The notes: a model not told the origin generated them from the sequence alone. Shown: positions 1 through 64,000, counted from the stretch's first letter. The stretch is DNA of 64,000 bases from Acidobacteriota bacterium (GCA_022821775.1 JAJECY010000107.1:861-64860), one strand, 5' to 3'. Translations and numbers: made by a program.

Positions 1-277
1 TGACGTGCTGAAGGACAATCCCAATTTCTTCATGATGCTCTGCGGGCACGTCCTGGGGGAGGCTCTCAGGGAAGACACCTACAACGGCAACCGGGTTTAC
101 AGCCTCCTGGCCGACTATCAGGGGCGGGAAAGGGGAGGCGACGGTTGGCTCAGGATCATGAAGTTCTCACCGACCCGAAACCGGATCGAGGTGAGCACCT
201 ATTCGCCGACCCTGGGCCAGTACGAGAGAGACGCCGACAGCCAGTTCACCCTCGAGTACGACATGTCCTCCGATTAG
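1..277 (+). CDS. partial CDS (3' end only); C-terminal fragment with metallophosphoesterase-like GH motif, product uncertain
   Basis: ORF runs off the 5' edge of the window and ends at 277. Contains an ...LCGHVLGE... stretch reminiscent of the last motif of calcineurin-like phosphoesterases. No start codon in the window. Confidence 0.35.
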   Translation, partial: DVLKDNPNFFMMLCGHVLGEALREDTYNGNRVYSLLADYQGRERGGDGWLRIMKFSPTRNRIEVSTYSPTLGQYERDADSQFTLEYDMSSD

Positions 278-450
278 CCGCACGCCCCCCTGCCGAGGGG
301 GATCATTTATTCACATCGATGCACAGGATGCACAGGATTAACAGGACGAGACGCTGTGGCACGGGAAGCTGACTGGCTGCGTTTTCCCTCACCCGAGCCC
401 AAGGGGCGTTCCCTTTGAGTGGGTCAAGAACATTGTCTTTCTTAGTGGCC

Positions 451-528
451 CTTCGTCGTTCTTCGTGTGTCTTCGTGGATAACTCTTTTCACCCCGTCGC
501 ATGCAGCGCGAATCCGGGTTGTTTCAGG
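451..528 (-). repeat. partial copy of a ~180-bp intergenic repeat family (core CTTCGTGTGTCTTCGTGGATAACTCTTTTNACCCCGTCGCATGCAGCGCGANNCCGGGTTGTTTCAGG)
   Basis: Near-identical core is seen again at 4457-4545 and, inverted, at 13743-13830. Lies between two convergent gene ends. Confidence 0.6.
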
Positions 529-637
529 TAAGCCGCTTCCCGAAAAATCCTGTGCATCGATGTTAATAATTCGTCCAATGTAGGTCCCGGACTACGGGAT
601 GCTCGCGCTCCCGCAAGTGCCGATCACCCCTCCCCGC

Positions 638-2179
638 TCAGTTCCCCGTCTCCTGTAACGGGAAGCCTCCCTTGGGCGGATCGAAGTAGCCGTTGCCGTC
701 AACGTCGACAAAGACCGGGTTGGTGAAGGAAAAGGACCGGTAATTTTCGAAGGGTTTTTCCCAGGGGGTCTTGGAGGAAGCGATCACCAGGTACCAGCTA
801 TCCTGTTGGCAATCGACCACCAGCTCGGTATCGAACTTCCAGGCCTTGTCCTCTTCTTCCGGGGGCGACACCGCAAACGTCTTGATCACTTCGCCATTTC
901 GGATGACTTCCACGGTCTCGACCGGAACCCAGGGAGCCGACTGCAGTTGAATTCTGAGAGAAACGGAGCGATCCAGGTCTGTGATCACCGATCCCACCGG
1001 GGCGCCGTTTCCGGTGAAATGGAGGAATGGCCCCAGGCTGCCGGTGACGGCCCGCCGCTTGACGGCCTGGACGACCCTGCGGGCGTCGATTTCCCAGGGG
1101 TTGTCGGTTTCGGAAGCCACGTAGTTGCGGGGGTAGCCGAGGGAGTCCTGGGGATAGCGATGAGCGTCGGTGTTGGCTACGCCGGCCATCAGCACCCCGC
1201 GATTCAGCAGTCGGTACCAGTCCTGGAGTTTCTGATCGACCAGCCTGGTGCGGCCGATAATGGTTTCGCTCTGGTCGGTGATGGCGTTGAGGATCTCGAA
1301 GCTGTCGAAACCGGTTTCGAAATAGGGGTAGTCGAAAGCTCCGGTTTCCGCGTTGAGCCGCTCATCGAAATAGCCGCTGATGGGGCTGGAGGTCTGCCGC
1401 CGCGGATGGTTGATCTGCACGATCTGTTCGCCCGGTTCCTGCCGGACGATGCGCAGGAACTCCGCCGGGGTCCGGATGCCGTGGCGAAACTCGCGCCGTC
1501 CCCAGCGATCGATCTCCAGGGGGAAGCTGTTGAAGTGGCCGAAGGCGGTGTCGATCTCCGAACCGACAGTAGACGCAATGAAGCGCTCCAGTTTGAGCGC
1601 GCGAATGTGGGGGGAATAGTCCTTCAGGATGTTGTGGTCGGTGGCCGTGAGCAGATCGATCCCTTCGGCAGCCGACGTCATGGCCCCGTCCCGCATGGCG
1701 TACTGGAGATGGAGATGGAAGTCGGCCGAGATGAAACCGCTGGTATCCACCACGCGCTCCAGTGTCGAGTTCAGATAGGCTGTCTTGCCTTCTTCGATCT
1801 TGACCTTCTGCCGGTCCAGCGAGTATTCGGTCCCGCGCGAGACGTAGACCTGGTATTCGCCGACAGGGAGTGTCTTCAGATCCCGGCCGGAGGCCGTCAC
1901 CAGGAAGTGCTGGAATCGCCCGACCGTAGGCAGTTCTTCCCGGCCATCGTCATAGGTGAAGTAGAGCCGGGCGGGCATATGCAGATGGGACCCGGCTTCC
2001 TTGACTTCCAGGGAGAGCCTGCCGAACTTCCCGCCTTGCTGGAGGACATGAATCTCGTCGGGGTCGGGTTCGGAGGCCGGCAGAATGTCCTTCCAGTGGC
2101 TGCCGAGGGTCCCGATCAGCAGGGCCAGCAGAAGTCCCACCCGCATCCTGGATGAATTCGCTAGGCGTGTCGTCGGCAT
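638..2179 (-). CDS. secreted PHP-domain (CehA/McbA-like) metal-dependent hydrolase
   Basis: ATG at 2179 is preceded by GGAGAGGAG 5 nt upstream; an internal ATG at 2146 is an alternative start. N-terminal signal peptide (MRVGLLLALLIGTLGS). PHP motifs FHLHLQY, TATDHN and NTDAHR are present. Confidence 0.6.
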   Translation of the reverse strand: MPTTRLANSSRMRVGLLLALLIGTLGSHWKDILPASEPDPDEIHVLQQGGKFGRLSLEVKEAGSHLHMPARLYFTYDDGREELPTVGRFQHFLVTASGRDLKTLPVGEYQVYVSRGTEYSLDRQKVKIEEGKTAYLNSTLERVVDTSGFISADFHLHLQYAMRDGAMTSAAEGIDLLTATDHNILKDYSPHIRALKLERFIASTVGSEIDTAFGHFNSFPLEIDRWGRREFRHGIRTPAEFLRIVRQEPGEQIVQINHPRRQTSSPISGYFDERLNAETGAFDYPYFETGFDSFEILNAITDQSETIIGRTRLVDQKLQDWYRLLNRGVLMAGVANTDAHRYPQDSLGYPRNYVASETDNPWEIDARRVVQAVKRRAVTGSLGPFLHFTGNGAPVGSVITDLDRSVSLRIQLQSAPWVPVETVEVIRNGEVIKTFAVSPPEEEDKAWKFDTELVVDCQQDSWYLVIASSKTPWEKPFENYRSFSFTNPVFVDVDGNGYFDPPKGGFPLQETGN

Positions 2180-2496
2180 TGCATCTCCTCTCCCGGTAGT
2201 TCCCGGTTTGCCTCGGTCGCATTTTGGAACGGTCTGGAGCAGCTTGCCCCGCATTATCCACCTGTTTGCTCCCCGCGTGACAACTGAAAATAGCCCTAGA
2301 CAGGAAAATTTATAGTATCCAAGAACTACGCAACAAATGAATTCATCATTATTTCATTCCGATTTCATTTCCCAGCAACTCCTTCCTGCTAGCTTCGTCG
2401 GCCAAGCGAGGCGGTGCTTCGCCATGGGACTCACCCCGAGAAGACTGCCTGTCTATTCCAAATCGAACTCAAGACCAGAACAAAGGAAGGAAATCC

Positions 2497-4317
2497 ATGA
2501 AGAGTACCCTGTTTTCTCTCGCCGCCGTTGTCGCCGTGGCCGCGCTAGGCCTGGCTCCGGCGTCACTCGCCCGTGGCGGGAGCGTTTCCGGTGATGCCCA
2601 CGCGGCCACGCTCATTCAAAAAGACTCCGACATCGGCATGTGGATCTGGGCCGACAAGTATGTCTACCGTCCGGGTGAGCAGATGACTGTCCGGGGATCC
2701 TACCGCGTCAACCAGGACGTCCAGCCCTACGCCCTGTTTACCTATATCATCAACAACCAGACGGGTGTCAGGACGTTCTTCACCAAGAAGGAACATACGA
2801 CAAAGGATCCGCAGAATATCTTCAGCCAGACCCCGGAGGGTATTGACAGGGGATTAGGGCTCACTCGTTTGGATGTAGGAGTTTCCGAGGTGAACAAGGC
2901 GGTGATCGTGGGACCCGGCGGCTCGGCCTCGGGGATGACTTACACCATTCCCAACGAGCTCGGCATGCACACCATCGTAGTTCAACTGAGAGACTATCTG
3001 GGCGGGCGCGTTCTCAAGAACGCCTATTTCAAGATCGGGGTGGTGGATGGAACCGTCCAAGTGAGCGGCAATATCACCTCCGATACCACCTGGATGAACA
3101 CCAAGACCTACAATCTCAACGGGGTCGTCTTTGTCAAGAACGGAGCCACCCTGACCATCGAGCCCGGAACCATCATCACCGGCGAGCCCGGTTCCCAGCC
3201 GGCCTCGTCCCTCTTTGTCACGACCACCGGAAAACTGATGGCCGCCGGCACCCGCTCCCGTCCCATCACCTTCACCAGCAAGCTGCCCTTCGGCGAGCGC
3301 AATGCCGGTGATTGGGGAGGACTGGTTCTGCTGGGAGCGGCCCCGGTGAACTGGCCTACCGGCTTCGGGAACATCGAGGGACTGCCTCCCTCCGACGACA
3401 CCGAGTACGGCGGGGACGATCCTACCCATGACTGCGGAACTCTGGCCTATGTCCGGGTCGAGTTTGCGGGCGCCGAGTTTGCCCCCAACGACGAGATCAA
3501 CGCCATCACCTTCGGTGGCTGCGGCTCGGATACGGTGGCTCACCACCTGCAGGCCAAGTACGGGCTGGACGATCTCTTCGAGTGGTTTGGCGGCACCATG
3601 GACGCCAGCTACCTGGTGGGCACCTACGGCCAGGACGACTTCCTGGATATCCAGATCGGCTGGACCGGGCGCCTGCAGCACGCGGTCTGCGTGGCCGGTG
3701 TGGACCAACAGGGAAACCGCGGCATCGAGTCGGACAGCAATGAGGACGATTACGCCGCCACTCCGGTGACCGAGCCTCAGGTTTACAACGTCACCATGGT
3801 GGGAGCCGGAGACACCTACACCGAGGGCTTTGACGAGGGGACAGGCGTGGCCGGAGCCTATTTTCGCCGGGGTTCCGGTGGAAGCTACAACAATGTCCTC
3901 CTCTACAATTGGGTCAATACCGGATTCGTCGTTCTGGACCAGGAATCGGTCGACAATGGAGCGCTTTCGGTAAACGGCCTGTTGATGTGGAACAACGGGC
4001 TGATGTCGGGCCGGATGAACACCATGGCCGACCAGGTTCTCGACCCTCTTGGCAGCAAGGACAACCTGGGTCCCGAGTTTCTGCCGGGTCAGGCCAACGT
4101 CATGATTGCCGACCCCGACCTGGTGCGCCCCCTGCAGTTGAGCGACCCCGACTTCAGGCCCCGCCGGGGAGGGCCCATCTTCCGCGCCAACTGGATCCTT
4201 CCGCCGGACGACGGCTTCTTCGATCAGTCCGCCAACTATCTCGGCGCCTTCGGTGACGAGAGATGGGACGAGGAGTGGGCTCAGTATCACGTTGAAGGAG
4301 AAATGGGACCTCCGTAA
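2497..4317 (+). CDS. secreted hypothetical protein (signal peptide; beta-rich, possible beta-helix)
   Basis: AGGAAGGAAA Shine-Dalgarno precedes the ATG. Signal peptide MKSTLFSLAAVVAVAALGLAPASLA. Coding-like composition throughout. No recognised catalytic motif. Confidence 0.7.
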   Translation: MKSTLFSLAAVVAVAALGLAPASLARGGSVSGDAHAATLIQKDSDIGMWIWADKYVYRPGEQMTVRGSYRVNQDVQPYALFTYIINNQTGVRTFFTKKEHTTKDPQNIFSQTPEGIDRGLGLTRLDVGVSEVNKAVIVGPGGSASGMTYTIPNELGMHTIVVQLRDYLGGRVLKNAYFKIGVVDGTVQVSGNITSDTTWMNTKTYNLNGVVFVKNGATLTIEPGTIITGEPGSQPASSLFVTTTGKLMAAGTRSRPITFTSKLPFGERNAGDWGGLVLLGAAPVNWPTGFGNIEGLPPSDDTEYGGDDPTHDCGTLAYVRVEFAGAEFAPNDEINAITFGGCGSDTVAHHLQAKYGLDDLFEWFGGTMDASYLVGTYGQDDFLDIQIGWTGRLQHAVCVAGVDQQGNRGIESDSNEDDYAATPVTEPQVYNVTMVGAGDTYTEGFDEGTGVAGAYFRRGSGGSYNNVLLYNWVNTGFVVLDQESVDNGALSVNGLLMWNNGLMSGRMNTMADQVLDPLGSKDNLGPEFLPGQANVMIADPDLVRPLQLSDPDFRPRRGGPIFRANWILPPDDGFFDQSANYLGAFGDERWDEEWAQYHVEGEMGPP

Positions 4318-4321
4318 TTTT

Positions 4322-4349
4322 GTAGTGGCCAGTGGTCAGTGGTCAGTGG
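4322..4349. repeat. 7-bp tandem repeat GTGG(C/T)CA x4
   Basis: GTGGCCAGTGGTCAGTGGTCAGTGGTCA sits directly after the stop of the upstream gene. Confidence 0.6.
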
Positions 4350-4371
4350 TCAGCCCGGCCCCCGCCCCCAG

Positions 4372-4545
4372 GACGGGCGGATCATTCGAGAGAGAAACAG
4401 GGGACCCGGATGGCGTATCGGGAGCACGGAAAGGTTCCGGTTCCCCTCGGCCTCTCGCTTCGTGTGTCTTGGTCGTCCTTCGTGTGCCTTCGTGGATAAC
4501 TCTTTTTACCCCGTCGCATGCAGCGCGAGACCGGGTTGTTTCAGG
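4372..4545 (+). repeat. full copy of the ~180-bp intergenic repeat family (GGGCGGATCAT...CACGAAG array...GCATGCAGCGCGA..CCGGGTTGTTTCAGG)
   Basis: About 90% identical over ~175 bp to the inverted copy at 13743-13915. Partial copy at 451-528 and a diverged copy at 7700-7840. Confidence 0.65.
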
Positions 4546-4653
4546 CAGGTTGTCTGATCGACAGGTCAAGCGTCTTGTCGGCCTTGGCGCAGTGCTTCCA
4601 ATTGGCGCAGTCAGGTCATCAGGCGCTTGCCTGTTCCCGAAACCCTCGGCTGA

Positions 4654-4683
4654 CCACTCTCCACTCTTCACTCTCCACTCTTT
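4654..4683. repeat. tandem array of GAGTGGAGAGTGAAGA-type units (reverse orientation)
   Basis: CCACTCTCCACTCTTCACTCTCCACTCTT. The same unit family recurs at 7642-7697 (forward) and 7896-7928 (reverse). Confidence 0.6.
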
Positions 4684-4896
4684 CCTTTCAGCGATAATTC
4701 CCGGCGCCGGGAATCTCGGGAGGACAGCCGTGCTTCCCGCTAATCCTGTTCCCGCTGTATCCGAATTTTCCATCGGTCGATCTTAATCAATTCTTTATTC
4801 CCCCTTAACACGGTGTTCACAGGCTCGGTGTACCTTCAGCCTGCTGGCCATGAACTCCCAGGTCCTTGACCTGTGGAAAGAAAAGGAGTGACTGGA

Positions 4897-7641
4897 GTGT
4901 TCCGCTTTATAACCGTTCTGTCGTTGTTATTGCTGCTTGCCCAGAATCTGGCTGGTCAGCAAACAGGTACCGTGGCAGGGACCGTACTGGATGCCGACAA
5001 CGGCTCCTTGGTGCGGCAGGCCCGAGTCGAAGTGGGGGGTCGGCCCGAACTCTCGACCGTGACGGATCTGGACGGGTACTATTCCCTGCAACTGCCCGCC
5101 GGCACCTACCAACTGCTCTTCACCGCAGACAACTACCATGAATCCACGGTGAGCGACATCGTGGTTGCGGCCGGCGCCGTCCAGGAAGTCAGCACCGTCA
5201 TGGCCAACGTCGCCACCCAGACGGTGGTCGACGTCACCGCGGAAATCGACGCCGTCACCGCCACTGCAGAGGCCATGCTCACCGAGCGCAAGCTGGCGCC
5301 CACCGTGAGCGACAGCATGAGCCGGGACGAAATCAGCAAGTCGATGGCTTCCGATGCAGCCGGAGCGGTGGAGAAGGTGACCGGTGTCTCGGTGGTCGAC
5401 GACGGCTATGTCTACGTGAGAGGCCTGGGGGAACGCTACAGCGCCACCATGCTGAACCGGGCCATGGTTCCCACCACCGACCCCGAACGGCGGGTGGTGC
5501 CTCTGGACCTCTTTCCCGCCGCTCTGATCGACAACATCAAGGTTATCAAGACCTACTCGCCGGACATGCCCGGCGAGTTCTCGGGAGGCCTGGTTCAGAT
5601 GCAGACCATCGAGTTCCCGGTGGCGAGAACCTTCAATGCCGGCATGAGTTACGGCTTCAACAGCCAAACCACTTTCAAGGAGTTCCAAAGCTACCGGGGC
5701 GGTGAGTCCGATTTCTGGGCATACGAAGACGGGACCCGCGATGTGCCCGGCCGGATTCCGCAGACCAGGCTGTTCCCGGGCAGCTTCAGCCGGCAGGAAA
5801 TGCAGGAGTTCGGCCGGGCCTTCCCCGTCAACTGGGAGGGCACCTCCATCGACAGCGCCCGTCCCTCTCAGACCTACTCCCTTGCCGGAGGCGATACGGT
5901 GGGTCCGCTGGGCCTGGTGGGAGCCTTCACCTTCACCAACAAGGCTCAGATCTATCAGGAGGCCCGGCGTTACCTGGTAAACACCGGCGGTGGCAATATC
6001 GGCATCCGCACCGATTATCCCGATTTCGCTCGGGGCGTGGAGGCATCCCGGGTGGGGGCGGTCTTCAATGCAGCCCTGCGGCTGAACAGCAACAACAAGA
6101 TCGTTTTCCGCAATACCTACACCCACGACGCCGACAAGGAAGCCCGTCGCTTCGAAGGTCTGAATGGGGGAATCGATTTGCAAATCGTGGCCGAACGGCT
6201 GCGGTGGGTGGAACGGGGGCTGTTCTCAACGGGGATCGAAGGGGAACACAACCTGTCGGCACTGGGCAACAGCCTGATCCGCTGGCAGTACACTTATTCC
6301 CAGTCGGGCCGGGATGAGCCCGACTACAGGGAGACCATCTACCAGCGACGGGACGATGACAGCCTGGGGTTCCTGTCGCTGCCCCAATCGGCCCTGCGTT
6401 TCTACAATACGCTCGAAGACAAAATCCACGAGCCCCTGGTGGAGTGGGGGAAGCCCTTCTTCGGCAGCGGCGTTACCGGCATGTTCAGTGTCGGGGTTCG
6501 GGCCACCTTCCGGGAACGGGATTTTGCAGCCCGCCGCTTCCGCTTCAAGCCCACCAACTTCCGCCACATCGATACCAGCCTTGCCCCCAATGAACTCCTG
6601 GGACCCGACAATATCGCTCCCGACCGGTTCGTCCTGCGCGAAAACACGCGAGGCACCGACACCTATCGGGGAGACATGGACATCTTCGGCACCTTTGCCA
6701 TGCTGGATATCTCACTGGGCTCCAAGTGGCGGTTGGTGGGCGGTCTTCGCCTGGAAGACGCCCTGATTCAGGTCACCACCATCGATCCCTTGGTTCCCGG
6801 CGGGGTTCCGGCCGTTGCCGAGCTGGATAACCGCGACCCTCTGCCCGGCATCAACGTGAGCTATGCCCTGACGCCCCGGCAGAACCTGCGGTTCGGGTAT
6901 GCGCGCACCCTCAACCGACCCGACTTTCGCGAGCTCTCTCCCTTCGACTTCCTCAACGTGCTGGGTGGCTACGATACGGCCGGCAACCCCGACCTGCGGC
7001 GAGCCAAGATCGACAACTACGATGCTCGCTGGGAGTGGTTCCCGGGTGGAAACCAGGTGGTTGCCGCCAGCTATTTCCTCAAGGACTTCACCGATCCCAT
7101 CGAAACCACCATTCAGCCGACCATCAACCAGCGCCGCAGCTTCGTAAACGCCACCAGTGCCCGGAACCAGGGCTTCGAAGTCGAGTGGCGGCAGCACCTG
7201 GGCTACTTTCATGGCGGGCTGGAGCCCTTCAGCCTGCAAAGCAACTTCACCTTCGTGGACTCCAACGTCGACATTCCGCCCGAACTGGCGCTGTTGGCCA
7301 CCTCGAAGCAGCGGCCGCTGCTGGGGCAGTCCCGCTTCATCTACAACTTCGGCACCGAGTGGAACAAGCCTCAGTGGCGCAGCACGGTCCGATTCTTCAT
7401 GAATTCGGTGTCCCGCAAGATCAGCGACGTGGGCACCTTCGGCCTCCCCGATATTTTCCAGGAGGGGAATCTCTTCATGGACCTGGCCTACCTCTACACC
7501 ATCGGCGAGCGCTGGGGCGTCAAGTTTACGATCGAAAACCTGTCCGACAACGAATATCGCTGGACGCAGGCCGATCATCTGCAACGCCGTTTTCGCCTGG
7601 GACGGACCTTCAAGGTCGGAACCAGCTTCTCGCTTTTCTAA
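4897..7641 (+). CDS. TonB-dependent outer-membrane receptor with N-terminal carboxypeptidase-regulatory-like domain
   Basis: AAGGAG lies 9 nt upstream of GTG 4897; the ORF track opens at 4873. Signal peptide FRFITVLSLLLLLAQNLAG. Plug-domain motifs (DGYVYVRGLGERYSATMLN) and a C-terminal ...FSLF ending in an aromatic residue. Confidence 0.85.
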   Translation: MFRFITVLSLLLLLAQNLAGQQTGTVAGTVLDADNGSLVRQARVEVGGRPELSTVTDLDGYYSLQLPAGTYQLLFTADNYHESTVSDIVVAAGAVQEVSTVMANVATQTVVDVTAEIDAVTATAEAMLTERKLAPTVSDSMSRDEISKSMASDAAGAVEKVTGVSVVDDGYVYVRGLGERYSATMLNRAMVPTTDPERRVVPLDLFPAALIDNIKVIKTYSPDMPGEFSGGLVQMQTIEFPVARTFNAGMSYGFNSQTTFKEFQSYRGGESDFWAYEDGTRDVPGRIPQTRLFPGSFSRQEMQEFGRAFPVNWEGTSIDSARPSQTYSLAGGDTVGPLGLVGAFTFTNKAQIYQEARRYLVNTGGGNIGIRTDYPDFARGVEASRVGAVFNAALRLNSNNKIVFRNTYTHDADKEARRFEGLNGGIDLQIVAERLRWVERGLFSTGIEGEHNLSALGNSLIRWQYTYSQSGRDEPDYRETIYQRRDDDSLGFLSLPQSALRFYNTLEDKIHEPLVEWGKPFFGSGVTGMFSVGVRATFRERDFAARRFRFKPTNFRHIDTSLAPNELLGPDNIAPDRFVLRENTRGTDTYRGDMDIFGTFAMLDISLGSKWRLVGGLRLEDALIQVTTIDPLVPGGVPAVAELDNRDPLPGINVSYALTPRQNLRFGYARTLNRPDFRELSPFDFLNVLGGYDTAGNPDLRRAKIDNYDARWEWFPGGNQVVAASYFLKDFTDPIETTIQPTINQRRSFVNATSARNQGFEVEWRQHLGYFHGGLEPFSLQSNFTFVDSNVDIPPELALLATSKQRPLLGQSRFIYNFGTEWNKPQWRSTVRFFMNSVSRKISDVGTFGLPDIFQEGNLFMDLAYLYTIGERWGVKFTIENLSDNEYRWTQADHLQRRFRLGRTFKVGTSFSLF

Positions 7642-7697
7642 GTGAAGAGTGGAGAGTAGAGAGTGAAGAGTGGAGAGTGAAGAGTGGAGAGTGAAGA
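7642..7697. repeat. tandem 14-16-bp GTGAAGAGTGGAGAGT array (~3.5 units)
   Basis: Begins at the stop codon of the TonB receptor. Inverted relative to the arrays at 4654-4683 and 7896-7928. Confidence 0.6.
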
Positions 7698-7895
7698 ACT
7701 ACTTGATCGACACGCGAAGCATCTCGTCGGTCTCGGCGCAGTCCTTCGAGTCGGTCTGGACCCCGCCCCCGCGACGGGGCGGATCATCCAAAGGTGAAGA
7801 AACAAGGGTTGTTTCACGCGAGCGCCTTGTGACGAGGCCGCACTCTAATAACATCTGTGCCGAGATCAACAGGATGCTGAACGTGTCGATCACAC

Positions 7896-7928
7896 GACTC
7901 TTCACTCTCCACTAGCCACTCTTCACTG
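7896..7928. repeat. inverted partner array (ACTCTTCACTCTCCACT-type)
   Basis: Reverse complement of the 7642-7697 units. Abuts the start of the response-regulator gene. Confidence 0.55.
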
Positions 7929-8651
7929 TTGTTTCAGACCATGAAACAGTGCATTCTCGCCATCGAGGACAACAAGGATATCTGTGAAGCGGTCCGCTAC
8001 AACCTGGAAAAGGAGAAGAACTTCTCGGTGGTCGAGGCCCATACCGGGGAAGAAGGCGTCAGTCTGGCGTTCAAGCTCAAGCCGAGCCTGATCATCCTCG
8101 ACCTCATGCTGCCGGGGGTGAGCGGGTTCGAGGTCTGCCGAATCCTGCGGAGGGATCCCGAAACCCGGCATATTCCCATCCTGATCCTGTCTGCCAGGAG
8201 CACCGAGTCGGACAAGGTTCTGGGCCTGGAACTGGGCGCCAACGACTACATGACCAAGCCTTTCGGGGTTCGCGAACTGGTGGCCCGGGTCCGTTCCACC
8301 TTGAGGAAAAACGACGGACAGCAGGTGGAGTCTTACGACGACGGTCGCCTGCAGATGCACTTCGAGAACTACGAGATTCGCTTCGAGGGTGAGAACCGCC
8401 GCCTCACCCTGAAGGAATTCGGCCTGCTGAAGGCCTTGATCCTCAACGCCGGAAGGGCCCTGACCCGCGAGAAGATCCTCAACGCGGTCTGGGAATACAG
8501 CTACTACGGGGACGCCCGAACAGTGGATGTCCACATTCGCCGGATTCGTAGAAAGCTGGGGCCTAACTTCAAGGACTATATCGAAACCGTCACCGGCGTG
8601 GGCTACCGCTTCCGCCGTCCCGCTCAGCAGGCAGCCGGTTCCCTCTCTTGA
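7929..8651 (+). CDS. OmpR/PhoB-family response regulator (receiver + winged-helix); no cognate kinase adjacent
   Basis: Receiver motifs (ILDLMLPGVSGFEV, phospho-acceptor D in IILDLML). C-terminal winged helix (RTVDVHIRRIRRKLG, TVTGVGYRF). Alternative ATG at 7941. Confidence 0.85.
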   Translation: MFQTMKQCILAIEDNKDICEAVRYNLEKEKNFSVVEAHTGEEGVSLAFKLKPSLIILDLMLPGVSGFEVCRILRRDPETRHIPILILSARSTESDKVLGLELGANDYMTKPFGVRELVARVRSTLRKNDGQQVESYDDGRLQMHFENYEIRFEGENRRLTLKEFGLLKALILNAGRALTREKILNAVWEYSYYGDARTVDVHIRRIRRKLGPNFKDYIETVTGVGYRFRRPAQQAAGSLS

Positions 8652-8686
8652 ACCAGCACTTCCCTTCCTTCAAAAACTCAAGTATC

Positions 8687-8707
8687 ACTCCCCCCTTGAG
8701 GGGGAGT
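8687..8707 (+). terminator. GC-rich hairpin (ACTCCCCC-loop-GGGGGAGT), a conserved REP-like element
   Basis: 8-bp G/C stem and 5-nt loop ~35 nt after the regulator stop. The identical 26-mer ATCACTCCCCCCTTGAGGGGGAGTCG recurs inverted at 20663-20688. Confidence 0.4.
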
Positions 8708-8760
8708 CGCATAAGCCGAGCCGAATGGCGAAGGCTGATGCGGTGGGGGGCATCAGGTCG

Positions 8761-9270
8761 TCAGGCCGTCGATGCGTCCGCAGGGTGTTTGGGGAAGTCC
8801 ATGAAGACGCACGTTCCCCGGCGCCGGCCTATCTCCTTCCAGGAAGAAATCTCGAAATCGGCGCAGAACAGGCCGCAGGTCGGAAGGTTGTCCAGGAATG
8901 CGCTGCAGATGGAGTTGATCAGGTCCGTCAATCCCGGGTTGTGCCCGACCAGAAAGACCGTCTGCTCGGCATCGTCCAGTCCCTGGAGGATGCCGAGCAG
9001 GTCGGCGAACCCGGCGCCGTAGAGCCGATCCAGGCAGGTGATTCGGCCGGCTGGAAATCCAACGGCGCCGGCAATGATCTCGGCCGTCCGGATGGCCCGC
9101 TTGGCCGGGCTGGAGAGCAGGCGGTCCGGAACCAGGGAGCGTCGGGCCAGCCGCCGGCCCATTTCGGGGGCGTCGGTCTTGCCGCGCTTGTTCAGAGGAC
9201 GGTCGAAATCCCTCAACCCGGGGTCCTTCCAACTGGACTTGGCATGGCGGATGACAACCAGTCTCTTCAT
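8761..9270 (-). CDS. SixA-type phosphohistidine phosphatase (histidine phosphatase superfamily)
   Basis: N-terminal RHAKS catalytic motif. About 170 aa, typical of SixA. Start lies 3 nt after the stop of the upstream gene (operon). Confidence 0.75.
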   Translation of the reverse strand: MKRLVVIRHAKSSWKDPGLRDFDRPLNKRGKTDAPEMGRRLARRSLVPDRLLSSPAKRAIRTAEIIAGAVGFPAGRITCLDRLYGAGFADLLGILQGLDDAEQTVFLVGHNPGLTDLINSICSAFLDNLPTCGLFCADFEISSWKEIGRRRGTCVFMDFPKHPADASTA

Positions 9271-9272
9271 CG

Positions 9273-10583
9273 TCAGGAATCGGAGGCGATGCAGTAGAGA
9301 GACTTTCGGCCCCGCAGGTAGAGCTCCTTGTCGGCGACGGCAGGCGAGGCGTCGAATCCGTCCTCCAGGGTATTCCTGGCCAGCACCTCGAATTCGGACC
9401 CTTTCCGGATCACTATGGTGGTTCCGTTCTGAGAAGGCAGGTAGACGCGGTCTCCGGCCCCTACCGGAGAGGCGTAGACGCCCTCGATTCCCTCCAGACG
9501 GAGGGGGCCGTAATGAGTCTCACCGGTCTTGGCGTTGAGGCAGGAGAGGATGCCGTTGTTGCCCTTGACGAAGTAGAGATGGTCCCCATAGAGCAGCGGG
9601 GAGGGGACATAGGGAGTGTCGCGGTCCAGTTCCCAGGCGATCGCCTCCGAGCCGGTGATGTCTCCTTGAGCAGCGCCGATGCGAATGGCCTGCAGCACGT
9701 TTCCTCTGAATCCGCTGGTGACGTAGACGATGTCCTCCGAGGCCACCGGCGAGGGAATGGCGTTCAAGGTCACGCCGCTACCGTCCCAGAGCAGGTCTCC
9801 GGTCTCCAGGTCGTAGCTGCGCACCCGGTTGGTGGCGCTGGTGACCACCTGTTTCCGGCCGCCGTGCTCGACCACGATGGGGCTCGACCAGGAAGTCTCC
9901 TCGTCCCGGGGGACTCTCCACAATTCGTCTCCCGTGCGCTTGTCCAGGGCGACGATAAAGGAGTCTCCCTGGTGGTCCCAGATAATGACGAGCTTGTCTC
10001 CGTAGAGCAGCGGCGAACTGCCTTCCCCGAATTTCAACCGCACCGTCATGTCGCCCAGGTCCTTCTCCCATACCGGATTTCCCTTCATGTCCAGACAGTA
10101 GAGACCGAAGGAGCCAAAATAGGCGTAGACGTGCTCGCCGTCGGTGACTGGCGAGGCGGAAGCCCAGGTGTTGGCGCCGTGGGTTCCCTCGTGTGGGCCC
10201 TGTTCCCGGGTGGTCCGCTGCCAAAGGACCTTCCCCGTCTTGCGGTCCAGCGCCATCAGCTCGAACTTCAGGACCTGAGCCGGTTTGACCTGTCCCTCCC
10301 CCTCCACCGGATTCGGCCTGTCGGTGGGAACGGCCGTAGCCACGAATACCGTTTGTTCCCAAATGATCGGGGAGGCGTGGCCCTTGCCCGGAATGGCCAC
10401 CTTCCAGCGAATGTTGCGGTCCTCCGACCACTCCACCGGCGGGTCGCCGTCGGGAGAGACTCCGGTGGCGTCGGGGCCCCTCCACTGGGACCAATTGGTG
10501 CGGCTGTCCGCCGGGGTCGGGGTCATTCCCAGCCACAACCCGACCGCAACGGCTACAACGACAATTCCGGCGATCCATTTCAT
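9273..10583 (-). CDS. secreted PQQ-repeat beta-propeller protein (BamB-like fold)
   Basis: Signal peptide MKWIAGIVVVAVAVGLWLG. Repeated ...G.LLW... and ...VYV.. blades typical of PQQ-like propellers. Confidence 0.6.
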   Translation of the reverse strand: MKWIAGIVVVAVAVGLWLGMTPTPADSRTNWSQWRGPDATGVSPDGDPPVEWSEDRNIRWKVAIPGKGHASPIIWEQTVFVATAVPTDRPNPVEGEGQVKPAQVLKFELMALDRKTGKVLWQRTTREQGPHEGTHGANTWASASPVTDGEHVYAYFGSFGLYCLDMKGNPVWEKDLGDMTVRLKFGEGSSPLLYGDKLVIIWDHQGDSFIVALDKRTGDELWRVPRDEETSWSSPIVVEHGGRKQVVTSATNRVRSYDLETGDLLWDGSGVTLNAIPSPVASEDIVYVTSGFRGNVLQAIRIGAAQGDITGSEAIAWELDRDTPYVPSPLLYGDHLYFVKGNNGILSCLNAKTGETHYGPLRLEGIEGVYASPVGAGDRVYLPSQNGTTIVIRKGSEFEVLARNTLEDGFDASPAVADKELYLRGRKSLYCIASDS

Positions 10584-10850
10584 CGGGCTTCCTCCTCTGA
10601 TAGTTCGTCGTTCCGCTGTTTTGCAACTCGCTGGTGCGGCGTTCAGTATACACTCGCAAACCCTACCCGGAGGTGGCCTAAATCAGGAGAATCGGCATCA
10701 TTCCACGGGAAAAAGCGCTTCCTTGGCGGTATCCCGTCCCGGCTCTCCAGGAAACCGGGTCCCACTGCGACCGGACTCGATCCGGTCCTTTACATTCCTG
10801 TCGCTCCGGCGTTACATTAGGGCCACTTGGAACGATGAGGGAGTTCAATC

Positions 10851-11942
10851 ATGCGCTTTTTTCTTCTGCTGCTGAGTTGGGCAGTGCTCTCCTCCGGCAT
10901 GCTGGCCGAAGACGCCGCGACCTTTACACCCCGCTCGCTAGCCGTTCGGTCCGACGGAACGCTGATCATCAGCGACGACGTCAGTTACCGGATCCTGGGC
11001 TTGGAACCGACCGGAGTCCTGTCGGTCCAGTTGGAACGGGGAACCGTCGATCCGGAGTCGGGCCGAAAGGTGGATCTGGGACGGCCGGTCGGCATCGCCC
11101 TGGATGGAGCGGACAATCTCTACCTGACCGACCGGAACACCCACCGGATCTTTCGCATCGACCGCCAGAGCGGTGCGGTGACCACCGTGGCCGGCAACCG
11201 GGAGTTCGGCTATCGCTATGACGATGTGGCCGCCACCGATGCCAGCCTGTCCACCCCCGTGGGCGCGGCGCTGGATCGAGAGGGCAACCTGTATTTCGTC
11301 GAACAGAGCAGCCGGCGAGTCCGCCGGGTGGATGCCAAGACCGGCCGGATAGCCACCGTGGCCGGCAGCGGCAGAACGGGATTCAGCGGTGACGGCGGCC
11401 CGGCCACCGAGGCGGCTTTCGAAGTGCCCTTCGACGTGGCGGTGGATCGCCGCGGCAACCTGTTCATCGCCGATACCGGCAACCACCGCATCCGCAGAGT
11501 GGATGCCGGGACCGGGCTGATTTCGACTTACGCGGGTGACGGGAAAGGCCGGTTCGGCGGCGACGGGGGGGCGGCGGCAAAGGCCAGCCTGTATGATCCC
11601 TTTTCGGTGGCCCTGGACCGGTCGGGGAACCTCTATATTGCCGATCGCGGCAACCATCGAATCCGTCGGGTGGGCGCCAGAAATCGCGTCATTACCACCG
11701 TTGCGGGCAATGGCCAAAGGGGCTTCAGCGGCGATGGCGGCCCGGCCGGAAAAGCCAGCCTGGCCGATCCCTTCGACGTGACGGTGGATCGCCGCGGCAA
11801 CCTCTATATCGCCGATACCGGAAACAAGAGAGTGCGGCGAGTCAACGCCATGACCAAGAGAATAGAGACCCTGCCGGTCAAGGCGCCCTCGAAGGAGAAA
11901 GAGCCGGCCTCGGAGGAGAAAAAAGAGAGCCAGTCCTCCTGA
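10851..11942 (+). CDS. secreted NHL-repeat beta-propeller protein
   Basis: Signal peptide. Five or more NHL repeats (GNLY(I/F)ADTGNHRIRRVD, GDGGPA...) and a C-terminal acidic/lysine-rich tail. Confidence 0.75.
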   Translation: MRFFLLLLSWAVLSSGMLAEDAATFTPRSLAVRSDGTLIISDDVSYRILGLEPTGVLSVQLERGTVDPESGRKVDLGRPVGIALDGADNLYLTDRNTHRIFRIDRQSGAVTTVAGNREFGYRYDDVAATDASLSTPVGAALDREGNLYFVEQSSRRVRRVDAKTGRIATVAGSGRTGFSGDGGPATEAAFEVPFDVAVDRRGNLFIADTGNHRIRRVDAGTGLISTYAGDGKGRFGGDGGAAAKASLYDPFSVALDRSGNLYIADRGNHRIRRVGARNRVITTVAGNGQRGFSGDGGPAGKASLADPFDVTVDRRGNLYIADTGNKRVRRVNAMTKRIETLPVKAPSKEKEPASEEKKESQSS

Positions 11943-11978
11943 AGTTCCGCTCGCGATTGGGGGAGCGCAAGATTAGCC

Positions 11979-12374
11979 ATGCTGCCCGCCGAGACCACCC
12001 ACTCCACCCTCATCGGGTACCTGCTTTGGATCTTCGGCTTCACGGGTTCCCATCGCTTTTACTTCGGCAAACCCGTTTCCGGAACCGTCTATTTCTTCAC
12101 CTTGGGCCTGCTTGGAATTGGCTGGCTCATTGATCTGTTTTTGATCCCCGGCATGCGCCGCCAAGCCGATTTCCGGTTCCAACGCGGCCCGATCGACTAC
12201 ACCGTTGCCTGGATCCTACTGACCTTCCTGGGACTCCTCGGTGTTCATCGCATGTATCTGGGCAAATGGATGACCGGCATCCTCTATCTGCTCACCTGTG
12301 GACTTCTGGGGCTTGGATACCTTTACGACTACTGGACCCTGAACGAACAGGTGACGCTTGTCAATGCGGGTTAA
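11979..12374 (+). CDS. TM2-domain membrane protein (two TM2 repeats)
   Basis: Two hydrophobic hairpins carrying the GxHRFYxGK and GVHRMYLGK TM2 signatures. Confidence 0.7.
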   Translation: MLPAETTHSTLIGYLLWIFGFTGSHRFYFGKPVSGTVYFFTLGLLGIGWLIDLFLIPGMRRQADFRFQRGPIDYTVAWILLTFLGLLGVHRMYLGKWMTGILYLLTCGLLGLGYLYDYWTLNEQVTLVNAG

Positions 12375-13522
12375 GGCCGCTTGACGACCCGGCCGGCACG
12401 GATCACGCCGCGAGGAACCAGCTTCCAGCGTCCGGTCCGGGTTTCCCCGGCGACATCGGCAAACTCGAACCTGCCCTCCGCCAACTCGAACAGGGCCAGG
12501 TCGGCCTCGGCTCCGGTTTTCAGGGTTCCCAGGCGGCCCTGCATCCCCACCACCTCCGCCGGAGCTGCCGTAACCATCCTCAAGGCTTCATCCAGGGAGA
12601 TTCCCAGCAGCAGGAACTTGGAAACGGTGGTGGCCAGATCGTAGACCGGCCCCTCGAGGTTGTAGCTGTGGAGGTCGCTGCTGATCGTGCCGGGCAACAC
12701 GCCCTGGCGCATGGCCTGCTCGGCAACCGGGAAGCGGAAGCTGCCCTTTCCGTGGCCGACGTCCAGGCGCACGCCCCTGCGGACGGCTTGGCGAACCTCG
12801 GACAGGACCCGGCCGCGCTCGTCCAGGATGCCGGCGGCATGGCCGTGAAAGCAGTGAGTCATCAGGTCTCCGCTGCGCATCTCGGCCAGAATTCGGGGCA
12901 GGGGCAGGGAAGACCCGGGGGTATGGATCATCATAGGCAGCCGGGCCGCTTCGGCCGCTTCGCGGGCCAGCTTCAGGGCGGGAAGTTCATTGCGGCCGTC
13001 GGCGGCCAGGTTGGCGCTGAGGCGTATCTTGATTCCCAGGATCACGTCCCGATTGGCTTCGACAGTCTGCAGCGCGGCGCTGACGCTGCAGTGACGGAGA
13101 TCCTCCAGTTCGCCCAGGGCGGGATCGGTCTCGACGCCGGTGACCATGCCCACCGAGGAGATATTGAGCAAGGCAAAGAGCCGGGTGGCGCTGACTTCGA
13201 TGACGTAGCGTCGGAAGCCCTCCCAGGTGGCCGCCCCTGCCGAGCCGGCATCCACTGCCGTCGTCACGCCCCGTTCCAGGCAATTGGGATCGGGGTCGAT
13301 CCCGTAGTGGGAGACTCCGGAATAGACGTGCACGTGGCAGTCGATGAGGCCGGGAGTCACCAGGAGTCCCCGAGCATCGACGGTGTCGCTGGCTTCCAGC
13401 GGGTCCAGATTTTTCCCCAGCGCAACAATCGTGCCGCCCCGCAGGCCGACGTCCCGTGGATCGTCCAAGCCTTGGGAAGGATCGACCACCCTGCCATTGC
13501 GGACCAGAAGGTCATATTTCAT
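12371..13522 (-). CDS. amidohydrolase-superfamily protein (dihydroorotase/deacylase-like)
   Basis: Start MKYDLLVRNGRVVD. Metal-binding HVH (LIDCHVHVY) and further downstream His and Asp ligands. The ORF-track start at 13591 is an upstream extension. Confidence 0.75.
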   Translation of the reverse strand: MKYDLLVRNGRVVDPSQGLDDPRDVGLRGGTIVALGKNLDPLEASDTVDARGLLVTPGLIDCHVHVYSGVSHYGIDPDPNCLERGVTTAVDAGSAGAATWEGFRRYVIEVSATRLFALLNISSVGMVTGVETDPALGELEDLRHCSVSAALQTVEANRDVILGIKIRLSANLAADGRNELPALKLAREAAEAARLPMMIHTPGSSLPLPRILAEMRSGDLMTHCFHGHAAGILDERGRVLSEVRQAVRRGVRLDVGHGKGSFRFPVAEQAMRQGVLPGTISSDLHSYNLEGPVYDLATTVSKFLLLGISLDEALRMVTAAPAEVVGMQGRLGTLKTGAEADLALFELAEGRFEFADVAGETRTGRWKLVPRGVIRAGRVVKRP

Positions 13523-13742
13523 GGTTCTTGGTGTTTGCCGTCCTGCAGAGCCGTGTAGCGGCTGCAACCTGCATGGAACCAGGACCGGCAAATGGACTTG
13601 TCAAACGGATTCAAGACATCCATTCTACTCTACCATGCGTGGACATGTGAGCCGTTCCCGTATTCCAGACCAGCGGGGCGGCTGGTGCGGGGTAAGGCCG
13701 TTGGAGATCAGGGCCGCGGCAAGGCTTCGGGGGGCGAACTGT

Positions 13743-13915
13743 CTGAAACAACCCGGTTTCGCGCTGCATGTGACCGAGTAAAAAGAGCTATCCACGAAGA
13801 CACACGAAGGACGACCAAGACACACGAAGCGAGACGCCGAGGGGAGCCGGCACCCTTCCGTGCTCCCGATACGCCATCCGGGTCCCCTGTTTCCCCCTCG
13901 AATGATCCGCCCGTC
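13743..13915 (-). repeat. inverted full copy of the ~180-bp intergenic repeat family
   Basis: Reverse complement aligns at ~90% identity to 4372-4545, including the CACGAAG array, GCATGCAGCGCGA and GGGCGGATCAT blocks. Confidence 0.65.
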
Positions 13916-14007
13916 GGGGGGGCGGGGGCGCGGCTTGCCTGAAACCAGTGGAGGGGGTTATCCAACAAAGACAACCACGAAGGACCGATATGAGGTATCC
14001 ACAAAAG

Positions 14008-14226
14008 GAAAACGACGGACCACGAATGGACAGGAATGAACACCAATAGACTGATTGATGAGGTGTTGATTGGAGGATGTGACAACCGAAATCGAGGATT
14101 TATTAACGAAGGACACGCAGTCATACCAGGGTAAGAAAGTTGCGGAATCATATGGGTATTGCTTGTTATTGAATGAGTTTATCTGCATTTGTGTCTATTC
14201 GTGTTCATTCGTGGTTCGTCGTTTTT
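14008..14226. repeat. MITE-like unit: ~40-bp terminal inverted repeats (AAAACGACGRACCACGAATGGACA(C/G)GAATGAACAC) flanking a ~140-bp AT-rich core
   Basis: Left arm 14008-14050 and right arm 14193-14226 are reverse complements. The core 14051-14192 is markedly AT-rich versus the surroundings. No ORF. Solo arms occur at 18452-18490 and 23931-23985. Confidence 0.4.
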
Positions 14227-14349
14227 GGAGATTGGCCGATTTCAAACGAATGATACGCACTGCAGGGCTGGGGGTCGGCTTGTCTGACGCGGCCCTGTTT
14301 CACGCCGTATGATCCGCAAAACGGGGACCGGACTTGCCGGGAGGCGCTT

Positions 14350-16473
14350 ATGACTCCTATCGATGCTCTTCGGAAGCTGCTGCCGGGACGTATCGTCACG
14401 GTAGCGGGAGTCGGCTACCAAGAGGGCGTTCCCGCCCGGGACGCCGACGCCGGCTGGCCCATGGGGGTGGTGCGCCGCGGGGACGGGCAGCTCATCGTAG
14501 TGGACTATTGGGCCCATCGGCTCTGGAGGGTCGATCGCCAGGGCATTCTGCACCGGTTCGCCGGGGACGGGGTAGCCGGCAACCAGGGTGACGGGGGTCC
14601 GGCCCTGGAGGCGCGGATGTGCCACCCTCACGATCTGTGCCTGGACCGGGAAGGGAACCTCTACTTCACCGACCTGGGGAATGTGACCATCCGCCGGATC
14701 GACGCCGGGACCGGAGTCATCACCCGGGTCGCCGGTTCCGGTCGGCGGGGGCGGGGCGGTGACGGCGGCCCGGCGCTGGAGGCCGAGTTCGATTGTCCCT
14801 GCGGCCTGGCGGTCGACGAGCAGGGCCGGGTGTACATCTCCGACGAATGGTCCTGCACGATTCGCCGCGTCGATCCTCAAAGCGGAACCATCCGGGTCTG
14901 GGCGGGCCGCAGCGCGCGCCACTACCCCTCCGAGCGGGGCGGCAGCCGGCCCTTTTTCGGTCCGGGGCTCAGCCTGATGGGATATCACGGGGATGGAGGG
15001 CCGGCCGACGAGGCAGCCTTCCACCATCCCGAGCACCTGGCGTTCGATTCGAAGGGCGACCTCCATGTTTGCGACAACTCCAACGACCGCATCCGGAAAA
15101 TCAGCCGGAAGACCGGGCTGATCACCACTGTCCTGGGCAACGGGCAGCGGGCTTCCAACGGGGACGGAGGACCGGCCGTGGAAGCCGCCACGCTGATGCC
15201 GGACGCCATCTGCCTGGATGTCCACGACAATCTCTACGTAGGGGAAAAGTATGGGTTTCGGGTGCGGAAAGTGGACGCGGCCACGGGAATTGTCAACACC
15301 CTGGTGGGCACCGGTGTCCCCGGATTCGGACAGGAAGGGATGCACGGTTCGGTGACCGAGTGCAACTCCTGCGAAGCGGCCATTTTCGCCGATCCCGACG
15401 GCACCGTGCACTGGGGAGATTGTTCGGGGCGGTTGAGGCGCTACGACGGGCGGACCGGAATCGTGACGACCGCACTGGGCGGCACCGGCGTGCATGACGG
15501 GGAGGCGGCGACCCGAGCCTTCCTGTGCGGTCCGGGTGGCCTGTCGCTGGGGCCGGACGGGCGCCTCTACGTCGCCGACGTCTGGAGCCAGCGCATTCGC
15601 GCCATCGATCCCGAAACCGGGATTATCCGCACGGTGGCCGGCAACGGCGCCCGGGCTTATGGGGGCGACGGCGGCCCGGCCACGGCGGCCTACCTGGGTA
15701 ATCCCTACGACGTGTCGGTGGACTCGACCGGTCGTATCGTCATCGCGGACCATCGCCACGGGCACGTGCGCCGGGTGGATCCGGATGGAACCATTCGCGG
15801 GGTTGCGGGAGCCGCCTTTCAGTGGGACAAGGGCGACGGCGGCCCGGCCAACTGCGCTTGCCTGGTGGCGCCCACGGCAGTCGCCCACGATTTCGAGGAC
15901 AATATCTATGTCGGGGACGGGGAAGTGGGACGAATCCGCAGGATCGACCGATCCAGCGGAATCATCGACAGCGTGGCCGGATGTGGTCTTCCGGGCTACA
16001 GCGGCGACGGCGGCCCGGCCCGCCGTGCCCGGATCGGCGCTCCCTCGGCCATCCGCTTCGACGCTGCGGGAAACCTCTACTTCACCGACTCGACCTGCCA
16101 CGTCATCCGCAGGGTAGACCGCGAGGGCCGGATAGCCACCGTGGCCGGCAGCGGCGAGGCAGGATACTCACCGGACGGCACACCAGCCTTGCAGGCCCGC
16201 CTCCATGCACCCGGCGGCCTGGCGATCGGCCGCGACGGCGTCCTCTATTTCTCGGACCGCCAAAACCACCGGGTGCGGCGCATCACCCCAAACGGCCTGC
16301 TGGAGACGGTGGCGGGTTGCGGGGAGGGCGGTGACTCCGGGGACGGCGGGCCGGCGACGGCCTCTCGCCTCAACGAGCCGCTGGGACTCTGTCTCCGCGG
16401 AGACGACCTCCTGTTCATCAGCGACCACTACAACAATCGCATCCGAGCCGTGAGGCTTACGGCCGGAGATTGA
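14350..16473 (+). CDS. large NHL-repeat beta-propeller protein (about 12 NHL repeats)
   Basis: GGGAGG Shine-Dalgarno 6 nt upstream. Repeated GDGGPA...A.L..P.G(L/V)A.D..GN(L/I)Y(F/V)(T/S)D....IRR(V/I)D units throughout. Confidence 0.8.
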   Translation: MTPIDALRKLLPGRIVTVAGVGYQEGVPARDADAGWPMGVVRRGDGQLIVVDYWAHRLWRVDRQGILHRFAGDGVAGNQGDGGPALEARMCHPHDLCLDREGNLYFTDLGNVTIRRIDAGTGVITRVAGSGRRGRGGDGGPALEAEFDCPCGLAVDEQGRVYISDEWSCTIRRVDPQSGTIRVWAGRSARHYPSERGGSRPFFGPGLSLMGYHGDGGPADEAAFHHPEHLAFDSKGDLHVCDNSNDRIRKISRKTGLITTVLGNGQRASNGDGGPAVEAATLMPDAICLDVHDNLYVGEKYGFRVRKVDAATGIVNTLVGTGVPGFGQEGMHGSVTECNSCEAAIFADPDGTVHWGDCSGRLRRYDGRTGIVTTALGGTGVHDGEAATRAFLCGPGGLSLGPDGRLYVADVWSQRIRAIDPETGIIRTVAGNGARAYGGDGGPATAAYLGNPYDVSVDSTGRIVIADHRHGHVRRVDPDGTIRGVAGAAFQWDKGDGGPANCACLVAPTAVAHDFEDNIYVGDGEVGRIRRIDRSSGIIDSVAGCGLPGYSGDGGPARRARIGAPSAIRFDAAGNLYFTDSTCHVIRRVDREGRIATVAGSGEAGYSPDGTPALQARLHAPGGLAIGRDGVLYFSDRQNHRVRRITPNGLLETVAGCGEGGDSGDGGPATASRLNEPLGLCLRGDDLLFISDHYNNRIRAVRLTAGD

Positions 16474-18333
16474 TCAGCGATCCCAGGGCATGGCCAGGGT
16501 GGGTTGGTTGGCATAGCGTTGCATGGAAAAGACCAACCGGCTGCCGCAGCCGGGTTCCAGTCGCAACCTGACCGACGGCCCCTCGATGGGGATAGTCTTC
16601 CCGTTCAGGGTCACGCTCTGAAACCTGTGCTCGGCGTAGGCCCCGGCCTGGACGACCAGGTCGCGGGGATGCAAGGGACTGGTGTTCACCAGGGTGAGAG
16701 TAATGCTGTCTCCCGCCAGCTTTTCGACCAGGGCCGCCACGTCCCGGGGCAGGCCGGCTCGCCGGCGCTCCGGGTCGAAGTAGCGGACGCGAGCGTGCAG
16801 GGTCCAGATCCTGCCGGCCAGGTGGCCGCCGAGCATCAGGTTGACCAGGGTGCCGGTTCTGGCCGGATTGAGGTCCAGGAGCCAGTCGGCCAGGCGGGTC
16901 TCGGGCGAGGTCGGGTCCGCTTCGATGCCCTGCATGGTGGCGCGGAGGCTCTCGAAGTCCTTTTGCAGGGCTCTCTCCGGGTATCCCGGGTCGGCTCCCT
17001 CCAGGAAGCCGATCCAACCGGCTTCAGGCAGGCGCTCCAGGTCCTTGCGGTCCATCGACCACAGGTAGATCTCGATCAGGCGGTCGGTGAACAGGTTGGC
17101 TGTCCAGTGGTACCACTCCTCCCGGCCGCTGTACTTGTAGCCGCGAGGGTCCCCGTACATCTGGGGAACCATGAGCCGGCCGTCGACCACCTTCTTCTGA
17201 GCGTAGATGTTGTCCATCTGGCGGCGGAGGGTGTCGATGTAGCCGGCATCGCCGGTCAAGAGGTAGGCGTTGCCGAAACCCGGCCAACTGCCGGCGGAGA
17301 AGGTGTTCCGGTGGGCGATCCGCTCGATTTCCCCGTCGAAGATGGTGAAGTTCCATCCGTAGGTTCCCTTGTACCACTTGCCGCCGTACTCCCCGCCGAT
17401 GGCGCCGTCCAGACCGATATTGGTGGGGATGTTGCCCCCGTTGGCTTCGGTTCTCTCCTTCCAGGCATCCACGTACTCCAGCGCCCACTCCCGGTATTTC
17501 GGCTCCCCGGTGAGCATGTAGGCGTTGAGCGCCAGGTTGGTGGCCGCCAGGTTGAGCGGATGGTCTCCCACGCTGTCGAGGTATTCGTCGCAGTGAGCCA
17601 GCATCTTGGGGTAGACCTCTTCCAGGTCCAGCATCTTGCTGCGGCCGAAGGGGCTGTGAAGGAGGTGAAAACGGCCCGGGACCGGATCTCCCACCCAGTC
17701 ATAGGTGGTGGCCTTGCGCAGCATGGGGCCCTTGCTGCCGTTCCAGATGCTGCGGATGATCCTGTGCTCGGGGTCGTAGTTGGGCGCCTCGGGGTCCTCG
17801 TTCATGTAGAGTCCGGCGAAGCGTTTCATGCGCTCCCGCAGGCGGGGCGAATCCGGTTCGGACAGCCCCTGGAACATGAACCCACGCATCCCTTCCCCGG
17901 TATGGAACCAGTCCGACATGGTGATGAATTCGCGGTGGTAGGCGCCCTCCCGGGCCAGGTCGGTCAGGGTGGTTCGGAGCTGGCCATACTGGTGGAGGTG
18001 CCCCTCCAGCGCCTTCTTGAAGAGCTCCAGAACGGAATCGGATGCCCCCAGCGCATGCAGCAGCGTCCAGTTGTTGAAGGTCTCGATGGCGTCGTCGGGT
18101 CCGTCCAGAGTCCCCCAGCGGGGCGTGTGCAGCAGGTGGCCTCGCTCATCCACATACTTGGCGGCGAAGATCTCGCAGGCTTCCGAGTTGAGGCGCAGCA
18201 GTTCGCGTTCCATCAGCGCCCAGGCCGGTGGAGGCATGGGACGGTCCAGCACCAGGGAACGGTTTTCGGCTGCCATGGGCCTGCAGGCGATCAGCCCCGC
18301 CAGCAGCAGGGGGAAGAAGATTCGTGGAATCAT
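16474..18333 (-). CDS. secreted hypothetical protein (about 620 aa, Trp/Tyr-rich; possible polysaccharide-active fold)
   Basis: Signal peptide MIPRIFFPLLLAGLIACRP. Long ORF with coding-like composition. No motif recognised with confidence. Confidence 0.65.
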   Translation of the reverse strand: MIPRIFFPLLLAGLIACRPMAAENRSLVLDRPMPPPAWALMERELLRLNSEACEIFAAKYVDERGHLLHTPRWGTLDGPDDAIETFNNWTLLHALGASDSVLELFKKALEGHLHQYGQLRTTLTDLAREGAYHREFITMSDWFHTGEGMRGFMFQGLSEPDSPRLRERMKRFAGLYMNEDPEAPNYDPEHRIIRSIWNGSKGPMLRKATTYDWVGDPVPGRFHLLHSPFGRSKMLDLEEVYPKMLAHCDEYLDSVGDHPLNLAATNLALNAYMLTGEPKYREWALEYVDAWKERTEANGGNIPTNIGLDGAIGGEYGGKWYKGTYGWNFTIFDGEIERIAHRNTFSAGSWPGFGNAYLLTGDAGYIDTLRRQMDNIYAQKKVVDGRLMVPQMYGDPRGYKYSGREEWYHWTANLFTDRLIEIYLWSMDRKDLERLPEAGWIGFLEGADPGYPERALQKDFESLRATMQGIEADPTSPETRLADWLLDLNPARTGTLVNLMLGGHLAGRIWTLHARVRYFDPERRRAGLPRDVAALVEKLAGDSITLTLVNTSPLHPRDLVVQAGAYAEHRFQSVTLNGKTIPIEGPSVRLRLEPGCGSRLVFSMQRYANQPTLAMPWDR

Positions 18334-18431
18334 TTTGAGATTGTTGGGGGTGGCGTTCCGCGAAACGCCCGAGCTTGTATTGTCCTATAGAATACGGCCT
18401 TCTGCCAGGACAACTTCTCCGTGAATCTTGA

Positions 18432-20573
18432 ATGGATATATCGAAGAAGGGGAACGACGAACCACGAATGGACACGAATGAACACGAATTGCTCGGTCAC
18501 GTGAGCTGCAGCCTGCGCGGCCGGGTGGTTGCCGGCAGTTACCGGACCTGCCGGCTGACCTATACGGCCGGCTTTTACGGCATCGACGATACCGGCTCGA
18601 TCAAGGTGGCGATGCGCTATGCCACCGATTGCGGAGTGCCCCAGTTCGACCGGCCCGGCTCCCCCAACTTCACCACCGCCCGGGCATCCAATGGCGCCCG
18701 CCTCCAGTTGCGCTACGATCCCAAGGACAACCTTCGCCCCTGGGGCAAGACGCTTCACCTGAAAGTCGTGCAGGGGTACCTGCGCCAGGGGGATCGGATA
18801 GAGCTGACCCTGGGAGACCGTAGCGGCGGCTCACCCGGCTGGCGAGTTCAGACCTTCGCAGAGAAGAGCTTTGAACTGCGGGTGCTTGTAGACCGCTTCG
18901 CCACCTATTCCTTCCAACGCTTGCCGGATTCCCCCAGGTTCCGGGTGGTGGCCGGCAAGCCGGTGCGCCTGGTGGCCGTGGCTCCCACCCTGGCCGCCGC
19001 CGGTGAGCCGATTCCGGTCCGGAGCAAGCTGGAAGATCGCTGGGGCAATCCGGTGGGGCGCCCGCGAAAAAGAGTCTTCCCCGCCCTTGATGAGCCCGGA
19101 AACTACACCCTTTCCGTGAAAGACACTCGAACCGGTCTGGAGGGGCGAACCAATCCCATCCGGGTCGGCGGAGGGGAACGGTTCGGGAGATACTGGGCCG
19201 ATCTCCATGGCCAGAGCGAAGAAACCATCGGAACCAACTCCATTGGTGACTACTTTCGCTTTGCCCGCGACTACGCCTTCCTGGACATCTGCTCCCACCA
19301 GGGCAACGACTTTCAGATCACGGACGGCTTCTGGAGGAAAATCCAGGCCACCACCCGCAAGTTCCATGAACCGGGACGCCTGGTGACCTTTCCCGGTTGG
19401 GAATGGAGCGGCAATACCGCCCTGGGCGGGGACCGCAACGTGATTTTCCGGGAAGAAGGCGGGCCCATCGGCCGCAGCTCCCGCGCCCTGCTTTCCCCGG
19501 TGCAGGCCCGGGAGCCCTGCTGCCCGACCGTGGAGGAACTGTTCGCCCGCTTGCGGGATTGCGGCCGGGAGGTGATGGTCATCCCGCACGTCGGCGGACG
19601 ATTTGCCGACCTGAGCCGCCACGACCCCGGGCTGGAATGGGCGGTGGAGGTTCATTCGGCCTGGGGGACTTTCGAATGGATGTTGGCGGACGCTTTTGCC
19701 CAAGGGCATCGCCTGGCGATCGTGGCCAATTCCGACGGGCACAAGGGCCGCCCCGGAGCCAGCTATCCGGGGGCCGGCAACTTCGGCAGCTACGGGGGGC
19801 TCACCTGCGTCCTGGCCGAGAGCCTGACCCGCGAAAGCGTGTGGGAGGCCTACCGGGCCCGGCGGGTTTACGCAACCACCGGCGCTCGCATTTATCTGGA
19901 TGTCGAAACCGAAGATGGGGTTCCGATGGGGGGACTGCTCCCCGTTCGGTCCGGCTCTGCGCTCGAGTTTCGCATCCGGGTCTGCGGAACCGCTCCCATC
20001 GAGCGGGTGGAGGTCCGCAACGGGATGCAGGTGGTGAAGTGTTTTCGAACTGGCACCGCCGCCGATCTTTCCAACCGGATCAAGCTGCTCTGGGAGGGAG
20101 CCGAGGTGCGGGGGAGAGGCCGGCAGGTCGACTGGAAGGGGTCATTGACCCTGTCCGGCAATCGGATTCAAGGGGTGACCGCCCTCAATTTCCACAATCC
20201 TGATCTTCCCTGCCGGCAAACCGGCCCCGGGCGGCTCGATTGGGAATCCATCACCACCGGGGGGGTGGCCGGCCTGATCCTGGACCTGGCCCGGGCCGAA
20301 GCCGGGCGGGTTCGGGTGGAGACCCGTCAGACCCGTTTCGAGGTGGGGCTGGAAGGCCTGGGGGGAGAGGGCAGAAGCTGGGCGCTGGGCGGCCTGGACA
20401 AGCGAATTTCGCTCTACAGGCTGCCGGCCGCTAACGGCCCGGCTCATTGTGAGTTCACCTTCAGGCTTCCCGCCGGAGACTGCCGCCAGGGGGACAATCC
20501 GATCCTGGTGAAAGTGGTACAGGAGGATGGGCACATGGCCTGGTCCAGCCCGATCTATGTCGTAACAGAATAG
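18432..20573 (+). CDS. DUF3604-like hypothetical protein (possible PHP-like metallohydrolase); start uncertain (18432 or 18468)
   Basis: 713-aa ORF containing YWADLHGQSEE and ANSDGHKGRPG segments reminiscent of DUF3604. Both candidate ATGs lie inside a CACGAAT phased repeat, with no Shine-Dalgarno at either. Confidence 0.55.
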   Translation: MDISKKGNDEPRMDTNEHELLGHVSCSLRGRVVAGSYRTCRLTYTAGFYGIDDTGSIKVAMRYATDCGVPQFDRPGSPNFTTARASNGARLQLRYDPKDNLRPWGKTLHLKVVQGYLRQGDRIELTLGDRSGGSPGWRVQTFAEKSFELRVLVDRFATYSFQRLPDSPRFRVVAGKPVRLVAVAPTLAAAGEPIPVRSKLEDRWGNPVGRPRKRVFPALDEPGNYTLSVKDTRTGLEGRTNPIRVGGGERFGRYWADLHGQSEETIGTNSIGDYFRFARDYAFLDICSHQGNDFQITDGFWRKIQATTRKFHEPGRLVTFPGWEWSGNTALGGDRNVIFREEGGPIGRSSRALLSPVQAREPCCPTVEELFARLRDCGREVMVIPHVGGRFADLSRHDPGLEWAVEVHSAWGTFEWMLADAFAQGHRLAIVANSDGHKGRPGASYPGAGNFGSYGGLTCVLAESLTRESVWEAYRARRVYATTGARIYLDVETEDGVPMGGLLPVRSGSALEFRIRVCGTAPIERVEVRNGMQVVKCFRTGTAADLSNRIKLLWEGAEVRGRGRQVDWKGSLTLSGNRIQGVTALNFHNPDLPCRQTGPGRLDWESITTGGVAGLILDLARAEAGRVRVETRQTRFEVGLEGLGGEGRSWALGGLDKRISLYRLPAANGPAHCEFTFRLPAGDCRQGDNPILVKVVQEDGHMAWSSPIYVVTE
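18452..18490 (+). repeat. 10-bp-phased CACGAAT direct-repeat array (solo copy of the MITE arm)
   Basis: GAACGACGAA CCACGAATGG ACACGAATGA ACACGAATTG. Sits in the divergent promoter region and overlaps the 5' end of the DUF3604-like ORF. Confidence 0.55.
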
Positions 20574-20664
20574 CCGGAGGAGTGCCATAGACCGGCAGGC
20601 AATGGCTTGCGGGATGGGCAGTCGGCCCCCCACCGGCTCGACGGCAGACTGCGCCGTCTCTCCG

Positions 20665-20685
20665 ACTCCCCCTCAAGGGGGGAGT
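20665..20685 (-). terminator. GC-rich hairpin, inverted copy of the 8687-8707 element, preceded by a second hairpin (GACGGC..GCCGTC)
   Basis: 26/26 identity to the reverse complement of 8685-8710. Located 90-110 nt downstream of the DUF3604-like stop. Confidence 0.4.
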
Positions 20686-20804
20686 GATTACAGTTGCTCC
20701 CCACAAGGCTTCAGTGTCCCTTGCAGGAAGGGTAGGCGGCTGGTAGAGTTTGGGCTGCTCCGGCGGGGCAGGTACTGAGAACACCCGGGAGGTCGGTACT
20801 TTCC

Positions 20805-22136
20805 ATGGCCTTGGTCGACACTCGATGGCAGCGAACGGTGACCCTTTGCGCGCTCTATTTCGCCCAGGGGATTCCCTGGGGGTTCATGCTGATTTCGCTG
20901 CCCTCCTACCTCTCCTACAATTACCAGATTTCCGACAGCGATATCGGCAACCTCAAGGCCATCATCCTGGTGCCCTGGTCCTTCAAGCTGATCTGGGCCC
21001 CCTTGATGGACAGCTTCACCATTCGCTCCATGGGGAGAAGACGGCCCTGGATCATCGGTTCCGAGTTGATGATGGCCCTGACGCTGCTGGGATTCATCGG
21101 CATCGCCGACCCCTCCCAGGAGTTGAAGTTCATCCTCTACATGTACTTCCTGCACAACTGCTTCGCCTCCCTGCAGGACGTCTGCACCGACGCCCTGGCG
21201 GTCGACATTCTGCCACCGCACGAGCAGGGGCGGACCAACGGCTTGATGTGGGCCTCCAAGCTCATCGGCAAAGGCGTGGGCGCCTGGAGTCTTTCCCATG
21301 TAATCAACGTGTGGGGGCTGGAGGCCTGCGCGGCCGTTCAGGTGCTGTTGCTGCTGGCCATCATGCTGGTCCCCATAGTCTTCCTGGAGCGGCGGGGCGA
21401 GAAGCGGTTCCCCTGGAGCGCCGGCAGGGCCGGCTCCTCCGCCGTTCAGAGCGTACGCAACCCGTTAGCGACCCTGGGCAGTGTTCTCAGGGCGTTTTCG
21501 CTGACGACAACCTGGGTCTTCATCCTGTTCACGCTGCTGAAGCTGATCGGGTTGGGGGTCAACGAGGTCCTGTCCAACACGCTCTACACCCAGCACCTGA
21601 ATCCGCGCTGGACGGATGTGGAGTTCTCCAGAGCCTCCGGTCTGTATGCCACCGCTCCCATAATCGTGGGCGCCGTGATGGGAGGGTATCTGGCCGACCG
21701 CTACGGCAGGCGTTTGATTCTTGCTGTCGGCTATATTGGCTACGGGGCGGCAGCCATGATTTTCGCGGCATTCCCCGGCCTTTGGAACGAGAACTGGTTC
21801 GCCATGTCCTATGTGCTTTCCTACGAGACCCTGGCGGCCATCGGTTCGGTCGGGTTCCTCTCCATGGCCATGAGGATTTCCTGGACCGTGGCCGCGGGAA
21901 CGGTGTTCACCACCTATATGACGCTATCCAACGTTTCCCACGTCATCGGGAACTGGGCGGCCGGCCCGCTACGAGAATGGTTGATCTGGCTGCATGGCGG
22001 CGTGCCGGACAATCTGGTTTCCTACCAGTCGGCGTTCTGGTGGTTGGGCGTCATGACCATCATCCCGGTCCTTCTGTTGTTGTTGGTGCAGACCGGCGAG
22101 GTCGACCGCGCCCGCGCCGCCGAATCCGCGGGTTAG
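20805..22136 (+). CDS. MFS transporter (AmpG/PAT-family-like permease)
   Basis: About 12 predicted TM segments. N-terminal LYFAQGIPWGF...PW(S)FK(L)IWAP(L)MD motif is typical of AmpG-like MFS permeases. Confidence 0.8.
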   Translation: MALVDTRWQRTVTLCALYFAQGIPWGFMLISLPSYLSYNYQISDSDIGNLKAIILVPWSFKLIWAPLMDSFTIRSMGRRRPWIIGSELMMALTLLGFIGIADPSQELKFILYMYFLHNCFASLQDVCTDALAVDILPPHEQGRTNGLMWASKLIGKGVGAWSLSHVINVWGLEACAAVQVLLLLAIMLVPIVFLERRGEKRFPWSAGRAGSSAVQSVRNPLATLGSVLRAFSLTTTWVFILFTLLKLIGLGVNEVLSNTLYTQHLNPRWTDVEFSRASGLYATAPIIVGAVMGGYLADRYGRRLILAVGYIGYGAAAMIFAAFPGLWNENWFAMSYVLSYETLAAIGSVGFLSMAMRISWTVAAGTVFTTYMTLSNVSHVIGNWAAGPLREWLIWLHGGVPDNLVSYQSAFWWLGVMTIIPVLLLLLVQTGEVDRARAAESAG

Positions 22137-22145
22137 GGAAGACGC

Positions 22146-23261
22146 ATGCCCGATCGATACCGCATCGAAGACAGCCGCCGGCTCGCCACGCCGGCGCTGG
22201 TGGTCTTTCTGGAGCTGGTCCGGGAAAACCTGGACCGGATGGTGGCCATGGCCGGAGATCCGGCCCGCCTGCGTCCCCACGTGAAGACCCACAAGACCCG
22301 CGAGGTCGTCCAACTGCAGATGCAGCAGGGGATCGACAAGTTCAAGGCGGCCACTTTTGCCGAGTGCGAGATGCTGGCGCAGGCCGGCGCGCGGGATGTG
22401 TTGCTGGCCTACCACCTGGTGGGGCGCAACATCGAGCGGGCCGTGCGCTTCGTGCAAGCCTTTCCCGAGGTCCGGTTCATGGCGATCGCCGACCACCCCG
22501 AACCGGTGGAAGCCCTGTCCAGGGCGATGGCCGGGGCCGGACAACGGGTGGAAGTCCTGCTGGACCTGGATACCGGCCAGCAGCGCACCGGTCTTCCGGT
22601 CGGCAGCCGTGCCCGCCGGCTCTACGGCCAGATCGCCGAAAGCCCGGGGCTGCAGACGGGGGGATTTCATGTTTACGACGGCCATTTGCGCCATCCTTCA
22701 CTGGCGGAACGGACGGCCGCCGTGAAGGAGCATTTCCGGGAGGTGGACGGCTTTCGCCGGGAGTTGACGGATGCCGGCTGGGAGGTGCCGCGCCTGGTCT
22801 GCGGAGGGTCGGTCACCTTTCCCGTCTATGCCGGGATGGACGATCCGGCCATCGAGCTCAGCCCGGGCGCCTGTATCATCCACGACGCCGGATACGGAAC
22901 CGGTTTCCCCGATCTTCCCTTTGTCCCGGCAGCCGTCGTTCTGACCCGCGTCATCAGCCTGCCGGGGGAGAACCGGGTCACGCTGGACCTGGGCTACAAA
23001 GCCGTGGCTTCCGACCAACCCATGGAAACGCGGGCGGTTTTTCCCCAATTGCCCGACGCCGAGCTGGTCCTGCAGAACGAAGAGCACCTGGTGATTGAGA
23101 CCTCCCGCGCCGGGGATTTGCGCCCTGGAGACGAATTGACGGCCATTCCCTGGCACATCTGCCCCACCACCGCCTTGAACAAGGATGTGGTGGTGGTCAG
23201 CCGGGGACGCATCCTGGAGCGCTGGGAAGTGGCTGCCCGGGACCGCTGCCTGACGGTTTAG
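22146..23261 (+). CDS. alanine-racemase-domain PLP enzyme (D-serine dehydratase/D-threonine aldolase-like, DSD1 family)
   Basis: PLP-lysine motif HVKTHKT near the N-terminus. Starts 10 nt after the MFS stop (operon). Confidence 0.7.
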   Translation: MPDRYRIEDSRRLATPALVVFLELVRENLDRMVAMAGDPARLRPHVKTHKTREVVQLQMQQGIDKFKAATFAECEMLAQAGARDVLLAYHLVGRNIERAVRFVQAFPEVRFMAIADHPEPVEALSRAMAGAGQRVEVLLDLDTGQQRTGLPVGSRARRLYGQIAESPGLQTGGFHVYDGHLRHPSLAERTAAVKEHFREVDGFRRELTDAGWEVPRLVCGGSVTFPVYAGMDDPAIELSPGACIIHDAGYGTGFPDLPFVPAAVVLTRVISLPGENRVTLDLGYKAVASDQPMETRAVFPQLPDAELVLQNEEHLVIETSRAGDLRPGDELTAIPWHICPTTALNKDVVVVSRGRILERWEVAARDRCLTV

Positions 23262-23293
23262 GCGCTATTCCTCGAAACGTCGGCGATCGATCC

Positions 23294-23362
23294 ATGAAGG
23301 ACAAAAGATATCCACCAAGGGGCACGAAGGACCACGAAGGGGCACGAAGAAGAACGAGGAGA
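23294..23362 (+). repeat. 10-bp-phased direct-repeat array ATCCACCAAG GGGCACGAAG GACCACGAAG GGGCACGAAG AAGAACGAGG
   Basis: Five decamers carrying CACGAAG at a fixed phase. Lies in a convergent intergenic region. Confidence 0.5.
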
Positions 23363-23439
23363 AGATAAGTTCCTTTGCGCCCGGGCGGCGGCTTTGGGCA
23401 AGCTTGGAGTCCGTCGATCCTGTTGATTCAGGCCGGGCT

Positions 23440-23835
23440 TCAGCCGCTGGCGGAACGCCGGCCGGCAGCCTGGAGCCTCCAATCCCGCCAGTTGACCCAG
23501 GCCGAGACCCCCAGGGCGGCCACTCCGAAGAATACCACCGAGGCGTCCAGCAGGTCCGGATCCCAATCCCCTCCCGTCAGCCGGTCCATGTAGTACTTGA
23601 TAAACGAGTTCGGAAGCCCGGTTTCGCCCATGGCTTCCTTAATCTGCCAGTGCCAGTCGGTGCTGGGGCAGTAGCCGAAGCCGTAGAACCATCCCAGGCC
23701 GAACCAGGAGAAGAGGGTGAGGATCATCAACCCCAGGTGAAAGCGGCGGGTTCGCCTCCAGATCCATCCCGTCAGGTTGAAAACGATCTGAACGGTGTGG
23801 AAGACCATGAAAAAGAGGTCCAGGAAAGCATACAT
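23440..23835 (-). CDS. DUF2784-family small membrane protein
   Basis: Start MYAFLDLFFMVFHTVQIVFNLTGWIWRR. Four hydrophobic segments. The ORF-track start at 23883 is an upstream extension. Confidence 0.55.
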   Translation of the reverse strand: MYAFLDLFFMVFHTVQIVFNLTGWIWRRTRRFHLGLMILTLFSWFGLGWFYGFGYCPSTDWHWQIKEAMGETGLPNSFIKYYMDRLTGGDWDPDLLDASVVFFGVAALGVSAWVNWRDWRLQAAGRRSASG

Positions 23836-23930
23836 GGGACGACCTCGAACGAAGCTGGTTAGTGGGGCCGCCGTCCGAGACAACGGGACGGATCATGCAG
23901 GATGAAACAGGGGCGCGTCATCGATCCGCC

Positions 23931-23985
23931 TATTGGTGTTCATTCGTGTCCATTCGTGGTTCGCCGTTTTCCTTTGTGGATGGCT
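23931..23985 (-). repeat. solo copy (inverted) of the MITE-arm phased CACGAAT array
   Basis: Reverse complement reads AAAACGGCGAACCACGAATGGACACGAATGAACACCAATAG. Lies in a divergent intergenic region. Confidence 0.5.
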
Positions 23986-24144
23986 CTTATCGGGCCCTCT
24001 TGGATAATCCCTCCAATGTTTCAGGCTACGGATCGCTGTCGATGCTACGCGGCAGGACGGCTCCCGCCCCAATCGCCGAACGCCGGTTGGCAAGTCATTG
24101 TAAACTCGCGGCGCGGTTCCATTGAGACAAAAGTTGCGGGTAGA

Positions 24145-25023
24145 ATGGGCGTTGCTCCATTCCCGACCCGGCAGGGACCCGTGATCTCCCTCTACCGCCT
24201 CCTCTATCGCTTCACCTCGCTTCCGCGAGTGATCGATCCTCGATATCCCACCAACCGCGCCGTCCTGCTTCTGCTGCCGCCGGCCGCCGGCGTTGCGGGC
24301 GCGGTGGCCTTCCTGCAAGGAAGCGGGTTGCCGGGTGTCGGGGAAGCGGCCTTTTTCGGGGTGGCGGTGACGGTGGGAGGGTGGTCTCTGGCTCGCGAGC
24401 TGGTTCCCGATCTGGAACGGGTCGCCTTCGTCAGCCTGCTTTTGACCTTTGGCGCCTTCCTCACGGTGGAATCATCCAGCCTGCTGATCCTGTATTCGGC
24501 CGTTTTTCAGGTGCGTATCGTTACCCGCAGCGTCGGTCTGCCGCCCAAAGCCATCGATTCGGTTTTTGTGACGGCGCTAACGGCTTGGGGAACTTTCGCC
24601 GCGTCTCTTCCCGGGATGGCGTTGACCGGTGCCCTGGCCTTTGGCCTGGATGCTTCCATGGCGGAGCGGGCTCGCCGTCAGTGGATATATTCCGGCATCT
24701 GCCTGGCGGCTGCCGGACTCTGCCTGAATCGGGAGGGACTGCCCGGGCTTACGGAGAGCCCGCCTGCAACCGCGGCGGGGCTGCTCCTGCTCATTGGACT
24801 CGGTTATGGCTTGACGATGTGGCAGACCCGTTCAGTGGCATCCTTGGCCGACGTCACTGGGAAGCCCCTTTCTTCGGCCCGGGCTCGGGCCGGCATGGCC
24901 GTAGGTTTCCTGGTTGGCTTGCAGTCTCTCACACGGGGACTGGCCGGACTGGAGGCGGCGGCCCTGGTCTGGGCCGCATTGGCGGGAGTTTCACTGGGCG
25001 CGCTGGTATGGCCGAGACGTTAG
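24145..25023 (+). CDS. hypothetical integral membrane protein (about 8 TM)
   Basis: Long hydrophobic ORF. The upstream part of the ORF-track version (from 23902) runs through the repeat, so the first internal ATG with a coding continuation is taken as the start. Start uncertain. Confidence 0.5.
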   Translation: MGVAPFPTRQGPVISLYRLLYRFTSLPRVIDPRYPTNRAVLLLLPPAAGVAGAVAFLQGSGLPGVGEAAFFGVAVTVGGWSLARELVPDLERVAFVSLLLTFGAFLTVESSSLLILYSAVFQVRIVTRSVGLPPKAIDSVFVTALTAWGTFAASLPGMALTGALAFGLDASMAERARRQWIYSGICLAAAGLCLNREGLPGLTESPPATAAGLLLLIGLGYGLTMWQTRSVASLADVTGKPLSSARARAGMAVGFLVGLQSLTRGLAGLEAAALVWAALAGVSLGALVWPRR

Positions 25024-25091
25024 AACCGGAAGACACCGCTGGGAGATCGGGGTACTGTTGACCTCCGATCCCGGGCAAACGGATAAGGAAT

Positions 25092-26651
25092 ATGATCGGA
25101 CTTGAGATCAGGTTGCTGGATCAACTGGTGGTGGCCGCCAGCTTCGCGTTGCTCGTCCTGATCGGCGTGCGCTCCGCCCGATCCAGCCAGACCGACGAGG
25201 GCTATTTCCTGGCGGGCCGGTCCATGCCGGGATGGGTCATCGGGTTCTCCCTGATGGCCACCATCGTCAGCTCCGTCACCTTTCTGGCGCTGCCGGCCTT
25301 CGCCTACGGCGAGGGGAACTGGCGGAACTTCGTGTCCCATTTCGGCTACGTTCCCGCCATCGCGATCGCGGTCCACCTGTTCATTCCCATGTACCGGTCG
25401 ACCCGGGTCAACTCGGCCTACGAGTACCTGGAACGGCGGTTCGGGCTCTGGGCCAGGATGTATGCCGCCGGCACCTTTGTCCTGTTTCATTTCATTCGCA
25501 CGGGGATGGTGCTCTACACGGTCTCTCTGGCAATCCAGTCCATCCTGGGGACGGGGGAGAGCTCGGTGCCGGCCATCATCGTGGCCGGGGGAGTGTTGGT
25601 ATCGATCTACACCGTGGTGGGCGGACTGAGGGCCGTGATCTGGACCGACGTCTTCCAGGGCATCGCCCTGATCGGCGGGGGTCTGCTTTGCCTGCCCATC
25701 ATCCTTTCCCAGATTCCCGGAGGATTCTCCGAGTTGATTCGGGTGGCCGCAGCCGACAACAAGTTCGACTTGGGCGATCCCACCCTGAGCCTTCAGGGGA
25801 AGACCCTCTGGGCCTACCTGTTTGCCGAGTTCATGATCCTGATGCACCTGATGGGCACCGATCAGACCAACGTGCAGCGCTATGCCGCCGCGGCCAGCGA
25901 CAGGGCGGCCGCCCGGGGAGCCTGGATCGGTTGCTGGCTGTCGGTGCCGACCTGGAGCTACTACCTGTTTCTGGGTACCTGCCTCTACGTCTATGTCAAG
26001 GTGGTGCCGGGGACGGGGCTGGAGGGCCTGCCTCCCGATGCCGTTTTTCCCCGCTTCATCCTGACCGAGGTTCCGGCCGGCGTGGGCGGCTTCGTGCTTT
26101 CGGGTTTGCTGGCCTCGGCCATGTCCACCCTGGATTCCAGCATCAACGCTACCGCCGCTACCGTCACCAACGACTTCTACAGGAGGCTCTGGGTCAAGGA
26201 CAGGGATCCGATACACTACGGCAGGGTGGGGAAGCTGGTGAGCCTGCTGTTCAGCCTGGCGATGATCAGCACCGCCTGCGGCATCCACTTCTACCGGGTG
26301 TCCGAGACCCTGGACGACCTGCAGCGAATGCTGCTGTCGGTCATGGGCGGGGGGTTGCTCAGCCTGTTCCTGGTCGGTTTCGTGACTCTCCGGGTCAACA
26401 GCCGGGCGGCCATGACGGCCACCGCCGTTACCGTGCTGTCGGTAGCCGGCTGGCTGTTCATGGATACGCCGCTGGGAAGCGGGATGTTTCCGGGGTTGGC
26501 CGCGGCCATGCCCGACAACTTCTGGGTCAGCACCTTCGCCAACCTGCTGCTGTTCGGGATCGCCTACGTCGCCAGCCTGCTGATGGGCGGCCGCAAGCAG
26601 GGAAACCTGGCCGGGCTGACGATCTGGAGAGAGCGGACCGGCTTGGACTGA
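25092..26651 (+). CDS. sodium:solute symporter family (SSF) transporter
   Basis: AAGGAA Shine-Dalgarno. 13-14 TM segments. Conserved FLAGRSMPGWV and GGL(R/K)AVIWTDVFQ SSF signatures. Confidence 0.85.
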   Translation: MIGLEIRLLDQLVVAASFALLVLIGVRSARSSQTDEGYFLAGRSMPGWVIGFSLMATIVSSVTFLALPAFAYGEGNWRNFVSHFGYVPAIAIAVHLFIPMYRSTRVNSAYEYLERRFGLWARMYAAGTFVLFHFIRTGMVLYTVSLAIQSILGTGESSVPAIIVAGGVLVSIYTVVGGLRAVIWTDVFQGIALIGGGLLCLPIILSQIPGGFSELIRVAAADNKFDLGDPTLSLQGKTLWAYLFAEFMILMHLMGTDQTNVQRYAAAASDRAAARGAWIGCWLSVPTWSYYLFLGTCLYVYVKVVPGTGLEGLPPDAVFPRFILTEVPAGVGGFVLSGLLASAMSTLDSSINATAATVTNDFYRRLWVKDRDPIHYGRVGKLVSLLFSLAMISTACGIHFYRVSETLDDLQRMLLSVMGGGLLSLFLVGFVTLRVNSRAAMTATAVTVLSVAGWLFMDTPLGSGMFPGLAAAMPDNFWVSTFANLLLFGIAYVASLLMGGRKQGNLAGLTIWRERTGLD

Positions 26652-26958
26652 AGCGGGTCCCGCCGGCGCGTTGGTCTACAACAATGTTGATGGTAGTCAG
26701 CCGGGAAGGACCTCCAGACCTTCTACATTCGCTTGGTTGTCTTTGTTCGATTTGCTTCCAATCCGAGATTCCCAACGGACCGACAAGATGACCTGTGAGT
26801 TGTGTTTGATAATAAAGGCGTTACCTTGTCGGCGGGTCAGGCCCCTCGAATGACGAGGGCGGACAGTCAGGTTCACCACGTGGTGATCCATCTTGCTAGG
26901 ATCGGATGATCAAAGTAAGATCTCAAGGCGATTGACGACAACTGCAAGATGAATCGAC

Positions 26959-27585
26959 ATGGATAAGGTTTTCATTTACTGGGACAATTCGAATATTTTT
27001 CTTGAAGCTCAACGCTTTGCCGAGGAACGCAATGAAGGTCCCAACGCCCGCTTCCGCGTCCGTATACACTTTGACAACATCCTTCATCTGGCTCAGGCAG
27101 ACCGACCGGTAGAAAGAGCCATTGCCGCAGGTTCAGTACCACCGGAGATGCGTCAGTTGTGGAACAGGATGGAGCGCAATGGCGTTACGGTGCAGTTGTT
27201 CGACCGCGGCAACCAGGAGCGAAGTGAGCAGGACATGCCCGATCGATTGCTCCAATTGCGCATGCTGGAGGATGCGCTCGACTACAACGGTGATCCCGGA
27301 ATCGTGGTGCTTTTGACTGGCGATGGTGCAGGCTACCTTGAGGGTGCGGGCTTTCACAGCACGTTGGAGCGCATGCACAAACGAGGCTGGCGTGTGGAAA
27401 TTCTCTCCTGGGGTCGTTCCTGCAACCAGCGGATGCGCAAGTGGGCGGAAGAGAACGGTCTATTTGTTGCATTGGACGATTTCTACGATTCAATAACCTT
27501 CATGGAGCCGTCTCGGCCCGGGCATGAGCTTGCTCCCTACCGTCCTCCCGCTCATCTGGACCTGTCACGTAGACCAACGGCATAA
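26959..27585 (+). CDS. NYN-domain (LabA/DUF88-like, PIN-fold) protein
   Basis: IYWDNSNIF... N-terminal Asp-containing motif and ...VVLLTGDGAG... core typical of NYN/LabA ribonuclease-like domains. Gene and flanks are ~52% GC in a ~66% GC background. Confidence 0.7.
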   Translation: MDKVFIYWDNSNIFLEAQRFAEERNEGPNARFRVRIHFDNILHLAQADRPVERAIAAGSVPPEMRQLWNRMERNGVTVQLFDRGNQERSEQDMPDRLLQLRMLEDALDYNGDPGIVVLLTGDGAGYLEGAGFHSTLERMHKRGWRVEILSWGRSCNQRMRKWAEENGLFVALDDFYDSITFMEPSRPGHELAPYRPPAHLDLSRRPTA

Positions 27586-27739
27586 CACCAAGCCGTGTAG
27601 GGTATTAGAGGAAATACACTACTTTTTGGCAGCAGGGATACCGTCTCGCAAGGACTGCAGCTATTGAGCAGAGCGCTGGGTGTTGAAAATCTTCTGCCCC
27701 ACCATTTCTTGTCAAACTGGGACATTGACGGCTTTGAAG

Positions 27740-27768
27740 TTGACTTTTCAAGCCCTTAAAGGTAATTT
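27740..27768 (+). promoter_or_regulatory. candidate sigma70-type promoter (TTGACT-17 bp-TAATTT) upstream of the cytochrome/DUF1549/DUF1553 gene
   Basis: Hexamers with a 17-bp spacer lie ~45 nt upstream of ATG 27814 in an AT-rich gap. Confidence 0.3.
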
Positions 27769-27813
27769 TACCCTTCCAACAAAGCTCATATTGCCTTGGG
27801 TTCTTACCGCCAA

Positions 27814-30360
27814 ATGACCCTTTCGTTTCGCCCTTTGCTGGTTTCCTGTTTTGTGCTGGCCCTGGCGCTTCCCGCCGCCGGCGAGTCGGCTGCCGTCCCG
27901 TCCGAGTCGGAGGACCGCTTTCAGCGCGAAATCCGGCCCATCCTGAGCCGCAACTGCCTGGCCTGTCACGGCGCGGAAACCCGCCAAAGTGGACTGGCTC
28001 TGGAGAACCTAGCCGATATTCTCGAGGGAGGCGCCCTTTCCGGTCCCGCCGTGCTGGCTGGAAAGAGCAGCGCCAGTCCCCTCATCCAGTACCTCACGGG
28101 GGAAAAGCAGCCCCGGATGCCTCTGACCGGCAGTCCGCTGCCGGAAGCCGACATCGCCGCCATTTCCCGATGGATTGACGAGCTGCCGGCGGATGCCGGC
28201 GTCGGGGCCGAGGAGCCGTCGCTTTCCTGGCCCTGGACAGCCTTGGCCGAGCCTCGGCTGCCCGAGGTGCAAGACCGATCCTGGGTCAGGAACGGGGTGG
28301 ACGCCTTCATCCTGTCCAAGCTGGAAGAAAAGGAAATGGTTCCGGCGCCGCCTGCCTCCGAGCGGGCTCGCCTGCGGCGCATCTATTTCGGCCTGATCGG
28401 CCTGCCGCCCACGCCGGAGGAAGCCCAACGCTTTCTGGGGGACTCCTCCTCCGCGGCCTATGCCCGGGAGATCGAGAGCCTGCTGTCCCGTTCCGAATAC
28501 GGGGTCCGCTGGGGCCGGCACTGGCTCGACCTGGTTCGCTACGCCGACACCGGGGGAGAGTCGACCGACGATGCCCGCTCCCATCTGTGGCGATACCGGG
28601 ACTACGTGATCCGGGCTTTCAACCAGGATCGCCCCTACGATCGGTTCATCAAGGAACAGATCGCCGGCGATGCCTACCGGCACTTCGGGGACGAGGCCAA
28701 GCTGGGCACCGGGTTTCTCTACCAATGGATTCCGGTGCAGCGGGACAGGGGTCCCGAGCGGCGCCGGGATGTCCTCAATGACGTGGTGGGGACCACCGGT
28801 TCGGTCTTCCTGGGCATGACCCTGGGTTGCGCCCGCTGCCACGACCACAAGTACGACCCGATCCCCACCCGCGACTACTACCGGCTGGAGGCCTTCTTCG
28901 CCCCGCTGCTGCTCAAGGCCGCGCCCGTCCCCTTTACCGAGTTCGAATTGGCGGGCCGGCAGCCCGAGGTCTGGAAAGAGAAGGCTGCCGCCTGGGACAC
29001 CGTCCTGGAATCACGAAAGGCACTGGGAGAACGAAAGAAGGCCGAGTTCAAGGCCCGCATGAAGGCCCACCGCTCGCCGGTGATGGCCCAGGATCTCAAG
29101 GACTGGGCCCTGGAGGTCACCGACACCGATCTGAGATGGGCCATGAACGATGGAGTGCTCTTCAGCAAGGAGGAGCAGGATCTTTACCAGTTGCTGCGCA
29201 AGCAAACCACCCGCTTCGCCAACCCCAACAACCCGGGCTATTTCAAGCCCATGGCCTTCACGGCTTCCGATTCCCCCCTGCGGGACTCGGTGGGCACGTA
29301 CGTGCTGAAGGGCGGCAACTACCTCTTGAGAGGGGAAGAAGTGCAGCCGGGCTTTCTCAGCGCGGTGACGGGGCACTCCGACCCGGTGAACCTGGAGGGG
29401 CTGTCCAGCCGTCGCAAGGTGCTGGCCGAGTGGATCGCAAGTCCCGACAACCCGCTCACCGCAAGGGTGATGGTGAATCGCATCTGGCAGTACCACTTCG
29501 GCACGGGGCTGGTGCCCCAACCCAGCGACCTGGGGAAGAACGGAGGCGGGACCCGCCATCCCGAGCTCATCGACTGGCTGGCCTGGAAATTCATTCGGAG
29601 CGGGTGGAGCGTCAAGGCGATCCACCGCCTGATTCTGCAGTCGAACACCTACCAGCAGGCCCTGCGCCATCCCCGGTGGGAGGCCTACGAGGAGATCGAC
29701 AGCGCCAACCGCTACCTGTGGAAGCGCAGCCCCATTCGCCTGGAGGCCGAGGTCATTCGCGACAGCCTGCTGGCGGTCAGCGGCGAGCTGAATCCCTTGC
29801 AGGGAGGCCCGCCCTTCTTTCCCCGGATCGACCAGGAGGTCATGGATCGGGCCGGCACCTGGTGGGAGGCTTCACCGGTCGAGGACCGGAACCGGCGGAC
29901 CGCCTACATGCTGCAGTGCCGCTCCCTGCAGTCGCCCATGATCAGCGCCTTCGATGGACCCAATATACAGGAGACCTGTCCCGTGCGGGGAGTGACCACG
30001 GTGACTCCCCAGGTGTTTGCCCTCTTCAACAGCGACTTCTCCCATCAACAGAGCCGGGCCATGGCCCGGCGCATCGTCAGAGAGGTGGGGGCCGATCCGG
30101 AGCGGCAGATCGAGCGGGCCTTCCAACTGGCCCTGCAGCGGCCGCCCTCCCCCTCGGAAAAGCAGAAATGCCTGTCTTTCCTGGGAGGAAGCCGGGACCT
30201 GCCCGGCGAGAGCCGCGAGTTGACCCTGAAGGCCATCTCCTTTTCGGGTGGCGCCGGGGTGGCGCCGCAGGCGGCGACTCGGCAAGGATCCCGGAAGTAC
30301 TCGCTGGCCGGCCTCTGCCTGGTGCTGCTCAACATGAACGAGTTCGTGTTCCTGGAATAG
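27814..30360 (+). CDS. PSCyt-DUF1549-DUF1553 protein (planctomycete-type cytochrome c domain fused to DUF1549/DUF1553)
   Basis: Signal peptide. Heme-binding CLACH near the N-terminus. Characteristic DUF1549 and DUF1553 regions. The ORF-track start at 27796 is a TTG; ATG at 27814 is preferred. Confidence 0.85.
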   Translation: MTLSFRPLLVSCFVLALALPAAGESAAVPSESEDRFQREIRPILSRNCLACHGAETRQSGLALENLADILEGGALSGPAVLAGKSSASPLIQYLTGEKQPRMPLTGSPLPEADIAAISRWIDELPADAGVGAEEPSLSWPWTALAEPRLPEVQDRSWVRNGVDAFILSKLEEKEMVPAPPASERARLRRIYFGLIGLPPTPEEAQRFLGDSSSAAYAREIESLLSRSEYGVRWGRHWLDLVRYADTGGESTDDARSHLWRYRDYVIRAFNQDRPYDRFIKEQIAGDAYRHFGDEAKLGTGFLYQWIPVQRDRGPERRRDVLNDVVGTTGSVFLGMTLGCARCHDHKYDPIPTRDYYRLEAFFAPLLLKAAPVPFTEFELAGRQPEVWKEKAAAWDTVLESRKALGERKKAEFKARMKAHRSPVMAQDLKDWALEVTDTDLRWAMNDGVLFSKEEQDLYQLLRKQTTRFANPNNPGYFKPMAFTASDSPLRDSVGTYVLKGGNYLLRGEEVQPGFLSAVTGHSDPVNLEGLSSRRKVLAEWIASPDNPLTARVMVNRIWQYHFGTGLVPQPSDLGKNGGGTRHPELIDWLAWKFIRSGWSVKAIHRLILQSNTYQQALRHPRWEAYEEIDSANRYLWKRSPIRLEAEVIRDSLLAVSGELNPLQGGPPFFPRIDQEVMDRAGTWWEASPVEDRNRRTAYMLQCRSLQSPMISAFDGPNIQETCPVRGVTTVTPQVFALFNSDFSHQQSRAMARRIVREVGADPERQIERAFQLALQRPPSPSEKQKCLSFLGGSRDLPGESRELTLKAISFSGGAGVAPQAATRQGSRKYSLAGLCLVLLNMNEFVFLE

Positions 30361-30395
30361 GGCCAAGGACAGCCGTATCCAACAAGGAGTCCCCC

Positions 30396-31853
30396 ATGCC
30401 AAAACCTGAATTCAGCTTCTGCGGGCAGGTCGAGCCCGGCCCCGACCCTCGCCTGGGCGGATTGGGGCGCAGGGACTTCCTGTTCCGGTTCGGCCGCGGG
30501 CTCGGAAGCCTGGCCCTGTCCTCGCTGCTCTTCCAGGACACGCTTCGCGGCTCCCGCCCCCGGCTGGAGGATCCCCTTCTGCCCAAGGCTCCCCATTTTG
30601 AGAGCAAGGCCAAGTCCTGCATTTTCCTCTTCATGGAAGGCGCTCCCAGCCAGATGGACACCTTCGATCCCAAGCCCGCACTGGACAAGCACCACGGGAC
30701 CCCGGTCACCCGGATCTATGGCAGCATGGAAAAACGGATCTACGTGGGCAGCCCATTCAAGTTCGCCAGGCACGGGCAGTGCGGCATGGAGGTTTCGGAG
30801 ATCTTTCCCCACCTGTCGACCTGCGTGGACGACATCGCGGTGGTCCGGTCGCTGCACACCGATTCCCACAACCATCCGGCCGGGTGCTTTCTGATGAACA
30901 CCGGGGTCTCCATTCCGGGAAGTCCATCGGTGGGCTCCTGGCTGATCTACGGCCTGGGCAGCGAGAACCAGAACCTGCCTTCCTTCGTGGTGTTGCCGGA
31001 CCGGCGGCGCGGCATATCGGGAGGGGCGGTCAACTACTCCAACGCCTATCTGCCGGCGGCCTGTCACGGCACCATGCTCAACCCCGACGGCGTCCCCATC
31101 GTGGATCTGCAGCCGCCCGCGGGGACGGGGCGGGAGGAACAGGAGGCCAGCGTCAAGCTTCTGAATGAGCTGAACGAGCCCTACCTGGAGTCGGACCCCT
31201 CCAACAGCGGACTGCTGACCCGCATGAAGAATTACGAGCTGGCCTTCCGCATGCAGTTCGCCGTCCCGGGGGCCCTGGATATCGACAGCGAGTCGGAGAA
31301 GACCAAGGAGCTCTACGGGCTCAACGACAGGATCACCGAGCCCATGGCGCGCAAGTGCCTGATGGCCCGGCGCCTGGTGGAGCGCGGGGTGCGCTACGTG
31401 CAGGTCTACTGCAGCGGCTGGGACTCCCACGAGAATATTGCCGCCGAGCATCGCAGACGCGGCTATGAGACCGACCGGCCGGTGGCCGCCCTCCTCAAGG
31501 ACCTGAAGCAGCGGGGCCTGCTGGACCAGACCCTGCTGGTGTGGGGTGGCGAGTTCGGGCGCACGGCCGACAACTCCATGTCCTTCTTCCGTTCCAACCC
31601 CGGCCGTGACCACAACAAGGAAGCCATGGTGATGTGGTTCGCCGGCGGGGGGATCAAGGGAGGCACGGTGGTCGGCAATACCGACGAACTGGGCATCAAG
31701 GCCGCCGAGAACGTCTACCACCTGCACGACCTGCACGCCACCATCCTTCGCCTGATGGGTCTGGACGACATGCGCCTGACCTACTACCACGCGGGCCGCC
31801 TCAAGCGGCTCACCGACCTGGGCGGCCGGCCCATCAAGGAAGTCCTCGCCTGA
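30396..31853 (+). CDS. DUF1501-family protein (sulfatase-like fold, Tat signal)
   Basis: AAGGAG 7 nt upstream. Twin-arginine signal RRDFLFRFGRGLGSLA. Invariably partnered with the DUF1549/DUF1553 gene. Confidence 0.85.
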   Translation: MPKPEFSFCGQVEPGPDPRLGGLGRRDFLFRFGRGLGSLALSSLLFQDTLRGSRPRLEDPLLPKAPHFESKAKSCIFLFMEGAPSQMDTFDPKPALDKHHGTPVTRIYGSMEKRIYVGSPFKFARHGQCGMEVSEIFPHLSTCVDDIAVVRSLHTDSHNHPAGCFLMNTGVSIPGSPSVGSWLIYGLGSENQNLPSFVVLPDRRRGISGGAVNYSNAYLPAACHGTMLNPDGVPIVDLQPPAGTGREEQEASVKLLNELNEPYLESDPSNSGLLTRMKNYELAFRMQFAVPGALDIDSESEKTKELYGLNDRITEPMARKCLMARRLVERGVRYVQVYCSGWDSHENIAAEHRRRGYETDRPVAALLKDLKQRGLLDQTLLVWGGEFGRTADNSMSFFRSNPGRDHNKEAMVMWFAGGGIKGGTVVGNTDELGIKAAENVYHLHDLHATILRLMGLDDMRLTYYHAGRLKRLTDLGGRPIKEVLA

Positions 31854-31950
31854 CCCGGCGGCCGGACGGCAATCGTCTTTCCCGCCTGTGCCCGAATCAC
31901 CACGAGAGGCACAAAAGCTGGAATCGGCAAGTTTCAAATCTCATTCAGAG

Positions 31951-32535
31951 ATGATGACCATTGCCCGTTGGCTGTTCAATCCCTTCATTCGCATCGCCGG
32001 ACTCCGTTCCCTGGTTATCGGGCTTGCCGGGATTGTCGCTGCGGGAGTGGTGGCCGCCGGCGCCGGCATGCACTTCGATGGGTTGCTCGACGTGCATGCC
32101 GGCAACGAGGTTGCGCTGTGGGTGCCGGTGGTGGAAGGGCTGGTGAACTGGGCCGTTTTCACTCTGCTGTTGCTGCTGGTCGCTCTGCTCTTCAGCAAGA
32201 GCGCGGTTCGGCTGGTCGACATTGCAGGCACACAGGCCCTGGCCCGGATGCCCCTGCTCCCGGTGGCCGCGATCTGCAACCTTCCCTTGATCCAGGACGC
32301 TTTCGACGGGCTGGCCGCGGCCCTCCTGGGAGGTGAGCTCGACGGCGACGCCTTTTCCGGACTTGTCGCCGCGATCCTGGTGACGTTGACCGGGTTGGTC
32401 TGGATGGTCACCCTGATGTGGAAGGCGTTCTCGTTCTCCTGCGACATGAGGGGCGGCCGGGCCATCGCCCTTTTCATCCTGGCCGTGCTGCTCGGGGAAG
32501 CGGCCACCCTCTATCTGACAAGGAATGTCCTGTAG
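31951..32535 (+). CDS. hypothetical membrane protein (4-5 TM)
   Basis: ATG (MMTIARW...) 98 nt after the DUF1501 stop. Hydrophobic segments. No recognised family. Confidence 0.5.
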   Translation: MMTIARWLFNPFIRIAGLRSLVIGLAGIVAAGVVAAGAGMHFDGLLDVHAGNEVALWVPVVEGLVNWAVFTLLLLLVALLFSKSAVRLVDIAGTQALARMPLLPVAAICNLPLIQDAFDGLAAALLGGELDGDAFSGLVAAILVTLTGLVWMVTLMWKAFSFSCDMRGGRAIALFILAVLLGEAATLYLTRNVL

Positions 32536-32652
32536 CTCGGGCTGCAAACGACTCACCCCGCCTGCAAGCCCGAGGGACGCCATCCCCCAAGGCTTTCTCG
32601 GCCTCTCTTGCGACGGTCACAGAGCCCAAGTCGAGCTCCCGGCGACTGCCGG

Positions 32653-33906
32653 CTAGAAATTGTAGACAAAGCTGAACGAAAAGAAGCTGTCGCGACGCGT
32701 CTGGTGGAGGATGTCGGATTCGTCCACGCGGGGAAAGGCGATCGATTCCACGCTGAGCGACCACCGATCCGTAATGCGCCGGTTGAATTCCAGGCTCACG
32801 ACCTGCGAGGAGCGGGTCGCGTCGAACATGATGCCGGCCAGCAACTCCGTCCCCTGGACGTCGTTGGGCGCCCACCGCGTGGCCACGAAGACGTCGTTGT
32901 CGAAGAAATTGGTTGCGTTGCCCGCCCGCCCGTCGTAGTTCCACTCGCCCAGAAGACTGATGTCGTGGTCCGATCCTCCCACCGTGTAGAAGGTGTATTC
33001 AAACCCGGAGACCATCGCTCCGTAGTTCTGCTTCACCCCCCGAAGGTTGCGCGCGCCTGAACGCTGAATGGTTTCGAGCTTGAGCAGCCAGGCGCCGAGC
33101 GTGAGCTGCGCGTCCAGGCCCAACTGGCGGATCTGCTCGTAGTAGGGCCGCAGAACCGGAACGCCCCGTGAGCTCAGCTCCGGTTGGAGAAAGGGTTCGC
33201 GGCTGGTGCCGTCAAAGAGGCTGGCGCCGATGTCCAGGGGGCCGAAACTGTGGCTGTAGCGGGCTGCGACATCGAAGTGCCACTGCTTGGCGCGGCTCTC
33301 GTAGAGAGGGTTGTCCTTGTCGACGTTCAGCAAGTAGCGCAGGCGGCCGCCGGGTCCCGGAAACGTGCGGGCGCGGTGGTAGGGCATGCCGAAAACCTCG
33401 ACCACGCCCCAATCTGCGGACCAGGTGAGATGGGCCATGGGCTGGCCCAGCTTTTCCTCTTCGTCGGGGTGTTCGATCAGATCGGTCTGGTTGACGATGT
33501 CGACCAGGTGGCGCGATTCCGCCACCCCCCAGAACACCCGGTCGACACCGAGGCGCAACTCCCATTCACCGCTGTCCCTCTGGCCGAACAACAGCAGATA
33601 GGCCTCGCGCAGGTCGAAATGGGTCCGGCGAGGGTCGGCGCTGTCGTAGCGGAAAAAGGGGGTCAGGGTAAGGCTGCGGCCGCGGGTGTCTTCCAGGTAG
33701 AATTCCGGCTCCGCCACCACCCCGCTGGCGTGCCAGCTCTGCTCCGGAAAGGCCCCGGACCAGGGATGCCAGCGGCTCTCCAGACGGACGTTTCCGGAAA
33801 AATCGAAGTCAATGGGCGGAGCCGAAAACCCTGGAGCCACCCCGAACAAGGCCACCCAAATCGAAACGAGAACGATGTGGATAGGGAGCCTGCGCCACCT
33901 CGTCAA
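32653..33906 (-). CDS. predicted outer-membrane beta-barrel protein (porin-like; C-terminal ...FVYNF)
   Basis: TTG start overlaps the upstream stop as TTGA. Signal peptide-like N-terminus. Alternating amphipathic beta-strand pattern, aromatic girdle and C-terminal Phe. Last gene of a three-gene operon. Confidence 0.6.
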   Translation of the reverse strand: MTRWRRLPIHIVLVSIWVALFGVAPGFSAPPIDFDFSGNVRLESRWHPWSGAFPEQSWHASGVVAEPEFYLEDTRGRSLTLTPFFRYDSADPRRTHFDLREAYLLLFGQRDSGEWELRLGVDRVFWGVAESRHLVDIVNQTDLIEHPDEEEKLGQPMAHLTWSADWGVVEVFGMPYHRARTFPGPGGRLRYLLNVDKDNPLYESRAKQWHFDVAARYSHSFGPLDIGASLFDGTSREPFLQPELSSRGVPVLRPYYEQIRQLGLDAQLTLGAWLLKLETIQRSGARNLRGVKQNYGAMVSGFEYTFYTVGGSDHDISLLGEWNYDGRAGNATNFFDNDVFVATRWAPNDVQGTELLAGIMFDATRSSQVVSLEFNRRITDRWSLSVESIAFPRVDESDILHQTRRDSFFSFSFVYNF

Positions 33907-34727
33907 CGGATTCGTCTCAGCCCTGTTCGTGTGAAGTCGTTCTCGTTCAGATTGTTCCGGAATTGAAAATCCGTCCACGTCAGAGTCGTGCTCTTGCCGG
34001 TGATGTGATTGACCATGGTCATCTTGCCGGCATACCAGTAGCGCTCCAGATACCGGCGGTAGTCCGCAACCGAAAGCGTCTTCAGGTGGGCGTTCTTGCG
34101 ATCGTAGTAGTCCACCTTCCAGACGCGCAACTCGTCCCGGTCCTGCCAGACCACCTGGCGGCTGTAGCCGGAGCGCGGGTTCGCCGGGATGCGTTCCGAG
34201 ACGGTGCAGGTCAGATCCCCGCACGGCTCCTCCCTCAGGTAACGATAGGTAAACTTCTCCACCTCCGGGGTGCCCATGTCTTCGTAGGCGAACTCACTGC
34301 CCATGAAGGAGCCGGACTGGTTCGACGAGCTGATTCGCTTGACCCGTCGCAGCGCCGGCAGATAGAGCCACTGTTCGTCATCTTTCTCCCTGTGGGAGTG
34401 GATCAGCAAAGCCGTTCCCTTCACGTCGCGCGGCTCGTCGAACACGAACAGGTTCTTGTCTCCCTCTCCCGGCACCTCCAGAACCTGCAAACGCAACTGC
34501 CGCCGGCTCTCCTGTCCGCCCCGGTTGCGCAGCACCATGGTCTGACGCGCGCTGAAATCACCGAAGCCGTCGCCGCGCGCGCGCGCGTCCACGGCGATCT
34601 TAAGGCCTCGGGCCTCCGGGTCCGCCTCCTGGCTCAAAGCCGGAGTCCGAGCGGACAAAAACGCCCAAACGGCCAGACAACTCATGCAATACAGGTACGG
34701 CCGAAGGTGGGAATAGGGATGTTTCAT
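33903..34727 (-). CDS. LolA-like periplasmic protein (outer-membrane lipoprotein-sorting protein family)
   Basis: ATG overlaps the MMPL stop as ATGA. Signal peptide MKHPYSHLRPYLYCMSCLAVWAFLSA. Conserved WLYLPALRRVKRIS...FMGSEFAYEDM block typical of the LolA-like family found next to MMPL exporters. Confidence 0.65.
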   Translation of the reverse strand: MKHPYSHLRPYLYCMSCLAVWAFLSARTPALSQEADPEARGLKIAVDARARGDGFGDFSARQTMVLRNRGGQESRRQLRLQVLEVPGEGDKNLFVFDEPRDVKGTALLIHSHREKDDEQWLYLPALRRVKRISSSNQSGSFMGSEFAYEDMGTPEVEKFTYRYLREEPCGDLTCTVSERIPANPRSGYSRQVVWQDRDELRVWKVDYYDRKNAHLKTLSVADYRRYLERYWYAGKMTMVNHITGKSTTLTWTDFQFRNNLNENDFTRTGLRRIR

Positions 34728-37006
34728 GATTTGTCTCGATCGATGGCCATCAGCAGGGGTGGGAGCAGCAGAAAATCGGCCAGAAGCGCAAAGCCCAGCG
34801 TGATGGCGACCAGCAGGCCCAGCACGGAGCTGACTTGAAATCCGGATGAAGCGAACACCAGAAAGCTGGCCGACAACACCGCGGTCGTGGTCCACAAGGC
34901 ATGACCGACGGTCCGGAAGGTGGAGCGCACGGACTCGGACGGGGAGGCTCCCCCGCGTCGGGCTTCCAGGTACTTGCTCATGAAATGAATGGTATCGTCC
35001 ACCACGATGCCGAAGGCCACGGCGCAGACGACCGAGGCGGAGAGACCTACCTGACCGACCAGGTAGCCCCACAAGCCGAAGCTCATGGCGGCCGGAATGA
35101 AGTTGGGGAACAGGCTGACCAGGCCGAAGCGCAGGCTCTTGAACGTCACGACCAGGATCAACGAAATCAGGGCCATGGCCGCGATGGTGCTGCGCAGCAT
35201 GCTCTCGATGTTTCTCTGAGCCAAGTGGGCGAATACCATGGTGACGCCCGATGCTTCTCCGGTCAACCCGGGTGCGTTGGTCCGTACCCACTCCTGTGCG
35301 CGCTTGTCCAGCTCGCGCAGACCCCGGGCGGACGCGTTGGCCACAACGGTCATTCGGGTGGCGGACTTGGCGACGTCGATGCGGTCGTTCAAGTCATTGC
35401 CGAGCGGCAGCGACAGCTCGTACAGCAGCAGATTCTGGGCCGCCAGCGCCGGGTCCTCCGGAATCCGATAGTAGGCGGGGGCGTCGCCGTGCATGTTCTT
35501 GTTCAGGCGTTTCATGACGTCGGGAAACGACTGAACGAAGTTCACTTCCGGCTGCTCCCGGTACCATTTGGCAAAAGCATCGGCAGTGCGCAGGTAGGCC
35601 GGATCGGTGATACCGCCTTCGTGCCCCGAATCCAGCGAGTACTCGAGCGTATCCAGTCCGGTCAGGTTCTCGATGACGAAGTCGGTATCGTTGCGGAAAC
35701 TGTAACGCTGATCGAAATAGCGTGTCCAGTTGTCGCTCAACTCGACCCGCGGAACACCGGCGATCAGCACCACTGTCACCATGGAGACCACCACCAGCAG
35801 AACCTTGCGCCGTTCCACCACCAATGCGCCCAAGCGGTCGAAGAAGCCGGGACGGTTGGATGGAGTCGGTAGCGGGTGCAGCGGAAGAATCGATAGCACG
35901 GCCGGCAGAAACGTCATCGAGTAGACGAAAATGCACACCAGGCCAAAGGCCACCATATTGCCCAAGACATGGAAGGGAGGCGAATCCGAGGCATTCAGGC
36001 TCAGAAATCCGATGGTGGTCGTCAGCGCGGCCAGAAAGACCGGGTAGGCATTGATCCGAAGCGACTTGCGTATTGCGTCGTCACGGTTCTGTCCCGACCG
36101 GAGGCCCGCCAGAGTGCTGGTGACGATGTGGACCGCGTGGGCGACGGCGATGGCCATGACGATGATCGGCACGCCGGCGCTGGCGGGGCTGAAGACCTGG
36201 CCGGTCCAGCCGGCGAAACCCATGGTGCCGACGATGACGAGCACCACCATGCTCACGATGGCCAGCGTCGCCAAAACCGACTTCAACAGCAAAGCCGAGC
36301 TCACGATGATGATCAGGAACACGATCGGCACCAGGGATTGCAAGTCGTTTGCGGTCGTCTCGGCGAGCACTCGATTCATGACCACGTCGCCGGTCAGGTA
36401 ATAGGAGATATCGGGATGGCGTTCCCGGGCCGCGGTGAGGAGGGCGTTGATGTGATCGGTGATTTCGATCACCGCCAGGTCCGAATTCTCCGGCAGCAGG
36501 AAGTTGATGGTCAGCCCGCCCACGCGTCCGTCGGTAGAGACCAGGCGTCCGGCGACGCCGACCTCCTCCAGCGCGATCGACTCGACGCGCGCCAGGTCGG
36601 CATCGCTCAATGAGCCGGCGTCCTCGACGAGCGGTCCGACCGCCAGGTCGTCCTCGCCGAATGCCTCGCTGTGGGTATAGTTGGTCAGCGAATCCACCCG
36701 GGTGGAATGGGGCGTGCGCCACCCGGCTTCGGTCAATTCCTCGATGGCGCCCAAAACCTCGCGTGTGAACACCGAGCCGTCCCGAGGCGCCACGGCGATC
36801 AGGGCCGTGTTGGTAGAGGCGTAGGTGTTTCCCAACGCATCGAAGGCCGCCAGTTGCGGGTTGTCCTCGCTGAACAGGATGCGGTAGTCGTTGGTGACGG
36901 TGATGTTGGGGGCGCCGGAGGCAAGGACCAGAATGGCGGCCAAAGCCACTCCGACGACCAGCCACCGGCGGCGGAGAATGACGTTGATGTATCGATCCAA
37001 TCGCAT
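34724..37006 (-). CDS. RND-superfamily exporter, MMPL family (two sterol-sensing-like 6-TM bundles)
   Basis: About 760 aa with two large periplasmic loops and 12 TM segments. MMPL-type motifs (GDVV..., GIVVDDTIHF). Start at M24 of the track ORF. Confidence 0.85.
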   Translation of the reverse strand: MRLDRYINVILRRRWLVVGVALAAILVLASGAPNITVTNDYRILFSEDNPQLAAFDALGNTYASTNTALIAVAPRDGSVFTREVLGAIEELTEAGWRTPHSTRVDSLTNYTHSEAFGEDDLAVGPLVEDAGSLSDADLARVESIALEEVGVAGRLVSTDGRVGGLTINFLLPENSDLAVIEITDHINALLTAARERHPDISYYLTGDVVMNRVLAETTANDLQSLVPIVFLIIIVSSALLLKSVLATLAIVSMVVLVIVGTMGFAGWTGQVFSPASAGVPIIVMAIAVAHAVHIVTSTLAGLRSGQNRDDAIRKSLRINAYPVFLAALTTTIGFLSLNASDSPPFHVLGNMVAFGLVCIFVYSMTFLPAVLSILPLHPLPTPSNRPGFFDRLGALVVERRKVLLVVVSMVTVVLIAGVPRVELSDNWTRYFDQRYSFRNDTDFVIENLTGLDTLEYSLDSGHEGGITDPAYLRTADAFAKWYREQPEVNFVQSFPDVMKRLNKNMHGDAPAYYRIPEDPALAAQNLLLYELSLPLGNDLNDRIDVAKSATRMTVVANASARGLRELDKRAQEWVRTNAPGLTGEASGVTMVFAHLAQRNIESMLRSTIAAMALISLILVVTFKSLRFGLVSLFPNFIPAAMSFGLWGYLVGQVGLSASVVCAVAFGIVVDDTIHFMSKYLEARRGGASPSESVRSTFRTVGHALWTTTAVLSASFLVFASSGFQVSSVLGLLVAITLGFALLADFLLLPPLLMAIDRDKS

Positions 37007-37235
37007 GACGGCAACCTGAATCGGATCCTTGCGAGTGATTCTCAACCTGTCCGTCTGCAAGCTGGACAGAGTCACAACCTGCCCATCTTATACCGACGAC
37101 CGATTAAATGGACTACCGAAACGGAGAGAATCGCAAATTTTTGGGCGTGGGCGTGATCGGGTGGGCCGTTCAATCGGTCTCAGGATCCTCACGGGGCGTC
37201 CGAAGCGGTTCCCGGGGACCTGTGAGTCCTTTGGC

Positions 37236-37997
37236 CTAGCGCAGCATGTCCCTGAGCAGGGGGGTCTGCCGTTTGCTCACGGTGTACTCCAGGCCGTTGG
37301 TCAGGGTCAAGAGCCAGCGTTGGCTGCTGAGAGGACTTATCCTGCGGACCTTGTCGAGGTTGACCAGAACGCCCCGGTGGATTCGCTGAAACTGGGTGTC
37401 GTTGAAGCGCTCGTCGATGGCCTGGAGGGTCTGAGTGGCCATGTAGCTCTTGTCGCGGGTCCGGATCCAGACGATTTCCCGGTCGGCCTGGAAGGCATAG
37501 ACCTCATCCGGATCCAGCAGATGGTAGTCCTCACCCTTCCTGGCCACGATCTTCACCAGCCCGCGCTTTTCCCCGGCCGTGGCCGCCCCCAGCGTTTGAG
37601 CTACCCGCTCCACGGCTTCCTGCCGGTTGCCCAGGGTCGCCTGGGCCCGCTCAACGGCCGTCTGCAGCCGATCCGGGCTGAACGGTTTCAGCAGATAGTC
37701 GACCGCGCCGACCTCGAAGGCGTTGAGGGCATGCTCACTGTAGGCGGTCACAAAGATGATGGAAGGCAGCGGTCCCCGGAGTTGCCGCAGCACCTGGAAG
37801 CCGTCCATCAAGGGCATCTGGATGTCCAGCAGAACCAGGTCCGGCCGGAGCTTTTCGATTTGCTGGAGCGCCTGCTGGCCGTTATCGGCTTCGCCGACGA
37901 CCGAGATGTCATCCATCTCGGCAAGATCCTCCAGCAGCACCCGCCGGGAAACGGGTTCGTCGTCCACCACCAGCGTTCGAAGGGGTTCCCTGGACAT
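37236..37997 (-). CDS. LytTR-family response regulator (receiver + LytTR DNA-binding domain)
   Basis: Receiver (LVVDDEP..., LDIQMP) plus C-terminal LytTR domain (VYAFQADREIVWIRTRDKSYMATQTLQAIDERF...FQRIHRGVLVNLDKV). Coordinates may be off by 1 nt. Confidence 0.8.
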   Translation of the reverse strand: MSREPLRTLVVDDEPVSRRVLLEDLAEMDDISVVGEADNGQQALQQIEKLRPDLVLLDIQMPLMDGFQVLRQLRGPLPSIIFVTAYSEHALNAFEVGAVDYLLKPFSPDRLQTAVERAQATLGNRQEAVERVAQTLGAATAGEKRGLVKIVARKGEDYHLLDPDEVYAFQADREIVWIRTRDKSYMATQTLQAIDERFNDTQFQRIHRGVLVNLDKVRRISPLSSQRWLLTLTNGLEYTVSKRQTPLLRDMLR

Positions 37998-38046
37998 GAT
38001 TGCCTGGTCATATAAGCCGATTCGGCGTTCAAGGCCGAAGGGGATT

Positions 38047-38079
38047 CCACCGGCGGGAAGTTCGTCCGCACCGGCGGCC
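38047..38079. promoter_or_regulatory. candidate LytTR-type operator: imperfect direct repeats (CACCGGCGG) with 21-bp period
   Basis: CCACCGGCGGG-11 nt-CACCGGCGGCC, 50-80 bp upstream of the LytTR regulator start in the divergent kinase/regulator gap. GC-rich, so chance occurrence is possible. Confidence 0.25.
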
Positions 38080-38314
38080 CCATCCGACCCGCGGGCGGAA
38101 TGCGTCGGGGGCCGGGGTGGAGCCGCGATGCGGCAGCCGCCATGGCCCCGCGAAGCCGCCCGCCGGCCCCACCGGTTGGCGCGGCAGCCGTTGCGCCACG
38201 GGCGATCCGGGAGCGTCCCGGCCTTGCTCTCAGAATCCCTATTATGCATCAGCGGCGCCAACCCAATGGAAATTGACCGTTCAGATCGTATACTGATGAG
38301 AGTAGGCGCGATCC

Positions 38315-40207
38315 ATGGACAACCCACCCACCGTTCACCTTCCGCTGCTGGTCAATACCCTGGGGCACATCTTTGGGCTGGCGGCCTTCAGCGGTTTTCT
38401 CTATTTGCTGTGGCGCAGCCGCCGACGGTCTCTCCTGGGGGACATCCGGCTGCCGGGCGGGGCCGCCCTGCTGGCCCTGTTATGGAACGCCGGCTCGCTG
38501 GGAGTGCTGGCGGCGGCCGATTCACCCAGCCTGGCGCGACGCGTGATGGTGGCGGGAAGCTTTGCCGCCTTGAGCCTGCTGCCGAGCGTGCTGCTGCACG
38601 TCTCGCTGGGCTCCTGGCGATCCCTGCTCTGCTGGATCGGCTACGGAGTGGGATTGCTGGCCTGCGGCATCCATCTGGCTGAAATCTTCGGCGCCGAGGT
38701 CACTTCCCATCAGTTCGGGCTGCAGCTCATCACCTTCGGGTTCGGAGCCCTGGCCGTGCTGGCGGCCCTCGTCCTCTGGAGGGACCAGCAGCAACGCAAG
38801 GGGGCGGGGATGCGCATGCTGGGCGCCATGGCCCTGTTCCTGTTCGCCGTTTCCTTCGTCCACTTCGGCGAGGCGCACGGAACCGAAGCCTGGGCCTACG
38901 AGCTCTTGGTGCACCATGCCGGCATCCCGCTGGCGCTGGTGGTGCTGCTGCAGGAATACCGCTTTCTGCTGCTGGACGTCTTCATTCGTTTCCTGGGGAA
39001 TGCGCTGCTGGCGGTGGTTTTCGCGGTGGGCCTGATCGGGCTGTTGAGCCGGCTGGAGCTCGATTTGGAGCTCGATCCCGCCTCCCCGCAAGGAGGATTT
39101 TCACTGGCTGTGACCATCACCGGGGTGGGCCTGGCCCTGCTTGGTTTTTCCGGGTCTCGCGGCTACCTTCAGAGATGGGTGGAGCGGCGTGTCTTCCGCA
39201 GGGGCAACCTGAGGGCGGCGCTGGGGCGGCTCCAGGCCCTGTCCGGCAGCGCCGGGAGCGAAGAGGAGTTCCTGCGACAGGCGGCCGAAGAAACGGCTTC
39301 CTTCGCCAAGGCCCGCCGGGTGGAGCTCCTGGAGGAAAGTGCTGTTGCCGAGGCGATTGTCGGGGAGGGCCTGCGCCCCCAGATTCTGGATCGAGGCCAG
39401 AGTTCGGAACTTGGCCACAGGCGCTGGGCCGAGGTGGCGGTGCCGCTACGGTTCGCCGAGGGAGACCGGAAGGCGCTGCTCTTGAGCGCTCGGCTGGCCG
39501 GCAGGCGCTATCTCAGTGAAGACCTGGAGGATCTGAACCGCCTGGCGACCGAGGTGGTGGCGCAAGTGGCTCGCCGGAGGCGCGCCGAGCTGCAGGGCCT
39601 GGCCACCCGGGCGGAGTTGCAGGCCCTGCGGGCGCAGATCAACCCCCACTTTCTCTTCAACTCTCTCAATGCACTCTACGGGCTCATTCCGCGAGCGGCG
39701 GCCGAGGCCCGGCGCACCGTTGTCAACCTGGCCGAGATCTTTCGCTACCTGCTGCAAGGCAATCGCCAGCAGGTACCATTGGAAGAGGAACTCCGAACCG
39801 TCCAGGCCTACCTGGAGGTGGAGCGCTTGCGGCTGGGGTCCCGCCTAGCCACCCGGATCGACGTCAGCCGTGAAGCCCTCCGGGTGGAAATCCCGGCCCT
39901 GTCGATCCAGCCCCTGGTCGAGAATGCCGTCAAGCACGGCATTAGCAGGCAGGTGGAGGGGGGAAGCATCCGCCTGGACGCTGCCGTGGAGGACGGTGTC
40001 CTCGAGGTTGCGGTCTCCGACGACGGCCCGGGATTTCAGTCGTCCGTACTTCGGGAGGATGGACAGGGCCTGGAGAATGTTCGGCGCCGGCTGCGGCTCT
40101 GCTACGGCGAACAGGGCACACTCCAGGTGCAATCCGATCCCGGGCGCACCAGGGTCGGCTATCGTGTGCCGCTGGAGAACAACCCCGCTGCCGTTCCAAC
40201 CAAGTAA
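38315..40207 (+). CDS. LytS/YehU-family sensor histidine kinase (multi-TM sensor + His_kinase + HATPase)
   Basis: Six or more N-terminal TM segments. QINPHFLFNSLN His-kinase motif. C-terminal ATPase G-boxes (DDGPGF...). Transcribed divergently from the LytTR regulator. Confidence 0.8.
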   Translation: MDNPPTVHLPLLVNTLGHIFGLAAFSGFLYLLWRSRRRSLLGDIRLPGGAALLALLWNAGSLGVLAAADSPSLARRVMVAGSFAALSLLPSVLLHVSLGSWRSLLCWIGYGVGLLACGIHLAEIFGAEVTSHQFGLQLITFGFGALAVLAALVLWRDQQQRKGAGMRMLGAMALFLFAVSFVHFGEAHGTEAWAYELLVHHAGIPLALVVLLQEYRFLLLDVFIRFLGNALLAVVFAVGLIGLLSRLELDLELDPASPQGGFSLAVTITGVGLALLGFSGSRGYLQRWVERRVFRRGNLRAALGRLQALSGSAGSEEEFLRQAAEETASFAKARRVELLEESAVAEAIVGEGLRPQILDRGQSSELGHRRWAEVAVPLRFAEGDRKALLLSARLAGRRYLSEDLEDLNRLATEVVAQVARRRRAELQGLATRAELQALRAQINPHFLFNSLNALYGLIPRAAAEARRTVVNLAEIFRYLLQGNRQQVPLEEELRTVQAYLEVERLRLGSRLATRIDVSREALRVEIPALSIQPLVENAVKHGISRQVEGGSIRLDAAVEDGVLEVAVSDDGPGFQSSVLREDGQGLENVRRRLRLCYGEQGTLQVQSDPGRTRVGYRVPLENNPAAVPTK

Positions 40208-40376
40208 GGCCTCGGCGAAAAAGCTGGCGAAATTTCCCTGCTACAATAAGAACCAGTTGACCGGAGTCCACGCGGAAAGGGAAGAACTTCCACTCCGGCC
40301 TTCCCGAACGGATTGCCCAGGGACGTCACCACTCTCGAGTCGGAGAGGATCCGTAGAGAAGAAACAAGAGAGAGAC

Positions 40377-41438
40377 ATGAAACATCTCATTGCATATTGT
40401 GCCCTGTCGGTGCATCTCGGGACGCTTGCCTTGGCGGATACGTCGGTTTCGGAACGCGACGTGAATGCGCTCGGATACGCTCGACCCACTTCGCATGCCG
40501 TGATTCCCACGGCGGCGCACGTGAAAAGCTTCAGAACCCGAGTCGTGATCGGCAACCTGACTTCGCATGAATATTCCATTACGGCCACTCTCTACGGTCC
40601 GAATGGCCTGGTGGGTCGGGAAATCATTTCCATGCCGGCGACTCACTACAAGGGGTGGGACAATTTTTTCAGGTCGGTGTTCGACTATACGGGAAACGGA
40701 TCGGTCGTGCTCGAGTCCGAGATTGACAGCGAGGCCGGCGATGCCGCGGACTCCCGCTACAAGTTCTACTTGACGGCCGAAGTCTATTCCGACTCGGAGA
40801 ACGGCCGTTTCAGCACGCCGGTGGTCAATGGGATCGCCCCGTTGGTCGATGAAGGCGATCGGGCCTACAATTTTGGAATCAGCGTCAACGAGGATCAAAG
40901 AACCAACATCGGCGCTTTCAACCCAAGCGATGCGCCTGTTTCGATTGAAGCCGAGGTCTCGGACGAGTCCGGGCTGGTCGAAACCGTCAGTTTTGAAATG
41001 GCGCCCTACTCCTGGCAGCAGAAACCCATCAGCGCCAGGGTAGACTTCGGATGGATCGAGTGGAAAACAAGCGGCGCCACCTACCTTTGGGCGGTATCGG
41101 TCGACAACCGTTCCAACGATGGAACCCTGGTATATCCGATGAAACCTGAAGCGGGTGCCCCAACGCCCACGGAATCCGGCGAGCTCCAGGCTTGCACCGG
41201 CGAAACCGTCCTTCGATCCGGAGGCCAATGCAGCCTCGACAGCGGGGAAAGCCCGATCGGGACGTTCACGGTGAACCCCAACGGCACGAGCTGCTTGAGT
41301 ATCGGTGGCTTTACCACCTGTTCGGCAACAGCGCACAACTTGAGAAATGCCGCGGTGAATCAATATCGGATCACCTTCGTGGCCGCCAGGAACGACGACG
41401 GGAGCTGGGTGATTTCAGAAATCTCGATATCGGGGTAG
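40377..41438 (+). CDS. secreted hypothetical protein with Cys-rich C-terminal tail
   Basis: Signal peptide MKHLIAYCALSVHLGTLALA. About 350 aa. Six Cys in the last 60 residues. Low-GC leader. Confidence 0.65.
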   Translation: MKHLIAYCALSVHLGTLALADTSVSERDVNALGYARPTSHAVIPTAAHVKSFRTRVVIGNLTSHEYSITATLYGPNGLVGREIISMPATHYKGWDNFFRSVFDYTGNGSVVLESEIDSEAGDAADSRYKFYLTAEVYSDSENGRFSTPVVNGIAPLVDEGDRAYNFGISVNEDQRTNIGAFNPSDAPVSIEAEVSDESGLVETVSFEMAPYSWQQKPISARVDFGWIEWKTSGATYLWAVSVDNRSNDGTLVYPMKPEAGAPTPTESGELQACTGETVLRSGGQCSLDSGESPIGTFTVNPNGTSCLSIGGFTTCSATAHNLRNAAVNQYRITFVAARNDDGSWVISEISISG

Positions 41439-41498
41439 CGACAGGCGACCGAACGTCTCAATCGGCACAGCCGGGAAGTGGCCGGAAGGAACTCGACC

Positions 41499-44400
41499 AT
41501 GCGGACAGCGTTCAGAACCAGCCTCACGATTCTTGGGGTCCTGTGCCTGATCGCAGCCTCTGCCGGCGTGGCCATTTCGGAGACTTCCCCCGGTGAGGGT
41601 GGGGAAAAGGCGCGTTTGACCCGGGAACAGGCCTCCGGCATGACCCGAGCCGCCGCCGCCCGGATTTCCGAGGAGAGCCGCGCAGGCGTCCGGGAACCGG
41701 CCGTTGAGGTCGCGCCTCGATCTTCCGCCACGTCGTCCGTCTCCGAACAGTCCGTGCAGGACTCCTCTCCCTCTCCTCCCACCGGCTATACGTTCGTTTC
41801 CTACCACGGCGAGATGCCGCGGGAGCGAATCGAGGGCGAGGTTGGCACCGGGGGCGTGCGCCCCCGGCTGGATCTGGACTGGCTGGGGACGGAGACCTCG
41901 ATCGAGATGCTGTCCGACCAGGCCGCCGCGGCCGGACGGGACTGGTCCTTCGGCTGGATCCGTCTCGCCGGGGAGGCCACGGCCAACGACCTGGCGCAGG
42001 CGCTCCAGGGCACGGGCGCCCGCATCCTCGGTTCCTCGGGAGTGCTCGTTCGCGCCAGCCTTCCGGGCGACGAGGCCCTTCTGCACGCGATCGCGGCGTT
42101 GCCTGAGGTCGATGGGCTGGGCGCCCTGCCCCCTGAGAGGAAACTCGCCCAAGCACTGGTGAACCCATCTCCCGGCGCCTCCACCCAGGAAATGACGCCG
42201 GTGTTCATCACCCTGATGACCGACGATCCCGACGCCCGCTGGCGGCAGGCGCTGCAGGACCTGGGGGCGGAGGTGGGACGCTTCGACCCGGACATCCGGG
42301 TCTATGCGGCCAACCTGCCCCGGGCTCGGCTGGAAGCGATTGCCGAGGCCGATTTCGTGCTGGCCATCCAACCCATCGGAATCGTCGAATCCGTGCTGGA
42401 CACGGCTGTCCCCGCCATGGGCGCCGATGCCCTGCGCCAATACGACGGGGCTCCCGGCCTATTCTCGGGTATCGGCGGCGCCTCGGTCCCCATCGGAGTC
42501 ATGGATACCGGCCTCAATATCAACCATCCCGACATCGCGTCCAACCGGGAAAGCGTGTGCGGGGCCAACTTCTCGCTGGACCTCGGCTTTTTCGGGTTCG
42601 GCGGGACCAGCGAGTCCGAGGACCTGTGGATCGATGCAGGCCTGCACGGAACCGCCGTAACCGGAACCATCCTCGGAAACGGCGCCATCGAACCCCGTTT
42701 CGCCGGCATGGCCCCTTCGGTTCGCCACGTCCGTTTCGCCAAGGTCCTGAACAGCTCCGGGTTCGGATTCGGGGACGGGGTCAGTCGAGCCATGGATTTC
42801 CTGGCCCGCCCCACCGAGTGCGCCGAAGCGGCCAGTCCGTCGCTCCCGGTCAAACCCCTGATCGTCAATATGAGCCTGGGTGATTCATCCCGGGAATTCG
42901 AGGGAAGGGATGTCGATGAGCGCAAGCTCGACTCCATCGTCTGGAGTCACCGCCAACTGTATGTCGTCGCGCAATCGAACGAAGGGATCAACGGCTTTTC
43001 CGACTTTGCCAGCGCCAAGAACTCGCTGGCGGTCGGCGCCGTGCTGGACAGCGGGGACATCGCCGCCTTCAGCAGCCACGGGCCCACCTCCGACGGACGC
43101 CTGGCGCCCCAGGTGGTCGCCACCGGAGTCGGCATCCATTCGGCCCGGGGCGGGGGCAGCCGCGGGGGCCATGTCCGCTTCAACGGCACCAGTTTCTCGT
43201 CGCCCGCCGTGGCCGGAGTGGCCGCCCTGCTGCTGGATGCGGTCCCTGCCTTCCGCGAGCAGCCCGCGCTCACCCGGGCTCGGCTGATGGCCGGCGCCAT
43301 CCGGCCGGATCCCTGGTTGGAGGGCGCCGGGGCATTCCCCGCGACCAACAGCGACGGGCCCGGCAGGCTGCATGCCCAGTACGGACTGGGCAAGGTGTCG
43401 GCCCGCACCAGCGTGCTCAACCGGAATCGGGCCGACGGTTGGGCCGGCGGGGCCGCGGTCTCCGAGCTGCGGGACGGCGAGTACGCCTATCGGGACATCC
43501 GGGTGCCGGAAGGCGCCAGCCGCCTGGACCTGGTGCTGGCCTGGGACGAGCCGCCCACCGACACCATCGGCAGCGCCGTTTTGAACGATCTCGACCTGTG
43601 GCTCGACCGGGACGGCGATTGCGGCGCCGTCGCCTGCGGAGAGCATGTTTCGTCCTCCCGCGTGGACAACGTGGAGTGGATCATCCTCAGCAACCCGCAA
43701 CCGGGAGTCTACCGGGCGAAGGTGGCGGCCCACCGCGTCTACACCGCTCCGCCGCGGGCGGCGCTGGCCTGGACGGTGATCCGGGGCGCCTCCACTCCGA
43801 ACCTGGAGATCGAGGCCGACGGCAGCTCCCTCGAAGGCGGCCGGGAACAGGAACTGACGCTGACCCTGGGCACGGACGCCTACGTGGCGGCCGGAACCCG
43901 GCTCCACATCGACTGCCGCGACGCCGGGGGACCATCCGGCTGCAACCAGGTGCGGATCCACACCGTGGAGGTGTCCCGCCAGGATGGGCTGACGGTGGAT
44001 CTATCGTCCGAACTCGAGGTTCCCGAACCCGACCTCCCGGCATTCCCGGGTCAGGAGGTGATCGAGGCCGCACCCGTCCCCCTGGGGTCCTCGATCCCGC
44101 TCGGTGAAGTCTCGGTCGGGGAGGCCCGGGGCGTCAAGTTGAGTGTTTCCTACGCCGGCGAGCCGGACACGGCGCGCCTCTACTTTACGGCGAGCGCCTG
44201 GAATGCGCGGGCGGCATCGGTGTCGGTCGGCCTGGGCGCGGGCAGCCGGCCCCCATCCGGCGTTACCGGCAGGCCCCCCAACGACGACTTCCTGTCGGCG
44301 ATCCCGATCGAGGGCGGGGAGGGAGCGCTGGCTCTGGATCTGCTGCCGGCCACCCCGGAGCCGGGAGAGCCTCTGTTCACCTCCCGGCGGGGACGCCCGG

Positions 44401-47285
44401 CCGGCTCGGTCTGGTACACCTGGACGGCGCCGTACGACGGTCCGGTCCATTTCGACATTCCCCCGGCTACGGATCGCGGGGACATGCGCAACGACCGCAT
44501 CGACATCTATCGAGGGGACCGCATCGCGGCGCTGCAGGAGATCGCCTCCGGCCAGTGGGGATCGACATTCTTCGCCGAGCAGGGGCGAACCTATCGCATC
44601 CGGGTGAGCAAAGACGGCAGGGGCGCCGCCCTGGAGCTTCGCTGGGCCGAGGGGTCCCGCCCCGCCAACGACAACCTGTCGGAGGCGATCCCGATCGAGG
44701 GGCCGGCCGGCATGGTCCAGGGCAACAACCGGGGGGCCACTCTGGAGCCCGGAGAATGGTTCGGGTTCGCGGCGGCCACCACCTGGTACCGCTGGACCGC
44801 ACCCGGCGACGGCCTGTGGCTGTTCGAGAGCGATGAACCGCGGCGTGTCTTCGTGTTCGAGAAAGACGCAACCGAGAGCGGAGTCTTCGGGAGGGACCTC
44901 TTCCCCGGGGATGCCGCCGCCGCGGACGGCATTCCCCGGCTCCGGCTGGTATCGAACTTTCCCCTGGAGCGCTCCGTGGTCAACGCCGGAGCCGGAAGGG
45001 AATATCTCATCGCCGTGGCCGAGCCCACCGCCTATTCGTCCGGAGGCTCCTACCCGCTGAGATGGTCGCCGCTGCCCTTCGTTCCCCGCGCTCCGAACGA
45101 CGACATTGCAGGTGCGGAACCGATCGAGAGTGCGCTGTCGTCGGAACAGCCCATCGTGGTGGACCCCTTTGCGACCGTGGAGCCGGGAGAGCCGCCCGAG
45201 AGCGGTGTCCGCACGAACTGGTGGGTGTGGGAAGCGCCGGAGGACGGCCGCTACACCTGGAGCCTGGCGGAGGCTGGGGGACTGTCTCTGTTGCCGTTTT
45301 CCACCCATTCGAGGCTGCGGGTGACCGTGTTTACCGGAAGCTCCACCGAAGACCTGCGCCTGGTCGCCGAGAGTCGAATGGACGCGGAGCCGTCCGACTT
45401 CGTCTTTGAGGCCGTGGCCGGACAACGGTACTGGATCGCGGCCGGCTTTCCGACCGGTGATCTTTCAGCCTATTCAATACCAGGGGCCGCCGCGAATATT
45501 GTCTGGGGGCCCACCCCCGGCAACGACCGTTTCTACAGCGCCGCGCCGCTTTCGGGAGCCTCGGGTTCGACCACCGGGTCGAATCGCTTTGCGACCATGG
45601 AGCCGAGCGAACGGATCGGCCCGCTGGGCCAGTCCTCGCTCTGGTGGCGGTACCAGGCGCCCGCTTCCGGGTGGTACCGGTTTCGGATCGACGAGCCTTT
45701 CGCTCCCTGGGTGCTGGCCGCCTACCGGGAAACCCTCCGGGGGCTGGGCCCGCTCGAGTTCGTCAGAAGCAGCCATCAGCCGGAAGGGCTGGAGTCCTAC
45801 GCCATCGAGCTGGTCTTTTTTGCCGAGGCGGGAACCGGCTACAGGATCCGGCTCGGGAGCCGCGGCGGCGAATCCGGCGGCGAGTTCACCTTGCACTGGG
45901 AGGAAAGTGAAGCCCCGGTCTGGCTCAAGTTCGTGGGAAGCCTGGCCGACGGAGACCTGGACGCCCAGGGGACCCCGGTGGCGCTTCGGGCCCCGGCCGG
46001 CCTGGCCCTCAACGGCCGCGGAACCGTGCTCTACCTGGCTTCCCGGCTTGGCCTGCAAGTGTTTGACCGCGACTCCCGGACCGGAAATCTGACCCTGCTT
46101 CAGGAGATGGGAGACTACGACCTGGAAGACAGTTCGCTGATCTGGGATCGACTCAGAGCCGCGCTCTATGTCCATCGGTGCGGGGCCTGGCGCCGGTTGG
46201 CCGCGACCGACGGAACCCACCGCCAGCTTCGGGACGAGGGCATGCTGTCGGTCACGGACCTGGAGGGCGCCCCCAACTGCAGCGGCGACGTCTTCATGGA
46301 CTCCGGGGGATCGTTCATCCATACGGTCGATCCCATGCAGGGTCAACTGCAGGTTCTGGCCTTCGATTCGCCGAGCGATCTGCGCCACGTCCAGACCACG
46401 CCGGTCCCCGGGCTGCGGCGCGCGCTGATCTCCAACGGCGGCGGCCACCTCTACGCCGCCACGCGCTCGTCGGTCCTGGTCTTCGAGCGCGACGGGGAAA
46501 CGGGAGAGCTCACCCTGGCGGGAGAAACCGAACCGGGCTTGCGTAACCTGCGATCCATTGCGATCAGCAGCGACGACCGCTATCTGTTCGCCTTCGACGA
46601 CAACGGCACCCGGTCGAACCTGTTCCAACTGGAGGACGATCCCGCCAGTCCGCGGCCGGTCGGCAGCCTGCCGCAATTCTGGTTCCCGCCGCGCGGGTAC
46701 TTCGCCTTCGACAACCGGTGCGGAGGGATGGCAAGAAGAGGAAGCCCGGCGGTCGACCTGTTCTGCAAGGATTCGGCCTTCGGCGTGCGATGGCAGCCGG
46801 AGAACGGCGCCCTGGAGCCGACCGACCTGGTGGCCCCCTGGCAGCCGGACCGGTTCGACAACCCCATCCCCGACTTCGGCCACACGCAACACTTCGCGGC
46901 CAGTTCCGACGGCAGGCACGCCTACCTCAGCACCGAAGAGGCGGGCCTGCTCATCTTCGAGCGGGTCGGAGTCGGCGCCGATGGATTCGTGCGGCTGGAG
47001 ATGCTCTCGGTCTCACCCGGCCAGGTCGGTTTCGGCCCGGTTTCGAGCGGAGGCTGCATCGCCGTCGAAAACGTGTTCATCGACGCCACCCACTTCGCCG
47101 TCCTCCATTCCAAGTGGCAGACCCGGGCCGGACCGGAGTCCGAATGGACCGACATCGAGGGAACCGAAACGGTCGGCGAACTCTGCGCCTACACGCCCTC
47201 CGCTCCCGGCGAATACCGGCTGGTTGCGGAGATCACGATCGACGGCGAAACCGGACAGTACGCCAGCAACATCCTGATCCGTTAG
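41499..47285 (+). CDS. giant secreted subtilisin-like (S8) serine protease fused to four PPC-like domains, a lactonase-type 7-bladed beta-propeller and a C-terminal beta-sandwich
   Basis: GGAAGGAA Shine-Dalgarno. Signal peptide. Catalytic triad motifs VMDTGLN (Asp), HGTAVTG (His) and GTSFSSPAVAG (Ser). Four ~125-aa repeats each starting P(P/A)ND(D/N)...A.PIE with a WY.W/F core. LQVFDRDSRTGNLTL-type propeller region. Confidence 0.85.
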   Translation: MRTAFRTSLTILGVLCLIAASAGVAISETSPGEGGEKARLTREQASGMTRAAAARISEESRAGVREPAVEVAPRSSATSSVSEQSVQDSSPSPPTGYTFVSYHGEMPRERIEGEVGTGGVRPRLDLDWLGTETSIEMLSDQAAAAGRDWSFGWIRLAGEATANDLAQALQGTGARILGSSGVLVRASLPGDEALLHAIAALPEVDGLGALPPERKLAQALVNPSPGASTQEMTPVFITLMTDDPDARWRQALQDLGAEVGRFDPDIRVYAANLPRARLEAIAEADFVLAIQPIGIVESVLDTAVPAMGADALRQYDGAPGLFSGIGGASVPIGVMDTGLNINHPDIASNRESVCGANFSLDLGFFGFGGTSESEDLWIDAGLHGTAVTGTILGNGAIEPRFAGMAPSVRHVRFAKVLNSSGFGFGDGVSRAMDFLARPTECAEAASPSLPVKPLIVNMSLGDSSREFEGRDVDERKLDSIVWSHRQLYVVAQSNEGINGFSDFASAKNSLAVGAVLDSGDIAAFSSHGPTSDGRLAPQVVATGVGIHSARGGGSRGGHVRFNGTSFSSPAVAGVAALLLDAVPAFREQPALTRARLMAGAIRPDPWLEGAGAFPATNSDGPGRLHAQYGLGKVSARTSVLNRNRADGWAGGAAVSELRDGEYAYRDIRVPEGASRLDLVLAWDEPPTDTIGSAVLNDLDLWLDRDGDCGAVACGEHVSSSRVDNVEWIILSNPQPGVYRAKVAAHRVYTAPPRAALAWTVIRGASTPNLEIEADGSSLEGGREQELTLTLGTDAYVAAGTRLHIDCRDAGGPSGCNQVRIHTVEVSRQDGLTVDLSSELEVPEPDLPAFPGQEVIEAAPVPLGSSIPLGEVSVGEARGVKLSVSYAGEPDTARLYFTASAWNARAASVSVGLGAGSRPPSGVTGRPPNDDFLSAIPIEGGEGALALDLLPATPEPGEPLFTSRRGRPAGSVWYTWTAPYDGPVHFDIPPATDRGDMRNDRIDIYRGDRIAALQEIASGQWGSTFFAEQGRTYRIRVSKDGRGAALELRWAEGSRPANDNLSEAIPIEGPAGMVQGNNRGATLEPGEWFGFAAATTWYRWTAPGDGLWLFESDEPRRVFVFEKDATESGVFGRDLFPGDAAAADGIPRLRLVSNFPLERSVVNAGAGREYLIAVAEPTAYSSGGSYPLRWSPLPFVPRAPNDDIAGAEPIESALSSEQPIVVDPFATVEPGEPPESGVRTNWWVWEAPEDGRYTWSLAEAGGLSLLPFSTHSRLRVTVFTGSSTEDLRLVAESRMDAEPSDFVFEAVAGQRYWIAAGFPTGDLSAYSIPGAAANIVWGPTPGNDRFYSAAPLSGASGSTTGSNRFATMEPSERIGPLGQSSLWWRYQAPASGWYRFRIDEPFAPWVLAAYRETLRGLGPLEFVRSSHQPEGLESYAIELVFFAEAGTGYRIRLGSRGGESGGEFTLHWEESEAPVWLKFVGSLADGDLDAQGTPVALRAPAGLALNGRGTVLYLASRLGLQVFDRDSRTGNLTLLQEMGDYDLEDSSLIWDRLRAALYVHRCGAWRRLAATDGTHRQLRDEGMLSVTDLEGAPNCSGDVFMDSGGSFIHTVDPMQGQLQVLAFDSPSDLRHVQTTPVPGLRRALISNGGGHLYAATRSSVLVFERDGETGELTLAGETEPGLRNLRSIAISSDDRYLFAFDDNGTRSNLFQLEDDPASPRPVGSLPQFWFPPRGYFAFDNRCGGMARRGSPAVDLFCKDSAFGVRWQPENGALEPTDLVAPWQPDRFDNPIPDFGHTQHFAASSDGRHAYLSTEEAGLLIFERVGVGADGFVRLEMLSVSPGQVGFGPVSSGGCIAVENVFIDATHFAVLHSKWQTRAGPESEWTDIEGTETVGELCAYTPSAPGEYRLVAEITIDGETGQYASNILIR

Positions 47286-47352
47286 GATTGTCTGAAGGAG
47301 ATCGTCACGCGCGGTGTGGACCCGATGATGGGGGAGGGCCGGGAGGTTTCTC

Positions 47353-47883
47353 GTGGTAACCAAGCGGACGCGGCGATCGGTGCTTTTCATGCTGCCGGCC
47401 ATCCTCACCCTTCTCCTGCCGGCGTTGGCTGCCGAGCAGGCCGCCCCCGCGTACCAGCCGGTCCAACAGTACGATCCCAAGCGGGATGCCGCCGCAGACA
47501 TCGACGCCGCCGTGGCCGAGGCCAAACGCTCCGGAAGGCACGTGCTGATCGAGGTTGGAGGCGAGTGGTGCGGCTGGTGCCACCGGCTGGACGACTACCT
47601 GAAGGCGAAAAGGAAGCTGAATGCCCTGCTGGAGCGGAACTTCGTGATGGTCAAGGTGAACTACAGCCCGGAGAACGAGAACGAAGAGGTGCTCTCACGC
47701 TACCCCGAGGTGGCCGGCTATCCCCACTTCTTCGTGCTGGACGGCCAGGGGAAGCTTTTGCACTCGCAGGACACCGCCAAGCTGGAAGAAGGCAAGTCCT
47801 ACCACGCCCGCAGGTTCAAGCGCTTTCTGAACCGCTGGGGACCGCCCAAGCCGGAACCTGCCCGCCGCAAGCGCTGGCGATGA
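47353..47883 (+). CDS. secreted thioredoxin-fold protein (Thioredoxin_7-like, WCGWCH active site)
   Basis: GGGAGG Shine-Dalgarno 7 nt before GTG. Signal peptide. CGWC redox motif. Confidence 0.7.
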   Translation: MVTKRTRRSVLFMLPAILTLLLPALAAEQAAPAYQPVQQYDPKRDAAADIDAAVAEAKRSGRHVLIEVGGEWCGWCHRLDDYLKAKRKLNALLERNFVMVKVNYSPENENEEVLSRYPEVAGYPHFFVLDGQGKLLHSQDTAKLEEGKSYHARRFKRFLNRWGPPKPEPARRKRWR

Positions 47884-47908
47884 TTCTCAACAGGACAAGC
47901 GGAACCAC
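47871..47908 (+). repeat. left copy of a 38-bp direct repeat (GCGCTGGCGATGATTCTCAACAGGACAAGCGGAACCAC)
   Basis: 34/38 identical to 48425-48462. Similarity extends a further ~10 bp upstream with a 3-nt indel. Contains the thioredoxin stop codon. Confidence 0.6.
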
Positions 47909-48060
47909 AAGCAATTGCGATGGCCCATACCTCCCGCCTCCATCATCTCTACCCCACTCTCCGCCTGCACCGCATCAACTACAGCACGCGGCGACCCATT
48001 CGGTCGAAGTGCGGCACTGATCAGAACGTTCGTGTCGAGAACGACCCGCTTAGCTTTCAT
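47887..48060 (-). pseudogene. truncated VapC-type PIN-domain toxin (only about 30 N-terminal residues conserved)
   Basis: ATG overlaps the antitoxin stop (GATGAAAGCTAA). MKAKRVVLDTNVLISAALRPNGSPRAVVDA is a classic PIN N-terminus. The frame then diverges and terminates inside the left direct repeat (...FRLSC*). Confidence 0.55.
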
Positions 48061-48328
48061 CGGCCAGCAATGTTTCGAGGCCGGATTCCGTCAAGCCATT
48101 GGCGGACGCTTGTTGGCCCAAGGCATCCATCGTTGCCGTCAGACGCTCCCAAGCAGCTCCACGAAGGCGTTCATAGTGCTGCATCGACATCATCACGCCA
48201 ACCGCTCTACCTTTCTTGGTCACACGCACGGGCCCGCTCTGGGCGGCGTCGAGCAATGAGCCGAAGCGGTTCTTGGCGTCTCTGGCAGCAATTTCTCTCA
48301 TTAGGGCCATTATAGTTAAAGTAGCCAT
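48050..48328 (-). CDS. Phd/YefM-family type II antitoxin
   Basis: About 92 aa. ISATEAKNRF-like motif (REIAARDAKNRFGSLLDAAQSGPVRVTKKGRAVGVMMSMQHYERL). AT-rich upstream leader. The ORF-track start at 48412 is an extension. Confidence 0.75.
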   Translation of the reverse strand: MATLTIMALMREIAARDAKNRFGSLLDAAQSGPVRVTKKGRAVGVMMSMQHYERLRGAAWERLTATMDALGQQASANGLTESGLETLLADES

Positions 48329-48424
48329 TTCATAACATAGGCACCCCTTGAACAACCCGTCTACCCTGTGCCACCGCGAACAAGATGATTCCTTCAACCT
48401 ACTCGAAGCCACTTCCGCCCGCCG

Positions 48425-48462
48425 GCGCTGGTGACGATTCTCAACAGGACAAGCGCACCCAC
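48425..48462 (+). repeat. right copy of the 38-bp direct repeat
   Basis: Encodes, on the minus strand, the last residues (...VRLSC*) and stop of the BNR gene. Confidence 0.6.
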
Positions 48463-49565
48463 TTCACGTCCATCCGTTCCGTGAGCCCTGCGTAATAGAC
48501 GACCAGCACCTCCCCGTTGGACAGGACGGTGGCGTAGGGCAGGCCGTAGCTCCAGTCGCTCATGACGTCCAGGGTTTCGGCCATGTTCACGCCGGCGGAG
48601 GGGCGGCCTCGCAGGACGGCGGCGTGGTCGTAGAGGACGATCTCGGTTTCGGCCGGGAAAGCGGCGTCAATGGCGGGGGCCAGGCGGGCCCGGATGGATT
48701 GGGTGCCGAACCGGTCCACCCAGGCCAGCACCGTTCTGCCGTCGGGCAGGATGGCGGGGGTGGCCGCCTGGTCGGGAAAGCCCAGGTCCTCGGGGTCGGT
48801 CCAGCTTTGCCCCTCGTCCCGGCTGATGCGCCGCCGGATGTTGAGGTAGGTTCCCTCCCTGCTGTCGAAATACCAGGTGAAGGTGACGATACGCCCGTCG
48901 GGGGCCACTCCCGCCCGCTGGTCCCAGTTGAACATCCTGCCGGTCGGGTCCTGGCTCACCGTGTGGGGGGTGCTCCAGGACCTGCCTTCATCTTCCGAAT
49001 AGAGATAGACCACCCGCTGATACCACTTGGAAGCGTCCAGGTAGGGCTTGTTGGTCTCCACGCTCAATGCCAGCCGGCCGCCGGCCAGCTCCATCAGGGG
49101 GCTGGTCACGCTGGGCGGCCCCAGCTCGGCCGGGGTGGGGATGACCCGCCAGGGGCTCCAGCTCCGGCCCCCGTCGTCCGACTCCGACCAGAGCACCGTC
49201 ATGGGCAGACAGCCTTCGGTTTCGGCATGAAAGATCTTGGAGCCGGGGAAGGATTCCCGGTCCACCCACATGGAAATCAGCACCAGGCGTCCGGACGAGA
49301 GCTGGGTGGGGTAGGCTACCCACAGCGAGCCCTTCTTTCCCCCGATCCGGGGAGTCTCCAGAATCGTCGGTTCCGTCCAGCTCCGCCCCTGGTCTTCCGA
49401 CCAGCAGAGCTCCAGGGTGGCCCGGTCCGAGTCCTTGTTGGGACCCGCCTTGTAGGTGGCCAGCACCCGTCCGTCCTTCAGTCCCAACACCATGGGAAAG
49501 GTCGCGACGGCCCGGTCGCTTCCCACCTCCCCCTGGTGCAGGGTACCACTGGCGACGATCTTCAT
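48441..49565 (-). CDS. BNR/Asp-box repeat protein (sialidase/glycosyl-hydrolase-like beta-propeller)
   Basis: GGAGG Shine-Dalgarno 6 nt before ATG (MKIVASG...). Four Asp-boxes: SEDQGRSW, SDDGGRSW, SEDEGRSW, SRDEGQSW. Start may be off by 1 nt. Confidence 0.8.
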   Translation of the reverse strand: MKIVASGTLHQGEVGSDRAVATFPMVLGLKDGRVLATYKAGPNKDSDRATLELCWSEDQGRSWTEPTILETPRIGGKKGSLWVAYPTQLSSGRLVLISMWVDRESFPGSKIFHAETEGCLPMTVLWSESDDGGRSWSPWRVIPTPAELGPPSVTSPLMELAGGRLALSVETNKPYLDASKWYQRVVYLYSEDEGRSWSTPHTVSQDPTGRMFNWDQRAGVAPDGRIVTFTWYFDSREGTYLNIRRRISRDEGQSWTDPEDLGFPDQAATPAILPDGRTVLAWVDRFGTQSIRARLAPAIDAAFPAETEIVLYDHAAVLRGRPSAGVNMAETLDVMSDWSYGLPYATVLSNGEVLVVYYAGLTERMDVKWVRLSC

Positions 49566-49736
49566 GGCGTTCCTCCGGCGGTTTCCAGTACTCACAGTCA
49601 ATCACAAGGCTGCTAGTGTCTCAGCAAGACCCTGAAGACGCAATAGCAATCCTGAGCGGCACAATAACGTGGTGGGGAGGTGATCAATTCCCCGAAAGAG
49701 CGTCCACTTTGAGAGTGAGCTCTCAGGAAATGAGGG

Positions 49737-51059
49737 CTATCCGATCAAACTCGTCAAACGGTCACTCCAAGCGACGTGCTTCCGGTTGCTACTGCGCCTG
49801 CGGCCGGAGGAATTGGAACGACGGCCACGATTGGGCGACTCTCCTCCGGGCCGCCTGCCACGCGCGTTGTGACCATAGGACTGGCGTGGGCGCGGGGACC
49901 GCTCGGCGGCGTCGGGCTCAAAGCCGGCCACCTTCCGGCGCGGGATGGGTGCGCCGATCATGCGTTCGGTGGCCTGAACCCAGCCGTGATCGATACCGGT
50001 GACGAAGGTGCAAGCGATACCCTCGCGTTCCGCTCGGCCCGTGCGTCCGAGGCGGTGGGTGTAGCCTTCCGGAGTGCTCGGCACATCGAAGTTGATCACA
50101 TGGGAAACACCGCTCACGTCTATGCCTCGAGCCACGATGTCGGTGGCTACGAGGATATTGAAGCGGCGGGTGCGGAACCCCCACATGGCGTGATCGCGCT
50201 GGGACTGGGACATGGATCCCTGAAGACCTACGGCTCGGTGTCCATCCCGGCTCAACTGATCCGCCAATCGCCGGGCCCGGTGCTTCGTTCGAGTGAAGAC
50301 AATGGCCGAGTCGCAATCGTCTCCGGTGAGCAGGTGTTCAAGCAGGACCCTCTTATGCCCCTCCCCGACCATGTACAGTCCGTGATCGACGGTGGCGACC
50401 GGGGCCGTGCCGGCCAGTTCGACCACGTGGGGATTCCTCAACAAATCGTCCGCCAGTCGACGAATCTCTCTCGGCATGGTGGCCGAAAACAGCAGGTTCT
50501 GGCGCCGCTCGGGCATCGCGGCGAGAATCTTGCGAATGTCGGGCAAGAAACCCATGTCGAACATGTGGTCGGCCTCGTCGAGGACCAGCGTTTCCACGTG
50601 GCCGAGGCGGAGCACTTGCTGCCCGAGCAGGTCGAGCACGCGTCCCGGACAGCCCACAATGATTTCCGGGTGCCGGCGTAGCGAGTTGATCTGGTTGCGC
50701 GTCGAAACGCCACCATAGACCGTGATGGTCTTCAGGCGTGTGAACTTGGACAGGGTGCGGATCTCAGCCGCGATCTGAGTGGCGAGTTCCCGCGTGGGAG
50801 CGAGCACCAGGGCTCGAGGCTCCGTGCGGCGCGCCTCGAGAAGCCGGTCGAGCAGGGGCAGCGCAAAGGCCGCCGTCTTGCCGGTGCCGGTCTGAGCCAG
50901 GCCCAGCACGTCGCGGCCGGCGCGACCCGCGGGAATGGTCTCCTGTTGGATCGGCCGGGGATTCTCGAAACCGATGCCGCGAATGCCGCGAACCAGGGAC
51001 TCGTGGAGTTCGAACCGGTCGAAACCGGTCGACGCAGTAGATGTGGAACTGGATATCAA
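49737..51059 (-). CDS. DEAD-box ATP-dependent RNA helicase with RG-rich C-terminal tail
   Basis: Q-motif (GFENPRPIQ), Walker [13 protein letters not shown] (LDEADHMF), [12 protein letters not shown] motifs. Probable TTG start with GGAGAA Shine-Dalgarno. The ORF-track start at 51224 is an extension. Confidence 0.85.
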
Positions 51060-51404
51060 TATTTTTTCTCCGCCGTACGCGCACAGGCGGATCCTGTACG
51101 GCAGGGCCGTAGTTTCCGACCCGGACAACAGTGAAGGGTAAGAGGGATTCGTTGAAGGCGAGACCTTGGAAGGATTACTAACAGAGGTCCTGTTGATCGC
51201 CGCTTTCGGGCTGAGCCCGATCAAGGGACGAATAGTTTAGCTGGTATCGACAACAATTGCCACCCGGACACCCGCTTGGAGCAGCGGCAAGAGCTGAATG
51301 GTGGGACTGGGATCACCCTGCTTTTCCCGAAGTACGCGATGTCTTGAGTCGATTGCGACCGAAACGCCACGGGCGTGAAGGTGAAATTCGGACCCATCCC
51401 GGGG

Positions 51405-51490
51405 AACCGTGCCGACGGCCCGGTTGCTTCCCACCTCCCCCCGGAATGGATTCTCAGGGCGTTCCTCCGGCGGGTTTCAGCATGGTCTCG
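51405..51490 (-). pseudogene. degenerate relic of the 5' end and RBS region of the BNR gene (start codon lost)
   Basis: GACGGCCCGGTTGCTTCCCACCTCCCC ... GGCGTTCCTCCGGCGGGTTTCAG matches 49500-49600 (25/26 and 22/24 over the two blocks) with an internal deletion. Translated relic VGSNRAVGTVP versus VGSDRAVATFP. Confidence 0.45.
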
Positions 51491-51644
51491 TACTGCTCTT
51501 GAATCCTCTCATCGAAGAATGCCCGGCCTGAAAAATTTGGTTGCAATCCCGTAGAGAGTCATTGTAAGTTTTAGTCACTCCCTCCGAGCAACATTCTACA
51601 GTTTCCAAATCAAATCTTGCCGAAAGAGAACGGCGGAGGTTCTT

Positions 51645-51971
51645 ATGCCGACTGTCTCCGGTGTTTGCCGAATTGTGTCCAATTGCGCCCCTTTTCGCCG
51701 GGGGCTCCCGACTCTACTGCTACTGCTTCAGGAAAGTGTCCTGCTGGCTCAAGGGACCGGAACAAGCCCGTGGGTCATGGCTGTCGACGAGCTGGCAAAA
51801 ACATTCACGGGGCCATTGGCGAAGGGACTGTCACTCGTCGCCATTGTGGTTGGCGGTTTGATGTTCGCTTACGGTGAAGGCGGATCCAAGAGAGCCTTGG
51901 CCGGCACCATTTTCGGGCTGGGCATGGCTCTGGGGGCTGCCAATTTCATGAAGTGGCTGTTTGGGGTGTGA
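51645..51971 (+). CDS. virB2: type IV secretion pilin, VirB2/TrbC family
   Basis: GGAGG Shine-Dalgarno 7 nt upstream. About 108 aa. Signal peptide plus two hydrophobic segments (LSLVAIVVGGLMFAYGEGGS...FGLGMALGAANF) typical of TrbC/VirB2. Confidence 0.7.
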   Translation: MPTVSGVCRIVSNCAPFRRGLPTLLLLLQESVLLAQGTGTSPWVMAVDELAKTFTGPLAKGLSLVAIVVGGLMFAYGEGGSKRALAGTIFGLGMALGAANFMKWLFGV

Positions 51972-51978
51972 CCGCGAA

Positions 51979-52272
51979 ATGACAGGAAAACGCCGATGGA
52001 ACGGCTATCCCGTATTGAGCCGGCCGCTGATGATTCTGGGCGTGGAACGGCGCTGGTTTCTCTTGAGCGCGACACTGGCAGTGTCGCTTTGGAATGCCGG
52101 CGACTCCCTGCTGGCAGCGATCCTTGTCCTGGCATTGCTGCTTGCCACCGGCCGGCTGGCTTGGAAACAGGATCCCAACATGCTGAGCCTGTTGCGGGAA
52201 GCCGCCCGATCCAAAGTGCGGTACGACCCCGGCAAATGGACGGAAACACCCTGGTATCTGGATCTCCGGTAG
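51979..52272 (+). CDS. virB3: type IV secretion protein VirB3/TrbD family
   Basis: About 97 aa. LSRPLMILGVERRWF VirB3 signature plus two TM segments. ATG 8 nt after the virB2 stop. Confidence 0.65.
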   Translation: MTGKRRWNGYPVLSRPLMILGVERRWFLLSATLAVSLWNAGDSLLAAILVLALLLATGRLAWKQDPNMLSLLREAARSKVRYDPGKWTETPWYLDLR

Positions 52273-52282
52273 GTCACCTCGG

Positions 52283-54703
52283 ATGAACATGAATTCCGAA
52301 GCCCGGGAGTACGGCGGATCGGGAGCCCTTGCCGAAGAAATTCCCTATTGGGGTTGGCTTCCGGACGGGCAGACCTGTCTCACTCGGGCGGGTGAGCTCC
52401 TGACCGCCGGCCGGCTGGCGCCTATGGGGATCGATGGACGGCGGCCCGAACAGTTGGATCGAGTGCTGGATCGGTGGCAGCGGTTGCTGTCCGACATCGG
52501 TCCTCGCACCCGGCTTTACTTCTATCTCCTTCGCCGGCCCAGCCGGTTGAATGAAGTCCGTCAGTATGGCGGCGACGTCGGCAAGCTTTCCCAGCATCAG
52601 AGGCGCCTGTTCCTGGCAAGTCGGATTCGGGAGATGCAGACCTTTCTGGTGTGGTGCCATGACCCACAGTTGAAGTCTGCCGTCAATCGGGATTCCGGCT
52701 GGATGTCCTACGCTCGCAGTTGGCTGGCTCGACGGGGCGGAACTCCTGAATCGGCGTACCTTTATACAGCCATTCAAACCGCAGCCGATCATTTTCGCCA
52801 GCTCGTGCAGGCCCATCGAGCCCTGGTGGACGATCTCACTCCCATCGAGGTGTTGACTCCCAAGGCTGGATCGCGCCTGTTGAGCGAGTTGATCAATCGT
52901 CCCGGCATTCCCTGGGATGGAGCCACCGGAAGCGGGCTCAATTGGCGCCTGGCCCTTTCCGAGCTGGAGGCGGAACGCCGCCATCTTCGCCTGGATGGCG
53001 AGCCGGTCATTCTCTACTCCCTGCTGTCCCCACCCGGCGAAGCCTCTGCGAATCTGCTCAACGATCTCTACTGCCTGGATGCCACTCTGACGGCGTCGCT
53101 GGAATGGAGGCCTCTTGAACCGGACCAGGCTCGGAAGAGAATTCGATCGGCTCGCCGACACTATTTCGCCAAGCGCTACTCCCTGGCGGCTCACATGCAG
53201 GAGAAGGAGGGAACGGATACGGCAATGGTGGACTCGGCTGCCGAGGTCGAGTCCGAGCGGCTCGGGGAAGCGCTGGTGGAGCTCGAAGCCGACGGGATTG
53301 CGTATGGTGAAATGGCGCTCTGTATCGCTTTGCATGGAGACCTGGAAGAGATCGAACGCCTGGACGGCGATGTGCGGCGTATCTTTTCCTCTCATGACGC
53401 CAAAGTCATCCGGGAGGGGTACGGACAGTTGCCCGCATGGTTCTGCCGTTGGCCGGCCCAGCCCAGGAAGCGTCAGGTTCGCACGCTGTTCGGCTCCGCC
53501 GGTCTGGCCGCCTGCCTGGCTCCCATCTTCGGTCCTCCGGTCGGATACTCGACCAGCAGGCACTTGCAACGTCCCGCATTGGCGGTCCTTGAGACCCGCT
53601 GGCAAACCCCCTTTCACTATGACCTCTTTGACGGCGATGTGGGGCACACGCTGGTACTCGGGGCGACCGGAAGCGGCAAATCGTTCCTGCTGAATTTTCT
53701 GCTGGTCTCGTCCCTCCAGTACCGTCCCAGGATCCTGATACTCGACCTGGGTGGGTCCTACCGTTGGCTGACCACCTTTCTGGGGGGAAGCTACCTGGAG
53801 ATGGCTCCGTCCGGCGCGCTCAATCCTTCCTTTCAGCTAAGGCCCTTCTCCTTGCCTCCTACTGAGCGAACCCATCAATTCCTCACGGGTTGGGTGGTTC
53901 GCCTGCTGCGACTGGGTGGGTGGACGGTGGAAGGGGACGACACCAACGAAATTCGCAGCCGCATTCAAGACCTCTACCTGTTCTCTCCCGAACGGCGCAC
54001 ACTGAGCACGCTGGTGCGAGCCCTTCCGAGCAGGATGTGGCCGGCAATGTCGCGCTGGCATGGCGATGGAGCCTGGGCAAGCTATTTCGACCACTCCGCC
54101 GCCGGGCCGGATCTCGATCTGAAAGACTGGCAGGTCATCGATCTGGCTGGGGCGGCGGAACATGACGACCTCTGTGAAGCCGCCCTGTTTTACTTGCTGG
54201 AGCGGCTGCGCCTGGAGTTGGAAGACCCCGCCGACCTGGCCCGGGTGAAGCTCATGGTAGTAGACGAGGCATGGCGCTATCTGCGGGATCCTGCCGTCGT
54301 GGCTTACCTGGCCGAATCTGCAAAGACCTGGCGCAAACGCAACGCCGCCCTCGTCATGGCCACCCAGTCGGCAGTGGATATCACCGGAACCGCCGGCGCC
54401 GAACCGCTCCTGGAGTCCATGCCGACCAAGATCTTTCTGGCCAACCCGGATTTGCCGTCTCAGGCCGGCCAGGTGTTTCGGCTCAATGAAGGGGAGCTTG
54501 AACTCATCAGGGAACTGGTTCCCAAGCGGGAGCTCTACCTGCGGCGTCCCAATTCGACCGGAGTACTGCGGCTGAACGTCGATGCCAAGAGCTATTGGCT
54601 CTATACCTCCTCGCCGCCCGATGCGGAAAGGCGGAGCGAATTCATCAAGCGATACGGGTTGGAGCAAGGCATTGAACTCTTATCCAAGGGGGTGGCGGGG
54701 TGA
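52283..54703 (+). CDS. virB4: type IV secretion ATPase VirB4/TrbE (CagE) family
   Basis: 806 aa. Walker A LVLGATGSGKSF. Walker B VVDEAW. Typical length and position after virB3. Confidence 0.9.
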   Translation: MNMNSEAREYGGSGALAEEIPYWGWLPDGQTCLTRAGELLTAGRLAPMGIDGRRPEQLDRVLDRWQRLLSDIGPRTRLYFYLLRRPSRLNEVRQYGGDVGKLSQHQRRLFLASRIREMQTFLVWCHDPQLKSAVNRDSGWMSYARSWLARRGGTPESAYLYTAIQTAADHFRQLVQAHRALVDDLTPIEVLTPKAGSRLLSELINRPGIPWDGATGSGLNWRLALSELEAERRHLRLDGEPVILYSLLSPPGEASANLLNDLYCLDATLTASLEWRPLEPDQARKRIRSARRHYFAKRYSLAAHMQEKEGTDTAMVDSAAEVESERLGEALVELEADGIAYGEMALCIALHGDLEEIERLDGDVRRIFSSHDAKVIREGYGQLPAWFCRWPAQPRKRQVRTLFGSAGLAACLAPIFGPPVGYSTSRHLQRPALAVLETRWQTPFHYDLFDGDVGHTLVLGATGSGKSFLLNFLLVSSLQYRPRILILDLGGSYRWLTTFLGGSYLEMAPSGALNPSFQLRPFSLPPTERTHQFLTGWVVRLLRLGGWTVEGDDTNEIRSRIQDLYLFSPERRTLSTLVRALPSRMWPAMSRWHGDGAWASYFDHSAAGPDLDLKDWQVIDLAGAAEHDDLCEAALFYLLERLRLELEDPADLARVKLMVVDEAWRYLRDPAVVAYLAESAKTWRKRNAALVMATQSAVDITGTAGAEPLLESMPTKIFLANPDLPSQAGQVFRLNEGELELIRELVPKRELYLRRPNSTGVLRLNVDAKSYWLYTSSPPDAERRSEFIKRYGLEQGIELLSKGVAG

Positions 54704-55557
54704 ACGCAACTCTACTCAGGGAAGGTCCGTTTTTCACCATCGTGTTCCTGGTTGTCTGCTGGACGTTGCTGTCAGGCAGCGCGACCGGAAGTGGCGTGCT
54801 TCGGATCAAGGAGAGGCAGGATCAAATTGTCGAGATCCGGGCCAAGGTACGACATACGACCGTGCTGGTTCTTCCGAAGACCGAGAATATCCTGGACTTC
54901 GTGGTTGGCGACTCCGACTACTGGCACCTTAGCGGGGCAGCCAACCTGGCATACCTCAAACCCATCGCCACGGGTGTGCGAACCAACGTGACGCTGGTAT
55001 GCGCCAGCGGTCGGATCTACACCTTTTTGGCGAATGAGGGTGCCGAGTCTCCGCACCTGGTGGTTCGAGTCGAACGAACCGGAGGTGGGGACGGACGCGC
55101 GGCCGAATCGGCGCACAGGCCGGCGTTCGTTTCCCGCAGCATGGTGGAGGGATACCAACACGCGGCTCGGCAAGCAAGCGAGGCCGCGCTGGCCGCCAAG
55201 AGCGATGCGGAAGCCCGGGTCAACGAGGCAAAGCAAGAGGCCTCCAAGACCATCGATCAATTCCGCTCCAACTATCCGGCTCGCTTGAAGTGGCCGTACC
55301 GTCTCGAGAAAAGGGCATTTGAACGACCGTTCCTGGTCGAAGCCCTCTGGCATGACGGTCAGTTTACCTATCTGCGATGTCGGGCGCAGGAAGCCCCGGC
55401 GCTATACGAGTTGAAGGATGGATCGCCCAGCCTGGTGTCCTTTGACCTCAGCCAGGATGGACTCTATGTGGTACGGCATGTCTTGGGCGATGGCTGGCTT
55501 GCCATAGGGAAGAATAGAGCCAAGTGGCGGTTTGTGGATGAAGGACCAAGACCCTAG
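54700..55557 (+). CDS. virB9: type IV secretion protein VirB9/TrbG (CagX) family
   Basis: GTGA overlap with the virB4 stop. Signal peptide. N-terminal ILDFVVGDSDYWHL...TNVTLVCASGRIYTF and C-terminal DGQFTYLRC...LYVVRHVL blocks match VirB9. Confidence 0.65.
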   Translation: MNATLLREGPFFTIVFLVVCWTLLSGSATGSGVLRIKERQDQIVEIRAKVRHTTVLVLPKTENILDFVVGDSDYWHLSGAANLAYLKPIATGVRTNVTLVCASGRIYTFLANEGAESPHLVVRVERTGGGDGRAAESAHRPAFVSRSMVEGYQHAARQASEAALAAKSDAEARVNEAKQEASKTIDQFRSNYPARLKWPYRLEKRAFERPFLVEALWHDGQFTYLRCRAQEAPALYELKDGSPSLVSFDLSQDGLYVVRHVLGDGWLAIGKNRAKWRFVDEGPRP

Positions 55558-56890
55558 ACCCATGATTCATTGGAAGCAAATGCACTCTAAACCGGCCGGA
55601 GCACTCCCCGGCAACCTGATGACCCGCATCGGCGTTGGGGCCATTGCCGTGCTTTGTGGGGCACTGATGCTCACCCATTCGTTCACCAAGACGAACAGGG
55701 ACGCCGCTGCAAGTTCCGATGCGAGCCCGCAACCTGCAAATCAGGGTGTTCAACGACACCTCAGTGCCCTCATTGACAGAGAAACCGAAAGGCAGGAGCA
55801 GAGGCTTGCCGCCCGAGCCGTGGACAGATTGCCGCGGCCAAGGCCAGCGTCAGCAATCTCCGATGAACTGAATCAGTCCGAATCGGTCCCGGTTCTCCGG
55901 GAAGCTGGGGTGACGCTTGTCGACTCGGATCCGGGACCGAGCGAGGACGAGCTCAAGCTGCGTGAGACACTGCGTCTGGAGGATATCGAGAGGCGAGCCA
56001 GGTCTCTTCGTTCCCGACCGTTGGCCCAAACCTACAGATCCGATCGGGGTTTGGCGGGGAACTCGTCCAAGCCGGAGCCTGGTTCGGCTGCATACCAGCC
56101 GGAAGCTTCAAGGGCTCCCTCTACCGCGGAATCGGAACTGCGGGATGTCGTGGCCGACCTCAATACCGCGCTGAACTCCTTCAGTTCCGATGGGAATGGG
56201 CAGCCCGGCGCCCTGAAGAGGCCTGCCCTTTCAGGTCCTTCCCTGGGAGTTTCCGAACAATCCTCCGCGGACCCGGCACGCCCTTCCAAACTGGTCCAGC
56301 CCTCGGACAAGCCGGGCTGGGAACGAATTTATCAGGGGTCCTTTCTGGAGGGCGTCCTGTTGACGCAACTCTCGGGAGACTTCCCCGGACCGGTGCTGGC
56401 CATGGTATCGGTGCCGTTCTACTCTCGAGATCGCCAGCGGGTCCTGGTACCGCGCGGAGCGCGGGCGGTCGGCACGGCGCGGGAGGTCGCTCACAGCGAC
56501 CAGCAACGGCTGGCCGTGACCTTCGACCGATTGTTTCTCCCCGACGGGCGATGGATTTCGCTTGAATTCCGGGGACTCAGCCAAGTGGGCGAGTCGGCTC
56601 TCAAGGACCGGGTCGACCGTCACTATGTTTCGATGTTTGCAGCCGCCGGAGCCGTAGGGGTGCTGTCGGGGCTTACCCTGCAGGGAATCAATCCCTACGG
56701 CGGGGGGATCCAGGGAATTCGAGCCGGGGCCGGCCAGGGGTTTGGCTTGGCCGCAACCCAGGTTCTGCAGCGCTTTCTCAATCGTCTACCCACCATTACC
56801 ATCCGGGCCGGGCATCGGTTGCGAATCTGGTTTACTTCCGATGCGCTTGTGCCTGCGCCAAGACCCAAGAAAGGAAGAGACCAGCCATGA
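55532..56890 (+). CDS. virB10: type IV secretion protein VirB10/TrbI family
   Basis: N-terminal cytoplasmic and TM segment, Pro/Ser-rich linker, conserved C-terminal beta-barrel domain (RIYQGSFLEGVLLTQL...VPFYSRD...DGRWISL...GLSGLT). Start could also be the ATG at 55562. Confidence 0.8.
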   Translation: MWMKDQDPRPMIHWKQMHSKPAGALPGNLMTRIGVGAIAVLCGALMLTHSFTKTNRDAAASSDASPQPANQGVQRHLSALIDRETERQEQRLAARAVDRLPRPRPASAISDELNQSESVPVLREAGVTLVDSDPGPSEDELKLRETLRLEDIERRARSLRSRPLAQTYRSDRGLAGNSSKPEPGSAAYQPEASRAPSTAESELRDVVADLNTALNSFSSDGNGQPGALKRPALSGPSLGVSEQSSADPARPSKLVQPSDKPGWERIYQGSFLEGVLLTQLSGDFPGPVLAMVSVPFYSRDRQRVLVPRGARAVGTAREVAHSDQQRLAVTFDRLFLPDGRWISLEFRGLSQVGESALKDRVDRHYVSMFAAAGAVGVLSGLTLQGINPYGGGIQGIRAGAGQGFGLAATQVLQRFLNRLPTITIRAGHRLRIWFTSDALVPAPRPKKGRDQP

Positions 56891-57795
56891 AAAGGAGAGT
56901 CGTATCCGTCGTGCTGCTCGTCAGCCTCTGCGCCGCACCCCTCTACGGCATCGACCCCATTGCAGCCGCCCAAAGAGCCCAGATGATCGTGAACCAGATT
57001 CTTCAAAGGCTGAACGAGAGAATGCAGATGGCCAATCAAGTCACCCAAATCAAGCAATTTACCGAACAGCTCACCAAGACGAGGGAACAGATTATCCACA
57101 TGAAGCAGGCTGCCTTGGGACAAATCGGAGCTCTTGAGGAGTCTTTCGCGGAGTTGGTCGCGGGGCCCACCGACTTGGTGGTCGAGGCTATGCAGTGGCA
57201 GACGGAATTTACAGGGTCGGCCAGAGAGTTGGTTGGCGCTGCCAAACGGCTGGCCTCCGGCCGACCACTTCGGGAAAGCTGGAGGAAAATACTGAATCAA
57301 TATCGAACCAACCGGGAAGACATTGTTGAGCTGTTGAGCCACCTGGATCCCCAGGTGGCGGCCCAGGTATCGGACCACTACCGTCAGGACCAGGATAGAG
57401 CTGACAATCGGCGTGTGACCACCTATCTGGTTGACGACTCGGCGACGGCCCTGATCGAAACTGCGGCGAGCGCGCAAGAGTCTCTCCAGAAACTGCGCTC
57501 CAACAGCAATGTCTCGGACACCGCCTTGGCTCAAGCCCAGGTGACGGGTTTGGCCACCCAGGGAGAACTCCTTTCCGCCATGGCTCAATTGATGGCCTTC
57601 GAGGCGGCACGGGGAGCCGCTCGAGACTACCAGGATGAACTCAAGCGGCGACAGCAATGGAAGCAGTGGGAGCGGCGTCAAGAGGCGGGGAGGCTGCTGT
57701 TCGAAAAGCAACAGGCGGTCATTGCCGCAAGCGCCGATGGACTGCGGGAAGGCCTGGTCTACCGGATTCCGTCCCACTTTGGCAATTCACATTAA
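56887..57795 (+). CDS. virB5: VirB5/TrbJ-like secreted coiled-coil protein
   Basis: ATGA overlap with virB10. Signal peptide plus long alpha-helical heptad region. Size and position fit TrbJ/VirB5. Confidence 0.5.
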   Translation: MKRRVVSVVLLVSLCAAPLYGIDPIAAAQRAQMIVNQILQRLNERMQMANQVTQIKQFTEQLTKTREQIIHMKQAALGQIGALEESFAELVAGPTDLVVEAMQWQTEFTGSARELVGAAKRLASGRPLRESWRKILNQYRTNREDIVELLSHLDPQVAAQVSDHYRQDQDRADNRRVTTYLVDDSATALIETAASAQESLQKLRSNSNVSDTALAQAQVTGLATQGELLSAMAQLMAFEAARGAARDYQDELKRRQQWKQWERRQEAGRLLFEKQQAVIAASADGLREGLVYRIPSHFGNSH

Positions 57796-57807
57796 GCCTC
57801 CGGTCCC

Positions 57808-58800
57808 ATGCAACTCCGTCCGCCACAATCGATTGATCCGAACGTTCCGGCGATCATCCCCGAGGAACAGCAACAGAATTTCAAGGCGTTTCTCGACAGG
57901 GTGCTGGATGGCGTTGTGGATGCGGCTTCGCCCGGCATTATCCAGGCGGGCGACGAACTGTGGTTGGCAATAGCCACCATTGCAGTGACCTGGGCGGGAT
58001 TGCAGGTCGCCTTCAGCGGGTCCATCAATCCCTGGGAGATCGTGAAGCTCATCATCGTTCTGAGCATTCCCAAGACCATGCTGCACTACTACAGCCAGGC
58101 TCTGCCACACACCACCTCCACCTTTCCTCAGATCGTGGTGGAACAGGGGATCTGGCTGCAAAACATGTTTGTCTCCGACATCGTCTCCGGCATGCACACT
58201 GAACTCAACACCCTGTTTACCCAGCAGGGCAACTCCATACTGGCGGCCTGGCAGCGGATCGATATCGAAAACCTGTCACCCTCTACGGCATATGCCGTGA
58301 TCACTCAGGCAGTCCCGTCGGTCGCGTTCGTCTTTTTCGGCCTGCTCCTGCTGGCCCTGTTCTTCATCACCTATGCCCAAGTTCTCTGGGGGCACCTGGC
58401 CGTATCCATCTCTATCCTGCTCGGCCCCATCTTCATCCCCTGGTTGGTTTTCGAGCCAATGGCCTTCCTGTTCTGGGGTTGGTTTCGGTCGGTGCTCGCC
58501 TATTCTCTCTACGCGGCAATCGCGGGAGCCATCCTCCGCATATGGGGCGGCGTGGGACTGGGGTACGTCACCACATTGAGTCATTCACCGCCCCTGGACA
58601 ACTTTGCCGCGGTCGTCTACTGGTCGCTGATTCTTCTCCCTCTCTGCGCGGCTGGAATCCTGGCGGCCTGCAAAGTGGGAGAGATGACTTCGTTTCTGAT
58701 CTCAGGAGCCGCCTTCACTGGACCCGGAGGTGTCTCCGCGACCGTTCATTCGGCCGGTAGAGCTGCCAGGAATTTATCGAGAGCTGTTTCCAGGCGATGA
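57808..58800 (+). CDS. virB6: type IV secretion protein VirB6/TrbL family (polytopic inner-membrane)
   Basis: About 330 aa with 5-6 TM segments, a large periplasmic loop and Trp/Tyr-rich segments typical of VirB6/TrbL. Confidence 0.7.
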   Translation: MQLRPPQSIDPNVPAIIPEEQQQNFKAFLDRVLDGVVDAASPGIIQAGDELWLAIATIAVTWAGLQVAFSGSINPWEIVKLIIVLSIPKTMLHYYSQALPHTTSTFPQIVVEQGIWLQNMFVSDIVSGMHTELNTLFTQQGNSILAAWQRIDIENLSPSTAYAVITQAVPSVAFVFFGLLLLALFFITYAQVLWGHLAVSISILLGPIFIPWLVFEPMAFLFWGWFRSVLAYSLYAAIAGAILRIWGGVGLGYVTTLSHSPPLDNFAAVVYWSLILLPLCAAGILAACKVGEMTSFLISGAAFTGPGGVSATVHSAGRAARNLSRAVSRR

Positions 58801-59456
58801 TGTCAACAAAAGACACAGACCGTGAATACGCCGAAATCTGGGGTGAAACCCTCAGCTCCAATCGTCATCTCCGCCTTCTCTCCATGGGGCTTGGCGGACT
58901 GACTCTCTTGTTGGCGGTCGTAGTGGTGCGCCTCGGCTTTCGGGAGATGCCCCGCCCGATCGTCGTGCGGGTGGACGAGGTGGGTCGGGCCGAAGCCCTT
59001 CAGTACAAGGCCGTCGAAGCCAAATCCGACCCTCTCGATCCCACCACAAAGTACTTTTTGAATCGATTCATCCACGACCATTACTCTCGTCGGGCCGCCA
59101 CGGTACAGGAACGCTGGACCCGCAGTCTGCGCTTTCTCACCACCGACCTGGCCAATGCCGCATTCCAGGACGAAAACAGGAAAATTGCGCTGGTGGCCGC
59201 TCGAGTGGCTCCGGAAGAGACCAAAGTCGAGAACATCGTCTTGCGTATCCATGCCAATCGGTCGCCGCCTCATGGAGCGACCGCCGACTTTGAAATGGTG
59301 CGCATCCGGCAGGAGAAGGAAACAGGGCGGGATAAGTGGTCCCTTTCCCTGCAGTTTTCCTATATCAACCGAATCCCTCCTGATTTGATGGTCCACAACC
59401 CGATGGGCATTGTCATCACCTATCTGCAGGCGGATCGGGCTCTTGTAGCGGAATAA
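58797..59456 (+). CDS. virB8: type IV secretion protein VirB8/TrbF family
   Basis: ATGA overlap with virB6. Single N-terminal TM plus periplasmic NTF2-like domain (~220 aa). Confidence 0.65.
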   Translation: MMSTKDTDREYAEIWGETLSSNRHLRLLSMGLGGLTLLLAVVVVRLGFREMPRPIVVRVDEVGRAEALQYKAVEAKSDPLDPTTKYFLNRFIHDHYSRRAATVQERWTRSLRFLTTDLANAAFQDENRKIALVAARVAPEETKVENIVLRIHANRSPPHGATADFEMVRIRQEKETGRDKWSLSLQFSYINRIPPDLMVHNPMGIVITYLQADRALVAE

Positions 59457-59484
59457 CAACGGAACAACCAGGGGACGTACCGCC

Positions 59485-60459
59485 ATGAACGCCAGTGGAA
59501 TCGAAATGCTCAAGCCCTTGTTGCCGGGGCTGGAGAGGGTGCTCGAGGATCAACAGGTGAGCGAAATCATGATTAACGGGCCCCACAACGTCTGGATCGA
59601 GAAGAACGGGAAACTGGATTCCTTGTCCGCACCGGATCTCGACTCCAAGGCTTTGGGACGGGCCGCCATCCATATTGCTCGACCCCTGGGCCTGGATCCT
59701 GCGCTCTCGCCCCTGGTGGACGCCCGCCTGGACGACGGCTCCCGGGTGGCCATCTGCATGCCGCCAGCCAGTCCGATTGTAGCGATCACGCTAAGACGTT
59801 TCGGGGGGCGGTCTTTCTCGACGGACGACCTGGTGCGCCAAGGGGTATTGGCGAAAGAGATCCTGAATGCAGCCGCAGACACGCTGCGGGCACGGCGGAA
59901 CATCCTTGTTTCAGGAGGAACGGGGAGCGGAAAAACGACCCTGCTCAATGCTCTGATCGGATTGTTGCCCGAGACGGAACGCATTATTACCATCGAAGAT
60001 GTGCTCGAGTTGCACATTGAACGCAGCAACTGTCTTCGATTCGAGGCTCGTGGACTCAAGGACACGGTGACAATTCGAAACCTGGTGCGACATGCATTGC
60101 GCCACCGTCCGGATCATATCGTCATGGGCGAGGTTCGCGGTGGCGAAGCCGCGGACCTGCTGCAAGCCCTCAATACCGGCCACGGCGGCTCGTTGACAAC
60201 CATCCATGCCAATTGCGCTCAAACGGCCTTGGCAAGGCTGGCGAGTTGTGCCGCCCAGGCAAGCGGGCGGCTTCCATGGAGTGTGACCTGCCGCAGCATC
60301 GTTGACGGGGTCCGCATGGTGGTGCAAATGACGCGGCGGCGGGGCTTGCGGTTTGCGGAAGAGGCACTCTTTGTAGAGGGTTACGATGCCACCACCGACT
60401 GCTGGGACGTGAAGACAATTTGGAGAGTACAGTCTCTGGCAGTCAGCACTGCGGGATAG
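59485..60459 (+). CDS. virB11: type IV secretion ATPase VirB11/TrbB family
   Basis: Walker [17 protein letters not shown]. Asp box, His box and Walker B ([11 protein letters not shown]) of the VirB11/CpaF family. Confidence 0.9.
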
Positions 60460-60842
60460 AGCCATCTCCCTGGGCGCCAAGCTCTGTGGATGAGCTGCAC
60501 AGTTTGTTGAGATTTCCATGGTGGAACATCGTCCGGCAACAGGTGCACCCTGACCCAGCAATAAATCGGGTTTCCAATGTAAGTTGGCCGAGACCCGATC
60601 GCAGCAATTCTCCCTCGCAACCAAGCTCCCTCAAAAACACAAACGAGCGGTTGAGTTTCCGCTGAACCGTCGAGATCACCTGCTGGGCTGTTTCGGTCCG
60701 AGCAACGCACCAGTCAGGTCCTGATTTCATTCTCTGGTGTTTGGACTTTCGATGAAGCCGACCTCCCTCTCACGGCATTTCTTCGCACAGGAATTTGGAT
60801 GGAAACGGAAGGGTTCCTTCCGGAGACGTTTGGGGGGAGGTT

Positions 60843-63800
60843 ATGGAACGCAAGTTCAGGCTGATGTTCATCGGAACAGGGATCTGCCTTTGGCTGCCCC
60901 TGATTTTCAGCGAGGTCGAGGCCCGAATAATCACTTCAAAGTCGAGCCTGACCATCGACGAGGGTGGAAAAGGCTCCTACACGGTGCAACTGGATGCGAA
61001 ACCATCCGCTGAAATCACTCTGGATATCACGACATCCAACAGCGACCTCCGTGTCAAGCCCGAGGCGCTGACCTTCACTCCCGACGATTGGAACCAAGCC
61101 CGGAAAATCACGATCGAGGCGATCGTGGATGCCGATGCCGAAGATGACCGCGCCACCGTGAGTCATTCCGTTCGCACACCATCGGACAGGCGGGGGGCGA
61201 CAGCCAACCCGATTGCCGTCACTGCCCCAACCACCTCAAGCCTGAAAGTGACGGTACGGGACAAATCTGTCCCCAGCCACGAGATCAATATCAGTCCCTC
61301 CTCCGGGCTCTCCATTCGAAAGGGAGCGAGTGGCAGCTACAGTGTGTCGTTGACCGAGGAACCAACCGCATCGGTGACCGTCTCGGCCTCAAGCAGCCGG
61401 AGCGATGTCCGCGTGTCTCCTTCCTCACGGACGTTTTATGTCGGGACCTGGAACAGTTCTCAGCGCTTTACCGTTTCGGTCGACGCCGGCGCCACCAGTT
61501 CCGGTGCAACCATCAGCCACTCGGCTACCAGCGAAGACTTCAACTATCAGGGACTGACCATCGATTCGCTCCCGGTAACGGTCTTGCAGCCGCCAGCCGG
61601 GATCACCCAACCCCCATCGAATACGACGTTGCTCGTCGGTCAGACCAAGACCTTCTACAGCCCGCGACTGAGGAGCCAACCCACCGGTAACGTAACCGTT
61701 AACGCATCCAGCCAGGACGCCGGAACCGCTACGGTAACCGGATCGAAGAGCTTCAGTACCGGAAACTGGAACACGGCACAGGATTTCAAGGTGACAGGAA
61801 AGCGGGTGGGGACCACTTCAATCACCTATGACGTGGACAGTAGCGATACTCGCTATGACGGCTACGACCTGAACAGTACCTCGGTGACCGTTGAGGCGAC
61901 GAGCATTACTTGCGGGGCCGATGACACCAACATCCAACTTGGCGGCTCTTCAATCCTGAGTTGGGACAGCACCAACGCCAGTAGTGTCAACATCGACCAG
62001 GGGATTGGGACGATTCCGCTTGACAGCGCGGGACAAGGCAAGTCTGTTACTCCGCCTCAGCCCGGCGCCACGGAAACCTCCAAAGCTACGACTTACCGGT
62101 TTACCGCCTCGGGCGCAGGCAATCCCGGCACCTGCAGCGTCACCATTACCGTTTGGCGGCCGCCAAGCGTGGGTCGTTTCAGCGCCGCCCCCGCGACCCT
62201 CAGAAAGCAGCAGTCCACCAGGCTGGTCTGGGCTACCAGCCATGCTTCCGCTGCCTCCATCAACCAGGGAATCGGAACGGTTCCGCTTGACAGTTCCCAA
62301 GGAGGTCGCAGTGTGACTCCTCCTCAACCGTCGACAGCCGACACCTCCAGGAAAACGAGCTACAGGCTTACGGCCTCGAATCCGGGCTATACCGGCGCCA
62401 ATGCCGCCACCGCCACTGTCTCGGTCACCGTTTGGAACCGACCGAGCGTGGACAGTTTCACCGCATCGCCATCGACCATCAATGAAGGCGAAGATTCCAG
62501 CTTGAAATGGACCACTACCCACGCCACCAATGTCTCCATTGACCAGGGGGTCGGCTCGGTGTCCGTTGACGACCAATCCGGAAACACCAAGGTGAGCCCC
62601 GATCAAGGCACTACCTACACCCTCACGGCCTCGAACCCGGGCTATAGCGGCGCTCGCGCTGCGACTGACTCCGTTCGTGTGGCCGTTAACGCCTCAAGCT
62701 CGCTCCAACCCCAGACTCCGGGTCTGACGGTCTCACCCACTACACTCAACATCACTGAGGGAACTGCCGCGGAGAGCTACAACGTAAGGCTGAAAACGAG
62801 GCCGAGCGGTGACGTCACCGTCGCGGTAGACATCGAATCCGGAGGCGACTCGAGGGTTCGGAAAAACACCTCCTCCCTCACCTTCACTACGACTGACTGG
62901 AACAGGGATAAAGCAGTTCAGGTCTCCGCAGAAGAAAAATCGGGGACGGCAACCGGGCAGGCCAGGATCACCAATACTCCGTCCTCGTCCTATGGCGGTT
63001 CTGCCGTCGACGTCACCGTCAACGTTTCCGACGACGACACCGACGGCTGCGGAGCAACCGTCACGCCCACCCGTCTCACCATCGACGAAGGAGAGAGCAA
63101 TGACGGCTACTACGATGTGGTATTGGCCGCGAGTCCCGCGGCAAGCGTCACCATCACGCTCGACCTGGCAGGCGACCCCAGCCTGTCGACAGACAAGCCC
63201 TCTCTTACATTCACGACCGCGAACTGGAATATTTCCCAACGGGTAACGATCGAGGCCGGTGAGGATGACGACGCTTCCGACGGCAGGGTAGCCATTGCCC
63301 ACACGGCATCCAGTACCGATGAGGGTTGTTCCGGCATGTCAATCTCCAATGTGTCCGTGGACATCCGTGACAACGACGAGCCGCCGCCGCTGCCGGCAAT
63401 CACCCTTTCGAGTGACGGGAGCAGCGTTTCGGAACCGGACGGGACAGCCACGGTCACCGCTTCCGTTGCCAGCGGCGAAGAGCCGGTCGATGACCTGACC
63501 GTCAACCTGACTCATTCAGGTCGGGCTGCCAACGGAACCGACTATACGGTAGCCAGGCTGACCATCAGCAGCGGGGCAACCTCGGGTGAAGCGGAGTTGA
63601 CCGTCGTCGATGACTCTGTCGTCGAGGGCACGGAGGGAATAAGACTCATCGCCGGCGCCGACGGCTACCGGGACAGCGCCCCGCTTTCCATGGATCTGAC
63701 CGATGACGATTCGGCAGGCGTGTCAATCGCGCCAACGCAGTTGACCATCGCCGAAGGAAGCAGCGGGACCTACGATGTCGTGCTGACCTCGAAGCCGTCC

Positions 63801-64000
63801 CACGATGTGACCGTGACCGTCACCCACAGCGGGGACAGCGACATCGGCGTTGGTGACCAGGAGTTGACCTTCACTGGCTCCAACTGGGAAACAGCGCAAA
63901 CGGTGACGGTATCGGCAGCCCAAGATGCCGATGCCATCGATGACACCGCGACGTTCAGCCACACGGTTGCCAGCACAGATGGGGACTACAACGGAATCAC
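60843..64000 (+). CDS. giant secreted or surface protein with tandem ~100-aa Ig-like/cadherin-like beta-sandwich repeats (3' end beyond window)
   Basis: Frame 3 is open from ATG 60843 to the window end. Signal peptide MERKFRLMFIGTGICLWLPLIFSEVEA. Recurring LTIDEG..G.Y.V.L...P...VT(V/I)......D..V.P..LTFT..(N/D)WN..Q.VT(I/V).A..D.D..D modules. The ORF is absent from the supplied track only because it has no in-window stop. Confidence 0.75.
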   Translation, partial: MERKFRLMFIGTGICLWLPLIFSEVEARIITSKSSLTIDEGGKGSYTVQLDAKPSAEITLDITTSNSDLRVKPEALTFTPDDWNQARKITIEAIVDADAEDDRATVSHSVRTPSDRRGATANPIAVTAPTTSSLKVTVRDKSVPSHEINISPSSGLSIRKGASGSYSVSLTEEPTASVTVSASSSRSDVRVSPSSRTFYVGTWNSSQRFTVSVDAGATSSGATISHSATSEDFNYQGLTIDSLPVTVLQPPAGITQPPSNTTLLVGQTKTFYSPRLRSQPTGNVTVNASSQDAGTATVTGSKSFSTGNWNTAQDFKVTGKRVGTTSITYDVDSSDTRYDGYDLNSTSVTVEATSITCGADDTNIQLGGSSILSWDSTNASSVNIDQGIGTIPLDSAGQGKSVTPPQPGATETSKATTYRFTASGAGNPGTCSVTITVWRPPSVGRFSAAPATLRKQQSTRLVWATSHASAASINQGIGTVPLDSSQGGRSVTPPQPSTADTSRKTSYRLTASNPGYTGANAATATVSVTVWNRPSVDSFTASPSTINEGEDSSLKWTTTHATNVSIDQGVGSVSVDDQSGNTKVSPDQGTTYTLTASNPGYSGARAATDSVRVAVNASSSLQPQTPGLTVSPTTLNITEGTAAESYNVRLKTRPSGDVTVAVDIESGGDSRVRKNTSSLTFTTTDWNRDKAVQVSAEEKSGTATGQARITNTPSSSYGGSAVDVTVNVSDDDTDGCGATVTPTRLTIDEGESNDGYYDVVLAASPAASVTITLDLAGDPSLSTDKPSLTFTTANWNISQRVTIEAGEDDDASDGRVAIAHTASSTDEGCSGMSISNVSVDIRDNDEPPPLPAITLSSDGSSVSEPDGTATVTASVASGEEPVDDLTVNLTHSGRAANGTDYTVARLTISSGATSGEAELTVVDDSVVEGTEGIRLIAGADGYRDSAPLSMDLTDDDSAGVSIAPTQLTIAEGSSGTYDVVLTSKPSHDVTVTVTHSGDSDIGVGDQELTFTGSNWETAQTVTVSAAQDADAIDDTATFSHTVASTDGDYNGI

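Follow-up and report, generated by a model that had tools for sequence, protein, structure and literature searches.

A chromosomal VirB/Trb type IV secretion system without coupling protein and relaxase, probably domesticated, in Candidatus Versatilivorator (Acidobacteriota)

The cluster described here comprises nine closely spaced genes (51645-60459, plus strand) in a 64,000-nt stretch of DNA, the window, from Candidatus Versatilivorator (Acidobacteriota, Terriglobia), an uncultured organism known mainly from sponge metagenomes. The genes encode, in this order, VirB2, VirB3, VirB4, VirB9, VirB10, a VirB5/TrbJ-like protein, VirB6, VirB8 and VirB11, and the cluster is a type IV secretion system (T4SS) of the MPF_T (VirB/Trb) class. 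As judged from the window and from the loci of relatives, it is devoid of a coupling protein (T4CP) and of a relaxase. The preferred reading, with a probability of about 0.6, is that of a chromosomally fixed and vertically inherited MPF_T system which has been domesticated and acts as a T4CP-independent surface organelle. Systems lacking relaxase or T4CP are already known in other bacteria; this one is fixed in the chromosome of the Versatilivoraceae, and the case adds to the MOBless T4SS category a T4CP relic that dates the loss, together with evidence of selection across species.

Gene content of the cluster

The cluster is preceded by a non-coding leader (51481-51644, plus strand), presumed to be the promoter region. 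No gene is called there on the matching ENA contig, the leader aligns with Versatilivorator relatives at 84-90%, and no site was found when it was scanned for promoter consensus sequences. All the genes that follow lie on the plus strand. The first is virB2/trbC (51645-51971), encoding a pilin of 108 aa (PF04956, 5.8e-14), and the second is virB3 (51979-52272, 97 aa; PF05101, 3.6e-10). The VirB3 match falls in the frame 51961-52272, whose likely start is the ATG at 51979, and a virB3 gene of 97 aa was also called in locus L090. An overlapping ORF (51996-52286) was considered as virB3 and rejected; it has no family match, and its dN/dS exceeds 2 at a dS of about 0.05, as is typical when the frame is wrong. 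The virB4 ATPase gene (52283-54703, 806 aa) matches TIGR00929 (1.2e-76) and, as a second profile, TrbE PRK13873 (1.4e-68), with intact Walker A (GATGSGKS) and Walker B (VVDEAW) motifs. It is followed by virB9 (54700-55557, 285 aa; PF03524 CagX, 2.1e-24), with a hydrophobic signal-like segment at the N-terminus of its product, and by virB10/trbI (55532-56890, 452 aa; PF03743 TrbI, 1.2e-38), for which ATG 55538 and ATG 55562 are alternative starts, the latter being used in the ENA gene call. Downstream of the virB5/trbJ-like gene are virB6/trbL (57808-58800, 330 aa; PF04610, 2.7e-13) and virB8/trbF (58797-59456, 219 aa; PF04335, 1.1e-15). The last gene encodes the VirB11 ATPase (59485-60459, 324 aa; TIGR02788, 6.6e-62; PF00437, 7.8e-45), with Walker A (GGTGSGKT) and His box (TIHAN) intact. 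The Pfam matches for TrbC, VirB3, TrbL, VirB8, CagX, TrbI and T2SSE exceed the curated cut-offs. Genes and order were as given in the original prediction, with virB3 in a corrected frame, and its assignment of the VirB4 and VirB11 ATPases was borne out by the profile matches.

The sixth gene encodes a predicted secreted all-alpha protein of 302 aa (56887-57795), assigned as VirB5/TrbJ-like from its signal peptide, its position and the profile matches of its orthologues. The window sequence itself has no profile match, and no match was obtained by hhalign against a single TrbJ sequence. Among 24 orthologues, TrbJ TIGR02780 was matched by three (best 8.6e-7), VirB5 TIGR02791 by four (best 3.8e-5) and PF07996 by two (6.4e-4). 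The signal peptide, the all-alpha prediction and the place before virB6 all fit VirB5/TrbJ; the gene lies immediately 5' of virB6, to be compared with trbJ, two genes 5' of trbL.

As for VirB1, no lytic-transglycosylase domain was identified among the window ORFs scanned, and for VirB7 no small ORF with a lipobox was found in the region, where one is unlikely to be hidden because the genes are too closely packed. Recognisable copies of VirB1 and VirB7 are also missing from the conjugative relatives.

Relatives of the system and loss of the coupling protein

The gene order, formerly described as unusual, is common to all 80 related loci fetched (the 80 best VirB4 loci) and is shared by plasmid pACIX903 of Granulicella tundricola (NC_015058.1). 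Nor is a T4SS out of place in a host of this kind, as had been suggested: related systems are frequent in Acidobacteriota, often with several copies per genome. Each Versatilivorator genome has a single entry among the 80 best VirB4 loci. Plasmid pACIX903, from the same phylum, is conjugative, classified as MOBF and MPF_T by PLSDB, and gave the best VirB4 E-value (1e-57) among 72,556 plasmids. Its order is a pilin-like gene, virB3, virB4, virB9, virB10, unnamed genes, virB8 and virB11, the same as in the window. It differs in being plasmid-borne, in a VirB4 identity of only 29%, in small extra ORFs around virB6, and in having genes for a T4CP and a MobF relaxase beyond virB11; the window cluster shows none of these features.

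Closer relatives were identified in the VirB4 tree, the means by which the original prediction had proposed to place the system. There the Versatilivoraceae form a monophyletic clade nested within a T4CP-bearing family (L011-L082 and L089) from sponge and coral MAGs, the hosts being Vicinamibacterales, Terriglobia, Gemmatimonadota and others. This family shares with the window cluster 50-73% VirB4 identity, an identical core order and the same family of VirB5-like proteins. It differs in the virB8-virB11 interval, where it has a gene of 331 aa and a T4CP, and in the presence, in most members, of ArdC, a 302-aa weakly Replic_Relax-like gene and a 106-aa gene near virB2, all of them lacking in the window. 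Its members are often multi-copy or on contigs of 50-120 kb, which is not the case of the window cluster.

The T4CP of these relatives (768 aa, domains TraG-D_C and TrwB_AAD_bind) and the 331-aa gene occupy the virB8-virB11 gap in every non-Versatilivoraceae locus whose gap is intact inside the fetched stretch, and ArdC and the Replic_Relax-like gene are usually nearby. The nearest outgroup found (L089, 73% VirB4 identity) contains the T4CP, ArdC, AlpA, a primase-like gene and IS elements. The 331-aa gene, the T4CP, ArdC and the Replic_Relax-like gene are missing from all Versatilivoraceae loci, the only trace being a C-terminal relic of the T4CP in the sister genus (L009), located at the same spot and covering codons 704-767 (64 codons, 56% identity, E 1.2e-13). 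The T4CP was lost in place between virB8 and virB11; in the window a 28-nt spacer (59457-59484) is left as the scar of the deletion.

By tblastn, no match to the T4CP, the MobF relaxase or ArdC was obtained in the window or in any Versatilivorator locus. No mobility genes were identified among the other window ORFs scanned, no relaxase domain in the scanned window ORFs or in the gene calls of the relatives' flanks, and no integrase in the flanks examined. The reported absence of VirB1, VirB7, T4CP and relaxase from the window was thus upheld by tblastn, the ORF domain scan and the lipobox scan.

Conservation, base composition and upstream flank

The chromosomal site of the cluster is unchanged in about ten species, and the synteny thioredoxin, BNR, T4SS and giant protein holds across the genus and its sister genus. 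Purifying selection on the nine genes is strong, with dN/dS of 0.04-0.35: virB2 0.04-0.15 (all 108 codons), virB3 0.08-0.17 in the correct frame, virB4 0.09-0.13, virB9 0.09-0.23, virB10 0.19-0.35, the virB5/trbJ-like gene 0.13-0.24, virB6 0.13-0.19, virB8 0.06-0.10 and virB11 0.08-0.11. In the flanking chromosomal genes dN/dS is 0.2-0.3, above the value of about 0.1 in the cluster. The dS of the cluster is 0.2-0.7 within the genus and 1.0-2.1 to L009, similar to or somewhat higher than that of the flanking genes. All nine open frames are intact in 9 of the 10 Versatilivoraceae loci covering the cluster. In one species (L046 and L085) virB4 and virB11 are each interrupted by transposase genes, which shows that this species can do without the system. 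The pilin and virB5-like genes are single-copy in all Versatilivoraceae loci and are neither amplified nor fast-evolving.

The GC content is 60.2% in the cluster vs 63.3% in the remainder of the window, and GC3 is about 0.69 vs about 0.80 elsewhere (0.65-0.72 in all nine genes; at least 0.75 in 25 of the 28 other ORFs). The lower GC originally noted is real, but its size had been overstated. Upstream of the leader, a segment of about 80 nt (51402-51480) duplicates 49494-49588, where the adjacent BNR gene has its 5' end, in the form of the direct repeats 49494-49536/51402-51444 (86%) and 49557-49588/51449-51480 (84%). It is the sole direct repeat flanking the cluster. This BNR relic had been taken as the boundary of an island, and the duplicate does exist; its role as a T4SS edge was not retained, since it is the product of the insertion of a DEAD-box helicase gene (49737-51224). 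That gene is absent in four relatives (L003, L008, L010 and L056), where the BNR gene directly adjoins the point of the duplicate.

Origin and possible function

The cluster would derive from a conjugative element whose family is widespread among sponge-associated Acidobacteriota and their neighbours. The common ancestor of the Versatilivoraceae would have lost the genes beyond the mating-pair-formation set, namely the T4CP and the 331-aa gene from the virB8-virB11 gap and, judging from relatives, ArdC, the weakly Replic_Relax-like 302-aa gene and the 106-aa gene. The parts retained would be the pilin, a VirB5-like tip protein, the inner-membrane platform (VirB3, VirB6 and VirB8), the envelope-spanning core (VirB9 and VirB10) and the two ATPases (VirB4 and VirB11). 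Transfer of its own DNA would have ceased, as the cognate T4CP and the DNA-processing genes are missing, and the machine is probably out of use in conjugation. The original view, in which the T4SS is integrated, of horizontal origin and possibly not conjugative, is upheld in its core by the T4CP relic, the conserved site, the selection and the ordinary genes found beyond the adhesin in relatives.

By analogy, pilus-mediated contact or protein export is the most likely function, and the setting of use may be a host or a microbial community. The system may serve as a pilus or for contact, as in Bartonella Trw, or could export periplasmic or otherwise recruited proteins as Bordetella Ptl or Brucella VirB. 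The survey of Guglielmini et al. (2011, PMC3158045) describes MOBless (relaxase-less) T4SSs as frequent in chromosomes and reads them as protein secretion systems; the type is a chromosomal VirB4 cluster without relaxase, with or without T4CP, domesticated for protein transport, a description that suits the present case, being a bioinformatic category and not a mechanism. Bartonella Trw, which has no T4CP, functions in adhesion, acting via surface-exposed pilus components and not by substrate transfer; it resembles the window cluster in being chromosomal, derived from a conjugation system (R388 Trw), devoid of T4CP and present in a host-associated bacterium (PMC6519360). The window cluster is likewise a T4CP-less chromosomal derivative of a conjugative system. 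In Trw, however, trwL and trwJ each occur in multiple variant copies, whereas the window virB2 and virB5-like genes are single and conserved (dN/dS 0.04-0.24), and amplified, diversifying pilin or VirB5 paralogues were found in no Versatilivoraceae locus. Trw also belongs to another phylum and has another gene order, and adhesion is a feature of Trw, the window system being known from its genes. Bordetella Ptl and Brucella VirB function without the VirD4 coupling protein and keep VirB4 and VirB11. They differ in being proteobacterial, with classical order and known substrates; Ptl has no VirB5, and Brucella has VirB1, VirB7 and VirB12.

Other explanations were weighed against this domesticated organelle. 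The window stops inside the giant gene, leaving the far side out of view, and the original prediction had pointed out that T4CP, relaxase and integrase just past its end would make the cluster an ordinary ICE. In two relatives (L085 and L086) none of the three is present within 10 kb beyond the giant gene: the complete chromosome of L085 (OZ242296.1) continues with Nramp, SSF and 2-hydroxyacid dehydrogenase genes after the giant gene or genes, and L086 contains only more giant repeat proteins. On the upstream side the chromosomal synteny is conserved. The T4CP of this T4SS family sits within the operon, and in the window cluster it has been deleted. An ordinary ICE is refuted for the relatives examined and has next to no chance for the window. 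It is unlikely that the cluster still serves conjugation or mobilisation in trans, as a helper for a T4CP and relaxase from elsewhere in the genome, such as another integrated element. The cluster retains intact, conserved copies of all mating-pair-formation components, pilin and VirB11 among them, extensive use of T4SSs in trans is among the findings reported in PMC3158045, and communities of this kind are rich in related conjugative elements. Against this, the cognate T4CP has been deleted from its place in the operon, the best VirB4 loci include one entry per Versatilivorator genome, and T4CP, relaxase and integrase are lacking both in the window and, in relatives, over the 10 kb past the adhesin. 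T4CPs are, moreover, generally matched to their own T4SS.

DNA uptake as in Helicobacter ComB, or DNA release as in the Neisseria gonococcal genetic island, is quite improbable. ComB-type uptake systems also have no T4CP and no relaxase, and VirB10 weakly matches ComB10 (2.4e-9, far below its VirB10 match); ComB, however, lacks VirB11 and VirB5, the counterparts of which are present and conserved here, and no competence genes were seen nearby. Release in Neisseria requires the T4CP and relaxase that are absent from this cluster. That the cluster is what is left of an integrated conjugative element, non-functional and in decay, would account for the loss of the mobility genes and for the species with transposases in virB4 and virB11, and it has a precedent in the chromosomal Bartonella Vbh T4SSs without traG and traA, which are non-functional remnants (PMC6519360). 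This reading is disfavoured, and very improbable, given the open frames of all nine genes in nine of the ten covering loci, the intact ATPase motifs and a dN/dS of about 0.1, lower than that of the flanking genes (0.2-0.3), over dS values of up to 1.0-2.1.

The downstream repeat protein

The gene after virB11 (from ATG 60843 to 64000, plus strand), of which the window includes the 5' part, encodes a giant secreted protein of beta-sandwich repeats with a signal peptide. The frame is open for 1052 codons up to the window end, which cuts the gene; the protein has at least 1409 aa on the ENA contig (L001), and the L085 orthologue would reach about 3630 aa if two adjacent ORFs are one gene. A giant repeat protein was identified after virB11 in every Versatilivoraceae locus reaching far enough downstream. 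The great length originally assigned to it stands; the label "Ig-like" rests only on weak profile matches, these being Calx-beta in the window protein (26 bits, below the cut-off of 27) and weak fn3_6, Calx-beta and cadherin-like matches in homologues. Only the L085 orthologue shows the C-terminus, which ends in MSIPF. This sequence has no Pfam, NCBIfam or PDB match, and 3 of 15 members of the C-terminal domain family match the autotransporter beta-domain PF03797 (best 1e-5). The protein is probably an autotransporter adhesin. Beside a domesticated surface organelle it would more likely take part in cell contact than be a substrate of the system, because it probably has its own autotransporter route of export.

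Gene content and composition of the cluster

The cluster comprises nine type IV secretion system (T4SS) genes on the + strand (window 51645-60459), which overlap or lie no more than 28 nt apart. These are the VirB2/TrbC pilin (51645-51971), VirB3 (51979-52272), VirB4 (52283-54703), VirB9 (54700-55557), VirB10 (55532-56890), a putative VirB5/TrbJ-like protein of 302 aa (56887-57795), VirB6/TrbL (57808-58800), VirB8 (58797-59456) and VirB11 (59485-60459). All nine had been claimed in the original prediction and were recovered, eight identified directly by profile match and the VirB5/TrbJ-like protein through its orthologues. Both ATPases, VirB4 (TIGR00929, 1.2e-76) and VirB11 (TIGR02788, 6.6e-62), match their profiles and keep their Walker motifs.

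The frame 51996-52286 was considered as VirB3 and rejected. It has no family match, and its dN/dS above 2 with a dS of ~0.05 against orthologues, compared with a dS of ~0.4 in the neighbouring genes, marks it as a wrong frame. The overlapping frame 51961-52272 matches VirB3 (PF05101, 3.6e-10); read from the ATG at 51979 its dN/dS is 0.08-0.17 and its length agrees with that of a relative's gene call (97 aa).

The 302-aa protein at 56887-57795 has a signal peptide, is predicted to be all-alpha and gave no profile match by itself. In an alignment of 24 orthologues, several members match TrbJ (TIGR02780, 8.6e-7), and VirB5 (TIGR02791, 3.8e-5) and the Pfam T4SS family PF07996 are matched as well, so the protein was accepted as VirB5/TrbJ-like on transitive evidence. 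Its family found nothing in PDB sequence and profile searches and no real match to one Agrobacterium TrbJ with hhalign; the AlphaFold2 model of the protein alone is all-alpha and too poor for a fold search (pLDDT 59.7, pTM 0.27).

The lower GC content of the cluster is real, at 60.2% against 63.3% in the rest of the window, but its size had been overstated (57-60% against 66-68%). This modest contrast is clearer at third codon positions, where GC3 is 0.64-0.72 in the nine genes and the giant adhesin gene downstream, and at least 0.75 in 25 of the 28 other ORFs. A consensus scan for promoters and terminators performed no better than on shuffled sequence.

Host, gene order and relatives

Between 40 and 64 kb the window shares 84-94% DNA identity with chromosomes of Candidatus Versatilivorator (Acidobacteriota, Terriglobia), a genus of the Versatilivoraceae. 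Most of the related genomes are metagenome-assembled, and the isolate names in their record titles look like those of sponge or coral metagenome bins. An ENA metagenome contig with identical proteins reaches ~1 kb beyond the window and still ends within the giant gene. No papers on Versatilivorator or Versatilivoraceae were found in the literature.

The order of the cluster is unlike the textbook VirB and Trb operons, and was predicted to be unusual; it is instead the rule in an Acidobacteria-associated MPF_T branch. The core order is identical in all 80 fetched loci, the best VirB4 loci among species-representative genomes. Among 72,556 plasmids the window VirB4 finds no VirB4 more than 29% identical, and the best E-values belong to Granulicella tundricola plasmids. 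One of these, pACIX903, is typed as conjugative, MPF_T and MOBF, and presents a pilin-like gene, B3, B4, B9, B10, unnamed genes, B8 and B11, followed by a type IV coupling protein (T4CP) and a MobF relaxase. Neither is a T4SS unusual for such a host, as had been supposed, since systems of this kind are common in Acidobacteriota.

Between virB8 and virB11, relatives whose VirB4 is 50-73% identical have a conserved gene of 331 aa and a T4CP of 680-770 aa (TraG-D_C and TrwB_AAD_bind domains), as counted over loci with this interval intact and inside the fetched stretch. In most T4CP-bearing loci ArdC is found nearby, upstream of virB2 or downstream of virB11, and a 302-aa gene and a 106-aa gene adjoin virB2. 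These elements were identified in Vicinamibacterales, Terriglobia, Gemmatimonadota and in bins labelled Dehalococcoidia, Alphaproteobacteria and Pseudomonadales. Often a genome has three or four of them, or they lie on 50-120 kb contigs. Near the cluster of the closest outgroup found (L089, 73% VirB4 identity) there are also an AlpA-like gene, a primase-like gene, IS elements and a toxin-antitoxin pair.

The 302-aa, 106-aa and 331-aa genes of these conjugative relatives belong to no clear family (L011 8149-9381 and 17353-18348, with equivalents elsewhere). In the 302-aa family, which has a PD...E-like motif, 2 of 15 members match Replic_Relax weakly (1.9e-5). The 331-aa family has no Pfam match, and neither family found anything in PDB searches.

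The element family as a whole (L011-L082 and L089) occurs in metagenome-assembled genomes labelled as at least five phyla. Three copies were identified in OZ253543.1 and four in CBDCCO010000007.1, and the 50-120 kb contigs carry names of the form 'chromosome_N'. Near-identical layouts are shared by a 123 kb contig of a Dehalococcoidia bin (L031) and a Longimicrobiales chromosome (L036); together with the spread over phyla this points to active exchange between members of sponge microbiomes, or else to errors in binning. One clade (L058-L080, 55% VirB4 identity) contains two VirB9-like genes in tandem, and the VirB5-like family was not detected in the 1.2 kb between its virB10 and virB6.

Loss of the coupling protein and maintenance of the cluster

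The cluster is a complete mating-pair-formation set long kept under selection after losing its own T4CP and accessory genes. Searches with five accessory genes (331-aa, T4CP, ArdC, 302-aa and 106-aa) matched neither the window nor any Versatilivorator locus, so the absence of a coupling protein in the original prediction holds. The spacer between virB8 and virB11 is 28 nt in the window and 270 nt in a sister-genus genome, OZ240232.1 (L009, 82% VirB4 identity), where it encodes a T4CP remnant, the last 64 codons (residues 704-767 of 768, 56% identity, E 1.2e-13). In a neighbour-joining VirB4 tree, built without bootstrap values and with Granulicella as outgroup, the Versatilivoraceae form one clade within the T4CP-bearing family. 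This nesting and the relic indicate that the T4CP-less state is derived, through in-place deletion.

The site is also fixed. Its upstream side is made up of ordinary genes of the chromosome, encoding a PSCyt/PSD1 protein with DUF1501, an MMPL transporter, a LytTR two-component pair, a 1935-aa subtilase, a thioredoxin and a BNR protein, and the thioredoxin-BNR-T4SS arrangement recurs in the genus and the sister genus. Cluster dS is similar to or somewhat above flanking dS, consistent with cluster and chromosome having diverged together. The core of the prediction of an integrated, probably non-conjugative T4SS is thus supported by loss of the T4CP in place, the fixed site and selection.

The evidence of selection bears on the reading of the cluster as a decaying remnant. 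Such decay would agree with one Versatilivorator species (L046 and L085, OZ242296.1), where DDE transposase genes lie inside virB4 and virB11; no other relative examined has a disrupted copy. Of the ten Versatilivoraceae loci covering the cluster, nine have every gene of the nine intact, and dN/dS in pairwise comparison with the window stays within 0.04-0.35 throughout the cluster (flanking genes: 0.16-0.32 for BNR, 0.28-0.33 for the subtilase), which makes decay very improbable. A T4CP encoded elsewhere and used in trans is unlikely, as each Versatilivorator genome appears only once among the 80 best VirB4 loci. A role in DNA uptake is considered quite improbable.

The BNR relic and the helicase

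The segment 51402-51480, upstream of virB2, is a copy of the 5' end of the BNR gene (49494-49588) with 84-86% identity. The predicted relic is therefore present, but it does not mark the edge of a T4SS island. In the window and in two relatives (L005 and L007) a DEAD-box helicase gene (49737-51224, - strand) separates the BNR gene from the T4SS. It is absent in four others (L003, L008, L010 and L056), where the BNR gene abuts the relic point directly; the relic is a by-product of helicase insertion, which duplicated ~80 nt of the BNR 5' end.

The giant repeat protein, a probable adhesin, and the region downstream

The giant gene starts at an ATG at 60843, encodes a signal peptide and remains open to the window end. 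All Versatilivoraceae loci extending far enough downstream have a giant repeat protein after virB11, and it evolves fast (35-83% identity between species). In OZ242296.1 the annotation divides the orthologue (L085 10001-20911) into ORFs of 1651 and 1974 aa. As the second of these lacks a signal peptide and opens within a repeat, a single gene of ~3630 aa, broken by a frameshift or assembly error, is probable; the corresponding protein in the sister genus has 3650 aa.

An ordinary ICE continuing just past the window end is refuted for the relatives examined. Beyond the giant gene OZ242296.1 contains Nramp, a sodium-solute symporter and a dehydrogenase; the gene calls there include no T4CP, relaxase or integrase. 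A second relative contains only further giant repeat proteins.

The protein predicted to be an Ig-like surface protein has a signal peptide, and its repeats give only weak beta-sandwich matches. The repeats in the window match Calx-beta at 26 bits, and homologues give weak fn3_6, Calx-beta and cadherin-like matches. No arrays were detected in the DNA with Tandem Repeats Finder, and AlphaFold2 of residues 380-684 was unusable (pLDDT 34.7). The last ~330 residues of the L085 orthologue are non-repetitive and end in ...MSIPF. This C-terminal sequence alone gave no match in profile or PDB searches, and the adhesin likewise found nothing in PDB sequence and profile searches. Within the C-terminal domain family, three of 15 members match the autotransporter beta-domain PF03797 (best 1e-5) and two of 15 match OMP_b-brl, by which the giant protein is probably a type Va autotransporter adhesin that takes an export route of its own. 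The adhesin as a T4SS substrate was downgraded because of these matches.

Proposed role

The cluster would no longer move its own DNA and would work without a coupling protein. A role in contact or protein export is favoured by analogy, with the neighbouring adhesin as a possible contact partner. Bordetella Ptl and Brucella VirB export proteins without VirD4, which the cluster also lacks. Bartonella Trw, of conjugative origin, forms adhesive pili without a T4CP (PMC6519360); the cluster is likewise without a T4CP and descended from a conjugative system. Chromosomal T4SSs without a relaxase are common and have been interpreted as domesticated protein transporters (PMC3158045).

The T4SS and the fast-evolving autotransporter adhesin might also form one host-contact island, combining attachment to sponge or neighbour cells with T4CP-free protein delivery into them. 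This is rather unlikely; if true, Acidobacteriota would have their first T4SS-based symbiosis factor. Export of the giant adhesin itself by the T4SS, a bolder variant, is less likely given the autotransporter-like C-terminus.

In sponge microbiomes, genes for type IV secretion are enriched (PMC5735121), but their role is rarely resolved. This case splits what gene counts merge, a widespread family of conjugative elements that move among sponge-associated phyla and one lineage in which the machine lost its DNA-handling parts and stayed under selection. It is a dated, traceable repurposing of a conjugation system outside Proteobacteria, and it provides a specific candidate for how an abundant, uncultured group of symbionts interacts with host or neighbours. 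Repurposing of this kind is well known in general; what the case contributes is a clean example, with an unusually clear evolutionary record, and an experimental target, not a new principle.

Other genes of the window

The 713-aa protein at 18432-20573 is not on record by exact-sequence look-up. A PhdYeFM-family antitoxin gene (~48050-48310, - strand) lies between the thioredoxin and BNR genes and has no obvious adjacent toxin partner. The 1935-aa protein (41478-47285) comprises a subtilase S8 domain and a lactonase-type beta-propeller, has a dN/dS of ~0.3 and is kept upstream of the T4SS region across the genus. Two NHL/teneurin-like repeat proteins were identified at 10851-11942 and 14350-16473; eukaryote-like repeat proteins are often reported from sponge symbionts. 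Finally, a PSCyt1/PSCyt2/PSD1 protein and a DUF1501 protein form a pair at 27796-31853. This pairing, best known in Planctomycetes, occurs here in an acidobacterium and is kept in the sister genus (L090).
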